Part shown: piece by piece, positions 1-64,000 of the stretch
How the letters are laid out: every line of letters starts with the position of its first letter
How positions within the stretch are numbered: position 1 is the stretch's first letter
From: Longimicrobiales bacterium
Lineage (GTDB): Bacteria > Gemmatimonadota > Gemmatimonadetes > Longimicrobiales > Gaopeijiaceae
Assembly (NCBI GenBank): GCA_965202805.1
Contig: OZ241869.1
Span: 3,200,001 to 3,264,000 of the forward strand
Reading direction: 5' to 3'
Length of the DNA: 64,000 nucleotides
Notes under the pieces: generated by a model
Database searches by the model: none
Told to the model about the DNA's origin: nothing
Seen by the model: the letters and a program-made list of their open reading frames with translations, nothing else
Made by a program: the position numbers and the translations under genes

Positions 1-43
1 AGCCGAGCTTTCCTCGATCCCTCCGGGGACCAGTCCGATGGTG

Positions 44-721
44 CGAGGTGGTCCCGGTTTCTTGGACAGGTCGTTAAGGTGGATTCCAGAGCGGAACGGG
101 AGGCACCGAGATGGCCAGGAAGAGACGACGATTCACGCCCCGGTTCAAGGCACGGGTAGCGCTGGAGGCGTTGCGCGAGAGGGACAGCGTGCAGGCGATC
201 GCCAGACGGCATGAGCTTCATCCGAACCAGGTGAGCACTTGGAAGCGGCTGCTGCTGGAGGGCTTCCGGAGGTGTTCTCGGGGGGTGCGGGCCGCAAGGC
301 GGCCAGGGGAGCATGAGGCGAAGATCCGGGAGTTGCACGCCAAGATCGGGGAGTTGACGGTCGAGCGGGTTTTTCGGCGCGGCTCGAGCGAGACCCTGGA
401 CGACGCGCTGGGCTGGCGGAGATCCCGAACACGGATCAAGGCGCCCAGTTCACCAGCGGGGCCTTCGCGGACCGGGTGCTGGGTGCGGGCGTGGCGTTCT
501 CGATGGACGGCCGGGGCCGCTTTCACGACAACATCTTCATCGAGCGGCTGTGGCGGTCGCTGAAGTACGAGGCCGTGTATCTTCACGAACTCCGCAATGG
601 GCTGGACGCGGAACGGATCATCGGCTCGTGGATCGATTTCTACAACGAGGTGTGCCCGCAATCGTCCCTCGGCGGGCGAACGCCGGGCGACGCCTATCAG
701 GAAGGCGCGGAGGTGTCGTGA
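44..721 (+). mobile_element. Degenerate, internally deleted IS3-family insertion sequence
   Basis: OrfA N-terminus at 111 (MARKRRRFTPRFKARVALEAL...HPNQVSTWK) with frameshifts, joined almost directly to the integrase-core C-terminus (NTDQGAQFTS; MDGRGRFHDNIFIERLWRSLKYE). IS3-like left end gaggtggtcccggtttcttggacagg at ~45-70. No right inverted repeat seen. Confidence 0.85.
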
Positions 722-1005
722 CCACGATCCGGTGCGACGCCACGCATGGAGCCGAACCGATGCAAGGGACGCCCGCGCCCGCGGCCGCTTCGGCGGACAC
801 CGGTTCCCTCCGCCTTATGCTCCGATGTGGCTTTCCGCTCTCGCAGGATGACGGATATGCTTCGAGTGCCCCGGTCGCCTGCCCCGATCACCAGTCGCTC
901 TCGTCAGAATCGGAAATGCCAACTCGATCTACTCCTTCTCGCGCCGACCGTCGCGATCCCGAGTCGCCCCGGCGCCGCAAGGACGCAGCAGCCGTGCAGC
1001 CAGAC

Positions 1006-1572
1006 ATGACGCCTCTCCAAAGCGTGCCAAGACGAGTCTTCTTGGACACATGTGTGGTCAACTTCATGCTCGACCACGGCGAGCAGATCTACGACGGCGG
1101 CTCGATACCAGCTGACGCCAACCAGCGCGTAGCTCGAGACATCGAGGCCATGGCCGACATGATGCTCGCTGGCAAGCGGGCAATGTGGCAGTTCGCGATT
1201 TCTCCCCATACGTACCAAGAGATCGCAGCGACGCGCGATGGGGGGAGACGCCATCGGCTGGACTCTTGGTTCGAAGACCTATGGCTGTATTGGTTGGGCA
1301 TCATCCACGAGAACGACGACCTTCCAAGCTTCGTGGAAGCAGAGGACACCCGTGTTCGTCTGCTCGGGTCGGGAATCCTTGATGTCCTGTCCGACATGGC
1401 AGACCGAGTACTCGTTTGTGACGCCGTAGTGTACCGGTGTGACGTGTTCTGCACGCGGGACTGGGCAACGATTCTGAGGCATCGAGATCATCTGAGCGCG
1501 TTGCCACTGCGAATCGTCACACCGGTCGAATGGTGGTCGAGTATCCAACCGTACGCGCGGCTCTGGGTGTAG
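1006..1572 (+). CDS. PIN-domain-like protein (solo)
   Basis: N-terminal VFLDTCVV, then EI, DMADRVLVCDA and FCTRD match the PIN acidic-residue pattern. Start uncertain (ATG 916 or 1006). Confidence 0.65.
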   Translation: MTPLQSVPRRVFLDTCVVNFMLDHGEQIYDGGSIPADANQRVARDIEAMADMMLAGKRAMWQFAISPHTYQEIAATRDGGRRHRLDSWFEDLWLYWLGIIHENDDLPSFVEAEDTRVRLLGSGILDVLSDMADRVLVCDAVVYRCDVFCTRDWATILRHRDHLSALPLRIVTPVEWWSSIQPYARLWV

Positions 1573-1577
1573 AGCGC

Positions 1578-1753
1578 CTACAGCAACCCGAACGCTCTCA
1601 TGGCCTCGTCGCCAAGGTGGTTGATGGCCTTGACCGTGATCCGCCGCGACGCGGGTTTGTAGAACGGGCAAGAGACGTTCGTTTTACGTCGGCCATGCAT
1701 CCCCGTTGATCTCGTCTCCGGGCGTACCGGAGGGGTGTGACGAAACGTGCGAT
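1578..1753 (-). pseudogene. Fused relics: 5' end of a Dam-like methylase and 3' end of a type III Mod-like methylase
   Basis: 1753-1724 reads (I)ARFVTPLRY after a GAGGGG RBS, resembling the Dam-family (S/T)PLRYPGGK start. 1716-1578 reads DEINGDAWPT*...VSCPFYKPASRRITVKAINHLGDEAMRAF, resembling the ...IAVKVINH.GDEV.KVF C-terminus of Mod-like MTases. Confidence 0.6.
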
Positions 1754-1805
1754 CAGATCCCCTCACCATCCTGACCCCAGCGCATTCCGCCGGGGGAGGC
1801 CAAGC

Positions 1806-3224
1806 TCATTCATTCATTGCCTCCAAGAGTGGGAATATGTTTCCGAACAACTGACAGACATCCCCCGTGGTCACCGAGAATTTCGGGTTGTGAACCAGCT
1901 GGTTCATGGAGGTCACCGACAACAGACCTTCCGACCGCGCCAACTCGGTCAGCGCTCCGTGTAGCTGCTTGGTGCGTTCCTTGTCGGTCTTGTTCTTCGT
2001 CAAGTGCTTTGTGATGTCCCGGAGGACGTCCACTAGAGGTCGATCCCTGCCATTCTTCTTAGTGGAAGGCCCGCCCGTAGCCCCGTGTTGCCCGCAGTAC
2101 GCCTTCGCGGAAATCTCGAACATGCTACGGACCAGGAAACAGAAAGCTAGGGGGTTGTTCCTGAGGTTCAACGCACGTATCTCGTCTCGCAGGAGAACCA
2201 CCTTCTCACGATCCGGCCCCCGAGGCGTGAAGCTCTTGATGGTAGCCTTGACGGCTCTTGGGTCTCGCAAACTTGCGGCCGGTGCTTTCCCACCCTTCGT
2301 CTTCGCACCAGCTTTGGTCCCGGTCTTGCCAGCCCTTCCCTTCTTTCCGGATTTTCTCTTCGGATCTCCAGAGAGGGGCGGAATCCCGTAGCGTGCTGCG
2401 AAATCCTCGTCCGACTTTCGGATTTCCGTGAACGTCAGGAGCTTGAGGCCGATGTCTTTTGCGATGGCTTCAACGGCGTCTCGATGGGAGATCGATGGGT
2501 ACCGGTTTGCGAGGTCCCGTGCGGAGTCCGCCCCAAGGCGCCCAGCGATCCTCTTCATTGCCTCCGCGAGCACCGTTAGCGGATAGTCACCCGCCCACTC
2601 CTGGGCCTGTTGGGGTGTGCGGTTCTTGCCATCCGCCAGGTAGGCTTCGAGGAGATCGAGCGCCGGTTCGTTGGCGCCGCTCTTGTCGCGACTGTGTCTT
2701 GCACGTGCGACTGCGGTCCAGTTGTTGCGCCCCGCTTTCTGCCCTTTGCCGTGGGCGAGCGTGACGATACGGTCCACGGTGTCGCTTTCCGACGCTGGGT
2801 AGATGATGCAGGGAACCTCGTCAGTCGCAGCCCGCCAACCACTCGGTACAACGGCCAGCTTGCTCTCGATGTTTGCGGGAACTTCGAGGTGTGAACGATT
2901 CAAGAGTCCGTGTGCGATCTTCAGGGCCGCCACGCGACGGTTTCCTTCCTTGACCGTGAAGGTCGGTTTCCCGCCGGAACCCACGCCCTCGAGCACGAGA
3001 ATGTTCTCTATCGGGAGGTACTCGCTGTCCAAGAGGCTCTCCGTTAGCGCCCAAAACCAGTCGGGTCGGATGGACACCATCGCGTCCACCGCTTCCTCTT
3101 CGTTTGATTGCGGGACCGTTCGGAAGTTTCTGAGATCTAGCTGTAGCTGCTTGATCGGCAGGCTCGCGACACTAGGCATGAAGTCTCTGGGTTTCGGCAA
3201 GTGGCTGGAAGTGGAAGCAGACAT
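1806..3224 (-). CDS. ParB/Srx-like N-terminal domain protein with putative C-terminal HEPN-like domain
   Basis: LQLDLRNFR and VKEGNRRVAALK (ParB-like signature); Lys/Gly-rich linker; helical C-terminus with FLVRSMFE and MNQLVHNP (HEPN-like N-x3-H). Confidence 0.65.
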   Translation of the reverse strand: MSASTSSHLPKPRDFMPSVASLPIKQLQLDLRNFRTVPQSNEEEAVDAMVSIRPDWFWALTESLLDSEYLPIENILVLEGVGSGGKPTFTVKEGNRRVAALKIAHGLLNRSHLEVPANIESKLAVVPSGWRAATDEVPCIIYPASESDTVDRIVTLAHGKGQKAGRNNWTAVARARHSRDKSGANEPALDLLEAYLADGKNRTPQQAQEWAGDYPLTVLAEAMKRIAGRLGADSARDLANRYPSISHRDAVEAIAKDIGLKLLTFTEIRKSDEDFAARYGIPPLSGDPKRKSGKKGRAGKTGTKAGAKTKGGKAPAASLRDPRAVKATIKSFTPRGPDREKVVLLRDEIRALNLRNNPLAFCFLVRSMFEISAKAYCGQHGATGGPSTKKNGRDRPLVDVLRDITKHLTKNKTDKERTKQLHGALTELARSEGLLSVTSMNQLVHNPKFSVTTGDVCQLFGNIFPLLEAMNE

Positions 3225-3267
3225 GAGAGTCGGGCAGCGCCAAGATGAGAGCTTCGCTGCATCTCAG

Positions 3268-6200
3268 TCAATGGACCGCTTCGAGAACCCCCATCCAGAC
3301 GACCAGATTCACTTCCTCCTCTTCGATGGGATCGAGCGGCTCGGGCGGCTTCCACGGTTGTAGCCCGAGTTCGTTCACGACATCGGCGATTCTGTGCGTC
3401 AACTCTCCGGGGGCGACCCGGTCGGGCGCGAACACCTCCCGGAGCCGCCGTTCCTGACGGATGCCCCACGGCGCTTCGAGGGCGTCCGCAACCCGGTCTC
3501 GATCCTCGATGGAAAACCCGGAGGCCGGGTGCATGCGGACATGGTCGGCAGCGGCCCGGAAGAGCGGACGGATGCTGGGCTGGAGCGTGGCCGGATCGGT
3601 GGCCCGCATCCATTCCTCGTAGATGTCGCCGCGGGCGCGCTCCCAAGCACCGAAAGCTCCTTCCACGAACCCCTCCGGCAGCGCGCGCTCCGTGTGCTCC
3701 GTGCATGATAGGATTCCGAGGCAGGTCAGGGTGTCGCGCTCGATCTCCGCGTCTGCCTCCAAGGGCACAAACCGCATAAACACGCGGTCGAAGACGCGGG
3801 CGCAAAAGACGTGGCCCGTGCGGACTCCGCCCACGAATCCCGAGCCGACTCCCCACGCCAAGTCTCGGATCCGGTCCCCCCAGCGCTCGATCCCCTTTCG
3901 TAGCTCCTGCCGGTACTCCTCGCCGCTGTGCGCGTGCACACCCTCGCCTCCACGCTTGAAGAGCGACGAGTCGCCTCTTCGGAGCGCCTCGATCTGCTTC
4001 CGGTCGTCCGCGAAGACCTGTTGCGTCTGCTCCATGCCGGGTATCGGGGGCTGTTCGACTCCGATGGAGGCAGCGGCTTGGGCCAGCTTCCGGCGGATCC
4101 GCTCTTCGAGGGCCAGAAGGGCTTCGAGTTGGCGGTCGGGAAACACGCAGGTGAGGAACACTTGCTCGTGGGGACTCCCGATGCGGTCTATGCGCCCGTG
4201 CCGCTGCACGAGCCGCATCGGGTTCCAGGGCAGGTCGTAGTTGATGATCCGTCCGCATTGCTGGAGGTTCATCCCTTCGGCCAGCACATCGGTCGTCACG
4301 AGGATGTCGTACCTGTCCTCGGAACGCGACGGTGGGGCCTCCGTGGACTCGGGCGCGAAGCCGAACACCGCGTCGCTGCGGCTGGTCCCGTTGAACGAGT
4401 CGGTTCCCCTGACGACGGCGATGCGGCCACGGTAGCGGGCGAGCCGCCGATCCGTTGCCACCACCTCCCGCAAGCGCTCCGCGATCCACTCGACGGTGTC
4501 GCCGAAGTAGGAGAACACGAGCACCTTGCGGCGGTTGCGGATGTCGCGCTCCGAGATGCCCTTCCGCTCGGCTTCTCCCGCGATACGGGCGAGTTCGCCG
4601 GCGAGGAGCTTGAGCTTGGGGTCGTTCTCCGCCTTTATCGCGGATGCCCGAACCCGGAGGCGTTCGAGAAGCGCCCTGTCCGATCTCACGTCTTCAATGA
4701 GCCTTGCGGTGTCGAGGTCGTCCGCGACCGGCTCACCCTCCCGGAGAAGCTCCTCCCACGCCTCGTCGGAATCGGTCTCGCGAAGGGCCGCCAGCGAATC
4801 GGAGGACGGGATCACCCCGGCCTCGACCCCGCGCACGAAATGGTCGTGTGCGGCGACCATCCTGCTCACGGTCTGGACGAACGCCCGCGCCGACGACTCG
4901 AACCGCTTGAGCAGACCGGAGCGGATGAGCCCCACCAGCGCGGTCTCGCGGGCGTCCGGGGCCCCCTTCCGGCGGTAGCGGGTCGGCCAGTATCTGGCCA
5001 TCGTGAGTCTCGGCTCGCCCTCCCCTGAGTCCAGAACCTCCGCGAACTCGTCAAAGAAGCCGGGCAGCACCTCGTCCAGATCGTAGCTTCGCGAGCCGAC
5101 CACCGGGTCCGGGAACCGGATCGTGACCTCGGTCCCGTCCTTGAGTCGGAAGTTGTCGTTCGGGTAGAAGCGCTGAACGAAGTGCCGCGTTCGCCGCACC
5201 GTGGTCGCGTCGAGGATGTCGAACAGGGTGTCCGGGTTGAGCGTGAACGGGTCCTCCTTGTCGGCCTGCCGGAACCGTTCCTTGAGCGAGCGGATGCCTC
5301 GGTCGGCGAACACCGCGTCATGGCCGACGAAGTAGGTGAGGAGGTCGTAAAGATCCCAGAGCGAGTTGTTCACCGGCGTTGCGGTCAGAAGGACCACTTT
5401 CCGGGGCGGGTCTCCGCGCAGAAGTTGCCGGAGCGCGCGCGCACGCTTCGTGTCCGGGTTGCGAAAGGCGTGCGCCTCGTCGATCACGACGAGCGAGTAC
5501 TCGCCGATGCCGGAGCCCAAGGCGCTCCCATCCCCTTGGCCCAGTTGCCGGTCGCCCGCCAGCTGCTCGAACGACACCACTTCGATGCCGACCTGGTAGC
5601 GCCTTCTGAATTGCCTCCACATCCCGTCCCGGAGCTGGGCCGGTGCGATCAGGAGCGCCCTTTGGCGGTTGCGCTCGATGACTTCCGTGAAGATCTCGGC
5701 CGCGATGAAGCTCTTCCCGAGTCCTACGCTGTCGGCGACCAGAACGCCATTGTACTGGTCGAGGATCCGCTTGGCCCGGAACACACCGTCGGTCTGGAAG
5801 CGCGTGAGCCGGATCCGGCCCGAGTCCCCCGCCTCCTCTTCGAGTTCACCGCCGTAGCGCTCCCACAGGGCGCGCAGGTAGATCAGGTAGGGAGGGTGTT
5901 CGGCGAACTGTTCCCTGTAGATGGCGGCGAGATCGTAGGGACGGGCGTCGTTCCAAAGACGGTCGAACCACTCCTCTACCCTTTCGACGACGCCGGGCTG
6001 GTACTGGCCGAGGTTGAGTTCGAGGTTCGACGTGAGCCCGGCAAGCGTGAAGTTCGACGATCCGGCGAGGACGCCGTGCTTGCCGGAGAACAGGAATGCC
6101 TTGCCATGCAGGAAGCGGTGCTCGTAGCGGCGCACCTCGATCTTGCCCGAGTCGAGGAAATCTAGGAGTTCCCGCACCGAGGCCCGGCTCGGCTCGGAGA

Positions 6201-6537
6201 ACGGGAGCCGGTCGCGGTCCCGCCTGAGTTTGCGCTCCGCGCCGTCGAGTTCTTCGTCCGCCAGCCTCTTCTCGTATCGCTCGCCGCGCGGATCGCCGAG
6301 GCGGCGCTCCGGCAGCCGGGCGGCAGGCAGCGGCTCGGCACCGAGCAGGAGGCGCACGCCCGCGGCGCGACGGAGCACGTCGGCCAGCCGACCGAATCCC
6401 CCCGGATTGAAGTATCCCGTCGCGATGGACGCCGAAGGCGGCTCGCGCAGACTGCCGAGCAGGTGTTCGAGGCGCTGCCGGAGCGCCCGCTCCAGGGTAT
6501 TGCCGTCGAGGTTGTCGACGAACTCCGGGTGGCTCAT
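3268..6537 (-). CDS. PLD-nuclease domain + SNF2-family helicase
   Basis: LHGKAFLF...GSSNFT (PLD HxK motif), ADSVGLGKS (Walker A), IDEAH, TATP, QRHGRIDR; 1089 aa. Confidence 0.9.
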   Translation of the reverse strand: MSHPEFVDNLDGNTLERALRQRLEHLLGSLREPPSASIATGYFNPGGFGRLADVLRRAAGVRLLLGAEPLPAARLPERRLGDPRGERYEKRLADEELDGAERKLRRDRDRLPFSEPSRASVRELLDFLDSGKIEVRRYEHRFLHGKAFLFSGKHGVLAGSSNFTLAGLTSNLELNLGQYQPGVVERVEEWFDRLWNDARPYDLAAIYREQFAEHPPYLIYLRALWERYGGELEEEAGDSGRIRLTRFQTDGVFRAKRILDQYNGVLVADSVGLGKSFIAAEIFTEVIERNRQRALLIAPAQLRDGMWRQFRRRYQVGIEVVSFEQLAGDRQLGQGDGSALGSGIGEYSLVVIDEAHAFRNPDTKRARALRQLLRGDPPRKVVLLTATPVNNSLWDLYDLLTYFVGHDAVFADRGIRSLKERFRQADKEDPFTLNPDTLFDILDATTVRRTRHFVQRFYPNDNFRLKDGTEVTIRFPDPVVGSRSYDLDEVLPGFFDEFAEVLDSGEGEPRLTMARYWPTRYRRKGAPDARETALVGLIRSGLLKRFESSARAFVQTVSRMVAAHDHFVRGVEAGVIPSSDSLAALRETDSDEAWEELLREGEPVADDLDTARLIEDVRSDRALLERLRVRASAIKAENDPKLKLLAGELARIAGEAERKGISERDIRNRRKVLVFSYFGDTVEWIAERLREVVATDRRLARYRGRIAVVRGTDSFNGTSRSDAVFGFAPESTEAPPSRSEDRYDILVTTDVLAEGMNLQQCGRIINYDLPWNPMRLVQRHGRIDRIGSPHEQVFLTCVFPDRQLEALLALEERIRRKLAQAAASIGVEQPPIPGMEQTQQVFADDRKQIEALRRGDSSLFKRGGEGVHAHSGEEYRQELRKGIERWGDRIRDLAWGVGSGFVGGVRTGHVFCARVFDRVFMRFVPLEADAEIERDTLTCLGILSCTEHTERALPEGFVEGAFGAWERARGDIYEEWMRATDPATLQPSIRPLFRAAADHVRMHPASGFSIEDRDRVADALEAPWGIRQERRLREVFAPDRVAPGELTHRIADVVNELGLQPWKPPEPLDPIEEEEVNLVVWMGVLEAVH

Positions 6538-9500
6538 TGGTCACTCTGCCACGCTCGGAAGTGGTGCAGCGTGGCCCTCAGTCGCTCCTCGTGGTCCCAA
6601 CCCTCGTGGAACGTCTCGAAGATGTGGACGAGTTGCGGTTCGGTGAGGCCGTAGATGTGGGCCACCACGGCGTCGAGCTCGCGAACAAGGTCTTCCTTGT
6701 CTTCCGCCTTGAGGGGGCCGTACTCGACGCCGATCCGCCCGGCCCAGTCGGCGAACCGCTCGTCGAGTGCCGCGAGCCTCCCCGCGAGCGCGATGACACG
6801 ATTCCGGCGCCGATCTTGGGGGCTTGGTCGGGGGACCGGCAATGGATTCAGCACGTGATAGTCAACGTGCGTTTCCACGAAACGTCGGGCATACCAATCG
6901 AGTGGAATCGATGTCATGACGCCAAGTAGGTACGCCTCGTCCTTCTCGTCTCCTCGTGGCCAGAGGAAGTACGGTGCGACATCCGTGAGACATGTGTTGG
7001 GGGGAACAAGGGAAGTGCGAACGGTCCGCCTATCGGTCGCTCGTGCAATACGCCGGAAAGCGATCCGTGCGCGCAAGCAAGGCAGCGTCTCAGTGTCGCT
7101 TCTCCAAGCCCGATCGAACTCCGCGAACGCGGAGCGCTTGTTCGCCCGCATCCGCTTGCTTTGAAGGTGGCCGAGCATCCGAGCGGGATCTGCCCACGCG
7201 TAGTACGTCCCCGTGTCGGCTGTCCACAGGTCGAACGACGCCCCCTTGTAGACCGGCCAGAATCCCTCGGGACACTCGTTCGACTCGACGTCCATCACAT
7301 GCTTGTCGTTCGTGGCATCCAGTTCCCTATGTGGCCGCGCCCGCCAACCCACCCCATCGTTGAGGTCCAGACGCGGGCTCTTGCGCAACTGCGCGAACAC
7401 CTCCACCGATTCGTCCGACGGCAGAAGCGGGAGGGACGCCGTGTCGTTCCACGCCTCGACCTCGCGAGCGCGGAACGTCACCGGAGCACGCCGGACACCG
7501 GCCCGAAACCGCTTGAGGTTCGCATACGGCCCGCTCAGCCGAAGCTTGGACTCGCGGCTGTCCTTCGCGCGCGTAATGGCGGTCAGGCCGATGGTGTATT
7601 GCGGATGGACGTTCGGGAACACCCACTCGCGGTTGTTCACCAACATGGTCAGATCCAGCACCTCGGCGCTCGCCAGCAACTCCTTGCGGAATGCCGTGGA
7701 TCCCTTCGCCGCCAGCGCCGAGCGGGGCAGCACGACGCCGATCCGCCCGCCGTCCGGCGACACAAGGTCCCAGAACCTCCAGACGAATGCCTTGTAGAGA
7801 TCGGGGTCGCCCGTACCCATCCCCGGGAACCCTCCAGCCGTGAGAAGGTGGCGCATTGAAGCTGCGCCGTCCTTTTCCGCTTCGAGCCGGTCCGCCAGAT
7901 CCGGGCGCTGGGCCCGATACTGAACCTTCAGCGTCTCCTGCACCCTCTGCGGCCGCGACCGTAACCCCGGGAAGTGTCGCGCCCAGAAAGCGTCCTCTTC
8001 GACGCGGGGTTTTTCCCAAGGCGGATTGCCGAGGATCACGTCGAACCCGTTGCGTCGGCCAAGGAATACGTGTGGGAAAGCGAGCGCGAAGTGCAGTACG
8101 TCCAGTCCCTTGAGTTCCTCGTGTCCCATGTCCATCAACTGGGCTCGGAAGATGTCGCCCGGGTCGTCCAAAGCCGTGGCCACCCGTCCCTCAGCGATTG
8201 CTTCCCGGATGCTACTGTTCGTCCGCGAAGCCGTCAGGAGCGTGAAGAGTTCCTGCTCCGATTGTATAGCCCGCCGCATTCGAGCATAGAGTTCCCGCGC
8301 TTCCCGGATCTCGGCGTCGTTCGCGTCCGTGAGCCGGGCGAGCTTCCCAAGTGGCTCCTGAATGGCTCCGAGGCGCTCACTCGCCACCAGCGAGAAGAGG
8401 TTGCCGCTCTCGGCTTGGAACAGTTCGGACGCCTCCTCGAAGGACGTGATTCCCACGAGCGAGTTCCCTTGAATCAGGTTGTGGTCGAGCAGCGAGAGCG
8501 GAAGCCCCGGCACGAAGGTGTGGATCCAGAGAGACAGTCGCGCCAGTTCGACGGCCATCGGGTTCATGTCCACCCCGAAGATGCAGCGCCGGGCCACCTG
8601 CCTGCGAAGCAGTTGGATGTCCTCGATGGGGTCCCCGGACCAGTCCGGCCCAAGTTCCTCGGCCGCCGTGCGGCGGAGCCGCGCGAACTCCTCGCGCACA
8701 TCCGGCAGCGCACGTCCGGCCAGGTAGTTGGCGAGCCGCCGCTCGATCCGGTCCACCGCGCCGACCAGGAAGTGGCCGGAGCCCATCGCGATGTCGGCGA
8801 CGCGGAACTCAAAGAACCGCCGCCCCGCCTCTCGGTCTGGCATTCCATCGAGCCGCTCGATGTGCTCGTCGAGCGCCGGTTCGAGCGCGCGGTCGAGGAG
8901 GTGTTCCACGGCGAAGGCCGGGGTGTAGTAGGACCCGCTGGACTTCCGCGCTCCCGACTGGTTGTGGAGATATACTTCGCCCGCACGCACCATGACCGTG
9001 TCACCGTATCGGGCCGGGAGGTAGGTCTCCGTCTTGGCGTCCACCGTCAGGTCGGTCTCGGCGAGTGAAAGCTCGCTCTCCAGCAGACCCTCATAGATCG
9101 TTCCGAACTCGCGGATGCCGAGCGACCGGAAGTCCACCGGGCCTTCCGTTTCCTCCGCTGTCCGGTCGAGGAGCAACGCGGCGAGCGCCCGCGCGAACTC
9201 TCGGTCAGGGAGCGAGAGAGCTGCGATCCGTGCTCCAAGCTTCGAGACCGACGCTTGGGAGGCGAAGAGCGTGCCGTTGTACGCCGGCACTTCCCACTCC
9301 GGGTTCCCGAGGCTCACGGCCGTCCAAATCTGCGTGACCTCCGCCCAGAAGAAAGGCTGTTCGCCGAACTCGATATCCTTGCGCCGGGCCTCGCCAAGGC
9401 GCTGGGCGATGCGCTTGAGTGAGTGCTCGCGGTAGCTCCGCGAGGCGTGCAGGGGCAGCAAGCCACGGTCCTCCGCATAGGCGACGAACAGAAGCCTGTA

Positions 9501-10547
9501 GAGGATGCGAAGCGCTGCTTGGTAGGCCTGTTGGAGATCGTCCGCAGTCGGACTCTCTGGATACATCGCCGCCACGACGGCGCGGGCAAGCGACGGCATC
9601 ACTTCGCGGTAGACCCGCTCGCGAAGACGACCGCCGAGATCTGCGGCGTAGTCCTCGCTCGTGCGGAGGATGTCTCCGACGCTCCCGCCCTCCGACAGCG
9701 CGGGCGCGGACAGCAGCAGCCAGAGGTAACCGGCGTCATCGCCCGAAAGGAGGTCGAGGTCGATCTCGACGAACGTCTCGGACCGTCCGCGTCGGCCCGT
9801 GCCGACGCCCGGCTTGGCCGGATAGAGGCGGAGCGTGCCGCGCGCCACAGCCACCACCCAGTCCAGGTTCTCCCGGTCGGCTTGGGCCAAGGCGTAGGAC
9901 ACCGGCGACACGCCGTCGAACCTGGGGCTCGCGGAGTCGATCTCCTCGGGCCGGTCGAGAAGGACGGCCACCGCGGTCTTGCGGTCTCTAGCCAGCAGCA
10001 GCATCGCCGGTCCGGGAAGCTCCTCGGTGGCGAACCCGAGACCCTCGATCAGCGCGCGTCCCCGGAGCGCCCGCACGCCGCGCGCCTCCTCGACCGCGAC
10101 CGCCCAGTCGCCGCGCGCCGGAACCCCCCGCTCAAGTTCCTGCATCGCGAAGAGGCCACCGTTGCGCAGGCCCGGGATCGGCGCGTCCAATGCGGGAAGC
10201 AGCCGATGGAGGAGCCGGATCGCGGCGTGCCGTCCATCCTCCTCCAATGCCATGCCGCACACGCCTTCGACCTGCTCGGCCGGCAGGTCCTGATGCTCGA
10301 CCGGGTTGTGCTCGGTCGGGCCGCACACTGCCGCTCGCCCCGCGCCCCATGGTGCCACGATCAGCACCGGCGCGGCGCGGCGTCCGGACCGCGCCCGGAA
10401 CATCGCCCTGAGATCCGCGATCCGGGGCCGCCCGTCCAACGCGACCACGACGACTTCGAGCGCTAGCGGTCCGCGCCCGAGATAGAGGTTGGCCCGGCGG
10501 TCTCCTACCGTAATGTCGCGATGTTCGAGGTGCTCGAGCATGGGCAC
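6534..10547 (-). CDS. Large Eco57I/type IIG-like N6-adenine DNA methyltransferase with C-terminal target recognition domain
   Basis: GSYYTP, motif I DIAMGSGHFL, motif IV NPPW, DLYKAF, TRD-like C-terminus. Stop overlaps the helicase start (ATGA). Start is GTG 10547 or ATG 10541. Confidence 0.9.
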   Translation of the reverse strand: MPMLEHLEHRDITVGDRRANLYLGRGPLALEVVVVALDGRPRIADLRAMFRARSGRRAAPVLIVAPWGAGRAAVCGPTEHNPVEHQDLPAEQVEGVCGMALEEDGRHAAIRLLHRLLPALDAPIPGLRNGGLFAMQELERGVPARGDWAVAVEEARGVRALRGRALIEGLGFATEELPGPAMLLLARDRKTAVAVLLDRPEEIDSASPRFDGVSPVSYALAQADRENLDWVVAVARGTLRLYPAKPGVGTGRRGRSETFVEIDLDLLSGDDAGYLWLLLSAPALSEGGSVGDILRTSEDYAADLGGRLRERVYREVMPSLARAVVAAMYPESPTADDLQQAYQAALRILYRLLFVAYAEDRGLLPLHASRSYREHSLKRIAQRLGEARRKDIEFGEQPFFWAEVTQIWTAVSLGNPEWEVPAYNGTLFASQASVSKLGARIAALSLPDREFARALAALLLDRTAEETEGPVDFRSLGIREFGTIYEGLLESELSLAETDLTVDAKTETYLPARYGDTVMVRAGEVYLHNQSGARKSSGSYYTPAFAVEHLLDRALEPALDEHIERLDGMPDREAGRRFFEFRVADIAMGSGHFLVGAVDRIERRLANYLAGRALPDVREEFARLRRTAAEELGPDWSGDPIEDIQLLRRQVARRCIFGVDMNPMAVELARLSLWIHTFVPGLPLSLLDHNLIQGNSLVGITSFEEASELFQAESGNLFSLVASERLGAIQEPLGKLARLTDANDAEIREARELYARMRRAIQSEQELFTLLTASRTNSSIREAIAEGRVATALDDPGDIFRAQLMDMGHEELKGLDVLHFALAFPHVFLGRRNGFDVILGNPPWEKPRVEEDAFWARHFPGLRSRPQRVQETLKVQYRAQRPDLADRLEAEKDGAASMRHLLTAGGFPGMGTGDPDLYKAFVWRFWDLVSPDGGRIGVVLPRSALAAKGSTAFRKELLASAEVLDLTMLVNNREWVFPNVHPQYTIGLTAITRAKDSRESKLRLSGPYANLKRFRAGVRRAPVTFRAREVEAWNDTASLPLLPSDESVEVFAQLRKSPRLDLNDGVGWRARPHRELDATNDKHVMDVESNECPEGFWPVYKGASFDLWTADTGTYYAWADPARMLGHLQSKRMRANKRSAFAEFDRAWRSDTETLPCLRARIAFRRIARATDRRTVRTSLVPPNTCLTDVAPYFLWPRGDEKDEAYLLGVMTSIPLDWYARRFVETHVDYHVLNPLPVPRPSPQDRRRNRVIALAGRLAALDERFADWAGRIGVEYGPLKAEDKEDLVRELDAVVAHIYGLTEPQLVHIFETFHEGWDHEERLRATLHHFRAWQSDQ

Positions 10548-10716
10548 TGGCAGCAGTCTGGGGTCGGCGGGCTCGGATTCAACCGCCCCAACCTACATGA
10601 CGTGTACGGGGGTGCGCGACTTGGAGTCAGTGCCAGTAGGCCGTCGTCACGGCCACGACGGTCTCCAGTGCTGGATCCTCGGCCCAGGACGATCCGGCAT
10701 ACGAGAAACAGAGCTC

Positions 10717-11797
10717 CTACGCCCAGCGTTGCTTCACATATCCGACGAGATCGGGTCCTTCGAGGGACCGGGTCGAGTTGTTCACTCGGGCGAAGAAGAC
10801 CCTGTCACTCTTGGACACCGTGGCGTAGATCGGTTCGGGTGATGGAGTGACGTGTACGAGGGCGACCTGAATGCCTTTGACAGCCTCCAGTCGGATCCTC
10901 GCCATCGTCGAAACGAGCGGTCCGAGCGAACGCCCGATGGTCGTGGTGAGCGCGCCTACGTAACGGTCCCCGTCCACGTTTTTCTTGTCCAGGTCTGGCT
11001 GGGTCCCAAGGACTTCGCCGTCATCCGCGACACCGATCGTGAGGGTGCCGCCATTGGAGTTGAGGAAGCCCGCGACGGTCTTCAACACGGATTCTGTGAT
11101 TACTCTCTCGTGGACGTTCGGCCTGTAGCTGAGGTACACAGAGGACTTGAACTCGACCCGTTCGGTCTCCATCTCGTCCAAGAGTCCTCGACAGACCACT
11201 CGGGGAGGCCGAACGAGGGAGGCACTGCCTCCTCCTCTGGAACCTGACCCGTGCGGAGCCTGGCGAACGCTGCTCGAACGACCTCGGCGATGAGCACCCG
11301 CCGTTTTGGAGAAAGTCCTGATACTCCGTCTCTTCCCACCCGTCGGGCAAAGCGTGCCAGAACCGAGCTTGTTTCTGCTGCTGCGGCGTAAGCTGCTCGA
11401 AGAGTGCAGGGAAATACTCGCTGGGTGGCGAGTCGCCGATCTTCGCGTTGTCAGGCCATTCGACGAAGGCGGAGTTGGCGATCTGGTTCCGCTGAACGGT
11501 ACGGTCGATACCGATCCGCGTCAGATACGCCTTTGGGAACAGATGATGGCGCTCGACAGCTGATCGAGGAGCGTGGGTGGATGGGTCGAGCAACTCGCCC
11601 AGGTGGAGCGGCGAGAACAGAGGCCGAGCGTTGAGGAGCACGAGGCTGGCAGAGTACGCGAACAGTGTTTCGAGTGAGCTGGGGAGTTGAATGGTCCAGT
11701 AGTCTTCGGTCAGTGCCGTGTCGATGATTCCGCTCGGTGTCGCCATGAAGGCCTCACCGGACTTCGCCTCCGCGATACGGCGGAGATCCTGCTCAAC
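10717..11797 (-). pseudogene. Truncated, frameshifted GmrSD-like (HNH/DUF1524-type C-terminal half) protein fused to a Schlafen/AlbA_2 domain
   Basis: ERHHLFPKAYL...NQIAN...WPDNAKI in one frame, KRRVLIAEVVR in a second, then VEFKSS...LKTVAGFLNSNGGTLTIGVADDG in a third. Frameshifts near 11310 and 11190. N-terminal DUF262 part absent. Confidence 0.75.
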
Positions 11798-12438
11798 TCT
11801 GCGCTTCCCACGGCGCACCGAGAAATGCGGAGCAAGTGGCCATAACCACGATCCGGCGCCACGCCACACACGGAGCCAAACCGGCGCAACGCGTCCTGCG
11901 TGCCTGGCCGAGTCAGCGGACGCCGGTTCCCTCCGTGTTCCCATCGGGAGTCGGTCCCGACGGGAACGCGGAGGTCGTCTTCACGCCGTGGCTGGCGGAC
12001 TGCGTTCGCACGGGCCTGCTTGGGACCCGGCGTTCTCCACCCTAGCCGTACAGATTCGCTCGCATCCTTCGTCCGGCCCTCACTCCGCCTTCCGTCTGAT
12101 TCCATCCGCCTCCGTCCATCTGCGACTTGGCTGTGCCGGCTCGACGACGGCCCGACATCCCGCCGGTTCTCGACTGAAACACTAGCGACGAGTCGGAGGA
12201 CGGCGCCCGCGCCCGCTCCAGCACTTTGAGCGGCCCATGGTGGGCGCAGGTCCTGCGCGGACGCCCCCGGATCCACGGAGAATGCGTCCGCCGAGCCGGC
12301 GGCGAAGCCTTCCACCGATCGCGGCGCGTTCTGACACAACCTGACACGAACTCATCACTTAGCAGATTTCCCAATGGTTGACGCGCTTGCGAACGGCTCC
12401 TCACCGTCCGGCCATGAAGGCGCCGGAACGACACGGCC

Positions 12439-12700
12439 GTGGAGACTCTGGAGCAGCAGTTCAACTCTCGGGTGAGCGCGTTCCTCGGCCGGACGGGCAG
12501 GAAACCCACGACCCTCGGCATGAGGGCGGTGGGCGGACCGGGTTGGCCCGCACGTGCCTGTCGCGCAGCACGATCTACAGGTGGCGGGTCGCGGGACGCT
12601 TCCCCTCGCCGGTCGTCATGGCAGGCGCACCGTGGGCAGGATCGAATCGGACGTGGGCGCATGGACCTGCGAGCGCGCCGTGGAGAGCCGGGGCGGCGGA
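12439..12700 (+). pseudogene. Relics of small phage/ICE regulators (Cro-like fragment and AlpA-like fragment)
   Basis: METLEQQFNSRVSAFLGRTGRKPTTLGMRAVG followed in another frame by LSRSTIYRWRVAGRFPSPV (AlpA signature). Confidence 0.6.
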
Positions 12701-12741
12701 ACGGCCCTCGCCCGCCGACCCCCAGGACGGAGGGAGAGACG

Positions 12742-12879
12742 ATGAGAGCGTTGACGAGAACGCTGCGGTTCGAGTTCCTGGACTCCGTCCCGCCCGAGCT
12801 GGTCGTCCACAACCCGATGGCCATCCTCATCACCTACCTCCAGGCCGACCTGGCGCTCGTGACCGGGGCGTCGCCGTGA
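12742..12879 (+). CDS. Small hypothetical protein or gene relic (45 aa)
   Basis: GGAGGGAG RBS before ATG 12742; stop overlaps the GTG start of the next gene (GTGA). Confidence 0.35.
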   Translation: MRALTRTLRFEFLDSVPPELVVHNPMAILITYLQADLALVTGASP

Positions 12880-13811
12880 TCGCGCACCTGAAGGGCCGCG
12901 AGAAGGCGCTCGAAGCGTTCGGCTGGACGGGCCGCGAGGCCGAGTGGATCGCGCTCGTGTGCCTGCACAGCGGCGTGTTCACCCGCGATCAGATCTCCGA
13001 CTGGCTCGGCATCCACCGCCGCAGCGCCCGCCGGTTCATCCGGGACATGTCGGACCGGAGGCTGGCGGCGAGGGACCGGCTTGCAGGCCGGAGAGTTTGT
13101 CGGATCTACGCGCGGGCGGTCTACCGGGCGCTCGGGGCCGAGGACATCCGCCACCGCCGGATCGCCTCCGTGCCGGTGCTCCTCCGCCGCCTGCTCTCGC
13201 TCGACTACGTGATTGGCCACACCGGCCAGGCGTGGCTCCCGACCGAGCCCGAGAAGGTCGGAGCGTTCGAGGCGCTCGGCATCGAGCGCGCGCTGCTGCC
13301 CGTGCGCGTGTACCGGGGCGGCGGCGGCGATACGCGCCGCTACTTCCCCCTCAAGCTGCCCGTCGCGCTCGATGCCGGAGGCGCGGTGTTCGTCTACGCC
13401 GATCCCGGCCATGACACCGCCTCGGGTCTCCATGCCTGGGGCCGCGCGCACCGGGAACTATGGGGCGCGCTGAGGGACCGGGGCCATCCGGTCGAGGCCG
13501 TCGCCGTCGTCCTGGGCGACGGGGAGTTCGACCGGGCGGAGAAGGTGCTCGGCAACTGGACCTCCCCGGTCCGGTCCACCGGCCGCTCGCGGGCGTCCGT
13601 GACCGGTCGTGAGATCCGCCGTGAGATCGAACGGATCGAACAGGGCATCCGCGACAGGGACGAGAGCGTGATCGAAGAGCACGGCAGCTTCCGGGGCTGC
13701 CTGGCACGGCTCGCCGAACTCCGGGCCGCGCTTCCGACCGCGCCCTCCGAGGCGATGATCGACGGCTTCACGGTGTGGCGTTCGAGCCGGCTGTGGGGGG
13801 ACCTGTTTTGA
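12876..13811 (+). CDS. Hypothetical mobile-element protein (311 aa; N-terminal wHTH-like region, possibly replication/relaxation-related)
   Basis: Coherent ORF from GTG 12876; HSGVFTRDQ...RSARRFI resembles a wHTH; lies between the AlpA relic and the integrase. Confidence 0.6.
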   Translation: MIAHLKGREKALEAFGWTGREAEWIALVCLHSGVFTRDQISDWLGIHRRSARRFIRDMSDRRLAARDRLAGRRVCRIYARAVYRALGAEDIRHRRIASVPVLLRRLLSLDYVIGHTGQAWLPTEPEKVGAFEALGIERALLPVRVYRGGGGDTRRYFPLKLPVALDAGGAVFVYADPGHDTASGLHAWGRAHRELWGALRDRGHPVEAVAVVLGDGEFDRAEKVLGNWTSPVRSTGRSRASVTGREIRREIERIEQGIRDRDESVIEEHGSFRGCLARLAELRAALPTAPSEAMIDGFTVWRSSRLWGDLF

Positions 13812-14243
13812 GCGCCGGACGCGGGCGGGGGTGGCAAGTCCTGCGTGTCCGGTTCACCTTGGGGGTCGCCGGACACGAAATGGCCGTTCGACCGGACACG
13901 GCCCCGGCCGTCCATGTCGCTGGCGCGCTTTCGGTTGCGCTACGGACAGCGGAGCGGGGGTGCCGATTCGGGATCCTCGGAGGTGGCTGGGAGCGACCCC
14001 CCATCTCGGCATGCCTCGATTGGCGCCGGGGTGGATGGAGCCGGACAGCCCCATCCCCCCCGCCGCTGCGGGGTCGCTCCCAGCCAGCAGTCCCTCCGGG
14101 AAGGGTGTCCGGCCGATGAGGCCGGGCACGCCCGCCTTCATCCCGCGAGAGGCACACGCACCGCCGCCGCGACTGGCGGAAACACCCCGCCCGCGCGAAG
14201 TTTCGGGCGCGCAGATCGTGCAGTCCATCATCGGAGGAATCGA

Positions 14244-15416
14244 ATGATGGCACGCACGAAACGAAGTCGGCGCAGCTACGGCGCCGGTGAATGGGGCCGG
14301 AACCGGGTGAGGGTGTTTCCCGACCCGAAGACCGGCATGTTCCAGATCGAGTGGCGAGAGAACGGGCGCAGGCTCACCCGGTCGCTGGGACACCGCGAAT
14401 GGTTGAGGGCGAAGCGGCAGGCGGACGAGTTCGCCGCCGGTTTCGTCGGCCCGGAGCTGAACGGCAAGGCACAAGCGGAGCCCGAGCCGCTCACGCTGGG
14501 AAGGCTTCTTGAAATCTACGGTGAGGAGGTGACGCCCACGAAGGCGGAGACCTCTCAGCGGTCCGACCGGGCCGCGGCGAGGATGTTCCTCCAGTTCTTC
14601 GGGCGGGACCGCAAGCCCTCCACGCTCTCCCAGCGCGACTGGGACCGGTTCATCCGGACGAGGCGCGCGGGCAAGGTCGGACCGAGCGGCAAGCCGGTGT
14701 CCGATCGAACGCTCGAACACGACCTGAAGTTCCTGATCGCCGTGTTCAACTGGGCCGCGAGGTCGAAGGACGAGCGAGGCTGCCTGCTCCTCGACAGGAA
14801 CCCGTTGAAGGGCCTGAAGATGCCCACGGAGAAGAATCCCACGCGGGTGGTGTTGTCCGGGGAGGAGTACCAAGCGCTTCTCGGGGTGTCCCGGCAAGTC
14901 GGCTGGCGATTCCGCGTCGCGCTCGTGCTCGCACACGAAACCGGACACCGGATCGGCGCCATCCGTCACCTGCGGTGGTCCGATATCGACCTCGAAGGCG
15001 GAGTCATCCGGTGGAGAGCGGAGCACGAAAAGACCGGATACGAGCATTGCACGCCGGTGACCGCCGAGGCTCTTGCCGCCTTGAATGAGGCGCGAAGGAG
15101 GAATCCCGGAACCGGGGACACTCCGGTGCTACCCGCGTCCACTGACGCCTCAAGGTGCGCGGGCCGGTCGCTGGTCCGCTACTGGTGGAATCGAGCCCAG
15201 AAGCTCGCGGGTCTGGAACCCCAGCGCGGGAGAGGCTGGCACTCGCTGAGGCGGAAGTTCGCCAGCGACCTGATGGACCAGCCCCTGAAGGTGCTCTGCG
15301 AGTTGGGAGGCTGGAAGACGGCCAAGACCGTGCTTCAGTGCTACCAGAGGGCCGACGAGGACCGGCTTCGGAAGGCGCTCGCGAGCCGCCGCACCGGGGC
15401 GCTCAATCCCGTTTAG
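14244..15416 (+). CDS. Tyrosine recombinase/integrase
   Basis: GGAGG RBS; TGHRIG (catalytic R), HEKT (K), WHSLRRKFA (HxxR), LGGWK (W), LQCY (Y); N-terminal arm-binding-like region. Confidence 0.92.
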   Translation: MMARTKRSRRSYGAGEWGRNRVRVFPDPKTGMFQIEWRENGRRLTRSLGHREWLRAKRQADEFAAGFVGPELNGKAQAEPEPLTLGRLLEIYGEEVTPTKAETSQRSDRAAARMFLQFFGRDRKPSTLSQRDWDRFIRTRRAGKVGPSGKPVSDRTLEHDLKFLIAVFNWAARSKDERGCLLLDRNPLKGLKMPTEKNPTRVVLSGEEYQALLGVSRQVGWRFRVALVLAHETGHRIGAIRHLRWSDIDLEGGVIRWRAEHEKTGYEHCTPVTAEALAALNEARRRNPGTGDTPVLPASTDASRCAGRSLVRYWWNRAQKLAGLEPQRGRGWHSLRRKFASDLMDQPLKVLCELGGWKTAKTVLQCYQRADEDRLRKALASRRTGALNPV

Positions 15417-15500
15417 CGGGAACGAATCGGCGGGAGTCCTGACCGCCAATCCCGTAACCTCAACCATCGCAACACGATGAGAATCTGTTACCTCCCGCCG
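15416..15500. repeat. Short direct and inverted repeats after the integrase; candidate arm-type sites of an att region
   Basis: gcggga at 15416 and within cggcgggag at 15428-15436; inverted copy ctcccgccg at 15492-15500. Confidence 0.4.
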
Positions 15501-15618
15501 TTACGTAAGGGTCAAGGTGTACCGAGACACGTCACATGCCATAAGTTGGGGGGACGACCGCTCGGCTGGACGGCGCGATCGCGGAACCTGAGGAGTCGCG
15601 GACTCGGAGGGAGGAGCC

Positions 15619-16044
15619 TTGAACATCGACACGACCTTCCTGCGCCGTTGCATCGCCTCGCTCGAGCGGGCGGTGGATGGAATCGAACGGAGCGAGGCGA
15701 ACGACGATGTCATGTACGACATTTATCGTGCCGCGTGCGTCAAGGAGTTGGAACTCGTGCTCGAGCAGTCCGGCAAGCTGCTGCGCAAGCGGCTGGCCGC
15801 TTGGTTCGCGAGCAACCGGCAGGCCGACCGTCTCCACTTCAAGGATCTCTTCCGCAACGCTGCACGCCACGACCTCATTGAGCCCGATGCAGTAGAGAGA
15901 TGGCTTCGCTACCGCGACAACCGCAACTACACGGCCCACGACTACGGCGAGGACTTCGCGGAGGCCACCCTCAGGCTGCTTCCGGAGTTCATCGAGGATG
16001 CGAAGGCTCTCGCCGGCATTATCGAGCAGACCAACGATGACTGA
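15619..16044 (+). CDS. HEPN-domain protein (HI0074-like nucleotidyltransferase substrate-binding / HepT-like toxin)
   Basis: RNYTAHDY (Rx4H plus Tyr); GGAGGGAGGAG RBS before TTG start; overlaps the MNT gene. Confidence 0.88.
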   Translation: MNIDTTFLRRCIASLERAVDGIERSEANDDVMYDIYRAACVKELELVLEQSGKLLRKRLAAWFASNRQADRLHFKDLFRNAARHDLIEPDAVERWLRYRDNRNYTAHDYGEDFAEATLRLLPEFIEDAKALAGIIEQTNDD

Positions 16045-16357
16045 TCGGCTGCGCCTCTCGCAACGGCACCGGGACATCCTGCTGGCGTTGCTGCGCAAGC
16101 ACCTGCGGGATACCGAGGTGTGGGCCTACGGGAGCCGCGTCAACGGCCGAGGCCACGACGGCAGCGACCTCGACCTCGTGCTGCGGGGAGCCGGGCGCGA
16201 CCAGATTCCGCTCGCACGGCTGATGGACTTTGAGGACGCGGTCCGCGAGTCGACGATTCCCTTTCTCGTCGAGGCGCGGGATTGGGCGAGGCTGCCGGAG
16301 CGGTTCCAGCGCGAGATCGAGCGGGAGCATGTGGTGCTAGTTGGGCTGAGACGGTAA
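16037..16357 (+). CDS. Minimal nucleotidyltransferase (MNT) antitoxin
   Basis: YGSRVNGRGHDGSDLD matches GSx10DxD. Confidence 0.88.
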   Translation: MTDRLRLSQRHRDILLALLRKHLRDTEVWAYGSRVNGRGHDGSDLDLVLRGAGRDQIPLARLMDFEDAVRESTIPFLVEARDWARLPERFQREIEREHVVLVGLRR

Positions 16358-16369
16358 ACCGGTCCGTCC

Positions 16370-17899
16370 GTGACCTTCCAGCGCCTCGACCTCGCCGCCT
16401 TCGCCGGCTTCCTCGCCCTCGTGGTGGGGGTGTCGCTGTACGCCTCGCGCGGCAGGCGCGACGCGGCGGGCTACTTCCTCGCGGGCCGGAATCTGCCGTG
16501 GTGGCTGATCGGCTTCTCCCTGATCGCCTCCAACATCTCCACGGAGCATTTCGTGGGCATGGCCGGCCGCGGGTACGATCTCGGGCTCGCCATCGCCAGC
16601 TACGAGTGGATGGCGGCGGTCACGCTCGTGCTGGTGGGCCTGTTCTTCCTGCCGCGCTTCCTCCAGGCCGGCATCTACACGATTCCGGAGTTCCTCGAGT
16701 ACCGCTACGACGCGCGCACGCGCACGCTCATGGCGGCGTACATCATGGCGGCTTATGTGCTGGTCGCCCTGGCCACGGTGCTGTATTCCGGGGCGCTGGC
16801 GCTGGAATCCATCTTCGGGCTGGACATCGCGGCGGGCATCTGGCTGATCGGGATCCTCGCCGGTGGCTACACCATCTACGGCGGCCTCAAGGCCGTCGTC
16901 TGGTCGGACCTCATCCAGGGGGTGGCGCTGCTCCTGGGGGGAGTGCTGGTAACGGTGCTCGGCTTTCGCGCGATCGGGGGGCTCGAACCCTTTCTCGCTG
17001 CCGCGGAGGGGAAGCTGCACACCGTCCTCCCCTGGAATCATCCCGAGATGCCGTGGCTGGCCGTCTTCATCGGCGGCCTCTGGATCCCGAACATCTTCTA
17101 CTGGGGCCTGAACCAGTTCATCACCCAGCGAACGCTGGCCGCGCGCAGTCTGGCGGACGCCCAGCGCGGCATCTTCCTGGCCGGCTTCATCAAGCTGCTC
17201 ATCCCCTTCATCATCGTCTTCCCGGGGATCATGGCCGCGGAGCTGTTCGCCGAGCAGGTGTCGAATCCGGATCAGGCGTACCCCGTCATGATGCGCGAAC
17301 TCCTGCCCGCCGGGCTCACCGGGCTCATGTTCGCGGCGCTCTTCGGGGCGGTGATGAGCTCGCTCGACTCGATGCTCAACTCGGCGGCGACGATCTTCAG
17401 TGTCGACCTCTACAAGCGGCATCTGCGGCCGAAGGCCTCATCGCGCAGGCTGATGATGGTGGGGCGGGTGACGACCGCGGTTCTGGCTGTGGTCGCGTGC
17501 CTGTGGGCGCCGCTGGTGGCCCGCGCGGGGAGCGTCTTCGAGTACATCCAGATGTTCTGGGGCTTCATCTCGCCCGGGATCGTGGCCGCCTTCCTGTTCG
17601 GCCTGTTCGTGCCCCGGACGCCGCCGCCGGCGGCCTTCGGCGGGATGCTGCTGGGGGTTCCGGTCTACGGCCTGCTGCTCTGGCTGCTTCCGGAGGTTGC
17701 GTTCCTGCACCACATGGCGATCACCTTCCTCGTGATCTGCGCGTTCATGGGGATGGTGACGCGGGCCCGTCCGCTGGCGGAGGCGCGCACGCTGCCGCAG
17801 TCCGACGCGGCGGTGGATCTGACGCCGGCGCCGGGCGGGCGGCTCTGGGCCGGCGGGGTGATCGCCGGGGCGGCCGTTCTGTACATCGTGTTCTGGTAA
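16370..17899 (+). CDS. Sodium:solute symporter (SSS/SGLT family)
   Basis: YFLAGRNLPWW, ASNISTEHFVG, YTIYGGLKAVVWSD, NQFITQR, MSSLDS; many transmembrane segments. Confidence 0.93.
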   Translation: MTFQRLDLAAFAGFLALVVGVSLYASRGRRDAAGYFLAGRNLPWWLIGFSLIASNISTEHFVGMAGRGYDLGLAIASYEWMAAVTLVLVGLFFLPRFLQAGIYTIPEFLEYRYDARTRTLMAAYIMAAYVLVALATVLYSGALALESIFGLDIAAGIWLIGILAGGYTIYGGLKAVVWSDLIQGVALLLGGVLVTVLGFRAIGGLEPFLAAAEGKLHTVLPWNHPEMPWLAVFIGGLWIPNIFYWGLNQFITQRTLAARSLADAQRGIFLAGFIKLLIPFIIVFPGIMAAELFAEQVSNPDQAYPVMMRELLPAGLTGLMFAALFGAVMSSLDSMLNSAATIFSVDLYKRHLRPKASSRRLMMVGRVTTAVLAVVACLWAPLVARAGSVFEYIQMFWGFISPGIVAAFLFGLFVPRTPPPAAFGGMLLGVPVYGLLLWLLPEVAFLHHMAITFLVICAFMGMVTRARPLAEARTLPQSDAAVDLTPAPGGRLWAGGVIAGAAVLYIVFW

Positions 17900-18031
17900 G
17901 CCCGCCGCCGCCGCCAGTCGTTCGCCCCGGCCTCGCGGGCTGCGAGCCGGGCGCGCCGGCAATACGTTACGATCGTGCATCGGCCCCTGTGACGGGCTCG
18001 AACCCCGCCGCCCGCCCGGAGGAACCATATC

Positions 18032-18619
18032 GTGATCCGAATCGCTGCCGTTTCCGCATTCACCGCGCTCGTTCTCGCCGCCTGCGCTCCCTCGGGAGGC
18101 GAAGGAGGCGAGGCGGCCGCCGACGGGGCCATGACATCGGCTGCGGACGGAGGCGCGACCGCCTCCGATGCCGTACCGTCCGCGGACCACTTGCCATCGG
18201 ACGCCGACCGGGCAGCCATCCTCGCGACCGTCCAGTCGCTCTTCGACGCCCTGGGCGAACGGGACACGGAGTTGCTGACCGCCATCCTGCATCCCGCCAT
18301 CCTGATGCACTCCGTGGAGCGGTCGGCCGCGGGAGAGCGTTCCGCGTCGACGTCGACGCTGGAAGGCATGGTCGCGCGCCTGGAGGCCGATGGGCCGCGC
18401 ATGACCGAGCGCATGTGGGATCCCGAAGTGCGCGTCAGCGGCGATCTGGCGACGGTCTGGACGCCGTACGACTTCTACGTCGGAGAGGACCTGAGCCACT
18501 GCGGCGCCGATGCGTTCATCCTCATGCGTGAAGGCGGCGACTGGCAGATCACGTCGCTGTCCTGGACCCGGCTTCAGCCTCCGGAGTGCGAGCTGCACCC
18601 GGACGGGCCGCCGGGCTGA
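18032..18619 (+). CDS. NTF2-like (lumazine-binding/DUF4440-like) lipoprotein
   Basis: Lipobox LAAC; ATVWTPYDFY...SHCGADAF...GDWQI. Confidence 0.75.
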   Translation: MIRIAAVSAFTALVLAACAPSGGEGGEAAADGAMTSAADGGATASDAVPSADHLPSDADRAAILATVQSLFDALGERDTELLTAILHPAILMHSVERSAAGERSASTSTLEGMVARLEADGPRMTERMWDPEVRVSGDLATVWTPYDFYVGEDLSHCGADAFILMREGGDWQITSLSWTRLQPPECELHPDGPPG

Positions 18620-18670
18620 TCGGGCTTCACCCGGGATTCATCGGATGTCGCGTTCCGGACGGAGAATCAG

Positions 18671-19318
18671 ATGGTCTCATCGGCCCGGCAGGCGGAGGCT
18701 GAAGTGACGCGGGCTACCAGGCCGGGCTGGCGCCCCCTGGTGTTTTCCGGTTGGGGGCTGTTCGTGGTATCATTCTTCCTCCCGGCCTTGTCGTATTCCT
18801 GCGACATCCCTCCTCGCCCTTCCCCTCCCCCTCCGCCTCCCCCTCCCGCCAGCGCGACAGCGCCTGAGCCCGCCTCGACCGAACCCGCGCCCCAAGCCGA
18901 TCCGGCATCACCCGTCCCACCCACGTCCACGCCCGAATCTCCTTCTCCTGCATCGATGCAATCCGAGCCCGCATCTTCTTCCAGGGATGGGGCGCACGCG
19001 TCCGAGGACCTGATGGCAGGTTGGCAGGCGTTCTGGTCTGCACTCATTGGCTGGGGTGGTCCCATCGGAATCGTCAGCGCGCTGACCAACCTGTTGATGG
19101 TGGCCACCGGCTTCCACGGCAGGTGGTCGCCTCGGGCCCGATGGCCCGCAATCGCGTTGGCCGCCGCCGGGGCGCTCAATCTGGGTTACTGGCTGTGGTT
19201 GGTCGCGGACGACGGGGAGTTCTCGCTCAAGATCGGCTACTACGTGTGGGTGGCATCGTTCGTGTGCGCAGCCGCGGGATTCCGGCTTCGCGGGCGCCGA
19301 CAGCATGCGCGTGCCTGA
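18671..19318 (+). CDS. Hypothetical membrane protein with Pro/Ser-rich loop
   Basis: LFVVSFFLPA N-terminal helix, poly-Pro tract, further hydrophobic helices ending IGYYVWVASF. Confidence 0.65.
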   Translation: MVSSARQAEAEVTRATRPGWRPLVFSGWGLFVVSFFLPALSYSCDIPPRPSPPPPPPPPASATAPEPASTEPAPQADPASPVPPTSTPESPSPASMQSEPASSSRDGAHASEDLMAGWQAFWSALIGWGGPIGIVSALTNLLMVATGFHGRWSPRARWPAIALAAAGALNLGYWLWLVADDGEFSLKIGYYVWVASFVCAAAGFRLRGRRQHARA

Positions 19319-19400
19319 GCGCCTGCGCTTTCGCGCCCGAGTCGCCGGGAGGTAGGTTCCAGCCCTGGAATCCGTCCCACCCCTCGGAAGTGATCCGTCC

Positions 19401-21773
19401 ATGAGTATCGTCCGACACATCGCTGCTGTCCGCACCACATCGGCTCCTCGCTCGCGCGTCGTCCACGCACCCATCCTTCTCGCCGCCGCCTGCGGTGTCG
19501 CCCTGATGGCCTTCGCGACCTTCGCGGTCCCCGCTCCCGCTGCCGCCCAACAGCCCTTCACTCCGGAGATCGCGCTCGACGTGCGCACACCCGGCATCGT
19601 GGCGGTGACGGAGGACGGCGCCCGGGTCGCAGTGACGCTCACGTCCCGCCGGGACCGCACCGACGTCGACCACCAGCGCTTCGGCGACCCCACCTACATC
19701 TCCCCCGTGTCGACCCGGCTGATGGTGATCGACACGCGGACCGGACACCCGACCTGGGTTCAGGCGGAACCTGCTGCGCAGATGCGCGGCCATGCCTGGT
19801 CGCCGGACGGAGGGCGACTGGCCTGGTTCATGGTGGAGGATGGCCAGTATCGGCTCCGAATTTACGACGCGGTCACCAGCGCAAGCAGGACCGTCCCTCT
19901 TCGCACCGACAGGGAGATCGCGTCCTCCTCGCCGCTGGTATGGTCGCCGGATGGCGCCCGCGTTCTGCTCGGGCTTCGCCCCGCTGGATGGGCGGAGGAG
20001 GCGCGCGCGGCCTTCCATGCCCTCACGGACGCTCCGGTGATCGTGCAGGACTCGCGCAACGACTTCCTCGCGTGGGACCGGGTGAGGAACCTCGCCAACC
20101 GGCAGGAAACCGTGCTCGTGTCGGTCGTCGACGGCACGGTGCGCGAGGTTCTCTCCGAGGTGACCCCGGTCGGTCCGGGCTTCTCGGAGGAGGGATCCTA
20201 CATCACGTTTTCGACCGCCACACGCACGAAGACGTCGTACACGCGCCGGGACGGCACCGAGTACGAGCTCTTCCGGCTGGATCTCGCGGCGGGTGGAGAT
20301 CCGGTCTCGCTCCGGGACACCGGCGAAGAGCGGCTGAACGTTGCCTGGAACGACGCCCGCGATGCCTTCGCCTACGCCGAGGAAGGATCCGTCTTCGTGC
20401 GGCGGCTGGACGAGGACGAGGCGGTGGATGTGACGGAAGGTCATCGAGACGCTGCGGACGAATCCGGCGCCGGGGACGAAGGCGGCGCCCGGGCGGACGG
20501 CGACGATCCCGCCTCTGAGGAGGAAGAGTCCGATTCCGGCGGAATCCGTTTCGCCGTCGAGCGCTGGAGCCCCTCGGGGGAACAGCTCCTCCTGACCTCG
20601 CAGGAGGCCTGGCACCTCCTCGATCTCGCCAGCGACGACATGCACACCCTCCTCGAGCTTGAAGAGGATGAAGACCAGCGCCCGCGCCGTCAGGTCCAGG
20701 GGTGGAGGGACGATGGCCGGTATCTCTACTTCAGCTACTCGGCGCCGGATCGCTGGCAGCGGGGCCTGAAGCGTCTCGACACGGGGACCGGCGAAGTCGA
20801 GACGCTGATGCTGGACGCCAACCTCTACCGGTCCTGGAACGTCTCCGAGGATGGCGCCACGCTCGTCTACGCCATGTCGGACGGGGACCATCCCAACGAG
20901 ATCTGGGTGGCCCGCGGAGACGGATCGTCACCCCGGCAGCTGACCGAAACGAATGCCGGGCTCGAGGGCGTGGCGCTGACGCGAAGCGAGCTCGTCGAGT
21001 ACCTGGATGTCGACGGCAACACCCTCTACGGCATCCTCTACTATCCGGCCAACTACGAGCCGGGGCGAGCCTATCCGATGGTGGCGGAGATCTACGAGGA
21101 GTACTTCGACAACGGGTTCAACGAGAACATGAACCTGATCACCGCGCAGGGATGGTTCGGGTTCCGGCCCTCGGTGCGCTTCGAGGAGGGTTTCCCCGGC
21201 GAAGCCTGGCTCAAGGCGGTGCCCAACGCGATCAACAAGATCATCGAGCGCGGGCTGGTCGACCCGGAAAAGGTGGGCGTCTACGGGCAGAGCTACGGCG
21301 GCTACGCCACCAACCTGCTCATCACCCAGACCGACCGTTTCGCCGCGGCCGCGAACGTCTCCGGCAAGGTGAACATCATTTCCTTCCTGGGCGACTCGCC
21401 CAAGATCACCACGCGCAACTACGCGGCGGCCGAGGTGGGGCAGGACCGCATCGGCGCCACGCTCTGGGAGCAGCCGCACAAGTACATCGCGCATTCGGCG
21501 GTCATGTTCGCGGACCGCATCGAGACGCCGCTGCTGATGCTCTCGGGCGAGGGCGACTGGAACGTGCCGGCCACCAACCAGCGCGAGATGTATTACGCGC
21601 TGCGGCGGCTGGGGAAGGAGGTGGTGTGGGTGCACTACACCGCGGGCGGGCACGGGGCCGGGCGTGCCAGCAGCGAAACCGACTTCGTGGACCACTGGCA
21701 GCGCATGTTCGACTGGTTTGCCGAGCACTTCGGGGAGGAGCGGGAGCGGAGCGCGGCACAGGACGGCAGCTGA
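19401..21773 (+). CDS. Secreted S9-family (prolyl oligopeptidase/acylaminoacyl) peptidase
   Basis: Signal peptide, WSPDG propeller repeats, GQSYGG nucleophile, GEGDWNV (Asp), GGHG (His). Confidence 0.92.
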   Translation: MSIVRHIAAVRTTSAPRSRVVHAPILLAAACGVALMAFATFAVPAPAAAQQPFTPEIALDVRTPGIVAVTEDGARVAVTLTSRRDRTDVDHQRFGDPTYISPVSTRLMVIDTRTGHPTWVQAEPAAQMRGHAWSPDGGRLAWFMVEDGQYRLRIYDAVTSASRTVPLRTDREIASSSPLVWSPDGARVLLGLRPAGWAEEARAAFHALTDAPVIVQDSRNDFLAWDRVRNLANRQETVLVSVVDGTVREVLSEVTPVGPGFSEEGSYITFSTATRTKTSYTRRDGTEYELFRLDLAAGGDPVSLRDTGEERLNVAWNDARDAFAYAEEGSVFVRRLDEDEAVDVTEGHRDAADESGAGDEGGARADGDDPASEEEESDSGGIRFAVERWSPSGEQLLLTSQEAWHLLDLASDDMHTLLELEEDEDQRPRRQVQGWRDDGRYLYFSYSAPDRWQRGLKRLDTGTGEVETLMLDANLYRSWNVSEDGATLVYAMSDGDHPNEIWVARGDGSSPRQLTETNAGLEGVALTRSELVEYLDVDGNTLYGILYYPANYEPGRAYPMVAEIYEEYFDNGFNENMNLITAQGWFGFRPSVRFEEGFPGEAWLKAVPNAINKIIERGLVDPEKVGVYGQSYGGYATNLLITQTDRFAAAANVSGKVNIISFLGDSPKITTRNYAAAEVGQDRIGATLWEQPHKYIAHSAVMFADRIETPLLMLSGEGDWNVPATNQREMYYALRRLGKEVVWVHYTAGGHGAGRASSETDFVDHWQRMFDWFAEHFGEERERSAAQDGS

Positions 21774-21848
21774 CGGTGGCGCAAATGGAGTCATGCGGAG
21801 CGGTGGAGCGACAGGCCGCGAGGCCTGGGGACGTGTGAGGAGGCAGGT

Positions 21849-22700
21849 ATGTCCGGTCCTCTGAGCGGGCAAGTCGCGGTCGTGACCGGGGCCAACTCGG
21901 GCGTGGGCCGATCCGCGACCGGGATGCTGCTCGAGGCGGGCGCCCGCGTCACGATGTTGTGCCGTAGCCGCGAACGTGGGGAGCGGGCGCTGGCAGAGCT
22001 GCGTGGGGACGGAGTTCGGGTCGAACTCGAACTCGCCGACCTCTCCCGTCAGGAGGATGTGCGGGATCTGGCCGCTCGGCTGGCCGCCAGACACCCGGCG
22101 ATCGACATTCTGGTGAACAACGCCGGCGTCACGCGACCTCGTTGCGTGTATTCGCCGGAGGAGTTCGAGCTCACCTTCGCAACCAACCACCTCGGACACT
22201 TCCTGCTCACCCGTCTCCTGCGCGAGCGGCTTGAGGCCGGGCGGGGACGAATCGTCAACGTGAGTTCGCGGGGGCACCAGAGCGGCGATCTGCGGCGGGC
22301 GCCGCTCGGAGACATCGCCCGCGGCCGCGCCTGGGAGGGGGCCCTGCAGGCCTACGCCGACTCGAAGCTGGCCAACGTGCTCTTCACCTTCGAGACGGCT
22401 CGGCGCTGGGGCGCCCGGGGAATCACCGCCAACGCGGTCCATCCGGGCGTGCTGGCGACGGAGATCTGGAAGAAAACGTCGCTGGCCGCGCGTCTGCTGG
22501 TCCTTCCCTTCACCTGGTTCATGTCCAGCCCGGATGTGGGCGGGAAGGCGGTGATGAACCTCGTCGCGGATCCCTCCCGGGACGACGTGACCGGCCGGTA
22601 CTTCCACGTCCGGCGGGAGAAGACTCCGAGCGCGCAGGCCCGCGACGAGGCGCTGGCGCGGGAGCTGTGGGAGCGCAGCGTGGAGTGGACGCGCGGCTGA
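21849..22700 (+). CDS. SDR family oxidoreductase (retinol dehydrogenase-like)
   Basis: TGANSGVG, NNAG, NHLGHFLLT, YADSK, HPG. Confidence 0.93.
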   Translation: MSGPLSGQVAVVTGANSGVGRSATGMLLEAGARVTMLCRSRERGERALAELRGDGVRVELELADLSRQEDVRDLAARLAARHPAIDILVNNAGVTRPRCVYSPEEFELTFATNHLGHFLLTRLLRERLEAGRGRIVNVSSRGHQSGDLRRAPLGDIARGRAWEGALQAYADSKLANVLFTFETARRWGARGITANAVHPGVLATEIWKKTSLAARLLVLPFTWFMSSPDVGGKAVMNLVADPSRDDVTGRYFHVRREKTPSAQARDEALARELWERSVEWTRG

Positions 22701-22737
22701 TGACAGGGGTGGACCGCGATGAGAGGCCGCCTGGCCC

Positions 22738-23676
22738 TTACTCGTCGAACCCGCCCGGCTCCCAGTTCTTCCATCCCCGCCCGCGGTGTGCGAAGTCGAA
22801 GCGCCCCGGGTGCAGGATCTCCGCCAGGATCTCGGCCGACTCCACAACGCGGGGCCCCGGCCGGTTGAAGTACTGATTGCCGTCCGTGATCGCCACCCGG
22901 CCGGCGCGCACGGCGGAAAGCCGCCGCCATTCCGGACGGGCGGCGAGGGCCGGCATTTCCCGCTCGGCGCGCTCGATGTCGAACCCGCAGGGCATGATCG
23001 CGATGATGTCGGGATCGGCGGCCACGAGTTGCTCGATGTCCATATGGCCGGAGTGTAGCCCCGCCTCCCCGAGCGGATCCGTGCCGCCGGCGCACTCCAC
23101 CAGCTCCGGCACCCAGTTTCCCGCCATCATCAGCGGGTCGATCCACTCGATGCAGGCGATGGAGGGCCGCGGCCGCAGCGTGCGCGTGGCGGCGCGGAGC
23201 ACCTCGAGCCGGCTCGTCAGCCGCCCCACCAGCTCGTCGGCGCGCGCCGGTTCCCCGAGCGCGGCCGCAACCGCGCGGATGTCGCTCCACACGTCGTCGA
23301 GCGCCATCGGTTCGAGCGACACGACCGCCGGCTGCGAGCGCACCAGATCGCACACCGCGCGCTCGACGTCCCGCAGGCTCACCGCACACACCTCGCACTG
23401 GGTCTGGGTCACGATGACGGTCGGGGCCAGGCGGTCGAGCAGGGCCGGGTCGACGCTGTACACGGACAGGCCCTCGCGCACGATCGTCTTCACCTGGTCG
23501 TCGATGGCCCGGCTGGAGGCCGCCACCTCCACCTTCGAACTGGAACAGGTGGGCAGCCGGGCGACGCCGGGCGGATGGTCGCACTCGTGCGATCGGCCCA
23601 CCAGCTCGCGCTCGAAGCCCAGCGCGCACACGATCTCGGTCGCGCTCGCGATGAGCGAGACGATGCGGTGGGGCAT
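22738..23676 (-). CDS. Cobalamin-binding protein, BtuF-like
   Basis: RIVSLIASATEIVCALG, GRSHECD, TQTQCEVCAV, NRPGPR; last gene of the riboswitch-led operon; no signal peptide. Confidence 0.85.
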   Translation of the reverse strand: MPHRIVSLIASATEIVCALGFERELVGRSHECDHPPGVARLPTCSSSKVEVAASSRAIDDQVKTIVREGLSVYSVDPALLDRLAPTVIVTQTQCEVCAVSLRDVERAVCDLVRSQPAVVSLEPMALDDVWSDIRAVAAALGEPARADELVGRLTSRLEVLRAATRTLRPRPSIACIEWIDPLMMAGNWVPELVECAGGTDPLGEAGLHSGHMDIEQLVAADPDIIAIMPCGFDIERAEREMPALAARPEWRRLSAVRAGRVAITDGNQYFNRPGPRVVESAEILAEILHPGRFDFAHRGRGWKNWEPGGFDE

Positions 23677-23722
23677 CCCGGCGTCCCTCGCCTTCCGGGG
23701 ACGAATCCGCGTTTGTTGGCGG

Positions 23723-24328
23723 CTACGTGCGACTGGACGCGAACCGGTAAAGCGGGATGGGCGCCGGATTCCTCAGGGCGACGCGGCTGAACAGGAGCGG
23801 CAGGAAGACCGCCATGCTGACCAGCGTGTTGCGGAAGAAGGGAATCGCGCGGACGTAGCAGTCCACCAGACCGGAGAACGTCTTGGGGTACAGCAGACCA
23901 TCGCCGAAGGCCCACACGCCGAAGTTGGTGATCACGAAGAACCCGACCGACGACGCCAGCCCCGCGCCCGCCACCCGCGTCCACGACGTCTCGCCGCGCA
24001 GCGCGAATCCCGTGGTCGCCACCAGGGCGAGCGACAGGTAGACCAGCGGCTGGTTGGGGTAGAACGCCCAGTCGACCCGGCCGGTCAGCGCCAGGATCCC
24101 CAGATCGCCCAGGAGCCATGCCGCGAACGGGAGGAGATACGCCGTCCTCGCGCGCGCGAAGAACGCTCCCCCGAACAGGCAGAGCGGCAGCATGGGCGAG
24201 AAATTCCACGGATAGGTGGTCCGCTCCGGGTCGATCGACATCCCGAACTGCGCCAGCAGGTACGGCGCCAGCCGCACGCCGACGCTTACGGCGAGCATTG
24301 CCACAATCACGGAAAACCGCGGTTTCAT
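23723..24328 (-). CDS. DUF6580-like small membrane transporter (ECF S-component-like)
   Basis: GGAGG RBS before ATG 24328; WNFSPM..LFGGA, FFVITNFGVW, YPKTFSGLVDCY..AIPFFRN. Confidence 0.8.
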   Translation of the reverse strand: MKPRFSVIVAMLAVSVGVRLAPYLLAQFGMSIDPERTTYPWNFSPMLPLCLFGGAFFARARTAYLLPFAAWLLGDLGILALTGRVDWAFYPNQPLVYLSLALVATTGFALRGETSWTRVAGAGLASSVGFFVITNFGVWAFGDGLLYPKTFSGLVDCYVRAIPFFRNTLVSMAVFLPLLFSRVALRNPAPIPLYRFASSRT

Positions 24329-24440
24329 CTCGATTCCTCCCTGTTTCCTGTTCTCCGTCCGATCAGCGGCCTCTTGCCGGCCATCGGTACTTCTCCCGGC
24401 TACCGCGTCCCATGCCGGGTCGCCGCGGGCTTCCCCCCGC

Positions 24441-26408
24441 CTATCCTTCTCCACCGCCCAGCGCCACGCTTCCGCCAACGTATACGGCGCGTCCGGGCGC
24501 GGCGAATCCCCACACTTCATGGTAGGATTGGTCCAGCAGGTTTTCCATGCGCACGGTCAGCCGCATCCCTGGACGTCCCGGACCCGGGCCCACCTCGAAG
24601 CTCGCCGCCAGGTCCACCAGCGTGTAGGCGGGCAGCGTCACCGGGGTGGCCGGCCAGGCGCTGAAGTCGCGGTCGCTGCGCTCTCCCGTGCGCCGCACGC
24701 TCGCGTCCAGCCCGATCCCGCTCGCGACCTGGACGAAGGCGTTCGCCCCTGCGGTGTGCTTCGGCCTGCGCAGCAGCGGCTCGCCTTCCACGAACGTCGC
24801 CGACGGGCCCTCGTCGAAGCCCGAGTCCTCCACTTCCGTGTCCAGGTACGTGTAGAAGCCCGACAGCCGAACCCGGCTCGCGGCAACCGACGCCTCCGCT
24901 TCCAGCCCGCGGCTGCGTGCCCTGGCCACGTTGTGGTAGTTGGGACCTCCGGGCTCGGGCGGCGAGAAGGTGTACTGGATGAGGTTGCGGTAGCTCTGGC
25001 GGAATCCGGTGAGTGACAGCCGGGCGATGCCCCCCAGTTCCTGGTCCAGCCCGGCCTCGAAGCTGGTCGATTCCTCCGGTTGGAGATCCGGATTGCCGGT
25101 CGCGAAGCCGGTGGCATACGTCTCGTAGAAGGTGGGCTCCTTGATCCCGGTGCCGGCCGATGCACGCACGCGCGTGCCCGAGGCATCCGCGCGCCACGCC
25201 GCGCCCGCGCGCCACGTCATCGCCGAGCCGAAGCGCTCGTTGTCCTCGAGACGCACTCCCGCGTTCAGCGCCGCAGGCCCGCGAAACTCCGACAGCTGGG
25301 CGTAGATGGCCTGGTTTCCACGCTCGTTCCGGGAGTTGCTCGCACTCGGGCCCCACTGGGAAAGCGATTCGCTGAAGTCGCGCACCGACTGCTGCTCCAG
25401 CTCGTATCCGGCGGCGACGGACGTTCGCTCGCCGGCGCGCCAGATCGCCCGTCCGCCCAGCGTCGTCCGGCGCAGGTCGGCGAGGCTCTTGAAGCCATGG
25501 AAGCCGAGCGTATCCGCCGGGCCGTCCGGGGCGTCGTCGGTCCCCGAGTCCGACTCGTGGACGTTGACTCCGAACCGGGTCTCGAAGACGTCGTTCCAGC
25601 GTCGCCCCGCATCGACGTTGACCGACAGCGCGTCCCCGAAGCTGTTGGCGTTCTCGTCCACCAGGTTCCCGGAGCCGTCGGTGGGGTAGTGGAAGCGCCG
25701 ATCCTCGTAGCGCACCGAAACCGAAGCGTCAGTCGCTTCATCGAGCTGCCCCTGGACCCGGCCCGTGGCCGTGGCGTGGCGGAACTGGTTGTTGAACTCG
25801 AGGATGCCGTCGGTCTCGTTCCTCCCGGCGGAGAAGGCGTAGGAAAGCGAGCTCGTCCCTCCCGAGAGTCCCCCCTGCCAGCGCCGGGTGCCGTAGCTGC
25901 CCCCCTGGAACGACAGGCCTCCGCGGGGCCGGCCGCTTCCCCGGCGGGTGAAGATCTGGATGACGCCGCTCACCGCGTCCGAGCCGTAGAGCGCGGAGGC
26001 GGGGCCCCGCACGATCTCGATGCGTTCCACGTTGTCGGTGGTGAGCGAGGCGAAGTCGAAGGCGCCGCCGGGCTCATTCACGCGCACCCCGTCGACCAGC
26101 ACCTGCACGTAGTCCGACTCGCCTCCGCGCAGGAAGAGCGAGGTGATGGCGCCGAACGAGCCGCTCCGGACCAGCGCCACGCCCGGGAGCTGGCGCAGCG
26201 CGTCGGCCACGTACTCGACGCCGGCCCGTTCCAGTTCGGCGCCGTAGACGATGGTCGTGTGGGCCGCGGCGGCCCACTCGGGTTGGGGCAGTCGGTTGGC
26301 GGTGACCACCAGCCCCTGCAGGTTGCCCGGTTCCTGGGCGGCAACGGGCACGGCAAGGCATGCGGTGGCGACGGCGGCGGCAAGGCGGATGAATCGAGCG
26401 TAGCTCAT
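24441..26408 (-). CDS. btuB: TonB-dependent receptor, probable vitamin B12 transporter
   Basis: Signal peptide, VVTANR TonB-box region, plug motif NVERIEIVRGPASALYGSDAVSGVIQI, GNPDLQPE; directly downstream of a cobalamin riboswitch. Confidence 0.85.
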   Translation of the reverse strand: MSYARFIRLAAAVATACLAVPVAAQEPGNLQGLVVTANRLPQPEWAAAAHTTIVYGAELERAGVEYVADALRQLPGVALVRSGSFGAITSLFLRGGESDYVQVLVDGVRVNEPGGAFDFASLTTDNVERIEIVRGPASALYGSDAVSGVIQIFTRRGSGRPRGGLSFQGGSYGTRRWQGGLSGGTSSLSYAFSAGRNETDGILEFNNQFRHATATGRVQGQLDEATDASVSVRYEDRRFHYPTDGSGNLVDENANSFGDALSVNVDAGRRWNDVFETRFGVNVHESDSGTDDAPDGPADTLGFHGFKSLADLRRTTLGGRAIWRAGERTSVAAGYELEQQSVRDFSESLSQWGPSASNSRNERGNQAIYAQLSEFRGPAALNAGVRLEDNERFGSAMTWRAGAAWRADASGTRVRASAGTGIKEPTFYETYATGFATGNPDLQPEESTSFEAGLDQELGGIARLSLTGFRQSYRNLIQYTFSPPEPGGPNYHNVARARSRGLEAEASVAASRVRLSGFYTYLDTEVEDSGFDEGPSATFVEGEPLLRRPKHTAGANAFVQVASGIGLDASVRRTGERSDRDFSAWPATPVTLPAYTLVDLAASFEVGPGPGRPGMRLTVRMENLLDQSYHEVWGFAAPGRAVYVGGSVALGGGEG

Positions 26409-26519
26409 GTCGGCTCTCCTCTGCCGCGCGGAAGAAAGAGGAGTTGCCGACCAACGCGATCGCGGTTTGGAAGGCGCCCCTCACCTCCCCGCGGAGGTGG
26501 TGAAAAAGGGCGCCGGACG

Positions 26520-26685
26520 GGCTCGTCTCCTGGCTTGAGGCCTCCGGGCTCGCCTTCCCGGGCCCGCCTGGGAACCCGGTGGCACATTCGAGCCGGAGTT
26601 TTCCGGAAAAAACCCGGACCTCATCACAGTGGCGGGGCCGCGCCGGATTCGCACCGGCTTCCGTGGGCCCCTCCGGCCTCTGCTA
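26520..26685 (-). promoter_or_regulatory. Cobalamin riboswitch
   Basis: Minus strand contains GGAAGCCGGTGCGAATCCGGCGCGGCCCCGCCACTGTGA, CCGGGAAGGCG and the B12 box AAGCCAGGAGAC. Confidence 0.93.
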
Positions 26686-26692
26686 CTGCGAG

Positions 26693-26721
26693 ATTCTAGC
26701 CGGGGGTGTGAAGGGGGTCAA
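26693..26721 (-). promoter_or_regulatory. sigma70-type promoter for the riboswitch-btuB operon
   Basis: TTGACC-17 nt-TAGAAT on the minus strand immediately 5' of the riboswitch. Confidence 0.75.
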
Positions 26722-28252
26722 CGGTGGGAATGCCCGGTTCGTGCGGATCTGCGGCGAAGGCGCGCTCTATGGCAGATTCGATGGCAGCCACTTCGCCATC
26801 GCTCAGCTCGCGAAAACGGGGGCGCTTTCTCGCGGAGAGCCGTCCTCCGTTCTGCACGCAGAGCCGTATGAGCAGCGAGGTGCGCCGGTCGGGCATGTCC
26901 ACGATCTCCGAAACCGCTCTGAAGGCTTGATCAAAGCCGGCGATGAAACCGAGTTCTTCCCGAAGATCGTGACGGACCGTCTCGGCCACTCGGTCGTGAA
27001 GGTATTCGGCAAACGCGGTCATATCGATGAACCGATAGAGATCGCGGGTGTCGCCTTCCACCAGCAGGTCTCTGTTCAGACCCCATCGCCAGTCGATGAA
27101 TTCCAGGATCGGCCGGGAGAAACTCTCGAGCACCCGATCGTAGCCGTGACGATCGCGCAGAATGGCCGCGGACACCGGAAAGATGAAGTTCGTGGGCGTG
27201 TATCTCCTCGAAGCGAGCACGTGATGGACGAGGAACCGGTGAATGCGGCCGTTTCCGTCCTCGAAGGGATGAACGAAGACGAAGGCGAAGGCCGAAACCG
27301 CCGCGCCGACGAAGGGCGGAACGCTCTCGTGCGAGACGCGCGCGGTGAGGTTCATCCAACCCTTCATGAGCGAGGGCACGTCGGCTGGCCGGGGGCATAC
27401 GAAGTGGACCTCTTCCCGGAAGCCCGCACCCGTCCGGCCGACGAAATTCTGAACGTCGCGCCAGTCCGTGGCGGCATAGCGCGGGTCGACGATCGACCCT
27501 TGAAGCCGGACCAGCGCATCCTTGACCAGCGGGTTGAAGGTGGCCGCTTCACTAAGCGCGCGCACGAAGCGAGCAGCACGACGGGAAGACGGCTTCTCGC
27601 CTTCGATCGCAAAGGAGGACCGCGTTTCCCTGGTGTACAGATAGTCGACCGCGCGGGTGAGAAGGCTCCGGTCGAAGGCTTCGCAGAGAGCACGCGCCTC
27701 GTCGTCCAGGCGCATCGCCATCTGGCGCAGAAGCTTCGGGGTCCGCCGGACCGTCACACAGAGGCCGGGTCCGCCGAGCAGGTTGTCGATGACGCGGTGC
27801 CGCCGGGAATTGCGGCGCTCGGCGACGATGAATCTCTCTGGATCGAGTGCCTCAACGTAGTTGCCGCTACGAACGTTTTCGAGATCCAGGACATGTCCCG
27901 TAAACGTTTCATAGAAGAACCAGGCACGGCGGCTGTACGCGCCCGTGGGCTCGCTCCTGACCCAATCTTCCAACGTTGCGGGATCGATGGTCTTGAGGGC
28001 GGCGGCCAGCACTCCGAGATCGAAAGGCTCGCGACGAAGCATGAAGCGCAGGTGAGACACGACCGAATCGCCGGGGGCGTATTGCCGGGGATAGCTTTCG
28101 ACCACGCGAGAACCGTGTACTTCCGTCCGCCTTGTTCCGGAGACCAGGTAACTCTCCACGGCTGGCTGGGGGACGGCCAGGTCTAACTCGCGGCGGAGCC
28201 ATGCTTGCCCCACAGGTGTTCTTTTTTGATTCATCGAAAGCTCCCCAGGCAT
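26696..28252 (-). CDS. Fic family protein
   Basis: Canonical HPFEDGNGRIHR motif; ETRSSFAIEGE. Alternative start ATG 28234. Confidence 0.92.
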   Translation of the reverse strand: MPGELSMNQKRTPVGQAWLRRELDLAVPQPAVESYLVSGTRRTEVHGSRVVESYPRQYAPGDSVVSHLRFMLRREPFDLGVLAAALKTIDPATLEDWVRSEPTGAYSRRAWFFYETFTGHVLDLENVRSGNYVEALDPERFIVAERRNSRRHRVIDNLLGGPGLCVTVRRTPKLLRQMAMRLDDEARALCEAFDRSLLTRAVDYLYTRETRSSFAIEGEKPSSRRAARFVRALSEAATFNPLVKDALVRLQGSIVDPRYAATDWRDVQNFVGRTGAGFREEVHFVCPRPADVPSLMKGWMNLTARVSHESVPPFVGAAVSAFAFVFVHPFEDGNGRIHRFLVHHVLASRRYTPTNFIFPVSAAILRDRHGYDRVLESFSRPILEFIDWRWGLNRDLLVEGDTRDLYRFIDMTAFAEYLHDRVAETVRHDLREELGFIAGFDQAFRAVSEIVDMPDRRTSLLIRLCVQNGGRLSARKRPRFRELSDGEVAAIESAIERAFAADPHEPGIPTVDPLHTPG

Positions 28253-28275
28253 CGCAAACGCGCTTTTGATGGTGG

Positions 28276-28473
28276 CCAGGAAGCACCGCAGAACGGTTAC
28301 GATCTTTTAAAGACGCTTAGAAAAAGCTAGTCCGTCCTCAAAGTGATTACAACAGTTTTCCTCTTGGGTGCGTTTTCTGGAGAGTTGCCTTTCTCCAGGA
28401 AACATCGCAAAACGGTTATGATCGTGTGAGAACGCTTAGCAATAGGGTATCGCGTCCCAAAACGATTACAGCA
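28276..28473. repeat. Degenerate direct repeat (two ~79-bp copies, 119-bp period) upstream of fic
   Basis: 28276 ccaggaagcaccgcagaacggttacgatc...acgcttag...cgtcc...gattacaaca versus 28395 ccaggaaacatcgcaaaacggttatgatc...acgcttag...cgtcc...gattacagca. Confidence 0.7.
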
Positions 28474-28507
28474 CCGCGGAAGCGCGCCGAGCGAGAATGG
28501 AGCCGGG

Positions 28508-29638
28508 CTACAGCGGAGCCTCGTAGAGGCGGTAGGTGCGGTAGACCCTGCCCCCCATCCGTTCTATCGCGGCGTTCATTCGGTGGTTGCCCTCGAGGAT
28601 CCAGGACATGTCGGCCTCCCTCATCCCGGCCGCGCTGGCGTTTCGGAACAGCGCAAGGTAGAGGAGCGCATCGATGCCCTTGCCCCGCCACCCCTCGAGG
28701 AGCCCCAGCATGAGGACGCGCAGGCGGGTGATCCTGCGCTTGTGAACCAGCAGCCTGATGATTCCGAGCGGACTGAGCCGCCCGTTGAGCTTGTGCAGAA
28801 CCTGGTTGAAATCCGGAAAGGCGAGCGCGAGCCCGATCGCTTCCCCCGTGGGCGTTTCCGCGAACAGCACCAGGCTCGGATCGATGATCGGCTTCAACTC
28901 GGCGGCGATGTGGTCGATCTCGGCGTCCGTCATGGGAACGAACCCCCAGTTCTTCCTCCAGGCGGAATTGTAGAGTCGCCGAACGAGGGCGAGTTCCTCG
29001 TCGAACTTCGACATTTCCAATGTGCGGATGCGGATGCCGTAGCGGTGCGTCACGATCCTCTCGGCGCGAAACAGGTATTCGGGCCAGTTCCCCGCCACGA
29101 GGTGCCAGGCGTAGAGGTCCTTTACCTTGCGGAGCCCGCAGCCTTCGAGCAGGGCCGGATACCAGGGCGCGTTGTGGGCCAGAAGAAGCGCCGGCGGTTC
29201 CCGGTCTCCGTCGATGAGGAGGCCGGTGGTCTCGTTGGTGGAAAAGCTGGTCGGGCCGCGCATGGCCGTGAGGCCGCGATCCCGAAGCCACCCCCGAACG
29301 GCCTCGAACAGCCCCTCCGCCACCTCCGGGTCGTCGATGCACTCGAACCAGCCGAAGAAGCCGACCGCCTCCCGGTGCACCCGCTCGTGGTTCCGGTTGC
29401 GGATCGCGCAGATGCGCCCCACCACCTTGCCGCCGCGGAGCGCGAGCCAGGGCTGAACCTCGGAGTGCAGATGGAAGGGGTGTTTCGCCGTGTCGAAAGC
29501 GGCGCGGACATCCCGCTTCAGGGGCGGCACCCAGTCGGGGTCGTTGCGGTAGATCGACCACGGCAGGTTGATGAAGCGGCGAAGGTCGGCGCGGCTCCTC
29601 ACGGGCACGACGATGGGCGATGAAGCGGGATTCGTCAT
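28508..29638 (-). CDS. GNAT-family N-acetyltransferase (YghO-like)
   Basis: DPDWVPPL, GFFGWFEC, NWGFVPMT, RGKGID, SWILEGN. Confidence 0.85.
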   Translation of the reverse strand: MTNPASSPIVVPVRSRADLRRFINLPWSIYRNDPDWVPPLKRDVRAAFDTAKHPFHLHSEVQPWLALRGGKVVGRICAIRNRNHERVHREAVGFFGWFECIDDPEVAEGLFEAVRGWLRDRGLTAMRGPTSFSTNETTGLLIDGDREPPALLLAHNAPWYPALLEGCGLRKVKDLYAWHLVAGNWPEYLFRAERIVTHRYGIRIRTLEMSKFDEELALVRRLYNSAWRKNWGFVPMTDAEIDHIAAELKPIIDPSLVLFAETPTGEAIGLALAFPDFNQVLHKLNGRLSPLGIIRLLVHKRRITRLRVLMLGLLEGWRGKGIDALLYLALFRNASAAGMREADMSWILEGNHRMNAAIERMGGRVYRTYRLYEAPL

Positions 29639-29677
29639 AGTTGGCGTTCCAAACCGCTTAGCCAGCTGGCAACACGG

Positions 29678-30985
29678 CTACCGCTCCACCTGGTTGCCGG
29701 CGATCCAGACCGACTCTATGGCACGCATGTTCATGATGTCGGTGAGGGGGTCCTCCGCGACGACGATGAAGTCGGCCCACTTCCCGGGCTCAAGGGTGCC
29801 CACGTCGTCGAGCTCCAGGCAGGCGGCGGCGTCGCGGGTGGCGGTGGCCAGGATCTGGGCGGGAGTGAGTCCGGCGTTGGCCATGATCTCCATCTCCATG
29901 TGCTCGAAGAAGCCCTGGAAGCGCCCGACGGGACCGGTGTCGGTTCCGAAGGACAGCGTAACCCCCGCGTCCGCGGCCGCCTTCAGGTTGTCCAGCGCGA
30001 CCTCCAGCCCCTCCTCGTAGAGCGCCGCCGACCGGCTCTCGAGAACCGAGCGGCGGCGGTCCTCCTGATCCAGCCCGGCCACTTCCTCGGTGTTGGCGTG
30101 GCGCGTGAAGAAGTCGTCGAAGAAGAAATCGGGCTGCTCGCGGTAGATGAAGGTGGACACCTCGCGGGTGAGGGTGGGGCAGTAGCAGACGCCGGCCTCG
30201 GCGATGAGGTCGATGAATTCCTGGTCGATCGCCACGTCGCGCACGCTGTGGGCGAGGAAGTCCGCGCCCGAGCGCAACAGGTCCTTGGCGTCGTCCAGAT
30301 AGAAGAGGTGGGCCGCCAGGCCGACGCCCATCTCGTGGGCCGCATCGATGGCCGCGCGGTACGCCTCCGGAGGCATCTTGGTGGTGGTGCCCAGATTGTC
30401 GTCCACCCGCAGCTTGAGCCAGTTCGGGTCGAGGCGCGCGTTGTCGGCGACCTCGGCGCGCACTTCCTCGGCGGTGGATCCGGTGAGGACCGGCCCCGCC
30501 ATGAGCAGACGCGCGTGCGTGAGACCGGAGTCGTCGTTGTGGGCGTCGCGCACGCGCATGCTGGGCTCCGTGCCCCCGCCCAGGCTGTTCACGGTGGTGA
30601 CGCCGTAGGCCGCGTACAGTCCCAGCTCATTGCGGATGGCCTGGTCGGCGGCTTCTCCCTCCAGCCCGCCGGCCGTGCGGCCCACGTGGCCGTGCGTGTT
30701 GATAAGTCCGGGAACAACGTGCCGGCCGCTCAGGTCGACCTGTTCGACGCCTTCCGGGATCTCCACGCCGCCGGCCGGACCCACCGCCACGATGCGCCCG
30801 TCCCGCACCACCATCGCCGCGTTCTCGACCGGGTCGCCTCCGAGCCCGGTGATGAGACGCATGCCGGTGAAGGCGACCAGACGCTCGGGGGCCGGAGCGT
30901 CGGCCGTGGCGCAGCCGGCCGGGGCAAGGACGAGCAGCAGAGCGGCGATGCCGTGGTTCGAGCGATGCCGGGGATGATCGTACAT
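29678..30985 (-). CDS. Amidohydrolase family lipoprotein
   Basis: PGLINTHGH, YGVTTV, FGTD, GTLEPGKWADF; lipobox-like PAGC. Confidence 0.9.
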   Translation of the reverse strand: MYDHPRHRSNHGIAALLLVLAPAGCATADAPAPERLVAFTGMRLITGLGGDPVENAAMVVRDGRIVAVGPAGGVEIPEGVEQVDLSGRHVVPGLINTHGHVGRTAGGLEGEAADQAIRNELGLYAAYGVTTVNSLGGGTEPSMRVRDAHNDDSGLTHARLLMAGPVLTGSTAEEVRAEVADNARLDPNWLKLRVDDNLGTTTKMPPEAYRAAIDAAHEMGVGLAAHLFYLDDAKDLLRSGADFLAHSVRDVAIDQEFIDLIAEAGVCYCPTLTREVSTFIYREQPDFFFDDFFTRHANTEEVAGLDQEDRRRSVLESRSAALYEEGLEVALDNLKAAADAGVTLSFGTDTGPVGRFQGFFEHMEMEIMANAGLTPAQILATATRDAAACLELDDVGTLEPGKWADFIVVAEDPLTDIMNMRAIESVWIAGNQVER

Positions 30986-31189
30986 GCGAGACCGTCCTTG
31001 TACGGGGCGAAACTTCGAGCGGGGGTTGCGCGGCCAGCCTGAACGCGGTGACCCCCACCTCATCCAAGAGATTGGCCCGCCACACCCCGGTCAAGGATGC
31101 CCGCGCCGGACCCTGCCCGTCCCGGACTGCCATCCGGGCAGGAGCGGCTGGACGATGTCCCGATCGATCGGCGATGCGGGCGCGCCGGG

Positions 31190-32902
31190 TCAGGGATTCC
31201 CGCCGCCCGCGGCCATAAGGGGATCGGCCAGGCCGATGACGTGCACGGCGATCAGCCCCAGCACGCCGATGACGGTCAGGTAGTAGATGGTGGGCAGGAT
31301 GGTCTTGCGCAGCGTGACCCCCTCCTGACCGAGCAGGCCGACCGTGGCGGATGCGGCCACCACGTTGTGGATCGCGACCATGTTGCCCGCAGCCGCCCCC
31401 ACCGCCTGCAGCGCCACGATCATCGCGCTCGACACCGCCAGCCTCTCCGCCACGCCGTGCTGGAAGAGCGAGAACATGAGGTTGCTGACCGTGTTCGAGC
31501 CCGCGATGAAGGCCCCCAGCGCCCCGGTGACGCCGGCGAACAGCGGCCACACCTGACCCACGTTGTCCGCAACCCAGGCGGCCATGGCGATGGGCATGCT
31601 GACCAGATCGGCCGCGTTCACGCCCGACTGGATGTAGATGCGCACCATCGGCACGGTGAAGATGAGCACGAAACCGGCCCCCAGGAGCACCCGCGACGAC
31701 TTGGTGAACGCCCGCTGCAACTCGGGGAACTTCATGCGGTGCAGGAAGAAGGTCACGGCGACCACCGCGATCAGGATGGTTCCGGGGAGGTAGAGAGGGG
31801 TGGTGGTGGCGGTGATGTCGGTACCGAAAACGTTCGCCCAGGTGAGGGCGGGGGCGCGCAGCCAGTCCTGCACCGGCAGCCCCGACAGCCGGCTGAGCAC
31901 CAGGAGCACCGCCAGCAGCGCGTACGGAGCCCAGGCCATCCCCACGGAGACCCGATCGTCGTCATCGTCCAGGTCCTGTCGGGCTTCCAGTCCGCTGGCC
32001 CAGCCCTGCCCCCAGCGGCTGCGCTCCGGGAAATCCCAGGTATCCTCCGGAATCAGGAAGCCTCTGCGCGCCGCGAAGATCACGATCGCTAGCCCCACCG
32101 GGGCGCCGAGCAGCGCGGGAAACTCGGGTCCCAGCAGCCAGCCCGTGAACATGTAGGGGACGGTGAACGCCACCCCGGCGAAGAGGGCGAAGGGGAAGAT
32201 CGACAGACCTTCCGTCCACGACCGGTTGGCGCCGAAGAAACGGGTGGTCATCACGATCATGAAGGTGGGCATCAGGGTGCCCGCGATCGCGTGCAGGACC
32301 ACGACCCGGTCGGTAACCAGCCGCAGGAAGTCGTCCATGGTGATGCCGGCCGCGAGGAGCTGGGCGTCGAAGGCCTCGCCCCCCAGGCCGCCCTGCACCC
32401 CTACCAGCACGGGCGTGCCCACCGCGCCGAAGGTCACCGCGGTGCTCTGGATCATCATGCCGATCATCACCGCCCCGGCGGCCGGGAAGCCCATCGCCAC
32501 CATGAGCGGCGCGGCCACCGCAGCCGGCGTGCCGAATCCCGCCGCTCCCTCGATGAAGGATCCGAACAGCCAGGCGATGATGATGATCTGGACCCGGCGG
32601 TCCTCGCTGATGCTGCGGAAGCTGCGCCGGATGGCGGAGACGCCCCCGGACTGCTCCAGCGTATTGAGCAGCAGAATCGCGCCGAAAATGATGACCAGCA
32701 GATCGAAGGTCAGGAACAGTCCCTGGACCGAAGACGCGGCGACACGCACCGGGGCCACCTGCCACGCCGTCAGCGCCACCAGGACGGCCGAGACGTAGGC
32801 GATGGGCATCGCGAACTTCGCCGGCACGCGGAATCCGACGAGCAGGGTCCCCCCGATGAGAATGGGGAGGAGCGCGAGCGCGGCTTGAACGCCTGGGGAC
32901 AT
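31190..32902 (-). CDS. lctP: L-lactate permease
   Basis: [37 protein letters not shown]. Confidence 0.9.
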
Positions 32903-33095
32903 GGGGGCCTCCGGGTTGAATCGCCTGACGGGACCGCGCGAATGTGGGTCGCCGCCTCCCGTGCGGGCAAGCGGAACAGCCATGCGACGCAGGACACGGT
33001 TTACGTTATCGTTCCCCGGCAAGCGGATGCAGGAGACGAGAATCCGGAGAGTGCACTTGAGGGGGCTTGATTCGCCGAGCGGGGTCGCAGGTTCG

Positions 33096-34499
33096 ATGGC
33101 GGCCAGGTTCCCGCCGACTCGTCGCCCGGGACGCTGGCGCGGGCTGCGGGCGCTGCTGGTGCTCACGACCCTGGCAGCGTGCGAGCGGACGAGCGATCCG
33201 GTCGAGCCCGACTCCGGGTCCCCGGCGGTCGCCATCACCGTCGTGTCCGGCGAAGGTCAGCCGGCCCTGATCGGGACCCGACTCGAAGAGCCGATCGTGT
33301 TCCGCGCGCTCGATGCGGCAGGGCTCCCCGTTCCCGGCGTCTCCGTCGACTTCGTGACGACCCCGGGGAGCGGGCGGGTGGAGCCGGGCCGCGCCGCCAC
33401 CGACCAGAACGGCGACGCGTCGATCACCTGGACGATCGGACCCGATCCCGGAGTCCAGACGGTGCTGGTCGCGGCGGGCCTGGCCGCCACGGCGATCAAC
33501 GCCAACGCGATCGACCTGGAGGCGGAACTCGAGGTCCTTTTCGCGCCGCCCACCGCGGCGGAGCTCGCGGCCGTGCGCGCCGACTGGGCGGGCCGCGACA
33601 CTTCGCCCGCCGGCCTGACCATCGAGTCGACCGAGCCCTATTCGCTCTTTGGCTCCCCGGCGACGCTGCGCGTGGTGTCTCACCTCGTCGGCGAGGTGCG
33701 GCACTACGGGGCGGTCGTCGCCCCGAAATCGTCCCGGGCGGCCAGCCTGCCGGTCCTGATGTACCTGCACGGAGGCGACCACGGCGTTGACCTGGACGAT
33801 GTCCAGTTCCTCGCCTTCGCGCTCGGAGAGCTGCGCGACAGCTTCGTGTACGTGGTTCCGTCGTTCCGCAGCGAACCCCTCAGGCACGGAGACCGGGAGT
33901 GGGTGTCGACCGGTCCGGGCGGGCACTGGGACTACGACGTGGACGATGCCCTGGGGCTGCTGAACGTCGCGCTGGCGCTGACGCCGCAGGCAAGATCCGA
34001 AGGTCTCAGCCTCGTGGGAGTCAGCCGGGGCGGAGGCGTTGCCCTGCTGGCCGGAATTCGGGACGAACGCGTCGAGAACATCATCACCCTGTTCGGTCCC
34101 ACCGATTTCTTCGACGAATGGGTGCGGGAGATCGTGCGCGAGGTGGCGCTGGGAATGCCGCGCCAACTCCCCGGAGTCGCGCACATGGATTCCACACTCG
34201 TCCAGCCGTATATGGGAGGCACGATCGAAATTGCGAGAGCTCGCCTCGAGCTGGTTCGCCGCTCCGCCGTGCTGTTCGCCGAGGACCTGCCCGCCGTCCA
34301 GCTGCACCACGGAACCATCGACCAGGCCGTCTCCGTCAGCCAGGCGCATTCCATGATCCGGGTCATGGAGACGCTTGGGCGGGAGCCGCCGGAATTCGAG
34401 GCGTTCATCTACGAGGGTGCGGGACACGACCTCTTCGACCTGAGCGGTGTCATCCCGCGCTCGGCCAGGTTCCTGCGGCGGGCGCTGGAAGGGGGCTGA
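33096..34499 (+). CDS. Lipoprotein with Ig-like domain and alpha/beta hydrolase (S9-like) domain
   Basis: Lipobox LAAC; VSGEGQ...TDQNGDA Big_1-like unit; [22 protein letters not shown]. Confidence 0.8.
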
Positions 34500-34505
34500 G
34501 GCGCC

Positions 34506-37500
34506 ATGCGAGTGCGGCCCGACTTCACGACCGCAGAGGCGGAGGTGCTGGCGAGGGACCACTATGGCATCCAGGGTCGCGCCAGGGAACTCCCGGGCGA
34601 GCGGGACCGAAACTTCCAGCTCCGCGTGACAGGGGACGGGCGAGGTGCTGGGCGCGAGCGCAGCGACGGAGCGCAGGACGCCGGAGCGGAGCGCGCCGGC
34701 GAGGCCTTCGTTCTCAAGATCGGCCACCCCGCGGAACCCGACGGATCGCTCGCGATGCAGAACGCGATCCTGGCTCGGCTCGCCCCCGTTCGACCGGATC
34801 CGGACGGCGGTCGGCGCGCGCTTTTTCCACGTGTCGTACCAGACCTCGGAAGTTCCTCCCTCGCGGTGGTCGAAAAGGAGGGCGTCCGCTACCCGCTGCG
34901 CCTGGTCACCTGGCTGCCCGGGGTGCCGGTTGCCCGGGTGCGCCCCCAGCGGCCGGAGCTGCTGCGCTCCTGGGGGCGTGTGCTGGCCCACCTGGACGCC
35001 GGGCTTGCCGATTTCGACCATCCCGCGGCGGAGCGCGGCTTCCACTGGGACCTGCGAACCGCGTCCTCCATCTTCGAGGAGCGGGTGGGGAGCGTGAAGG
35101 GGAAGGACCGGCGGGCGCTGCTTCGGCACCGGATGGCGGACTGCGCGGAGAGGCTGGCGCCCCTGATCGCGGGCTTGCGCACCCAGGTGGTGCACGGGGA
35201 CGCCAACGACTACAACGTGCTGGCCAACCGGGTCGAGGACACGCCGCCGGGGGGCCGCTACGGCGACCGGCGCGTCACCGGCATCATCGACTTCGGCGAC
35301 GCCATGCGCACCTGGCTGGCTTCAGAGCCGGCAGTCGCGGGCGCCTATGCGATGCTCTCCAAGCGCGATCCCGCGGGGGCCCTGGCGCAACTGGTGAGCG
35401 GCTTCCACGAGGTGTATCCGCTTCTGGAGGAGGAAATCGCCGCCGTCTTCCCGCTCACGGGGATGCGCCTTTGCCTGAGCGCGACCATGGCTGCCTGGCA
35501 GCGGGCCCGGGAGCCGGACAACGAGTATCTGAGCATCAGCGAGACGCATGTCTGGGAGCTGCTGGAGCGTCTTGAGCGGGGAGAGGAGTTCCACCCGGAC
35601 TTCGTGCACTATCGATTGCGCGAAGCCTGCGGCATGGAGCCGAACCCGCGCGCGGCGGCCCTGCGCGCCTGGCTGAGCCGCCAACGCGACGAGGGCCGTT
35701 TCGCCCCGGTGCTGTCGCGAGAGCTGGCCGAGGGTCCGCGCACCGTCTTCGATCTGAGCGTCGGGAGCCCGTGGCTCGGAACCACGGGCGATCTGGACGC
35801 GCGCGGCTGGACCGACCTGCTCTTCGGTCACATGCGGGCGAACGCTGCCGCGGTCGGGGTGGGCCGGTACGACGAGGCGCGCCGCTGGTACGACTCCGAC
35901 GCGTTCGCCACCCAGGGCGAGGACGGCCTCGAGCGGCGAACCGTCCACGTGGGCATCGACCTGTTCGCGGAACCCGGCACGCCCGTGCATGCGCCCTTCG
36001 CCGCGACCGTGCACAGCTTCCGCGACAACGGCGCGCGGCTCGACTACGGGCCGACCATCGTGCTGCGCCACGAGGCGGGAGGACCGGGCGGGGACGGCAC
36101 GCGTGAGGCGCCAGGTGACGGCGGCGCGCACGCGGCCGGGGAGGATGCCGGCTCCGACGACGCCAACGAGTGGTACACCCTTTACGGGCACCTTTCGCGT
36201 GACTCGCTGGCGGGGCTCCGCCCGGGACAGCAGATCGCCGCCGGAGCGGAGATCGGCAGGATCGGGCCGTATCCGGAGAACGGGGACTGGGCTCCGCATC
36301 TTCATTTCCAGCTGATGACGGACCTGCTGGGCCGCGAGGGCGACTTCCCGGGCGTGGCGCCGCCCAGCCAGCGCGAGGTGTGGCTCAGCCTCTCACCGGA
36401 TCCGAACCTGGTGCTCGGGATCCCGGATCTGGCTCCAGCGGGGAGGAATGCGGCCTCGGAGCTCCTGGGTGCGCGCCGGAGGCTCCTCGGTCCGTCGCTC
36501 TCAATCTCCTACCGGCGTCCGCTGGAGATGGTGCGCGGCCGCGGCGCCTGGCTGTACGACGACGGGGGCCAGCCCTACCTGGACTGCGTCAACAACGTCG
36601 CGCAGGTGGGCCACGCACACCCGCGCGTGGTGCGGGCCGGCCTCGAACAGATGACGGTGCTGAACACCAACACCCGCTACCTGCACGACAGCCTCACCCG
36701 GTACGCCCGGCGTCTCGCGGCCACGCTGCCGGACCCGCTCGGCGTCTGCTTCTTCGTGTGTACCGGGAGCGAGGCCAACGAGCTGGCGCTGCGCATGGCG
36801 CGCACCCACACCGGGCGCGAGGGCATGGTCGTGCTGGAAGGCGGGTATCACGGCAACACCAGCTCGCTGGTGCAGCTCAGCTCGTACAAGTTCGATGGTC
36901 CCGGGGGCACGGGCCCCCCGCCGTGGGTGGCGTGCGTCCCCATGCCGGACGGCTACCGCGGCCGCTACCGGTCCTCCGATCCCGACTGCGGCGCGCGCTA
37001 TGCCCGGGAGGTCGGCCGCGCCGTCGATGCGCTCGGGGGACGGCCCGCCGGCTTCCTCTTCGAGTCGATCCTGAGCTGCGGGGGGCAGATCCCGCTTCCC
37101 GAAGGCTTCCTTGCGGACGCGTTCGAGCGCGTGCATGCGGCCGGCGGGGTGTGCATCGCCGACGAGGTGCAGGTGGGGTTCGGGCGTGCCGGCTCTTCCT
37201 TCTGGGCCTTCGAGGACCACGGGGTGGTGCCGGACATCGTCACCATGGGCAAGCCCATCGGCAACGGTCATCCCCTCGCGGCCGTGGTCACCACCCCGGA
37301 GATCGCCGACTCCTTCAACAACGGGATGGAGTACTTCAACACCTTCGGCGGCAACCCGGTGTCCTGCCGCATCGGCCTGGCGGTGCTGGACGTGATCGAA
37401 GAGGAGGGGCTGCAGGACCATGCCCGCCGCGTCGGTGAGCGGCTGCTCGCGGGATTGAAGCGCCTCGTGGAGCGCCACGCAATCGTCGGGGATGCACGCG

Positions 37501-37739
37501 GGACCGGCCTCTTTCAGGGGATCGAGCTGGTGACGGACCGCGCCTCGCTCGACCCCGCGCCGCGCCACGCGACCTGCCTGGTGGAGCGCATGCGCGACCG
37601 CGGCATCCTGCTCAGCACGGACGGCCCCCTCCACAACGTGGTGAAGATCAAGCCGCCGCTGGTCTTCGACGAAGACGACGCCGACCGGCTGGTGAGCAAC
37701 CTAGACGAGGTGTTGGCGGAGGACGCGCTGCGCCTGTAG
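34506..37739 (+). CDS. Fusion of APH-type kinase, M23 peptidase-like domain and class III aminotransferase/phospho-lyase
   Basis: [21 protein letters not shown] (kinase); HVGIDLF, YGHL, PHLHFQ (M23); [29 protein letters not shown] (class III PLP). Confidence 0.9.
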
Positions 37740-37830
37740 CGGGCTCCGGTCGAGTCGAGGCTGTCCAACTCAGGGGGCGAAGATCGAACGGTTGCCCGCG
37801 CGCGATACAGACTAGACTAAGTACACTAAG

Positions 37831-38694
37831 CTAAGTCTGCGCCTGGCCCGTTCCCGCGGCCCGCGAACCCTCCCACACCTTGGCGAGCGTGTGGAACTCT
37901 CCGTTCTCGCCAAAGCGGTCCACCCCGTCGGGAAGCCGCATCATCGCCTTGCGGTCGAAGCGCTGGCCGGGGACGAGCGCGCCGAGCGCCGCGTCGGTGA
38001 CGGCGGACACCTCGCAGACGATGCCGCTGGCCTCCAGGTCCGTCATCAGCTCCTCGCAGGGCACCTGCCAGATGGGGAAATGGAGCGTTGCGCCGCGGCT
38101 GGCCGCGAGCTCCCGGAACGCTCCGGTCCGCCACTCGCGGATGTGCTCGAGGTGCAGATCGCCGAACACGAAGCGGGCGACCGCGGGGATAAGCCCAACG
38201 GCTTCGGCGATGCGCGCCTCGTAGGCGAGGCCGGGATGGAGGGGGACGCCCAGCAGCGGCAGCTCCAGATGTTCGGCCTGGCGGATCACCAACTCCACCC
38301 GCAGCTCCTGGTGGGCGATCGTCCGGCTGGCCGCGTCGAAGGTCGTCAGCAGGACCACGGGCCGAGCCTGCTCGCGCAGCAGGGCCCGGTAGGCGAGGAA
38401 GCTGTCCTTGCCGCCGCTCCAGAAGAGTACGTCCGCGGGCTCGGGCTCCGGGCGGAGCCGCGTCAGCCACTGCGGAGGCGCCACCTTCGAGGCGGAGTCC
38501 CCGGGATCCACCCTCTCGACCTCGTAGGGGCAGTGCCTGCAGCCGCTGCAGCAGCAACTCCCCCGCTGGCGCAGACCGAACTCGGTGAAGACGGCCAGCC
38601 CGGTCACGGGGTCGAGGTAGAAGGTCTCGCGGTTGCGCGAGGCTTCGTCGTGAAGGCGGCGCCAGTCGGCTGTTCGGGGGCGCACGGTGGCCAT
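37831..38694 (-). CDS. DUF5522-like Cys-rich domain fused to a Dph6/diphthamide-synthase-like PP-loop ATPase
   Basis: YLDPVTG..VFT....RGSCCCSGCRHCPY followed by WSGGKDS, FGDLHL and GENGEFHT. Confidence 0.8.
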   Translation of the reverse strand: MATVRPRTADWRRLHDEASRNRETFYLDPVTGLAVFTEFGLRQRGSCCCSGCRHCPYEVERVDPGDSASKVAPPQWLTRLRPEPEPADVLFWSGGKDSFLAYRALLREQARPVVLLTTFDAASRTIAHQELRVELVIRQAEHLELPLLGVPLHPGLAYEARIAEAVGLIPAVARFVFGDLHLEHIREWRTGAFRELAASRGATLHFPIWQVPCEELMTDLEASGIVCEVSAVTDAALGALVPGQRFDRKAMMRLPDGVDRFGENGEFHTLAKVWEGSRAAGTGQAQT

Positions 38695-38879
38695 CGGAGG
38701 AATGGGGCCCGGGGGGACGATCTGCTGCGTGATCCCTGCGTCAGCGCCGGAATCCACTGCCTGAGCCCGGGAATATGATGGAGCCCCGGACGGGCGTCCA
38801 CTGGCCAATGCGGGCGGCAGGCGCGATCATGGGCACGCGGCAACACCTCTGCAAACGGCGAAAGGACGAGACCCCGAAG

Positions 38880-39272
38880 ATGAACGTGTTCCCCCTCGAG
38901 ACCCTGGACCGCGAGGCCTCCGACCCGGTCAACTTCACCGGCCCCGGGAGCCTGCGCCGCATCGAAGGCGCCCTCCCCGCCGATCCCCGGGTCAACGTCT
39001 ACCGCGTGCATTTCGAGGCCCGCTCGCGCACCAACTGGCACACGCACAGCGGCCATCAGATGCTCTTCGTCGTGGAGGGCCGCTGCCGCTACCAGAAGGA
39101 AGGGGAAGCCGTCGGGGAAGCCGGACCGGGAGACCTCATCGTGGTGGAGCCGGGCGAGAACCACTGGCACGGCGCCGCTCCCGGCGGAGCGATGACGCAC
39201 ATCGCGCTCAACGTGAACGCGGTGACCAGCTGGGGGGACCCGGTGAGCGAGGACGAATACGATGCAGGGTAG
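38880..39272 (+). CDS. Cupin domain protein
   Basis: RTNWHTH..GHQML, PGENHWHGA, MTHIA. Confidence 0.88.
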   Translation: MNVFPLETLDREASDPVNFTGPGSLRRIEGALPADPRVNVYRVHFEARSRTNWHTHSGHQMLFVVEGRCRYQKEGEAVGEAGPGDLIVVEPGENHWHGAAPGGAMTHIALNVNAVTSWGDPVSEDEYDAG

Positions 39273-39282
39273 GGAGGGTAGG

Positions 39283-39570
39283 ATGGTCCGGATCCAGAGG
39301 GCCTTCCGGCGTCTGAGGAGAGGCCTGCGCGAGGCGCGCGAGATCTACGAGGGCATCTACTTTGCCCCCTACCGCTCCCAGATCTATCGAGCATACCGTG
39401 AGGAGCGGGACACCTTCCTGCTGCTGGGGTTCGCGGATCTGCTGGGAGCCCCGAACCCGGTCGCCTTCTATGCCCTCGAGATCTATCCCGACGTGATCGA
39501 GGAATTCCATCAGTGGCACGTGCGCATCGGCATGCCCAGCTCTCCGGATGGTGGCTTCAGATGCTGCTGA
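39283..39570 (+). CDS. cory-CC-star-like small protein
   Basis: GGGAGG RBS; LLGAPNP..FY.LE.YP....EFHQWH.R.GM, ending GFRCC-stop; adjacent to the ArsA gene. Confidence 0.8.
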   Translation: MVRIQRAFRRLRRGLREAREIYEGIYFAPYRSQIYRAYREERDTFLLLGFADLLGAPNPVAFYALEIYPDVIEEFHQWHVRIGMPSSPDGGFRCC

Positions 39571-39721
39571 GACCGGGCGCGGGGATACCGCCGGGATCGC
39601 GCACGGCGTCCAACGCCAGCCGTCTCGGCGTTCGGGTCGCGGTGCGCGTCCGGCCCGGGCAGGACCGGGCTTCCGGCCGTGACGGAGACAGGCCCGTGGC
39701 GCGGGCGTTCGATCCGAGTCC

Positions 39722-40705
39722 GTGACCAGGCCGCGCCGCATTCTCGACCGCGAGGTCGTCTTCTTCGGGGGCAAGGGCGGGGTCGGCAAGACCACCCTGG
39801 CCGCCACCATGGCGCTCGAGGCCGCGCGCGAGGGGCACCGCACGCTCCTGGTCTCCACCGATCCCGCGCACTCGACCTCGGACGTGCTCGAAACCCGACT
39901 CGGAGGCGAGGCCCGGGAGGTGCGCCCGCGGCTGTGGGCGCTCGAGATCGATCCCGCGGAGGAAGCCGACCGCTACATCGACGACGTGAAGGCACGCATC
40001 GCCGACAGCACCCCGCCGCGTCTGATGGCGGAGGTCGAGCGCCAGATCGACATCGCACGCGTGACGCCCGGCGCCGAGGAATCCGCGCTGTTCGACCGCT
40101 TCACCCGGATTGCCGAGGAGGCCGGGCACGTGTACGACCGCCTGATCTTCGACACCGCTCCGCTGGGCCACACGCTCCGCCTGCTCGCACTCCCCGAGCT
40201 GATGGGCGCCTGGATCAGCGGCCTCATCTCGCGGCGCAGGAAGGTCAACGTGCTCGGGCGCATGTGGCGGAACGTGGCGGGGGCGGCCGCGGGCGCCGAG
40301 GATGCCGGCGAAGATCCGGTGCTCGGCGCACTCACGGAACGCCAGACCCGCTTCCGCCATGCGCGTGCCCTGATCACGGACCCGCACCGCACCGGCTTCG
40401 TCTTCGTCGTGACCCCGGAGCATCTGCCCGTCGCCGAGACCGAGCGTTCGGTGAAGATGCTCGACAAGTACGGGATCCCGGTGGCCGCCATCTTTCTCAA
40501 TCAGGTGGTCCCCGAGGACGCGGACGGGGGGCTGCTGGCCTCGAGGCGCGCACGCCAGCGGGAGTACGCGCAACGGGTGCGGAAGAGTTTCTCCGCATAT
40601 CCGGTTCACGCCGTACCTCTGTTGGACGGCCGACTGCACGGGCTGGAGGCATTGCAGCGCCTCGCGCGGGCGTTGCCGATGTCGGAGCGGGGGGGTGTGA
40701 GTTAA
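39722..40705 (+). CDS. ArsA/GET3-family ATPase (single domain)
   Basis: GGKGGVGKTT, STDPAHS, DTAPLGHTLRLL. Confidence 0.92.
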   Translation: MTRPRRILDREVVFFGGKGGVGKTTLAATMALEAAREGHRTLLVSTDPAHSTSDVLETRLGGEAREVRPRLWALEIDPAEEADRYIDDVKARIADSTPPRLMAEVERQIDIARVTPGAEESALFDRFTRIAEEAGHVYDRLIFDTAPLGHTLRLLALPELMGAWISGLISRRRKVNVLGRMWRNVAGAAAGAEDAGEDPVLGALTERQTRFRHARALITDPHRTGFVFVVTPEHLPVAETERSVKMLDKYGIPVAAIFLNQVVPEDADGGLLASRRARQREYAQRVRKSFSAYPVHAVPLLDGRLHGLEALQRLARALPMSERGGVS

Positions 40706-40829
40706 CTCGGAGGAGGCGCTGGGAGAGGTGCTCCTTGCGGTACAAGAGGGCATCATATGATACTTGACGGGAGGAAATGACCGAGAATCGGAGCATTCAT
40801 GAAACGCATGTCTCATATGGCGGGCACCC

Positions 40830-41213
40830 ATGAGCCGTCCAACGAGCTCGATCCAGGATGACGAGCATGGGAACTACCCCGAGATACGGCGTCAGATGAT
40901 CGCGCTGATCCGGAACCGGAGGCGGAAGGCCAACTTTACCCGCCGGCGACCGACGGACATCCGGCCCAGGGAATTCATGAACCCGGAGACAGGTTACCGG
41001 TTGTCGCGCCAGGGGATGTGGGCGGAAGTCGTACGGCTGCTCGAAACAGGCGTACCGCTCAGGAGGGTGGCGCTTCAGCAGCCAGCCGGCGAGGTGGCTT
41101 GGGATTTTGTCGCCGAGCTTTGGCCCGGCCAGCCCTTCCTGTACGTGAAACTCCAGATTCTCGGCTCGACGATCCGCCTGAGAAGCTTCCATCCCAGCGA
41201 GGTGAACCGATGA
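40830..41213 (+). CDS. MqsR-like (RelE-fold) toxin
   Basis: C-terminal LYVKLQI....IRLRSFH typical of MqsR-like proteins; ATGA overlap with the MqsA-like gene. Confidence 0.7.
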   Translation: MSRPTSSIQDDEHGNYPEIRRQMIALIRNRRRKANFTRRRPTDIRPREFMNPETGYRLSRQGMWAEVVRLLETGVPLRRVALQQPAGEVAWDFVAELWPGQPFLYVKLQILGSTIRLRSFHPSEVNR

Positions 41214-41827
41214 CCCAAGTTGCCTCTCCTCCGACCGTGCTCCGTGCCCATTCCGGGCCTCAGGCCCGCTGTGACGTGTGCGGAGCGATCAGCGTACAAA
41301 CGGAGTTGATGCGGGATCCCTTCATCTACGGTAGTGGTGCGAACGCCGTTGAGCTTACCGCCGATGTTTGGGTGCACACCTGCTCGGCGTGCGGGGATTC
41401 CTATACGGATGATGAGGCGGACGTCGCGTACGACGAGGCAGTTTGCCGACACTTGGGAGTCCTCACTCCCGCCGAGATTCGCGACATGCGCGAAGGATAT
41501 GGCCTCACCCGGGCCGAGTTCGCGCAACTGACCGGGTTCGGGAAGGCCACCGTGGGCCGTTGGGAACGCGGAGAGGTGACCCAGAATCGCTCGGCCGACC
41601 GCTATCTCAGGTTGCTCCAGGAGCCGGGGGTCATGCGACGGCTGCGGGCACTCGGCGAGGTAACGGATTCAGCCGGACTCCAGACGCCGGCCCGACCTCG
41701 GGTCTTTATATTCGACTGCATTCAGGTTTCGAGCCAGAGGGTTATCCGCGAGAATGCCCGGGGGTTGAACCCGGGGATATGGAAGGCGGACCCCGGCTTG
41801 GGCTTCGAGGCCGGCGCCGAAGCCTGA
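41210..41827 (+). CDS. mqsA: MqsA-family antitoxin (Zn finger + Xre HTH) with C-terminal extension
   Basis: CDVCG...CSACGD zinc finger; LTPAEIRDMREGYGLTRAEFAQLTGFGKATVGRWERG HTH; ~55-aa tail. Confidence 0.85.
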   Translation: MTQVASPPTVLRAHSGPQARCDVCGAISVQTELMRDPFIYGSGANAVELTADVWVHTCSACGDSYTDDEADVAYDEAVCRHLGVLTPAEIRDMREGYGLTRAEFAQLTGFGKATVGRWERGEVTQNRSADRYLRLLQEPGVMRRLRALGEVTDSAGLQTPARPRVFIFDCIQVSSQRVIRENARGLNPGIWKADPGLGFEAGAEA

Positions 41828-43821
41828 TGTACGTCACTACCTTCTACTCCTACAAGGGCGGCGTGGGTCGGACGCTCGCATTGGTCAACGTGGCCTACGA
41901 GCTCGCGGCATCCGGCCAGCGGGTCTTGGTGGTCGACTTCGACCTCGAGGCTCCGGCTATCCACTCCGGCACCTGGCGAGCGTCCGGGGAGGGACCGCGG
42001 CACGAAGAAGGCCGAGCGCACTCCAGGCATCCGGGCATCGTGGAGTACGTCGGGCGCTTCATCGACACGCTGCGCGGTCCGCGAGCAGAGGATCACATCG
42101 TCGACGCGACCCCGACGGGCTGTGCGGGCAAGATCGCGCTGATGCCGTCGGGTACGTTGAATGACGACTACGGAAGGCGACTGGGCGCGATCGACTGGAA
42201 TGAGTTGTACCTGAAGTACGACGGGTACGTGATGTTCGAGGATCTCCGCGAACAATGGCGGCTGCTCGGCTACGATTACGTGCTCCTGGACTCGCGCACC
42301 GGCGTCACTGATGTGGGCGGAATCTGCACGCGTCATCTTCCCGATGCGGTCGTCTTGATGTTCCGTCCGGACGACCAGAGCCTCCACGGTACGGCGGGCG
42401 TTGCCGGCGCCATTCGGAACGAACGTCCCGCTCCGGGGCGTGGCCGTGTGAGGCTTCACTTCGTGATGGCGGCGATTCCCGATGCCGACGACGAGGATGG
42501 GATCCTCGAAGATCTCCAAAGCAGGTTTCAGCGGCGATTGAACGTGCCGTCCGGCGAGCTCATCGAAATCAGAAACTATCAGAGCATGGACTTGCTCCGG
42601 CAGCCCATCTACACCGACAAGCGGCCGCGAACCCAATTGGCGAGATCATACCAGGGACTGACGAAACGCATTCGATCCGAGAATATTGATGATCGCGAGG
42701 GAGTCCTCGAGTGTATGCGGCGCATATACAGGGATATGGAGGGCACTCGGATCATGTTCGGATCCGACGCGGTTGCGGGATACTATTTTGAGGACGACCC
42801 GTTTGATTCTCATGCGGAAATGCGTGACCGGCTCGCCAAAATCGAGGAGCGGTACCCCGAGGACCCAGAGGTGCTTTTTGCATTGGCTTGCACCTACGGC
42901 AAGGCGCGCCAGAAGGGCCATGTCAAGAGGCTGTTGGATCGACGCTCCACCGCCACGGCGCTATCGCCCGACCACCTGATCAGGCTGGCAAGGGTGTTGG
43001 GTCCGCACACCTATGATGGAGCGGTGCGAGCCCTTGAGCTGTTCTTTCGAGAACAACATGCAGGCGTTCCCGGCGATGACGCGTTCCCGCTGGTGGAATC
43101 CGGCGTTCTCCTCCTGGAGAAGTTGGACAAGGACCGTGCCGGGTTCGTTGGCGGCAGTCCGATCGTGTCGCAGCTCTCGGCGTCTCAACAAGCGACGGTG
43201 GCGAGCCACTTGAAGCTGTCCCGGGGCGAACGAGCAATCGCGGTCGAACTCCTTGCGAACGCGCTTCAAGGCGCCGAAGGTTCCGGGCACGAAAAGAGCA
43301 ATTGGGAACGGGAACTGGCCTTCGCGCGAATCGCGGTGGGGAAGTTCGGGGAAGCTGCGGACTACTACCGATCCATCTCGACGGAGGACCCACCCTCCTT
43401 TCTTCCACAGGCGGCGGCCTTCTGCCTTGGCATGGCGACGTGGGGGGACACCGGAACGGCAAACCCGGATGACTTCCTGCGCGTGCTGACAGCTTATCGT
43501 GAGACGGACTTGGCAGGGTGGCAGGAAGGCCCCAGTGGTGAACTCGAGCGCAACATACTTGGTTGCATCGGCAATTGGCAGGCGATGTCGTTGGTCGAAT
43601 GGCTTGGAGGACGGTCCGATCACGCGCGCAGGCACCTGCGCGAAGCCGAAACGGAAGCCCAACACCTCCTGCAACGCCCTCTCGTTCCGTTTAGCTGCTG
43701 GTCCTACACGTGTGTTTCCGCGGAGACCTTTCTCGAGCACTGCCACGAGATCGGCCGTCTCTTCGATGGCTGCGACGTCAAGCCCGCGTTCATGAGGGAC
43801 GCGGAAAAAGGCGTAGCGTAG
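41827..43821 (+). CDS. ParA/MinD-like ATPase (KGGVGR variant) with helical/TPR-like C-terminal region
   Basis: TFYSYKGGVGRT, VDFDLEAP, YDYVLLDSRTG; TGATG overlap with mqsA; helical C-terminus (LAFARIAVGKFGEAADYYRS). Confidence 0.85.
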   Translation: MYVTTFYSYKGGVGRTLALVNVAYELAASGQRVLVVDFDLEAPAIHSGTWRASGEGPRHEEGRAHSRHPGIVEYVGRFIDTLRGPRAEDHIVDATPTGCAGKIALMPSGTLNDDYGRRLGAIDWNELYLKYDGYVMFEDLREQWRLLGYDYVLLDSRTGVTDVGGICTRHLPDAVVLMFRPDDQSLHGTAGVAGAIRNERPAPGRGRVRLHFVMAAIPDADDEDGILEDLQSRFQRRLNVPSGELIEIRNYQSMDLLRQPIYTDKRPRTQLARSYQGLTKRIRSENIDDREGVLECMRRIYRDMEGTRIMFGSDAVAGYYFEDDPFDSHAEMRDRLAKIEERYPEDPEVLFALACTYGKARQKGHVKRLLDRRSTATALSPDHLIRLARVLGPHTYDGAVRALELFFREQHAGVPGDDAFPLVESGVLLLEKLDKDRAGFVGGSPIVSQLSASQQATVASHLKLSRGERAIAVELLANALQGAEGSGHEKSNWERELAFARIAVGKFGEAADYYRSISTEDPPSFLPQAAAFCLGMATWGDTGTANPDDFLRVLTAYRETDLAGWQEGPSGELERNILGCIGNWQAMSLVEWLGGRSDHARRHLREAETEAQHLLQRPLVPFSCWSYTCVSAETFLEHCHEIGRLFDGCDVKPAFMRDAEKGVA

Positions 43822-43986
43822 GGCCCCGCGGATCCGAGCGCCGGGGCGCACCAGGCATGTGACCGCGTCCCGGCCCGGCAGCGCCGCGCTCCCCCGGTTG
43901 CCCGTCGCGGAGGCGGCAACGTAACATGGCCCTGTTCCGCGCTTCGGCAGGCTGACGAAGTGCGCATCGCTCCCGTCAGCACAAGG

Positions 43987-45765
43987 ATGGCATCCGTGAG
44001 TTCAATCGTACTCCTATTGATCGGATTGGCCGCGTTCGCCACCGGATACCGGGTCTATTCCCGGTACGTCGCGCAGAGGATCTACCGGCTCGACCCGGAC
44101 TTCCGAACACCGGCGCACGAGTTCGAGGACGGGGTGGACTTTCTGCCCACCAACCGCAACGTCCTCTTCGGCCACCACTTCACCTCGGTGGCGGGGGCGG
44201 CGCCCATCGTTGGGCCGGCGATCGCGGTCATCTGGGGGTGGTTGCCCGCGTTCCTGTGGGTGGTGCTGGGGACGATCTTCGCGGGCGCGGTGCACGACTT
44301 CGGCACTCTCTGGATCTCGACCCGGCACAAGGCCAACTCCATCGGCACGCTCGCCGGCAAGATCGTGGGGGACCGCGGCCGGGTGCTCTTCATGCTCGTG
44401 ATCTTCTTCCTGCTGCTGCTGGTGAACGCGGTCTTCGCGGTCGTCATCTCCAACCTGTTCATCGGCAACCCGGGCGCGGTGCTCCCGGTCTGGGGCAGCC
44501 TGGTGGTCGCGATCACGGTGGGCTTCCTGATCTACCGCTCGGGCGCCGGGCTGCTGTGGCCGTCTCTGGGCGCGCTGGCGGTGCTCTACTTCCTGATCTG
44601 GGTGGGCCAGTCCGTTCCGCTCCAGCTTCCCGACTTCTTCGGCTTCGACCCGACGCCCGCTCAGATCGCGGCGGCCGGAGGCGACCAGGCGGCGGCAGCG
44701 GCGGCGGCTACCACCGACGGCGTGCGCGCCGGGTGGGTCATCGTCCTCTTCGTGTACGCCTTCTTCGCCAGTGTGCTGCCAGTCTGGCTCCTGCTCCAGC
44801 CGCGCGACTACGTCAACAGCCACCAGCTCTTCGTGGCGCTCGGCATCATCGGGCTCGGGATCATCTTCACCAACGCCCCAGTGGTGGCGCCCGCCGTCAA
44901 TACGAATCTGCCACCCGATACGCCCAACTGGTTCCCGCTCCTCTTTGTTACCATCGCCTGCGGCGCGATCAGCGGTTTCCACGGACTGGTGTCGTCCGGG
45001 ACGTCGTCCAAACAGCTCGACAAGGAGACGGACGCTCGCTACGTGGGCTACGGGGGTGCGGTCGGCGAGGGCTCACTGGCTCTCACCTCGATTCTGGCGA
45101 CCACCGCCGGTTTCGCGGTCGTGGTGGGGGTGGACGGCTGGCACGACCACTACGGATCGTTTGCTTCGGCGTCGGCGGGCGCAACCCAGGCGTTCGTCCA
45201 GGGCGTGGGAGTCCTGGCGCAGGGGATCGGCATCCCCCAGGGCCTCGCGGTCACCTTCGCCGCCGTGGTGGTCATCAGCTTTGCCGCCACCACCATGGAC
45301 ACCGGGGTGCGTCTGCAGCGCTACATCATCTCCGAACTGGGGGCCGAGTACAAGATCAAGCTGGCCCAGAACCGCTGGATCGCGACCACGCTCGCCGTAT
45401 CCAGTTGCGCCCTGCTGGCGCTGGGGGTGGACCGGGGCGCCGGGGGCATGCGTCTCTGGCCGCTGTTCGGCACCACGAACCAGCTCACCGGGGCCATGAG
45501 CCTGCTGGTGATCAGCCTCTTCCTCTACAGCCTCAAGCGGAGGATCTGGGTGACGGTGATGCCGCTGGCCTTCCTGCTGGTGATGACGACCTGGGCCATG
45601 GTGATCAACATGATCGGCTACTGGACCAGCGAGACCTGGCTCCTGTTCGGGGTTGGAGGCGCGATCTTCGTGCTGGTGCTCTGGCTGGTGTTCGAGGCGC
45701 TGGCGGCGATCCGGCTGGCGATGTCCGCGAGCGGGCCCGGGGCTCCGGCGCGTCACGGCCCATGA
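43987..45765 (+). CDS. cstA: Carbon starvation protein A family transporter
   Basis: LFGHHFTSVAGAAPIVGP, LLQPRDY, IACGAISGFH, WPLFGTTNQL. Confidence 0.93.
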   Translation: MASVSSIVLLLIGLAAFATGYRVYSRYVAQRIYRLDPDFRTPAHEFEDGVDFLPTNRNVLFGHHFTSVAGAAPIVGPAIAVIWGWLPAFLWVVLGTIFAGAVHDFGTLWISTRHKANSIGTLAGKIVGDRGRVLFMLVIFFLLLLVNAVFAVVISNLFIGNPGAVLPVWGSLVVAITVGFLIYRSGAGLLWPSLGALAVLYFLIWVGQSVPLQLPDFFGFDPTPAQIAAAGGDQAAAAAAATTDGVRAGWVIVLFVYAFFASVLPVWLLLQPRDYVNSHQLFVALGIIGLGIIFTNAPVVAPAVNTNLPPDTPNWFPLLFVTIACGAISGFHGLVSSGTSSKQLDKETDARYVGYGGAVGEGSLALTSILATTAGFAVVVGVDGWHDHYGSFASASAGATQAFVQGVGVLAQGIGIPQGLAVTFAAVVVISFAATTMDTGVRLQRYIISELGAEYKIKLAQNRWIATTLAVSSCALLALGVDRGAGGMRLWPLFGTTNQLTGAMSLLVISLFLYSLKRRIWVTVMPLAFLLVMTTWAMVINMIGYWTSETWLLFGVGGAIFVLVLWLVFEALAAIRLAMSASGPGAPARHGP

Positions 45766-48700
45766 GCGCGCTCCGGCCGGAGACGCTCCTCGCGCGGTTC
45801 GGGGCGGGCCGGGGAGGCAGGAAGAAGGCAGGGTTGCAGCCGCGCGCGTGCCTTGCGGCTGCGTTGTCGATCTGGTTCGTGGTGCCTGCTTCCGGCGTGT
45901 CCCAGGCGGCTGCGGGCGCCTCCGCTCCGGGTGACCTGACCACGCTCTTCGAGATCGGCGGCCTCGTGCTCGACACCAACGGCGACGAGGTGCCGGACTT
46001 CGTCAACGCCTCGCTGGTGATGGGTGAGACTCCCACGCCGGCCGAGACGCGTGCGGCCGCCGAGATCGCCGCCCGCCTGGGATTCGAGACCATGGCGCTG
46101 GATCTGCCGCTGGCTCGCGGCACGGAGCCGGAAGGGGTGTTGGTCGTGGTCGGCCGGAGCGGGCTGGCCGCGTCGGGCCTGGCGTCACCGGGGGTCGACC
46201 CGGCCTCGCTGGACGCGGACGAAGGGGCGGTGGTGGTGCGCGAGGCGGATGGACGGCGCTGGGTGGTGGTGGTGGGTGGGGGGGACGACGGGCTGGTGGC
46301 GGCTGCCCGCATGTTCGCGGGGGTATTGCCGCACACGCACACCCTGTCCGCGCCGTTGCTGGGCCGGGCGGGCGACGACGTGCGGGCGGCGCTGGAGGGG
46401 TCGGGGGTGGAGGTGGAGGAGGTACGGCTCTGGCAGGTCCGCGCGCGCGCCGGATCGGACGGGGTCAACCGCCTGATCGCGGACCTGCAGGTGGCGGCGG
46501 CCGACGTTGACACCGCGGCCGGGGTGCTGCGCGCGCTGGCGGCCGGAGAGGAGGTCCCGGCCGCGACCGGGCAGGAAGAGGCCGCCGGGCAGGACGCGCC
46601 GGCGGCAGCTGCCCCCGCCGGGCAGGACGCACCGGCCGCGGCGGGACCCGCCGGCGAGGCTGACCCCGGGGCGGCCTCGGCCGCACAGGACGACCCGCAG
46701 GCGGCCGATGAACCCGAGGGGACGGACGACCCCTTCGCCTACCCCGGCCTGGGTTCGGTCGAGGTGCGGCTGGCCTCCGGTCCGGTGGTGCGCATCCCGG
46801 GTCGGGCCGCCCCGGAGGCGCCCGGTCCGGTCGCGGGTCGACCGGGCAGCGGTGCGAAGCGGTCGCTCGACCTGTCCAACCTGTACACCCCCGACGGCCT
46901 GCTGGGCGACTCCGACAGCAACGAGATCCCCGACCGCATCGACGCCCTGATCGCCCCGGGCGCGGCCGCGGTAGAGGCGCTGCCCGACCTGGCCGCCCGC
47001 CTCGGGCTGGAGACGACCGGGCTGGTGGTGCCGCTGGTGGAACCCGCCGCCGGCCTGGAGCGCCCCGCCTCCCGTCCCACCCTCGTGCTGGCCGGCACCG
47101 ACAACCCGCTCACCGGGCAGCTGGCCGACAGCGGCCGCGTCGACCTGGCCGCCCTCCAGCCCGGGGAGGGGCTCATCCAGCTTGTGCCCGACGCCTTCGG
47201 CAGCAAACCCTCGCTGGTCGTGACCGGCGGCGACGCCGCGGGAGCCCGCAGCGCCCTCGACCACCTCGCCCTCACCCTCCCCCACCTGGACGCCCGAGGC
47301 GACGACCGCCCCACCCTCGACCATGTCGAGCAGGCCCTCTGGAGCGCCCTCTCCGGCCGCTCCCCGGCGGGCCAGGCGGCCATCGGCCTCTACAAGCTCG
47401 ACCGCATCCTGGCGGATCTCGCCGGCCGCGACCTGGCCGCCGCCGAAATCCTCGTTTCGGTCGAAAAACCCGACCCCGGCCTCGCCGGCCTCATCCGCGA
47501 GCGGGCAGCCGCCCTGGGCGCCGGCGAGCTGGAGGTGGTCGTCGACAACCGCGACGTGCAGAACGCCGCGCCCATCTTCTCCGAATCCTTCACGCTGCCC
47601 TCCGAGGTCGACCGCTTCCGCGCCATCGTCCAGGAAGACGTCCTCCCCGCGGTCGCGTCCGGCGAGCCCGTCACCGTGCACGCCCGCCTGAGCGAGCCGC
47701 CCGGGGTACGCCGCGCGCTGGAGGCGGAAGTCCTCGCCGCCCTCCTCGAGCGCGGCGCCGACCCCGAGGCCACCGTCGTCGAAGTGCGCTCCGCCTTCAA
47801 GCAGGGCTACTACTGGCTCTACGAGGGCGTGCGCCCCCGGCTGGAGGGCGCCGACATCGGCGAGATCGTCATCCGCTTCCGCCGCAACGACCCGCCCGAG
47901 GAGTGGCCCCAACAGGCCATCCACACCCCCGTGCGCTGGCTGCACGAGATCTTCCCCATCGACGAGGTGCTGGCGCGCGACCTGGACATCGATCTCGAGC
48001 GCATCCGCTTCGAGCAGGTGCTGGAGGGCCCCACCTACGAGGTTGAAGTGACGGACCCGGGCGGCGACGTCATCCTCACCGGGACCTTCGACCCCAAGTG
48101 GGTGATGCGCCCCTACGTCGACCGCTTCCGCGACTACGAGCACGTCCGCGTCACCACCGGCTGGATCGAGGCGCGCGCGGCCGGGCGCACCCTCGCCGAC
48201 GAGCGCATCGTCACCGACCCGGAGGCGTTCTGGGACTCCTACCAGGGCACCACCCTGCCGGCCATCTACGACTACGTGATGGAGCGCCACAAGGGCATTC
48301 CGCGGGGCGGCAACGCGGACGCGCCCTTCTTCGGCGAGCTGGTCGTCAACGTTCAGCTAAGCGAGCCCGACTACCGCCTCGAGATCGACAACGAGATCCA
48401 CTCCACGATGGACGCGCTGCACGAGGAGGTCTACTTCGGCACCATCGAGTTCTTCGACCTGATCGGGCGCAACTCGCGCGGGCAGGGGCTCACCTTCCCG
48501 GGGCGCGTCATTCCCGTGATGCTGCCGAAGTCCGACGGCGCGCCCGGAACCGTCGACATCTCGTTCTCCGGCTTCGCCACCTCCCGCCCGGCGGTGGTCG
48601 TCACCTGGCGCGAGCGCTCCGGCGAGACCGGCGAGACGCGCCTGGACATCCCGCGCATCACCATGGAGCGCCCCTCGGCCCGGCGGGCGCACGTGCGCGA

Positions 48701-50195
48701 CGGCACTCCCGGCCTCTCCCACCTCGCCCTGCGCGTGCGCGTCGACACCGACGCCGACATGCGCGACAGCCTGCTCGCCTACGCCCCGCCCCTCCAGGTC
48801 GACGAGCGCATGCTCTCCGCCGAACAGGTGGAGGCCGCCATCGGCCACATCGAGGCCATGCGCGCGCGCGGCATGTACCCCTCGGCGCTGGCGTTCCCCG
48901 GGCTGGGATCCCTGGAGGTGCACGCCGAGTGGACGCACGAGGAGGACCCGGAGTCCCGCCGCACCGTCCATCTCGCGGCCAACGGCACGCCGGAACCCCT
49001 CCCCGACTGGCGCACCCTCCTCCCCGACGGCTGGAGCTACTCGGGCGAGCCCCTGGTGCAGTGGGAAACCCCCATGCCGCCGCCGGAGGGTCACCGCATC
49101 ATCGCCCAGATGGGGGACGCCTTCGAGGAGGCGCACGTCTACAAGGCGGGCGAGTCCTACCTGGGCAGGACCATCTGGGCGATGGACCTCATGCCGCCCA
49201 TCCGGGCCTCGCACTGGTCGCGCGCCAAGGCCACCACCCACAAGCCGACCGTCATCTATTCCGCGCGCCAGCACGCCAACGAAGTGTCGTCCACGAGCCA
49301 TGTGCTGCGCCACGCCGAGCTGCTCCTCACCGACCCCGAGCAGCGCCGCAGGCTGGACCGCGTGAACGTCATCATCCATCCCTTCACCAACCCCGACGGC
49401 GCCCGGCTGGCCTACGACCTGTACCGCTCCACCCCCGACTACATCCTGCACGCCGGCTACCTGGGCTCGCTCGGCATCGACGTCACTTCGGGCTCGGGCG
49501 ACGACCATCCCATCTACCCGGAGTCGCAGGTGCGGGGCAGGCTCTGGGAGGCGTGGCTCCCGGACATCTTCCTGAACCCGCACGGCTACCCCTCGCACCA
49601 GATGGTGCAGCTCTTCTCCGAATACATGGGGCTCGTGCGCCGCGGGCGCGTCACCGAACGCAACTGGGGATTCAACAAGGGCTGGTTCATGCCCGGATTC
49701 GGCTACGTCGACAGCCCGGAGTTTCCCCGGCACCGCGACGCCGCCTTCCAGCTGCGCGACTACATCACGCGGGGCATCAACTCGAACCGCGACGTCTTCG
49801 AGATGAACCAGCGCACCTACGCCCGCTACGAGCGCTACGGCGCCGACTTCGACACCGACGCCGAGGTCTTCCGCCTGCCCATGACCGACAGCGTGCTCAT
49901 CCAGATGCCCCTGAAGGGATCTTCAGGAGGCGGGGGAGGCGGATACAACCCGCGGGTCACGATCTGGAGCGGCGTCACCGAAGCTCCCGACGAGACCGCG
50001 CACGGCCCCTGGATGGAGCTGGTGGCGAAGGCGGGACTCTCGTGGGACCAGGCCGTCCTCGACTACCTGTACGAAGGCGACCACAAGGTCGAACGCTCCG
50101 GGTCCACCTTCTTCGGCGGGGTCACGCTGCGCATGAACCGCCCGCGCCCGCCCGAAGAGGACGAAGAGGAGGAGCCGCCGCCGGTGAGTGAATGA
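45762..50195 (+). CDS. Very large secreted M14-family zinc carboxypeptidase-like protein (1477 aa)
   Basis: ATGA overlap with cstA; GESYLGR, RQHANE (HxxE), NPDG, LNPHG in the C-terminal domain. Confidence 0.85.
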   Translation: MSALRPETLLARFGAGRGGRKKAGLQPRACLAAALSIWFVVPASGVSQAAAGASAPGDLTTLFEIGGLVLDTNGDEVPDFVNASLVMGETPTPAETRAAAEIAARLGFETMALDLPLARGTEPEGVLVVVGRSGLAASGLASPGVDPASLDADEGAVVVREADGRRWVVVVGGGDDGLVAAARMFAGVLPHTHTLSAPLLGRAGDDVRAALEGSGVEVEEVRLWQVRARAGSDGVNRLIADLQVAAADVDTAAGVLRALAAGEEVPAATGQEEAAGQDAPAAAAPAGQDAPAAAGPAGEADPGAASAAQDDPQAADEPEGTDDPFAYPGLGSVEVRLASGPVVRIPGRAAPEAPGPVAGRPGSGAKRSLDLSNLYTPDGLLGDSDSNEIPDRIDALIAPGAAAVEALPDLAARLGLETTGLVVPLVEPAAGLERPASRPTLVLAGTDNPLTGQLADSGRVDLAALQPGEGLIQLVPDAFGSKPSLVVTGGDAAGARSALDHLALTLPHLDARGDDRPTLDHVEQALWSALSGRSPAGQAAIGLYKLDRILADLAGRDLAAAEILVSVEKPDPGLAGLIRERAAALGAGELEVVVDNRDVQNAAPIFSESFTLPSEVDRFRAIVQEDVLPAVASGEPVTVHARLSEPPGVRRALEAEVLAALLERGADPEATVVEVRSAFKQGYYWLYEGVRPRLEGADIGEIVIRFRRNDPPEEWPQQAIHTPVRWLHEIFPIDEVLARDLDIDLERIRFEQVLEGPTYEVEVTDPGGDVILTGTFDPKWVMRPYVDRFRDYEHVRVTTGWIEARAAGRTLADERIVTDPEAFWDSYQGTTLPAIYDYVMERHKGIPRGGNADAPFFGELVVNVQLSEPDYRLEIDNEIHSTMDALHEEVYFGTIEFFDLIGRNSRGQGLTFPGRVIPVMLPKSDGAPGTVDISFSGFATSRPAVVVTWRERSGETGETRLDIPRITMERPSARRAHVRDGTPGLSHLALRVRVDTDADMRDSLLAYAPPLQVDERMLSAEQVEAAIGHIEAMRARGMYPSALAFPGLGSLEVHAEWTHEEDPESRRTVHLAANGTPEPLPDWRTLLPDGWSYSGEPLVQWETPMPPPEGHRIIAQMGDAFEEAHVYKAGESYLGRTIWAMDLMPPIRASHWSRAKATTHKPTVIYSARQHANEVSSTSHVLRHAELLLTDPEQRRRLDRVNVIIHPFTNPDGARLAYDLYRSTPDYILHAGYLGSLGIDVTSGSGDDHPIYPESQVRGRLWEAWLPDIFLNPHGYPSHQMVQLFSEYMGLVRRGRVTERNWGFNKGWFMPGFGYVDSPEFPRHRDAAFQLRDYITRGINSNRDVFEMNQRTYARYERYGADFDTDAEVFRLPMTDSVLIQMPLKGSSGGGGGGYNPRVTIWSGVTEAPDETAHGPWMELVAKAGLSWDQAVLDYLYEGDHKVERSGSTFFGGVTLRMNRPRPPEEDEEEEPPPVSE

Positions 50196-50265
50196 GGCGC
50201 GGAAGCCGACGGGCGCCCAGGACCAGTTGGCATCCTGACTTTCTCTCGCTCTTGAAGAGCGCCTG

Positions 50266-53200
50266 GTGAGCCAATCTCCTTCGAAACGCAGCGTCGTGCG
50301 TGGCGCCGCAGCGCTGATCGTGCTTTGGACCGCGGCATGCGGCGATGGCGGTACAGGACCGCCGCCGCCGGCTCCGAACCGGGCACCTCTGGCAAGCGGC
50401 TCGATCTCGCCTCAAACGGTAGCCGCAGGGCAGACAGTCATGGTGAACGTGGCGAGCTACTTCACCGATCCGGACGGAGACGCCTTGACGTTCACCGCGG
50501 AGAGTTCGAATTCCGCAACCGCATCCGTTTCGATGTCCGGCAGCGTTGTGACAGTGACCGCGGCCGCACGGGGAGTGGCGATCGTAACGGTTAGAGCCCG
50601 AGACGCAGGCGGCATGTCGGCACAGTTGACGTTTACCGTCACCGTGCCGAATCAGGCCCCGGTCGCAGTGGATGCTGTCCCGGCACAATCCATCTTCGTC
50701 GGGGACACAGCTTCCGTGGATGTATCGGCGTACTTCAATGACCCGGACGGAGATGCGCTGAGCTATTCGGTGGCGAACTCGGACGCGACGGTGGTCTCGG
50801 CATCGGTCGCCGGGAGCGTGGTTTCGCTGACAGCGATCACGCAGGGGATGTCCACGGTCACGGTGACCGCTCGCGATCCTGACGGGCTGTCGGCAGAGCA
50901 GAGCATCGCGGTCACGGTACCCAATCGGGCGCCGACTGCTCTCGACACCATCCCATCCAGGATCCTCTGGACGAGGAATACTCTGGAGTTCGACCTGGCG
51001 CGCTACTTCACCGACCCGGACGGAGATGCCCTGATTTTCACGGCGGCCAGCGCCCACGCCGGGGTGGCTTCCGTTGAATTAGTCGGCAGCACCCTGACAA
51101 TCACCGGGCGGGCGCCCGGCAGCACGAGGGTGACGGTAACGGTGGCCGACCCCGCGGGGATGTCCATTCAACAGTTTTTCGCCGTGACGGTGCCGAATCG
51201 GGAACCGCTTGCGATCGGCGCCATTCCGGGACAGTCGGTGGTGTCCGGGCAAACGGCCACCATCGACGCGTCCCCGTTCTTTAGCGAACCCGACGAACAG
51301 ACGCTGAGCTATGCCGCAGCGAGCTCCAACAGGGGCGTCGCGACCACTGCGGTTGCCGGCGCTACGGTGACGCTGACGGGAGTGTCGGTCGGGACCGCGA
51401 GCATCACCATCTCGGCGACGGATCCGGGCGGGCTGACGGCTCAGCAGCGCTTTTCCGTGACGGTGCGGGCGGCCAATGACGCTCCCGAAGTTGTGTCGAC
51501 CATTCCCGATCTGACCGTGACCGTCGGCGAGGTGCGCGCATGGCAGGGAGCAGACCACTTCCGCGACCCCAACGGCGATGCGCTGACGTACGCGGCGGGC
51601 AGCTCCAACGCAGCAGTTGTCCTGGCTGTGGTGTCGGGTGGTGAATTCGGCATCGGTGCGGTGTCGGCCGGATCGGCGGTTGTGACGGTGACCGCCAGCG
51701 ACCCTGGAGGCTTGAGCGCGCAGTTGAGCTTCCGGGTCACGGTGGGAACACCCGCGCCGGTCGTGATTACCGGGATCGAGCCAAGCGTGCTGGTCGAGGG
51801 AGCGTCCGCGAGGATCACCGGATCCGGATTCTCTGCCACTGCAACTCAGAACCAAGTTTCTGTTGGCGGGCTCAGCGCGAGAGTCACTTCAGCCAGCGCG
51901 ACGAGCTTGTCGTTCGTGGTCCCTTGGAGCGACTGCCTACCACCACGCAGGGATGACTTGCGGGTTTCGGTGGGGAGCCAGAGCGATGCTCGTACGGTGG
52001 CGGTGACACCGCGGACGCGTGAGGACTTGGAGCTGGAACTAGGCTGGTATCGATGGACGTATGCCGGTAACGGGTGCATCCATCTTCCTGGAGACGCTGC
52101 CGGGCAGGATTACCTGATCGGTGTTGTGTCCAGTACCGAGAATCCGGCGTCACTCACCGGCGTTACGCTGACGGGCACCCCCGGAGACGCCACGGTGGTC
52201 GGAGCTGAAGGCGGTCGCATCGTCGTTGCAGCAGAGAGCGGGGCGCTCGGAGAAGTCAGTCCGAGCGCAATGGCTGCTTTGGCTCAAGGGCCGTTCCGAG
52301 CTACGGCCGCGTTCGACAGAGGATCGTTCCGACGGCAGGCGGCACCTCCGATGGCCAACGGCTCTCAGGAATGGCCCCTCGCTGACGACACCCTGCGCAT
52401 GCGTCGAGTGCGGGCACACAACGAGATTATGGCCCGCAACGAAGCACTGCTGCGAAAGCTGGGGCCCGCGACTCGCCCCGCGTCGGTAGCCGTCCGCCGC
52501 GAACTGCGAGTTGGGGATACGCTGCGTCTTTATGCCGAAACCGGGGCGACGTGCACGAGCCGTGGGCAAATTCGGGCCGTAGTGCGGCTTGTCGGCAACA
52601 GGTCGATCTGGCTCGACGACCTTGACAATCCCACCGAGACTTTCACCGACTCGGAGTTAGCGAATCTGGATGCATTCTACTCGACCACCATCAAGGATGT
52701 TCACGACGACTACTTCGGTGGACTATCGGATTTGGACGGCAACAATCGTTTTCTGGTGCTGATGACCAAGGAGGCAAATCGTGCTGATTTGGGGGGATGG
52801 GTTTGGTCAGGCGACCTGTATCCCAGTTCTGCATGCGCGACGAGCAACCAAGCGGAAATCTTCTTCGGCAGGGTGCCAGATCCGCGAGGCTCCGTTGGAG
52901 ACACGGTTACCAAGCAGCAAGTGCTCGACTCGTACCCTGCGCTAATCGCGCATGAAGTTACGCACATCATCCAGTTTGGCTCGTGGATCTCCAGCGGTAC
53001 CGGTCGGAAGACTACATGGGAATTGGAGGGGGGTGCGACCTTGGCCGAGCAACTCGTCGGCTACCGTCTCTTCGGGCACGGCTCTGGGCAGGAACTCGAC
53101 CGGGATGCGCTTTCGCTATGGCAGGAGAGGAAACATTGGTACGGGGACTGGTTCTCTGAGATGGCTCTGTTCTTCGGATGGGACTATCGCGGCGATGGGA

Positions 53201-53757
53201 CTGGAAGAATCTCCGGTGCCCCGGAGGAGTGCAGTTGGGTCGGTACGCCGGACGAAGGAAACTCGGGTCCTTGCCTGCTGGGTGGTCGAGAAGTCTACGG
53301 GGTCCCCTCGATGGTCCTTCGCTACGCGATGGACCGCTGGGGTGGCGATTACCCCGGGGGCGAGCGTGCTTTGATGCGGCGCCTCACCCAATCCCCGACG
53401 CGAGGTTTCGCATCCCTGGTCGATGTCAGCCCCGAAAGATCCTGGCGATCCGAGCAGATCCTCACCGACTTCTACATCACGCTATGGATTGACCTGCAAG
53501 GCTGGGAAGCATATGGCATGACCAGTTGGGACCTGCACGACATCTTCACCCATCTGCGAGAGAGCTCGCGCCTCCAACCCTACACCTCCTCCTCACCCGC
53601 CCCCCGCCTCACCGGTCGCCGTGTGCGGGCGGGCTCGTCCCTGTATTTCCACTGGACGCCGACCGGTGCGCTCCGCCCGACCAGCATCAAGGTCACGTCG
53701 CCGGGCGGAGGACGGTTGCCCGATCACATCTCCGTGTGGGCGCTGCGGGTGCGTTAG
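50266..53757 (+). CDS. Surface lipoprotein: five tandem Ig-like repeats, IPT/TIG-like domain and C-terminal zinc metallopeptidase-like domain
   Basis: Lipobox TAAC; repeats begin NRAP/NQAP/NRAP/NREP/NDAP with F.DPDGD.L.Y; AHEVTH...WELEG (HExxH plus E). Confidence 0.85.
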   Translation: MSQSPSKRSVVRGAAALIVLWTAACGDGGTGPPPPAPNRAPLASGSISPQTVAAGQTVMVNVASYFTDPDGDALTFTAESSNSATASVSMSGSVVTVTAAARGVAIVTVRARDAGGMSAQLTFTVTVPNQAPVAVDAVPAQSIFVGDTASVDVSAYFNDPDGDALSYSVANSDATVVSASVAGSVVSLTAITQGMSTVTVTARDPDGLSAEQSIAVTVPNRAPTALDTIPSRILWTRNTLEFDLARYFTDPDGDALIFTAASAHAGVASVELVGSTLTITGRAPGSTRVTVTVADPAGMSIQQFFAVTVPNREPLAIGAIPGQSVVSGQTATIDASPFFSEPDEQTLSYAAASSNRGVATTAVAGATVTLTGVSVGTASITISATDPGGLTAQQRFSVTVRAANDAPEVVSTIPDLTVTVGEVRAWQGADHFRDPNGDALTYAAGSSNAAVVLAVVSGGEFGIGAVSAGSAVVTVTASDPGGLSAQLSFRVTVGTPAPVVITGIEPSVLVEGASARITGSGFSATATQNQVSVGGLSARVTSASATSLSFVVPWSDCLPPRRDDLRVSVGSQSDARTVAVTPRTREDLELELGWYRWTYAGNGCIHLPGDAAGQDYLIGVVSSTENPASLTGVTLTGTPGDATVVGAEGGRIVVAAESGALGEVSPSAMAALAQGPFRATAAFDRGSFRRQAAPPMANGSQEWPLADDTLRMRRVRAHNEIMARNEALLRKLGPATRPASVAVRRELRVGDTLRLYAETGATCTSRGQIRAVVRLVGNRSIWLDDLDNPTETFTDSELANLDAFYSTTIKDVHDDYFGGLSDLDGNNRFLVLMTKEANRADLGGWVWSGDLYPSSACATSNQAEIFFGRVPDPRGSVGDTVTKQQVLDSYPALIAHEVTHIIQFGSWISSGTGRKTTWELEGGATLAEQLVGYRLFGHGSGQELDRDALSLWQERKHWYGDWFSEMALFFGWDYRGDGTGRISGAPEECSWVGTPDEGNSGPCLLGGREVYGVPSMVLRYAMDRWGGDYPGGERALMRRLTQSPTRGFASLVDVSPERSWRSEQILTDFYITLWIDLQGWEAYGMTSWDLHDIFTHLRESSRLQPYTSSSPAPRLTGRRVRAGSSLYFHWTPTGALRPTSIKVTSPGGGRLPDHISVWALRVR

Positions 53758-53881
53758 CCGGGACGACGCCGCGCGACAGGTTGTTGCCGTGAGCAGCGTG
53801 ATACTACTCGAGCATTTGGCATGATACTACTACTCGGCGCACACCCGAAGGGGTCAAAGCGCGTTTTGGCGCATCGGCGAG

Positions 53882-54120
53882 TCAAGACGGCGTCTCGATG
53901 CCGGTCTCGGATGCCGCCGCGACGAAGTGACGCACGTTCCAGATGATGATGGTCGGTGCGGTTGCCCTTCGGCGGGCATGCGGCGATGAGCATGTCGTAG
54001 GTCTGTCCGCCAATCACTTCCGGCCGTTGAGCCCTGCGTAGAGCGCGCCAAGTCTCGACTGCTGTCAGCTGTGCGACCGGCATCTCGCGCCAGCTGGCCT
54101 CCAGAACCGCGATGACGTCC
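53882..54120 (-). pseudogene. VapC/PIN toxin remnant (C-terminal half, frameshifted)
   Basis: GGQTYDMLIAAC, then a frameshift to TIIIWNVRHF...ETPS-stop; N-terminus missing. Confidence 0.7.
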
Positions 54121-54260
54121 AGTACCCAGTAGCGTACACCCCCGAATTGCCACAGCTCCAGCGCCCCCGTCTCGTCGGTGAGCGGGGGCGCTGAAGCGCG
54201 ATCTGCGGGCCGTCAGGGGGATCATCCGCCGGGGCCCGGCCGCCGGCGGTCACATCCGGG

Positions 54261-55898
54261 CTACGGCTGCTTCACGAAGGTGGGCGTCTTGTAGTACCCG
54301 ATCTCCTCACCGAGCATCACATGGCCGACCAGGCGGTAGGTGCCCGGCGGGTACCTGTCTTCGTCGATGTTGATGGGGCAGACCGAGCCCGCCGGATTTG
54401 TCGGGTTGTAAGTTGCAGCGCCTTGATGGGCCTTGTTGTTGTCCTGGGCGACGACCCATCCACTTCCAGCCAAGCGCTGCCACTCCGACCAGAACACGGT
54501 GAAGTTGATGCCGCCGACCGGGAAGTCGCCAATCTGGAGGCAGATGGTGAGCGGGCGGGGCGGCGCGCCCGCGGTGATCTCGGCCAGAAGCACCCCGTCC
54601 TCGCTCACCGAGATTCCGGGTAAACTGTCGTACTCCTCCTGGTGCACCCGCACCGCGATGGAGTCCTGGGTGACCGACAACCCGTCCTCGTTCGTGGCAG
54701 TCACCGACAGGATGGCCACGCTGACGCTGTCCTCGACGGCGCCCGTGCCCGTCGTGGTCACCGTGCTGCCTTCCACCGAAGCCACGGCCACCGTTTCGTC
54801 GGAGGTCGTGGCCGCGTAGGTCAGCTCGCCGTCCTCCTCGAAGTACGGCGACACGTCGAGCACCACCATGCTGTCCACGATCATGTCGTGGGTGGGGATC
54901 GTGTCGATGATCTCGGGTGGCACGGGGGGCGGCGTGACGGTCACGCCGAACTCCAGGCTGGCCGAGAGCATGCCCGCATCCGACGCGGTCACGGTAACGG
55001 TGGCGTTGCCCGGTGCTACGCCCGTGACGGTCACCACGGCGCCCTCGGTCGCGACGGTCGCCGCCGCCTCATCCGAGCTGGCCGCCGAGTAGGTGAGTTC
55101 GTCGCCGTCGGGGTCGCTGAAGTTGGCGGTCACGTCCACCGTCGCCTCGCTGCCCGCGACCACGGTCACGTCGTCGATGGTGCCTTCCGCCATGGGAGGC
55201 TCGTTGGCTTCGGTGACGGTGACGCCGAACTCCTGTGTCGCCGAGAGCTCGCCCGGGTCGGTGGCGGTCACGGTCACGGTAGCGCTTCCCGCGCCGACGG
55301 CCGTGATGGTCACCATGGCGCCCTCGGTCGCCACGGTCGCCACCGTGGTATCCGAGCTGGTGGCGGTGTAGGTGAGCTCGTCGCCGTCGGGGTCGCTGAA
55401 GTTGGCGGATACGTCCACCGTCGCCTCATCGCCCACGACCAGGCCCTGGTCGTCGATGGTGCCTTCCGCCATGGGCGCCTGGTTGGCGGCCTCGACCGTC
55501 ACGCTGATGCTCTGGGTTGCCGACAGCCCGCCCGGGTCGCTCGCCGTCACCGTCACGGTCGCGGATCCCGCCCCTACCCCCTCGATGCTCACCTCGCTGC
55601 CGGATACCGAAGCCGTGGCCACAGCCTCGTCGGAAGTCGCCGCCGCAAAGGAGAGCGTGTTGCCGTCCGGGTCCGTGAAGTTCGAGGCCACGTTGACCGA
55701 AACGCTCTCCCCGACCAGGACCGTCTGCGCCGCGATGCTGCCCGTGGCTGTGGGCGCGCGATTCGCGGGTGGCGGAGGTGTGGGGGGCGTCGGCGGCGTG
55801 GTGGTCGGTTCGGTTCCGCCGTCACCTCCGCATGTGGCCACCCCCAGGGCGGCTCCCGACACGATCGAAAACAGGGCCAAGGCTCGGATTACTCGCAT
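54261..55898 (-). CDS. Lipoprotein with four tandem Ig-like repeats and an unknown C-terminal domain
   Basis: Lipobox-like VATC; NRAP/NQAP/NEPP/VPP repeats with NFSDPDGDELTY; repeats 2 and 3 are highly similar at DNA level (279-bp period). Confidence 0.85.
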   Translation of the reverse strand: MRVIRALALFSIVSGAALGVATCGGDGGTEPTTTPPTPPTPPPPANRAPTATGSIAAQTVLVGESVSVNVASNFTDPDGNTLSFAAATSDEAVATASVSGSEVSIEGVGAGSATVTVTASDPGGLSATQSISVTVEAANQAPMAEGTIDDQGLVVGDEATVDVSANFSDPDGDELTYTATSSDTTVATVATEGAMVTITAVGAGSATVTVTATDPGELSATQEFGVTVTEANEPPMAEGTIDDVTVVAGSEATVDVTANFSDPDGDELTYSAASSDEAAATVATEGAVVTVTGVAPGNATVTVTASDAGMLSASLEFGVTVTPPPVPPEIIDTIPTHDMIVDSMVVLDVSPYFEEDGELTYAATTSDETVAVASVEGSTVTTTGTGAVEDSVSVAILSVTATNEDGLSVTQDSIAVRVHQEEYDSLPGISVSEDGVLLAEITAGAPPRPLTICLQIGDFPVGGINFTVFWSEWQRLAGSGWVVAQDNNKAHQGAATYNPTNPAGSVCPINIDEDRYPPGTYRLVGHVMLGEEIGYYKTPTFVKQP

Positions 55899-56053
55899 TT
55901 TGCGCGTGCTCCGGTTGGAGTGGTGAGCGCCGGATCTCCGCCGGGCGCCGGCCGCCACACATCAGGATCCTTCGGCGTGACGAGCCCGATTACTTCGCAA
56001 GGCTATGGCATGCGCGCAGAGCACGCAACGCGAGCGGAACCGGCTCCCTCGGC

Positions 56054-58906
56054 CTACCGTCCCCTCCGCGACCCCCTCCGGTTCATCGGTGTGCCCAGCC
56101 GGTACATCACCCGGAGCATGAAGTACTGCCCGAGCGAGTCCGTCCGCGACTCCTCGATGTAGTTTGCCGAATTGGTGATCGCGACGCCCTGGTTCTGGTT
56201 CAGGAGGTCGTAGGCCCGCAGCTCGATCTCGGCGCGTTCGTCGAGCACCCGCCGGGAGATGGCGGCATCCCAGCGCGCGACGTTGCGCGCCTCCCCGAAG
56301 AGTCCCTGGTCGAAGACACGGTGGCGGAAATCCGATTCCAGGGTCCAGGCGTTGTCGATGTGCCAGGTGGCTTCCGCGCGGTACTGGCTGTTGACGTAGC
56401 CGCGGTCGAGCTCATGGTTCAGCGAGTACGCGACGTCGTTGAAGTTGAAGCTGACAGAGGCGCGCACGTCCAGCCGGTCCTTCTCCCGGTTGTCCAACCC
56501 GATCTCGAGCGAGTTGCGCAGGATGCGGCTCTCGTTGGCCGTGTGGTTCACGAGCTCCGTCCCCTCGGAATAGCTGACGTCGTATTCGAGCTCGACATCG
56601 ATGCCCAGCCTCCGGACCGGGGTGTCGAAGTTGGCTCCCAGGCTGCCGGACCACTCGCCGCTGGTGTTGACCGGCATCCGCGTCTGAAAGCCGCGCTCGT
56701 CGAAAACCCGCGACATCGAGATGTTGTTGTCGGTGTAGGTGAAGCGGGTGAAGGTGCGGAGGTTGATGAAGGTCACCTCGTCGAACAGACGGAAATCGGC
56801 GTTGACGCGGTGCCTGTATTCCGGGCGCAGATCCGGGTTCCCGGAGTAGATGTTGAGGGGATCGGTGTTGTCGGCGTAGGGCTGGAGCTGCGTCAGCGAC
56901 GGCTCGCGGCTCGAGCCCTCGTAGCGGAGCTGGAGCGTCTGCCCTTCCTTGATCTCCTTCTTCAGCCGCGCGTTGCCGAGCAGGTGCGTGTAGCCGTTGG
57001 CGATGGACTCGTTCCGGCCCAGGATGACGCCGTCGAGGTTGGATCTCTGCACGCGGAGCCCGACCGTGAACCAGGAGTCGTCGGTATTCCGGCTGTAGCG
57101 GGTACCGCCCTGAAGATAGGTGTAGGCCCGTTCGAATCCCGAGCTCATGCGGGGGTTGTGGACGAGGGTGCCGTCGACGCGATCGTAGACCGCGTTGTTG
57201 CGGTCCTGGTGGGTCGCGTTGCGCTGGCCGAAGAGCTCGATCGTGTGCCCCTCCGCGAGCGGCTGCGTGAGCGAGAGGCGCGCCGAGTTGGTCCGGGTCC
57301 ACCCCACGCGCGAGTGGTCCTGCAGGATCTCGCGCACATCGTCGACATCGTCTTCGCCGTCCCTGGTGCGCCTCTCCCCGGTAACCAGCGAGGACAGGTC
57401 GGCGGAGACGTCGGAGTCCTCGAGGTCGCTCGTCAGCTCCGCGACGAGGCTGCGGCCCTCCTCGTTCAGGCGCTTGCGCCAGGTGAGCCGTCCGTCCCCG
57501 CCCAGCTCGTTCCCGTCCACCAGGTAGTCGGTGGTGGCGGAATTGAGCATGTCCCCGCCGAGGGTATGCGTCTGCCGATTGGCGATCGAGGTGAGCGACG
57601 ACGCGCGCGCGTTCCCTCTCACGCGTACCCGCAGCCCATGCCCCTCCGAGAATTCGACCTGCCCGTTCAGGTCCAGGCGATGACTCACATTGCCGGCTTC
57701 CTGTTTGCTGGTCTGGTCGACCAGCGACGCGACATCCGATCCGAAGAGGGCCCGCTGCTGCAGGCTGCGGTCCTGGAGATTGTCCAGCTGGCGGATGGTG
57801 TAGCTGCCCCGCAGCCAGGTCTCCTCGCTGAATTCCCGGCTTCCGTTGACCCCGAGGCTCATCGTCTCGGTAAGACCGTCGCTCGACCTCCCGCCCCGTC
57901 CACCCGGCATGCCGGCGGCGAGATTCGGGAAACCACTGCGGGAGCGTCCCTGGTTCACGTTGTTGGCGTTCGCGGTCAGGGCAAGCTGGACGGTGGGCGA
58001 GAAGCGATTCAGGGAAAGCGAACCGTTGTAGCGCGCTTCGGCGCCCACGGGCGCGGTAAGCCGGGCCCGGCTGCCCCCGTCGCCGCCGACGTCGCCCCTG
58101 GCGCGGCCGAAGTACCCGCTCCTCGCCTCCTCCTTGAGCTTCAGGTTGATCGTGCGCTCCTCTTCGCCGTCGGGAATGCCCGTGAACTCGGCCATGTCCG
58201 ACTCCTTGTCGTACACGGCGATCTGTTCGATGGCGTCCGCGGGCAGATTCTCCATCGCGACCGACGGGTCGTCGCCGAAGAACTCCTTGCCGTCCACGAG
58301 GATCTTCGCGACCGCTTCGCCCTGTGCCGTGATCGACCCGTCGGCGTCGACGTCGATCCCGGGAAGCCGCCGCAACAGCTCCTCGACGGTCGCGTTGGGG
58401 GGCGTCGGAAACGCCTGCACGTTGTAGCTGAAGGTGTCGCGCTGATTCACGAAGGGGACGTGTTCCACGCTGACCACCACCGAGTCCACTTCCAGCGCCG
58501 TCACCGCCAGCGCCACCCTGCCGGCGTCCACGTGCGTGTTCGCGACCTCGAAGTCGCGGCGCAGGGTCCGGTAGCCGATCAGCGTGACCTGGAGGATGTA
58601 GCCGCCCGCCGGCAGGCCCTCGATGGTGAAGCGTCCGTCCTGAGAGCTCAGCGTATACTCGGCCAGCACCGAGTCGGGTCTCGTGAGCGCGACCACCATG
58701 GCGTTGTGCAGCGCCGCGCCCATCGAGTCGGTGACGATCCCGCGCACATGGTACTCCGCGGGTGCCTGCGCGTGCGCGAACGTGGCCTGCGAGAGCACGA
58801 CCGCGACCTGCGAGAGCACGGCCATCACCAGAAAGGCAGGAACCCGGCCTCCGACGGTGAATCGGTGCCGGGCTCCTGCCCATTCCTGCTTCATCTTCCT
58901 GTCCAC
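56054..58906 (-). CDS. TonB-dependent-receptor-like outer-membrane beta-barrel protein with N-terminal carboxypeptidase-regulatory-like domain
   Basis: VEELLRRLPGIDVD, ILVDGKEFFGDDP, INLKLKE, GNPDLRPE, YFMLRVMY. Confidence 0.85.
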   Translation of the reverse strand: MDRKMKQEWAGARHRFTVGGRVPAFLVMAVLSQVAVVLSQATFAHAQAPAEYHVRGIVTDSMGAALHNAMVVALTRPDSVLAEYTLSSQDGRFTIEGLPAGGYILQVTLIGYRTLRRDFEVANTHVDAGRVALAVTALEVDSVVVSVEHVPFVNQRDTFSYNVQAFPTPPNATVEELLRRLPGIDVDADGSITAQGEAVAKILVDGKEFFGDDPSVAMENLPADAIEQIAVYDKESDMAEFTGIPDGEEERTINLKLKEEARSGYFGRARGDVGGDGGSRARLTAPVGAEARYNGSLSLNRFSPTVQLALTANANNVNQGRSRSGFPNLAAGMPGGRGGRSSDGLTETMSLGVNGSREFSEETWLRGSYTIRQLDNLQDRSLQQRALFGSDVASLVDQTSKQEAGNVSHRLDLNGQVEFSEGHGLRVRVRGNARASSLTSIANRQTHTLGGDMLNSATTDYLVDGNELGGDGRLTWRKRLNEEGRSLVAELTSDLEDSDVSADLSSLVTGERRTRDGEDDVDDVREILQDHSRVGWTRTNSARLSLTQPLAEGHTIELFGQRNATHQDRNNAVYDRVDGTLVHNPRMSSGFERAYTYLQGGTRYSRNTDDSWFTVGLRVQRSNLDGVILGRNESIANGYTHLLGNARLKKEIKEGQTLQLRYEGSSREPSLTQLQPYADNTDPLNIYSGNPDLRPEYRHRVNADFRLFDEVTFINLRTFTRFTYTDNNISMSRVFDERGFQTRMPVNTSGEWSGSLGANFDTPVRRLGIDVELEYDVSYSEGTELVNHTANESRILRNSLEIGLDNREKDRLDVRASVSFNFNDVAYSLNHELDRGYVNSQYRAEATWHIDNAWTLESDFRHRVFDQGLFGEARNVARWDAAISRRVLDERAEIELRAYDLLNQNQGVAITNSANYIEESRTDSLGQYFMLRVMYRLGTPMNRRGSRRGR

Positions 58907-59009
58907 ACCACCATCCCCGGTCCTTCTTCGGCGCCCCGACCCTGTTCGGGACCCCCGCCGGCGCTCGAAGTTGAACTTCGAACCCGCCGGCTCCCTGCGA
59001 GGTTCCTCC

Positions 59010-59825
59010 CTACAGCGGCCTGTTCGGGTTCGCCATCGTGCGCCACATGTGGGCGACCGGGCTGTTGTCGTAGCCCAGTCCTTCCTTCGGCTGCCTGAAC
59101 TGGCGCCCCATGATGTCGGTGAACACCTCGATATCGACGTCCATGTCGTCCTGGAACGCGTAGGTGTCGTTCACCGTGATCAGCCGCGCCTCGGCGTACC
59201 AGCTGTGGCCGCGGGCGTGCTCGTAGGCCTGCTTGATGTAGGGCTCCGGGACGTAGTCGTGGCCGAAGATGCGGTTGTACATCTCCGGATACTCGTACCC
59301 GAAAGCGTCATCGGCGTAGAAGCGCAGCGGGCCGTGGTAGCGGATGCCCCAGGCGACGCGCGGGTCCACGTAGGGCTCGATCAGCTGGGCGCCCCAGAAG
59401 CCGTGGTCCCCGCGGATGAGGTTGAGCACCACGTCGTGCATCAGGCACGCGAAGATGGTGCGCTCGGGCTGCCCCGTGGTGAGCGCGTGCGTGGCGCTCT
59501 GCAGGACGTGGTTCGCGGGCGCGAAGCGAAGCCGGAAGAAGTCGAGCAGCGTCGGCGCCTCCGGCATCGGCGGGAACTCGTCCTCGGTCGGCTGGAAGAG
59601 CCGTCCGGTGCCGCGCGGCGGCCGGGGTCCCTCCTGCTCCAGCTCCTCGAGGGTGATGATAGAGCCGGCTTCGCCGTCCGCCTCCCCCCGCCGTGCGGCG
59701 ATCTTCTTGTCCAGCTCGTCTTCCATGTAGTGCTCGAGAGCCTCCGCCTTGTCTTCGTGCGACATGACGGCGAGAGCACCCGCGGGAAGGCTTGCGAGGA
59801 AGGTTTTGCGATCGACTTCCACCAT
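59010..59825 (-). CDS. HD-domain protein (PhnZ-like metal-dependent enzyme)
   Basis: GGAGG RBS; NHVLQSAT...ACLMHD...DHG...IRYHG...ND. Confidence 0.75.
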   Translation of the reverse strand: MVEVDRKTFLASLPAGALAVMSHEDKAEALEHYMEDELDKKIAARRGEADGEAGSIITLEELEQEGPRPPRGTGRLFQPTEDEFPPMPEAPTLLDFFRLRFAPANHVLQSATHALTTGQPERTIFACLMHDVVLNLIRGDHGFWGAQLIEPYVDPRVAWGIRYHGPLRFYADDAFGYEYPEMYNRIFGHDYVPEPYIKQAYEHARGHSWYAEARLITVNDTYAFQDDMDVDIEVFTDIMGRQFRQPKEGLGYDNSPVAHMWRTMANPNRPL

Positions 59826-59957
59826 CTCGACCTCCAGCCAGGGTGAGCGGCCTCCCGTCGCCACCCGTTTCCGGCGACGGGAAGAGCCTTTGCATCCAAT
59901 TGACTAGTACGGCGCGCGTGCGCGTGCGGCAAGCGGAGCCCGTGCCTCTCGCGACTC

Positions 59958-60062
59958 GTGGCCACGGTTGCGCGCCACAGATCGTTGCCCGCAGGGTACG
60001 TTCGGACCGCGCTGAGGCTCATCGGCGACCTTGAACAGTTGAAACAGGGACACCCTCCATGA
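59958..60062 (+). pseudogene. HicA toxin remnant (C-terminal part only)
   Basis: ATVARHRSLPAGYVRTALRLIGDLEQLK resembles a HicA C-terminus; its stop overlaps the hicB ATG; an in-frame stop lies upstream at 59901. Confidence 0.55.
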
Positions 60063-60298
60063 AGGACGTTGAGTACTACGCAGGGCTCTCCTACCAGGAA
60101 GACGTGAGAATGGAGGATTGTACCGACGGTACCCGGTGCTACTTCGCGCGCGTCGCCGAGTTGCCCGGGTGCGAGAGTCACGGAGACACTGCGCAGGAGG
60201 CGTTGCGGAATCTGCAAGAGGCGAAGCGTCTCTTCATCGAGACCTTGCTGGAGAACGGGGTGAGACCTTCCGAGCCGTTCTCCGTCCAAGTGCCGTAA
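60059..60298 (+). CDS. hicB: HicB-family antitoxin
   Basis: YFARVAELPGCESHGDTAQEALRNLQEA signature. Confidence 0.88.
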   Translation: MKDVEYYAGLSYQEDVRMEDCTDGTRCYFARVAELPGCESHGDTAQEALRNLQEAKRLFIETLLENGVRPSEPFSVQVP

Positions 60299-60401
60299 GA
60301 CGACGCTTCTCCGCTGGACGTTGCAAGGGCGGCCCGCCCCCTCGCGTGGGACGGGCCGCAGCTCCTGCCCGACTGTCGGTCGGCCGGACCGCGTCGGCCG
60401 G

Positions 60402-62408
60402 CTACCCTGCGTCGGCCAGATCCCGCACAGCGTCCGCCAGCTTCTCCACCCTGCCGGAATCCAGCGCCCCGCCCGCGTCGCCGTCGAGCGCGTCCGCCAG
60501 CGAGCGCAGCGCGGAGGCCCGCGCCGAACCCGTCATGCCCTGGGCAGCGGACAGCTCGTCCCGCGCCGAAGCGATCCGGGCCGCGTCCAGGCCCCGGTGC
60601 CGCTCCAACTGGTCCAGATAGGCCCGGGCCAGCGCGAAGGTCGCCGGCCACTCGAAGATGGGCTGTCCCTGGGAGTTGAGATGGGTCAGGACTACGGCGT
60701 TGGCCGCGTCGATCTCGTTCCGGGTCAGGACCTCGCTCGGGACCAGCTCGAGGATGTCCAGCCCGCGCGCGATCTCCGAGTTGACGATCACCCCGTTGTA
60801 CCAGTAGACCGACCAGCTGCCGCCCATGCGCATCACTTCGCCGTCGACGGGTCCGCGGTCGAAGTAGGCGATCTCCACCGGATTGACGGGATCGGTCCAG
60901 TCGATCAGGGAGATGCCGCCCTGGTACCATCCCTGAATCATGATGTCGCGGCCGGGAATCGGAATGAGCGAGCCGTTGTGCGCGACGCAGTTTTCCTGCG
61001 GCGTCTGCGGCGCGGGCAGCTTGTAGTAGCTCTGGAACACCATCTCGCCGTCCTCGACGGTGAAGATGGCGTTGGCGCCCCACTCCTTCGGATCCGAGGC
61101 GCGGCACTTGGGGGAACCGCCGCCCCCCCACTCGTCGGTGAACATGACGGCGGTGCCGTCGTTGTTGAACGTCGCCGAGTGCCAGTACGAGAAGTTGGAG
61201 TCGGCTACCTCGGAGAGCCGCACCGGGTTCTCCGGGTCGCTGATGTCGATCAGCATGCCGTAGCCCTCGCAGGCCCCGCCCGCGAGCCCGATGGCCGGAT
61301 ACACGGTGATGTCGTGGCACTGCGTCGGACCGGAAGCCTCTCCGTGCGCCCCTCCCGTCATCTGCTCCATGATCGCCGGCAGGGCTTCGCGCAGCGCCGC
61401 GCTGTCGGCGGCGGTGGGGGGACCCTCGCCTCCGCGCCGGGCCACCATCTGCGCCAGCAGCGGCTCTATGTACCGGTCCGGCAGCACCACCGCCATGCCC
61501 ATCATCTCGATCACGAAGGCGCCGGTCTCGCGGGCAGCCTCGATCTCGGCGATATCGTCGGGGGCCAGACCGTGCGTGGGGGGCGCCACCAGGTCCTCGA
61601 AGATTCGGGGCGAGCTGACGATCGCCGCGCTGGCGGGATCGGCCAGGGGTACGCGGATGACCTCGATGCGGAAGAGCGCGGTGTTGGGATCCTCCTCGGG
61701 CGGCGCGTCGGAGCAGCCGGGGAGCTCTTCGGCGGGCCGTACCGGAGCCGAGCCGGAGACGTAGACGTAGACGTTCTCGTCGTCCCCGGGGTGTTCGAGC
61801 ACCGTGTGCGTGTGCGATCCGCGGCAGGTCTGCACGTTGGCGACGTATTCGGGCGCGGTGATGTCGGTGATGTCGAAGATGCGGATGCCGCGCAGCCGGT
61901 CGTGGCTCACGGCCTCCTCGATGCCCTCCCCGCCGCAGTCGAGCCGCCCGCCGAACCCCTCGCCCGAGACGAACAGCAGGTGCTCGTAGACGGAGACATC
62001 GCTCTGCGAGGCAGGGCACACGTAGCTGATCACCGACTCCGGGCTGGCCGGGTCGGAGATGTCCCAGATCTGGATGCCGTCGTAGTTGCCCTGGATGGCG
62101 TAGGGTCCGGTGAAGGCCAGGTCCGAGTTGGTCTGGCCCACGAAGGGCTCGGGCGGAGGCGTGGCCGAGACCAGGCGCAGGTTCCAGATCGCCTCGCCGG
62201 CGTCGAAGAGTCCGGGCGCCAGCCCCACGCGCGGGTCGGGCGTGGGCGGACTCACGCTCAGGGGCGCGAGACTCGCGGGGGCCGCGCCGGAATCGGGCGA
62301 CGAGTATCCCGCGCACGCGGGCAGAAGAACGAGCAGGGCCGCGCAGGCAGGAAGCGCGGACGGGCGCGCCGCTCGCAGGCGTTCACGGGTCCATGAGAGA
62401 GAGATCAT
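60402..62408 (-). CDS. LVIVD-repeat-type secreted lipoprotein, paralogue 2
   Basis: Lipobox LPAC; NSDLAF, VQTCRGSHTHT, CHDITVYP, YWHSATFNNDG, ENCVAHNG, GGSWSVYWYNG. Confidence 0.8.
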   Translation of the reverse strand: MISLSWTRERLRAARPSALPACAALLVLLPACAGYSSPDSGAAPASLAPLSVSPPTPDPRVGLAPGLFDAGEAIWNLRLVSATPPPEPFVGQTNSDLAFTGPYAIQGNYDGIQIWDISDPASPESVISYVCPASQSDVSVYEHLLFVSGEGFGGRLDCGGEGIEEAVSHDRLRGIRIFDITDITAPEYVANVQTCRGSHTHTVLEHPGDDENVYVYVSGSAPVRPAEELPGCSDAPPEEDPNTALFRIEVIRVPLADPASAAIVSSPRIFEDLVAPPTHGLAPDDIAEIEAARETGAFVIEMMGMAVVLPDRYIEPLLAQMVARRGGEGPPTAADSAALREALPAIMEQMTGGAHGEASGPTQCHDITVYPAIGLAGGACEGYGMLIDISDPENPVRLSEVADSNFSYWHSATFNNDGTAVMFTDEWGGGGSPKCRASDPKEWGANAIFTVEDGEMVFQSYYKLPAPQTPQENCVAHNGSLIPIPGRDIMIQGWYQGGISLIDWTDPVNPVEIAYFDRGPVDGEVMRMGGSWSVYWYNGVIVNSEIARGLDILELVPSEVLTRNEIDAANAVVLTHLNSQGQPIFEWPATFALARAYLDQLERHRGLDAARIASARDELSAAQGMTGSARASALRSLADALDGDAGGALDSGRVEKLADAVRDLADAG

Positions 62409-64000
62409 GCGTCCGCCAGGTCGCGCACCGCGTCCGCCAGCCTCTCGACCTTGGCTGAGTCCAGCGCCCCGCCGGCGTCCGAGCCGAGGGCGTCCGCCAG
62501 AGAACGAAGCGCCGAAGCGCGCGCCGACCCCATCATGCCTTCGGCGGCGGAGAGATCAGCCCGCGCCGATGCGATGCGGCCGGCATCCAGCCCGTTGTGC
62601 CGTTCCAGCTGGTCCAGGTAGGCCCGGGCCAGCGCGAAAGTCGCGGGCCACTCGAAGATGGGCTGCCCCTGGGAATTGAGCTGAGTCAGCGTGACCGAGT
62701 TGGCCGCGTCGATCTCGTTCTGGGTCATCACCTCGCTCGTCGTCAGCTCGAAGATGTCCAGCCCGCGCGCGATCTCGGAGTTGACGATCACGCCGTTGTA
62801 CCAGTAGACCGACCAGCTGCCGCCGCTCCTCATTACCTCGGCGTCGACCGGGCCGCGGTCGAAGAACGCGATCTCCACCGGATTGGCCGGATCGGTCCAG
62901 TCGATCAGGGAGATGCCGCCCTGGTACCAGCCCTGGATCATGATGTCGCGGCCGGGAATCGGGATCAGCGAGCCGTTGTGAGCGACGCAGTTCTCCAGCG
63001 TCGTCTGCGGGGCGGGCATCTTGTAGTAGCTCTGGAACACCATGTCGCCGTCCTCGATGGTGAAGATGGCGTTGGCGCCCCACTCCATGGGATCGGACTC
63101 GCGGCACTTGGGGGAGCCGCCGCCGCCCCATTCGTCGGTGAACATCACGGTCGTGCCGTCGTTGTTGAACGTCGCCGAGTGCCAGTAGGAGAAGTTCGAG
63201 TCGGCGACTTCGGAGAGCCGGAACGGGCTTTCGGGGTTGCTGATGTCGATCAGCATCCCGTACCCCCCGCAGGCGCCGCCCGCGAGCCCGATGTGCGGGT
63301 ACACGGTGATGTCATGGCACTGCGTGGGGCCGCTGTCGCCCCTCGCGGGGATCTGCGCTTCCAGTTCGGGAATCATCGCCCGCAGGGCTGCGCTGTCGGC
63401 GGCGGTGGGCGGACCTTCGCCGCCGCGCTGCTCCACGATACCTTCGAGCAGCTCGACCACCTGCCGGTCGCGCATCACCCTCGGCTGGCCCCGGACCTCC
63501 CAGACGAAGGCGCCGCGCTCGCGGGCTTCCTCGATCTCCACGAGGTCCGCCGGCGCGAGCCCGTGGGTGGGCGGTGCCGTCAGATCCCCGAAGATGCGGG
63601 GCGAGCTGACGATCTCGGCGCTGGCCGGATCCGCCAGCGGCACACGGATGACCTCGATGCGGAAGAGCGCCGTGTTGGGATCCTCCTCGAGCGGTGCGTC
63701 GGAACAGCCCGGGAGTTCTTCCGAGGGCCGGACCGTGGACGAGCCGGAGACGTAGACGTAGACGTTCTCGTCGTCGCCGGGGTGCTCGAGCACGGTGTGC
63801 GTGTGGGAGCCGCGGCAGGTCTGCACGTTGGCGACGTACTCCGGGTCGGTAATATCGGTGATGTCGAAGATGCGGATGCCGCGCAGCCGGTCGTGGCTCA
63901 CGGCCTCCTGGACTCCCTGGTCGCCGCAGTCGAGGCGCCCGCCGAGTCCTTCGCCCGACACGAAGAGCAGGTGCTCGTGGACGGAGACGTCGCTCTGCGA
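62405..64000 (-). CDS. LVIVD-repeat-type protein, paralogue 1 (5' end outside window)
   Basis: Nearly collinear with 60402-62408; stop overlaps that gene's ATG (ATGA). Confidence 0.8.
   Translation of the reverse strand, partial: SQSDVSVHEHLLFVSGEGLGGRLDCGDQGVQEAVSHDRLRGIRIFDITDITDPEYVANVQTCRGSHTHTVLEHPGDDENVYVYVSGSSTVRPSEELPGCSDAPLEEDPNTALFRIEVIRVPLADPASAEIVSSPRIFGDLTAPPTHGLAPADLVEIEEARERGAFVWEVRGQPRVMRDRQVVELLEGIVEQRGGEGPPTAADSAALRAMIPELEAQIPARGDSGPTQCHDITVYPHIGLAGGACGGYGMLIDISNPESPFRLSEVADSNFSYWHSATFNNDGTTVMFTDEWGGGGSPKCRESDPMEWGANAIFTIEDGDMVFQSYYKMPAPQTTLENCVAHNGSLIPIPGRDIMIQGWYQGGISLIDWTDPANPVEIAFFDRGPVDAEVMRSGGSWSVYWYNGVIVNSEIARGLDIFELTTSEVMTQNEIDAANSVTLTQLNSQGQPIFEWPATFALARAYLDQLERHNGLDAGRIASARADLSAAEGMMGSARASALRSLADALGSDAGGALDSAKVERLADAVRDLADA

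Follow-up and report, generated by a model that had tools for sequence, protein, structure and literature searches.

The closest described counterpart of the locus analysed here is the TA-ParA class, predicted computationally by Li, Burroughs and Aravind, with MqsR–MqsA among the named toxin–antitoxin (TA) pairs (section 24 of bioRxiv 10.64898/2026.10.19.760177). The main text of this preprint posits a ternary complex, with cell death set off by the invader, and sets the theme apart from the TAC systems. As presented there, the BECR-toxin subtype of TA-ParA shares several characters with the present locus: a type II TA pair is linked to a third gene encoding a ParA protein; this ParA is of the ConB2 type, in which the Walker A Lys is replaced by Arg (KGGVGRT here); its C-terminal sensor usually consists of TPRs (here a helical repeat stack in the predicted model); and a BECR RNase toxin is combined with an HTH antitoxin (here MqsR is the best fold match of the toxin, Z 9.6). 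The architecture of MqsR–MqsA plus ParA-TPR is not new, as it has already been predicted as TA-ParA. An antitoxin tail, a ChAD, repeat-less loci and an operator-like palindrome, by contrast, were not found in the main text of the preprint, whose figures or supplements may list the present family; repeat-less variants, found here, are not described in its sections on TA-ParA. No experimental report of the tripartite system or of the antitoxin tail was found in the literature.

The TAC systems (MqsRAC, HigBAC and CmdTAC) also contain an MqsR/MqsA-type pair, in which an aromatic C-terminal extension of the antitoxin, frequently ending in AA or VA, accompanies the third gene. However, the third gene is SecB in TAC and a 664-aa NTPase with repeats here; furthermore, ChADs are reported to be highly variable, whereas the tail motif described below is conserved across phyla. 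The proposal of an earlier sequence-only reading, that a ParA/repeat protein occupies the slot held by SecB in TAC systems, is borne out, and the three genes form a conserved tripartite unit. Two-gene E. coli MqsRA resembles the locus in toxin fold, the equivalent of Tyr81, the zinc-HTH antitoxin and the toxin-first order; it differs in that the toxin here is only 11–16% identical, has His for Lys96, does not conserve Lys56 and is paired with a tailed antitoxin. Finally, the TIR-ParA systems and the PADLOC candidate PDC-M28B, for which no paper was found in the literature, share the KGGVGR ParA domain and its coupling to the immediately preceding gene, which in TIR-ParA encodes a TIR protein.

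Organization and Insertion Site of the Locus

The window is a 64,000-nt stretch of contig OZ241869.1 from a Longimicrobiales bacterium (genome G000), and the triplet lies at the same site in one relative, G006. All three open reading frames are on the + strand: 40830–41213 (127 aa), 41210–41827 (205 aa) and 41827–43821 (664 aa). The features are as follows:

40690..43895, no strand: inserted cassette, approximate extent (boundaries read by eye)
40752..40761, no strand: ATCATATGAT, a perfect palindrome and putative operator of the antitoxin HTH dimer (conservation)
40812..40821, no strand: second, degenerate operator-like site CTCATATGGC (core perfect in the G006 orthologue)
40830..41213, + strand: gene 1, predicted RNase toxin of the MqsR fold, from a family without a Pfam model (fold and profile comparison)
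41210..41653, + strand: gene 2, MqsA-family antitoxin core, CxxC-CxxC zinc domain plus XRE HTH, residues 1–148 (TIGR03830, PF15731)
41654..41827, + strand: gene 2, antitoxin C-terminal tail, residues 149–205 (family alignment)
41827..42696, + strand: gene 3, ParA/MinD-fold NTPase domain, residues 1–290 (NF047398; MinD 4v02_A)
42697..43821, + strand: gene 3, helical repeat (TPR-like) domain, residues 291–664, predicted sensor (all-helical model)

The stop and start codons of the three genes overlap as first read (ATGA at 41210 and TGATG at 41825), and the lower GC content noticed by eye is confirmed by measurement: the triplet has 62.4% against 68.4% for the genome, within the lowest 3.7% of windows of the same length, and a GC3 of 0.73–0.78 against 0.88–0.91 for arsA and cstA. 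These two genes are indeed its neighbours, an ArsA/GET3-family gene on one side and cstA on the other. The locus is also present in contigs from public runs, which excludes an assembly artefact.

In 13 of the 15 genus genomes having an arsA match, cstA follows arsA within 67–91 nt. The cassette stands in for the final arsA codons, and a decayed duplicate of the arsA 3´ end lies after it (about 43897–43924); no integrase was found inside the cassette. Insertion of the triplet is patchy, and a full-length gene 3 occurs in 3 of 61 relatives. A functional link to arsA or cstA was rejected, given that a second copy and the relatives are located elsewhere. No sigma-70 promoter consensus was found.

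The Toxin, the Antitoxin and the ATPase

The sequence-only reading had called gene 1 MqsR. Sequence searches of Pfam, PADLOC, NCBIfam and the PDB returned nothing usable for it, and the PF15723 (MqsR toxin) model matches none of the 53 members of the toxin family; the identification stands by fold and profile comparison. The predicted structure (pLDDT 91) has E. coli MqsR as its top match among 48,161 chains (3hi2_D, Z 9.6, rmsd 2.5, 90 aligned residues), with RelE-family chains ranking after MqsR. Foldseek gives this pairing a probability of 0.98, but an E-value of 0.11. Alignment of the family to five canonical MqsR-like proteins with hhalign reaches a probability of 80% and an E-value of 1.4e-5, and the Atlas neighbour cluster of gene 1 is 17% PF15723 (score 0.92).

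All 53 sequences share Y105, K107, F120 and H121, and R118 is near-invariant; these residues sit at the sheet that holds the active site in MqsR. The essential catalytic residues of MqsR are Tyr81 and Lys56 (PMC9636575). In a profile alignment made via the five intermediates, Tyr81 aligns to Y105 (53/53), and Lys56 to a variable column, occupied by R78 here and by E in 28 of 53 sequences.

Gene 2 exceeds the cut-offs of both MqsA models (TIGR03830, 76.3 versus 61.8 bits; PF15731, 41.9 versus 30), the four Cys of its zinc domain are invariant in the family alignment, and the family profile matches the MqsA structures 2kz8 and 3gn5. The tail after the HTH, first estimated at about 55 aa, comprises 57 aa (residues 149–205) and contains the reported hydrophobic patch VFIFDCIQV (165–173); this patch, however, is the local form of the F-R-x-[LI] motif of the family. 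The tail consists of a variable linker, motif 1 (F168-x-x-I171), a degenerate motif 2 (G185-L-N-P) and an Ala-rich end. The motif 1 position is F in 55 of 77 tails in the family alignment. Motif 2, in the family [FWY]-x-L, is better conserved than F-R-x-[LI]; in the form [FWY]-x-[LP] it occurs within the last 25 residues of 73 of 78 antitoxins, against 15% of background ORFs. Between G000 and its G006 orthologue the tail is 39% identical, compared with 85–93% for the cores. In a close relative, the first half of the tail (41654–41743) differs although the ATPase is almost identical, so this half is not allele-specific.

AA and VA ends act as ClpXP degrons in TAC antitoxins (10.1101/2024.02.24.581848), and ClpX is encoded in the window's genome. 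An AA end is found on 17 of 78 tails, against 1.5% of background ORFs; such ends are not specific, because some tail-less antitoxins have them too, and the window antitoxin ends in EA rather than AA.

Gene 3 was confirmed as a KGGVGR ParA/MinD-type protein (NF047398, 139 versus a cut-off of 90 bits). It carries the Walker A motif KGGVGRT (41854–41874), a D37-F-D39 sensor and Walker B D155, and the motifs of this domain are almost invariant across 53 sequences, with Arg replacing the Walker A Lys (R15) in 52. A PG motif after sensor-1, present in 47 of 53 family members, is PA in the window copy. The ParA domain superimposes on MinD 4v02_A (Z 23.2, rmsd 2.6, 229 aligned), and PDC-M28B matches residues 4–231 only. 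A TPR-like region had also been proposed: the model does show a stack of some 17 helices from residue 290 onwards, but Pfam TPR matches stay below cut-off. Sequence comparison indicates that the repeat domain is fast-evolving, with a mean top-residue fraction of 0.36 (0.63 in the ParA domain) and 40% identity between G000 and G006 (86% in ParA).

Linkage, Spread and Genomic Neighbourhood

Among full-length ATPase homologues with at least 700 nt of flank, all 79 have an MqsA-like gene immediately upstream. The expected position of mqsRA upstream of the ATPase is thereby substantiated, and chance juxtaposition of the three genes was rejected. The gene 1 toxin family precedes the ATPase in 72 of 76 loci; conversely, the toxin profile has seven matches in 401 genomes, all followed by MqsA and ParA. 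ATPases without mqsRA, which the earlier reading had regarded as evidence against its proposal, do occur among more distant KGGVGR proteins (33 of the 82 partial matches whose flank was long enough). TIR proteins account for 19 of the 27 scanned genes upstream of these distant ATPases, which are other subfamilies, and the claim for the gene 3 family is not refuted.

The triplet recurs across many bacterial phyla. In other clades different small toxin-like genes fill the toxin slot, which is not dropped. Complete copies are found on plasmids of two harmless species in culture, Rhizobium gallicum R602 (NZ_CP006879) and Massilia forsythiae GN2-R2 (NZ_CP051687); in IMG/VR the triplet is present at four of eight loci, and gene 3 has no match in 50,697 GenBank phage records. 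DISARM, CRISPR-Cas, type I RM and SIR2 genes adjoin the triplet at several loci, and the window copy is located in a housekeeping operon. Defence-island enrichment is modest: PADLOC matches at E ≤ 1e-10 were obtained for 18 of 130 neighbours and, in the control set, for 8 of 139 genes (Fisher p 0.037), the genes being non-independent and the control coming from one genome.

The Antitoxin Tail and the Third Gene

Of 48 TIGR03830 matches, 30 loci were retrieved, and 15 of these 30 were excluded from the comparison of tail length (12 of a toxin-less zinc-HTH family and 3 with partial HTH matches in long ORFs). Counted after the HTH 'RWE', five ParA-linked antitoxins have 66–89 residues and three SecB-linked ones 83–103, compared with 28–64 in seven proteins of one phylum without a third gene (43 or fewer in six of them). 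In a set of 127 ParA-linked tails, all have at least 53 residues after 'RWE' (median 74). These comparisons support the view that an antitoxin tail goes with a third gene, ParA or SecB. The antitoxin of locus L236 is tail-less yet falls inside the ParA-linked clade (support 94, quick tree), and its single-contig genome yielded no gene 3-type ATPase. The idea that the tail is a ChAD serving a SecB from another locus was rejected: no SecB (PF02556) was found in the window's 98%-complete genome.

At seven loci the ParA protein lacks the repeat domain (278–346 aa) and the tail is retained. The toxin is intact in four of them and undetectable at two, and the repeat-less loci may be decaying copies. 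Maintenance of the tail without the repeats points to ParA as its partner, which fits addiction. Divergence of tail and repeats is correlated (partial rho 0.40, p 0.025, 31 disjoint pairs), but this is probably a rate effect, because synonymous sites correlate with repeat divergence equally (rho 0.42) and the correlation is gone for the motif alone (rho 0.02, 24 pairs).

Operator-like Sites Upstream of the Toxin

The palindrome ATCATATGAT has a single copy in the 4.02-Mb genome. Its consensus, TCRWWYGA, is found upstream of the toxin at 78 of 83 loci, against a shuffle mean of 4.2 and 5 of 76 downstream controls, and many loci have two operator-like sites about 40–70 nt apart, as here with CTCATATGGC. 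Ten two-gene or SecB-linked relatives showed no such palindrome upstream. This conservation suggests that the antitoxin binds at ATCATATGAT.

Proposed Mechanism and Alternatives

With confidence a little short of even, the triplet is interpreted as one conserved operon that forms an infection-triggered toxin switch, in which the tail docks on ParA and keeps the antitoxin stable until the repeats sense a phage cue. By analogy with E. coli MqsA, the zinc domain would neutralise the toxin and the HTH dimer would repress the operon at ATCATATGAT. The two aromatic tail motifs may bind nucleotide-loaded ParA, in a role like that of the ChAD for SecB; the antitoxin, kept stable by the ParA domain, would block the MqsR-fold RNase. 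A ligand on the variable repeats could then flip the ParA switch and free the tail, after which the antitoxin would be degraded or aggregate, with ClpXP the likely route in Ala-Ala-ending members, and the toxin would cut RNA and abort the infection. The same switch logic has been proposed for TA-ParA (bioRxiv 10.64898/2026.10.19.760177). The obligate linkage, the association of the tail with a third gene, the repeat-less loci and the fast evolution of the repeats speak for this interpretation. Against it stand the degenerate motif 2 and the EA end of the window copy, the retention of one essential MqsR residue out of two, the modest defence context, the possible decay of the repeat-less loci and the small set of seven tail comparisons from one phylum. 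More tentatively, the tail may be an 'ATPase-addiction' tag, ParA having independently taken over the SecB job as a nucleotide-gated antitoxin holder; one short peptide would thus wire an exchangeable repeat sensor to a swappable TA warhead, like the partner peptides of MinE and ParB.

It is also conceivable, though unlikely, that gene 3 is an activator: the TA pair would be quiet alone, the tail would be only a handle, and the ParA switch would separate the pair on infection. Of the readings considered, this one most resembles how the TA-ParA preprint is worded (bioRxiv 10.64898/2026.10.19.760177). An activator could be lost freely, yet a tailed antitoxin with a gene 1-family toxin was not seen without ParA (7/7), and ParA is retained where the repeats are lost. 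Rather improbable is a direct contact between tail and repeats, the tail lying in a groove of the repeat domain, where a phage protein would compete with it, the part of ParA being limited to oligomerisation or to timing the response. C-terminal peptides are known ligands of TPR grooves. The comparable divergence of tail and repeats between G000 and G006 (both about 40% identical, cores 85–93%) and their correlation would fit such a contact, as would the precedent of phage gpV, which competes with the ChAD on HigC (10.1101/2024.02.24.581848). Nevertheless, the correlation vanishes for the motif alone and is matched by synonymous sites, and tails remain at all seven repeat-less loci.

Somewhat less probable still is a selfish or stress-responsive addiction cassette with no role in phage defence, whose stability, or that of its plasmid, would come from an ATPase that makes toxin release depend on nucleotide state or dilution. 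The lone insertion in a housekeeping operon, the Rhizobium and Massilia plasmid copies and the weak defence-island signal would agree with it. Addiction, however, needs no fast-evolving repeat domain of 370 aa, and defence is favoured by the patchy spread (3/61 relatives), by the DISARM, CRISPR-Cas, type I RM and SIR2 neighbours, and by the tested anti-phage activity of MqsRAC and HigBAC (10.1101/2024.02.24.581848). A model in which multimers of ParA coat invading DNA as the actual effector, with MqsRA mainly the transcriptional regulator of ParA and the RNase weak or dead, seems very improbable. Multimeric ParA has been proposed as an effector in other systems (main text of bioRxiv 10.64898/2026.10.19.760177), the Lys56 position is not conserved and the toxin is undetected at two loci; on the other hand, the invariant Y105, K107, F120 and H121, with the nearly invariant R118, lie at the MqsR active-site sheet, and other clades substitute different small toxin-like genes while the slot is kept.

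Implications for the TA-ParA Class

The TA-ParA class has so far been a gene-neighbourhood prediction, in which the link between ATPase and antitoxin is left unstated in the main text of the preprint. A cheap and concrete test of that link is offered by three features described here, namely the tail motif, the palindromic operator-like site and the naturally occurring deletion variants. Should the tail prove to be a stability tag that depends on ParA, a family of chromosome-segregation ATPases would have converged on the chaperone-addiction logic of the TAC systems.

The three-gene cassette and its distribution

The triplet is real and widespread, and its flanking genes belong to a cluster conserved across the genus (CC-star, arsA and cstA, arranged in this sequence); two genomes of the taxonomic order instead place cstA upstream.

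40830-43821: cassette of gene 1 (predicted MqsR-fold toxin), gene 2 (MqsA-like antitoxin with a tail) and gene 3 (ParA ATPase with repeats)
39262-40705 and 43960-45765: Cory-CC-star protein, ArsA-family ATPase and CstA

The sequence-only reading described three ORFs overlapping at ATGA (41210) and TGATG (41825), in less GC-rich DNA between an ArsA-family gene and cstA. All of this was borne out, with a GC content of 62.4% versus 68.4% (lowest 3.7% of windows). The cassette is accessory: arsA lies directly before cstA in 13 of the 15 genomes of the genus, and the insert is found only in the window's genome and in the relative G006. Two overlapping contigs from run X2, which shares its study with the best holder and is possibly not independent, cover the locus without a mismatch, while run X5, from another study, holds it within one 7,983-nt contig. 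In this X5 relative the ATPase is almost the same as in the window, yet the antitoxin tail is different over its first half. The closest named homologues come from Candidatus Palauibacter and further Gemmatimonadota, and sponge metagenomes make up several of the holders; from this we infer a sponge-associated gemmatimonadotal host.

The survey covered 172 loci. Relatives supplied four of them and three collection scans the other 168, as the best 80 of 594 candidates, the best 80 of 581 and all 8 of 8. An MqsA-like gene directly precedes the ATPase in all 79 full-length matches with at least 700 nt upstream (82 full-length in all), and the gene 1 toxin family is also present in 72 of the 76 with at least 1100 nt. 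Of the partial matches with flank, 49/82 had MqsA, often beside other small toxin-like genes; among the remainder, 19 of the 27 upstream ORFs scanned (of 35) encoded TIR proteins. From the toxin side, 401 genomes gave seven matches in six genomes, each followed by MqsA and then ParA. Record titles include Gemmatimonadota, Acidobacteriota, Pseudomonadota, Planctomycetota, Binatota, Spirochaetota and others. Gene 3 is matched by 8 of 72,556 plasmid records (four over at least 80% of its length; all three genes in both inspected), and four of eight viral contigs carry the cassette.

The window's genome carries a second complete copy (G000:C1:2694505-2697314; L025, L261), with 52, 52 and 46% identity for genes 1, 2 and 3. 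It has a separate palindrome, and its tail ends in AA; compared with a copy in G013, its ParA is 99% and its repeats 84% identical. At least three other ParA-linked MqsA clades (L064, L065, L074, L093-L102, L145-L167) are paired with small genes of other toxin-like kinds, whose products end in motifs such as HxHxTGxPPLP or SxHP; 16 of the 17 scanned lack a Pfam match.

The predicted toxin and ATPase

The identification of gene 1 as MqsR holds for the fold, while no sequence family matched. E. coli MqsR was the sole chain at Z of at least 8 (Z 9.6) among 48,161 compared with the model (pLDDT 91). In a profile alignment via five MqsR-like proteins, Tyr81 of MqsR corresponds to the invariant Y105 and Lys96 to the invariant H121, and the Lys56 column is variable. 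Because E. coli MqsR requires both Tyr81 and Lys56 (PMC9636575), and only the tyrosine is kept, RNase activity of gene 1 is likely but not certain.

Gene 3 was correctly read as a KGGVGR ATPase (NF047398), and its TPR-like region stands as a helical stack in the predicted model (pLDDT 87.8). Residues 1-290 adopt a MinD/ParA fold (Z 23.2, rmsd 2.6, 229 aligned), with the predicted helical repeats following residue 290.

The antitoxin tail

Gene 2 exceeds the curated cut-offs for MqsA-family zinc-HTH proteins and carries the extra C-terminal tail noticed earlier, of 57 aa. At least 53 residues follow the HTH 'RWE' in all 127 ParA-linked antitoxins measured (median 74; four more lay outside the measurement). 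Tails from 78 full-length loci combine F-R-x-[LI], a basic stretch resembling a helix and [FWY]-x-[LP]; the last is present in 73 tails versus a 15% background, and 17 tails terminate in AA. In an independent sample (30 of the 48 TIGR03830 matches of the phylum, with 15 loci of other kinds set aside), 66-89 residues follow 'RWE' in ParA-linked (n=5), 83-103 in SecB-linked (n=3) and 28-64 in antitoxins with no third gene (n=7). Within the ParA-linked clade, a single antitoxin was found without ParA, and it lacks the tail. Seven loci have lost the repeats yet retain both ParA and tail; in four of these the toxin is intact. These patterns are consistent with a tailed antitoxin depending on the ParA domain, which is not proof of contact; a co-divergence test of the tail against parts of the ATPase gave no clear signal either way.

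The phylum also holds three MqsRAC-type (SecB) systems (L229, L230, L232) and 12 loci (within L240-L255) of a toxin-less zinc-HTH family that scores close to the TIGR03830 cut-off, has ends of low complexity and lies in housekeeping contexts. The TIR proteins encoded ahead of other KGGVGR ParA genes (L099, L103-L109, L166-L190) likewise close with a Pro-rich tail, which carries a short hydrophobic or RPRL motif immediately before the start of the ATPase. Docking through a C-terminal peptide may be a general feature of this branch of ParA proteins.

An upstream palindrome

Of 83 loci, 78 have the palindrome TCRWWYGA no more than 250 nt upstream of the toxin; its usual form is ATCATATGAT, and two copies are frequent. 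Mononucleotide shuffles gave a mean of 4.2 and a maximum of 10 such loci, and the downstream control gave 5/76. In fixed windows, the palindrome occurs in 3/25 ParA-linked loci without the gene 1 toxin family and in 0/10 two-gene or SecB-linked loci. It is likely the operator of the gene 2 antitoxin clade and is a previously unreported part of the system.

Defence context

PADLOC (E<=1e-10) matched 18 of 130 neighbours, some generically, versus 8 of 139 control genes of the window's genome (Fisher p 0.037, overstated); the scan, with its own gene caller, covered 130 of 295 ORFs at 34 of 78 loci. HipA, ParD, Phd and NucS genes surround the second copy. As the PADLOC excess is modest and the window copy is outside any defence island, support for a defence role is moderate and draws largely on analogy. 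A separate defence/mobile island (window 1006-16354) also contains a Schlafen/AlbA protein, a phage integrase and an MNT-HEPN pair.

Other features of the window
1006-1569 and 1809-3179: two island ORFs without Pfam match
3271-6537: PLD-SNF2 helicase of the island
6537-10541: Eco57I-type methylase of the island
26699-28252: Fic protein
50266-58906: large Ig/cadherin-repeat surface proteins, in DNA locally lower in GC
60059-60295: HicB-like gene

A proposed mechanism for the predicted architecture

The architecture has already been predicted. A 2026 preprint (bioRxiv 10.64898/2026.10.19.760177) describes TA-ParA systems as a type II pair plus a ParA with TPRs, naming MqsR-MqsA and positing a sensor-driven switch, so the triplet is a member of this class. 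In its main text, 'ChAD' is absent and the single 'tail' refers to phage tails. No experimental study of a TA-ParA MqsR-MqsA system was found in the literature outside subscription journals.

The model that we favour, at close to an even chance, is that the tail docks on the ParA domain and keeps the antitoxin stable until the repeats sense infection. It is possible, if somewhat doubtful, that the tail is a tag making antitoxin stability depend on ParA, which would take the role of SecB in toxin-antitoxin-chaperone systems (for these systems, PMC5105189 and 10.1101/2024.02.24.581848). A role in defence would be quite probable whether the tail docks on the ParA domain, gene 3 acts as an activator or the tail binds the repeat domain. 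Together, the tail and the putative operator supply a testable mechanism for the predicted architecture.
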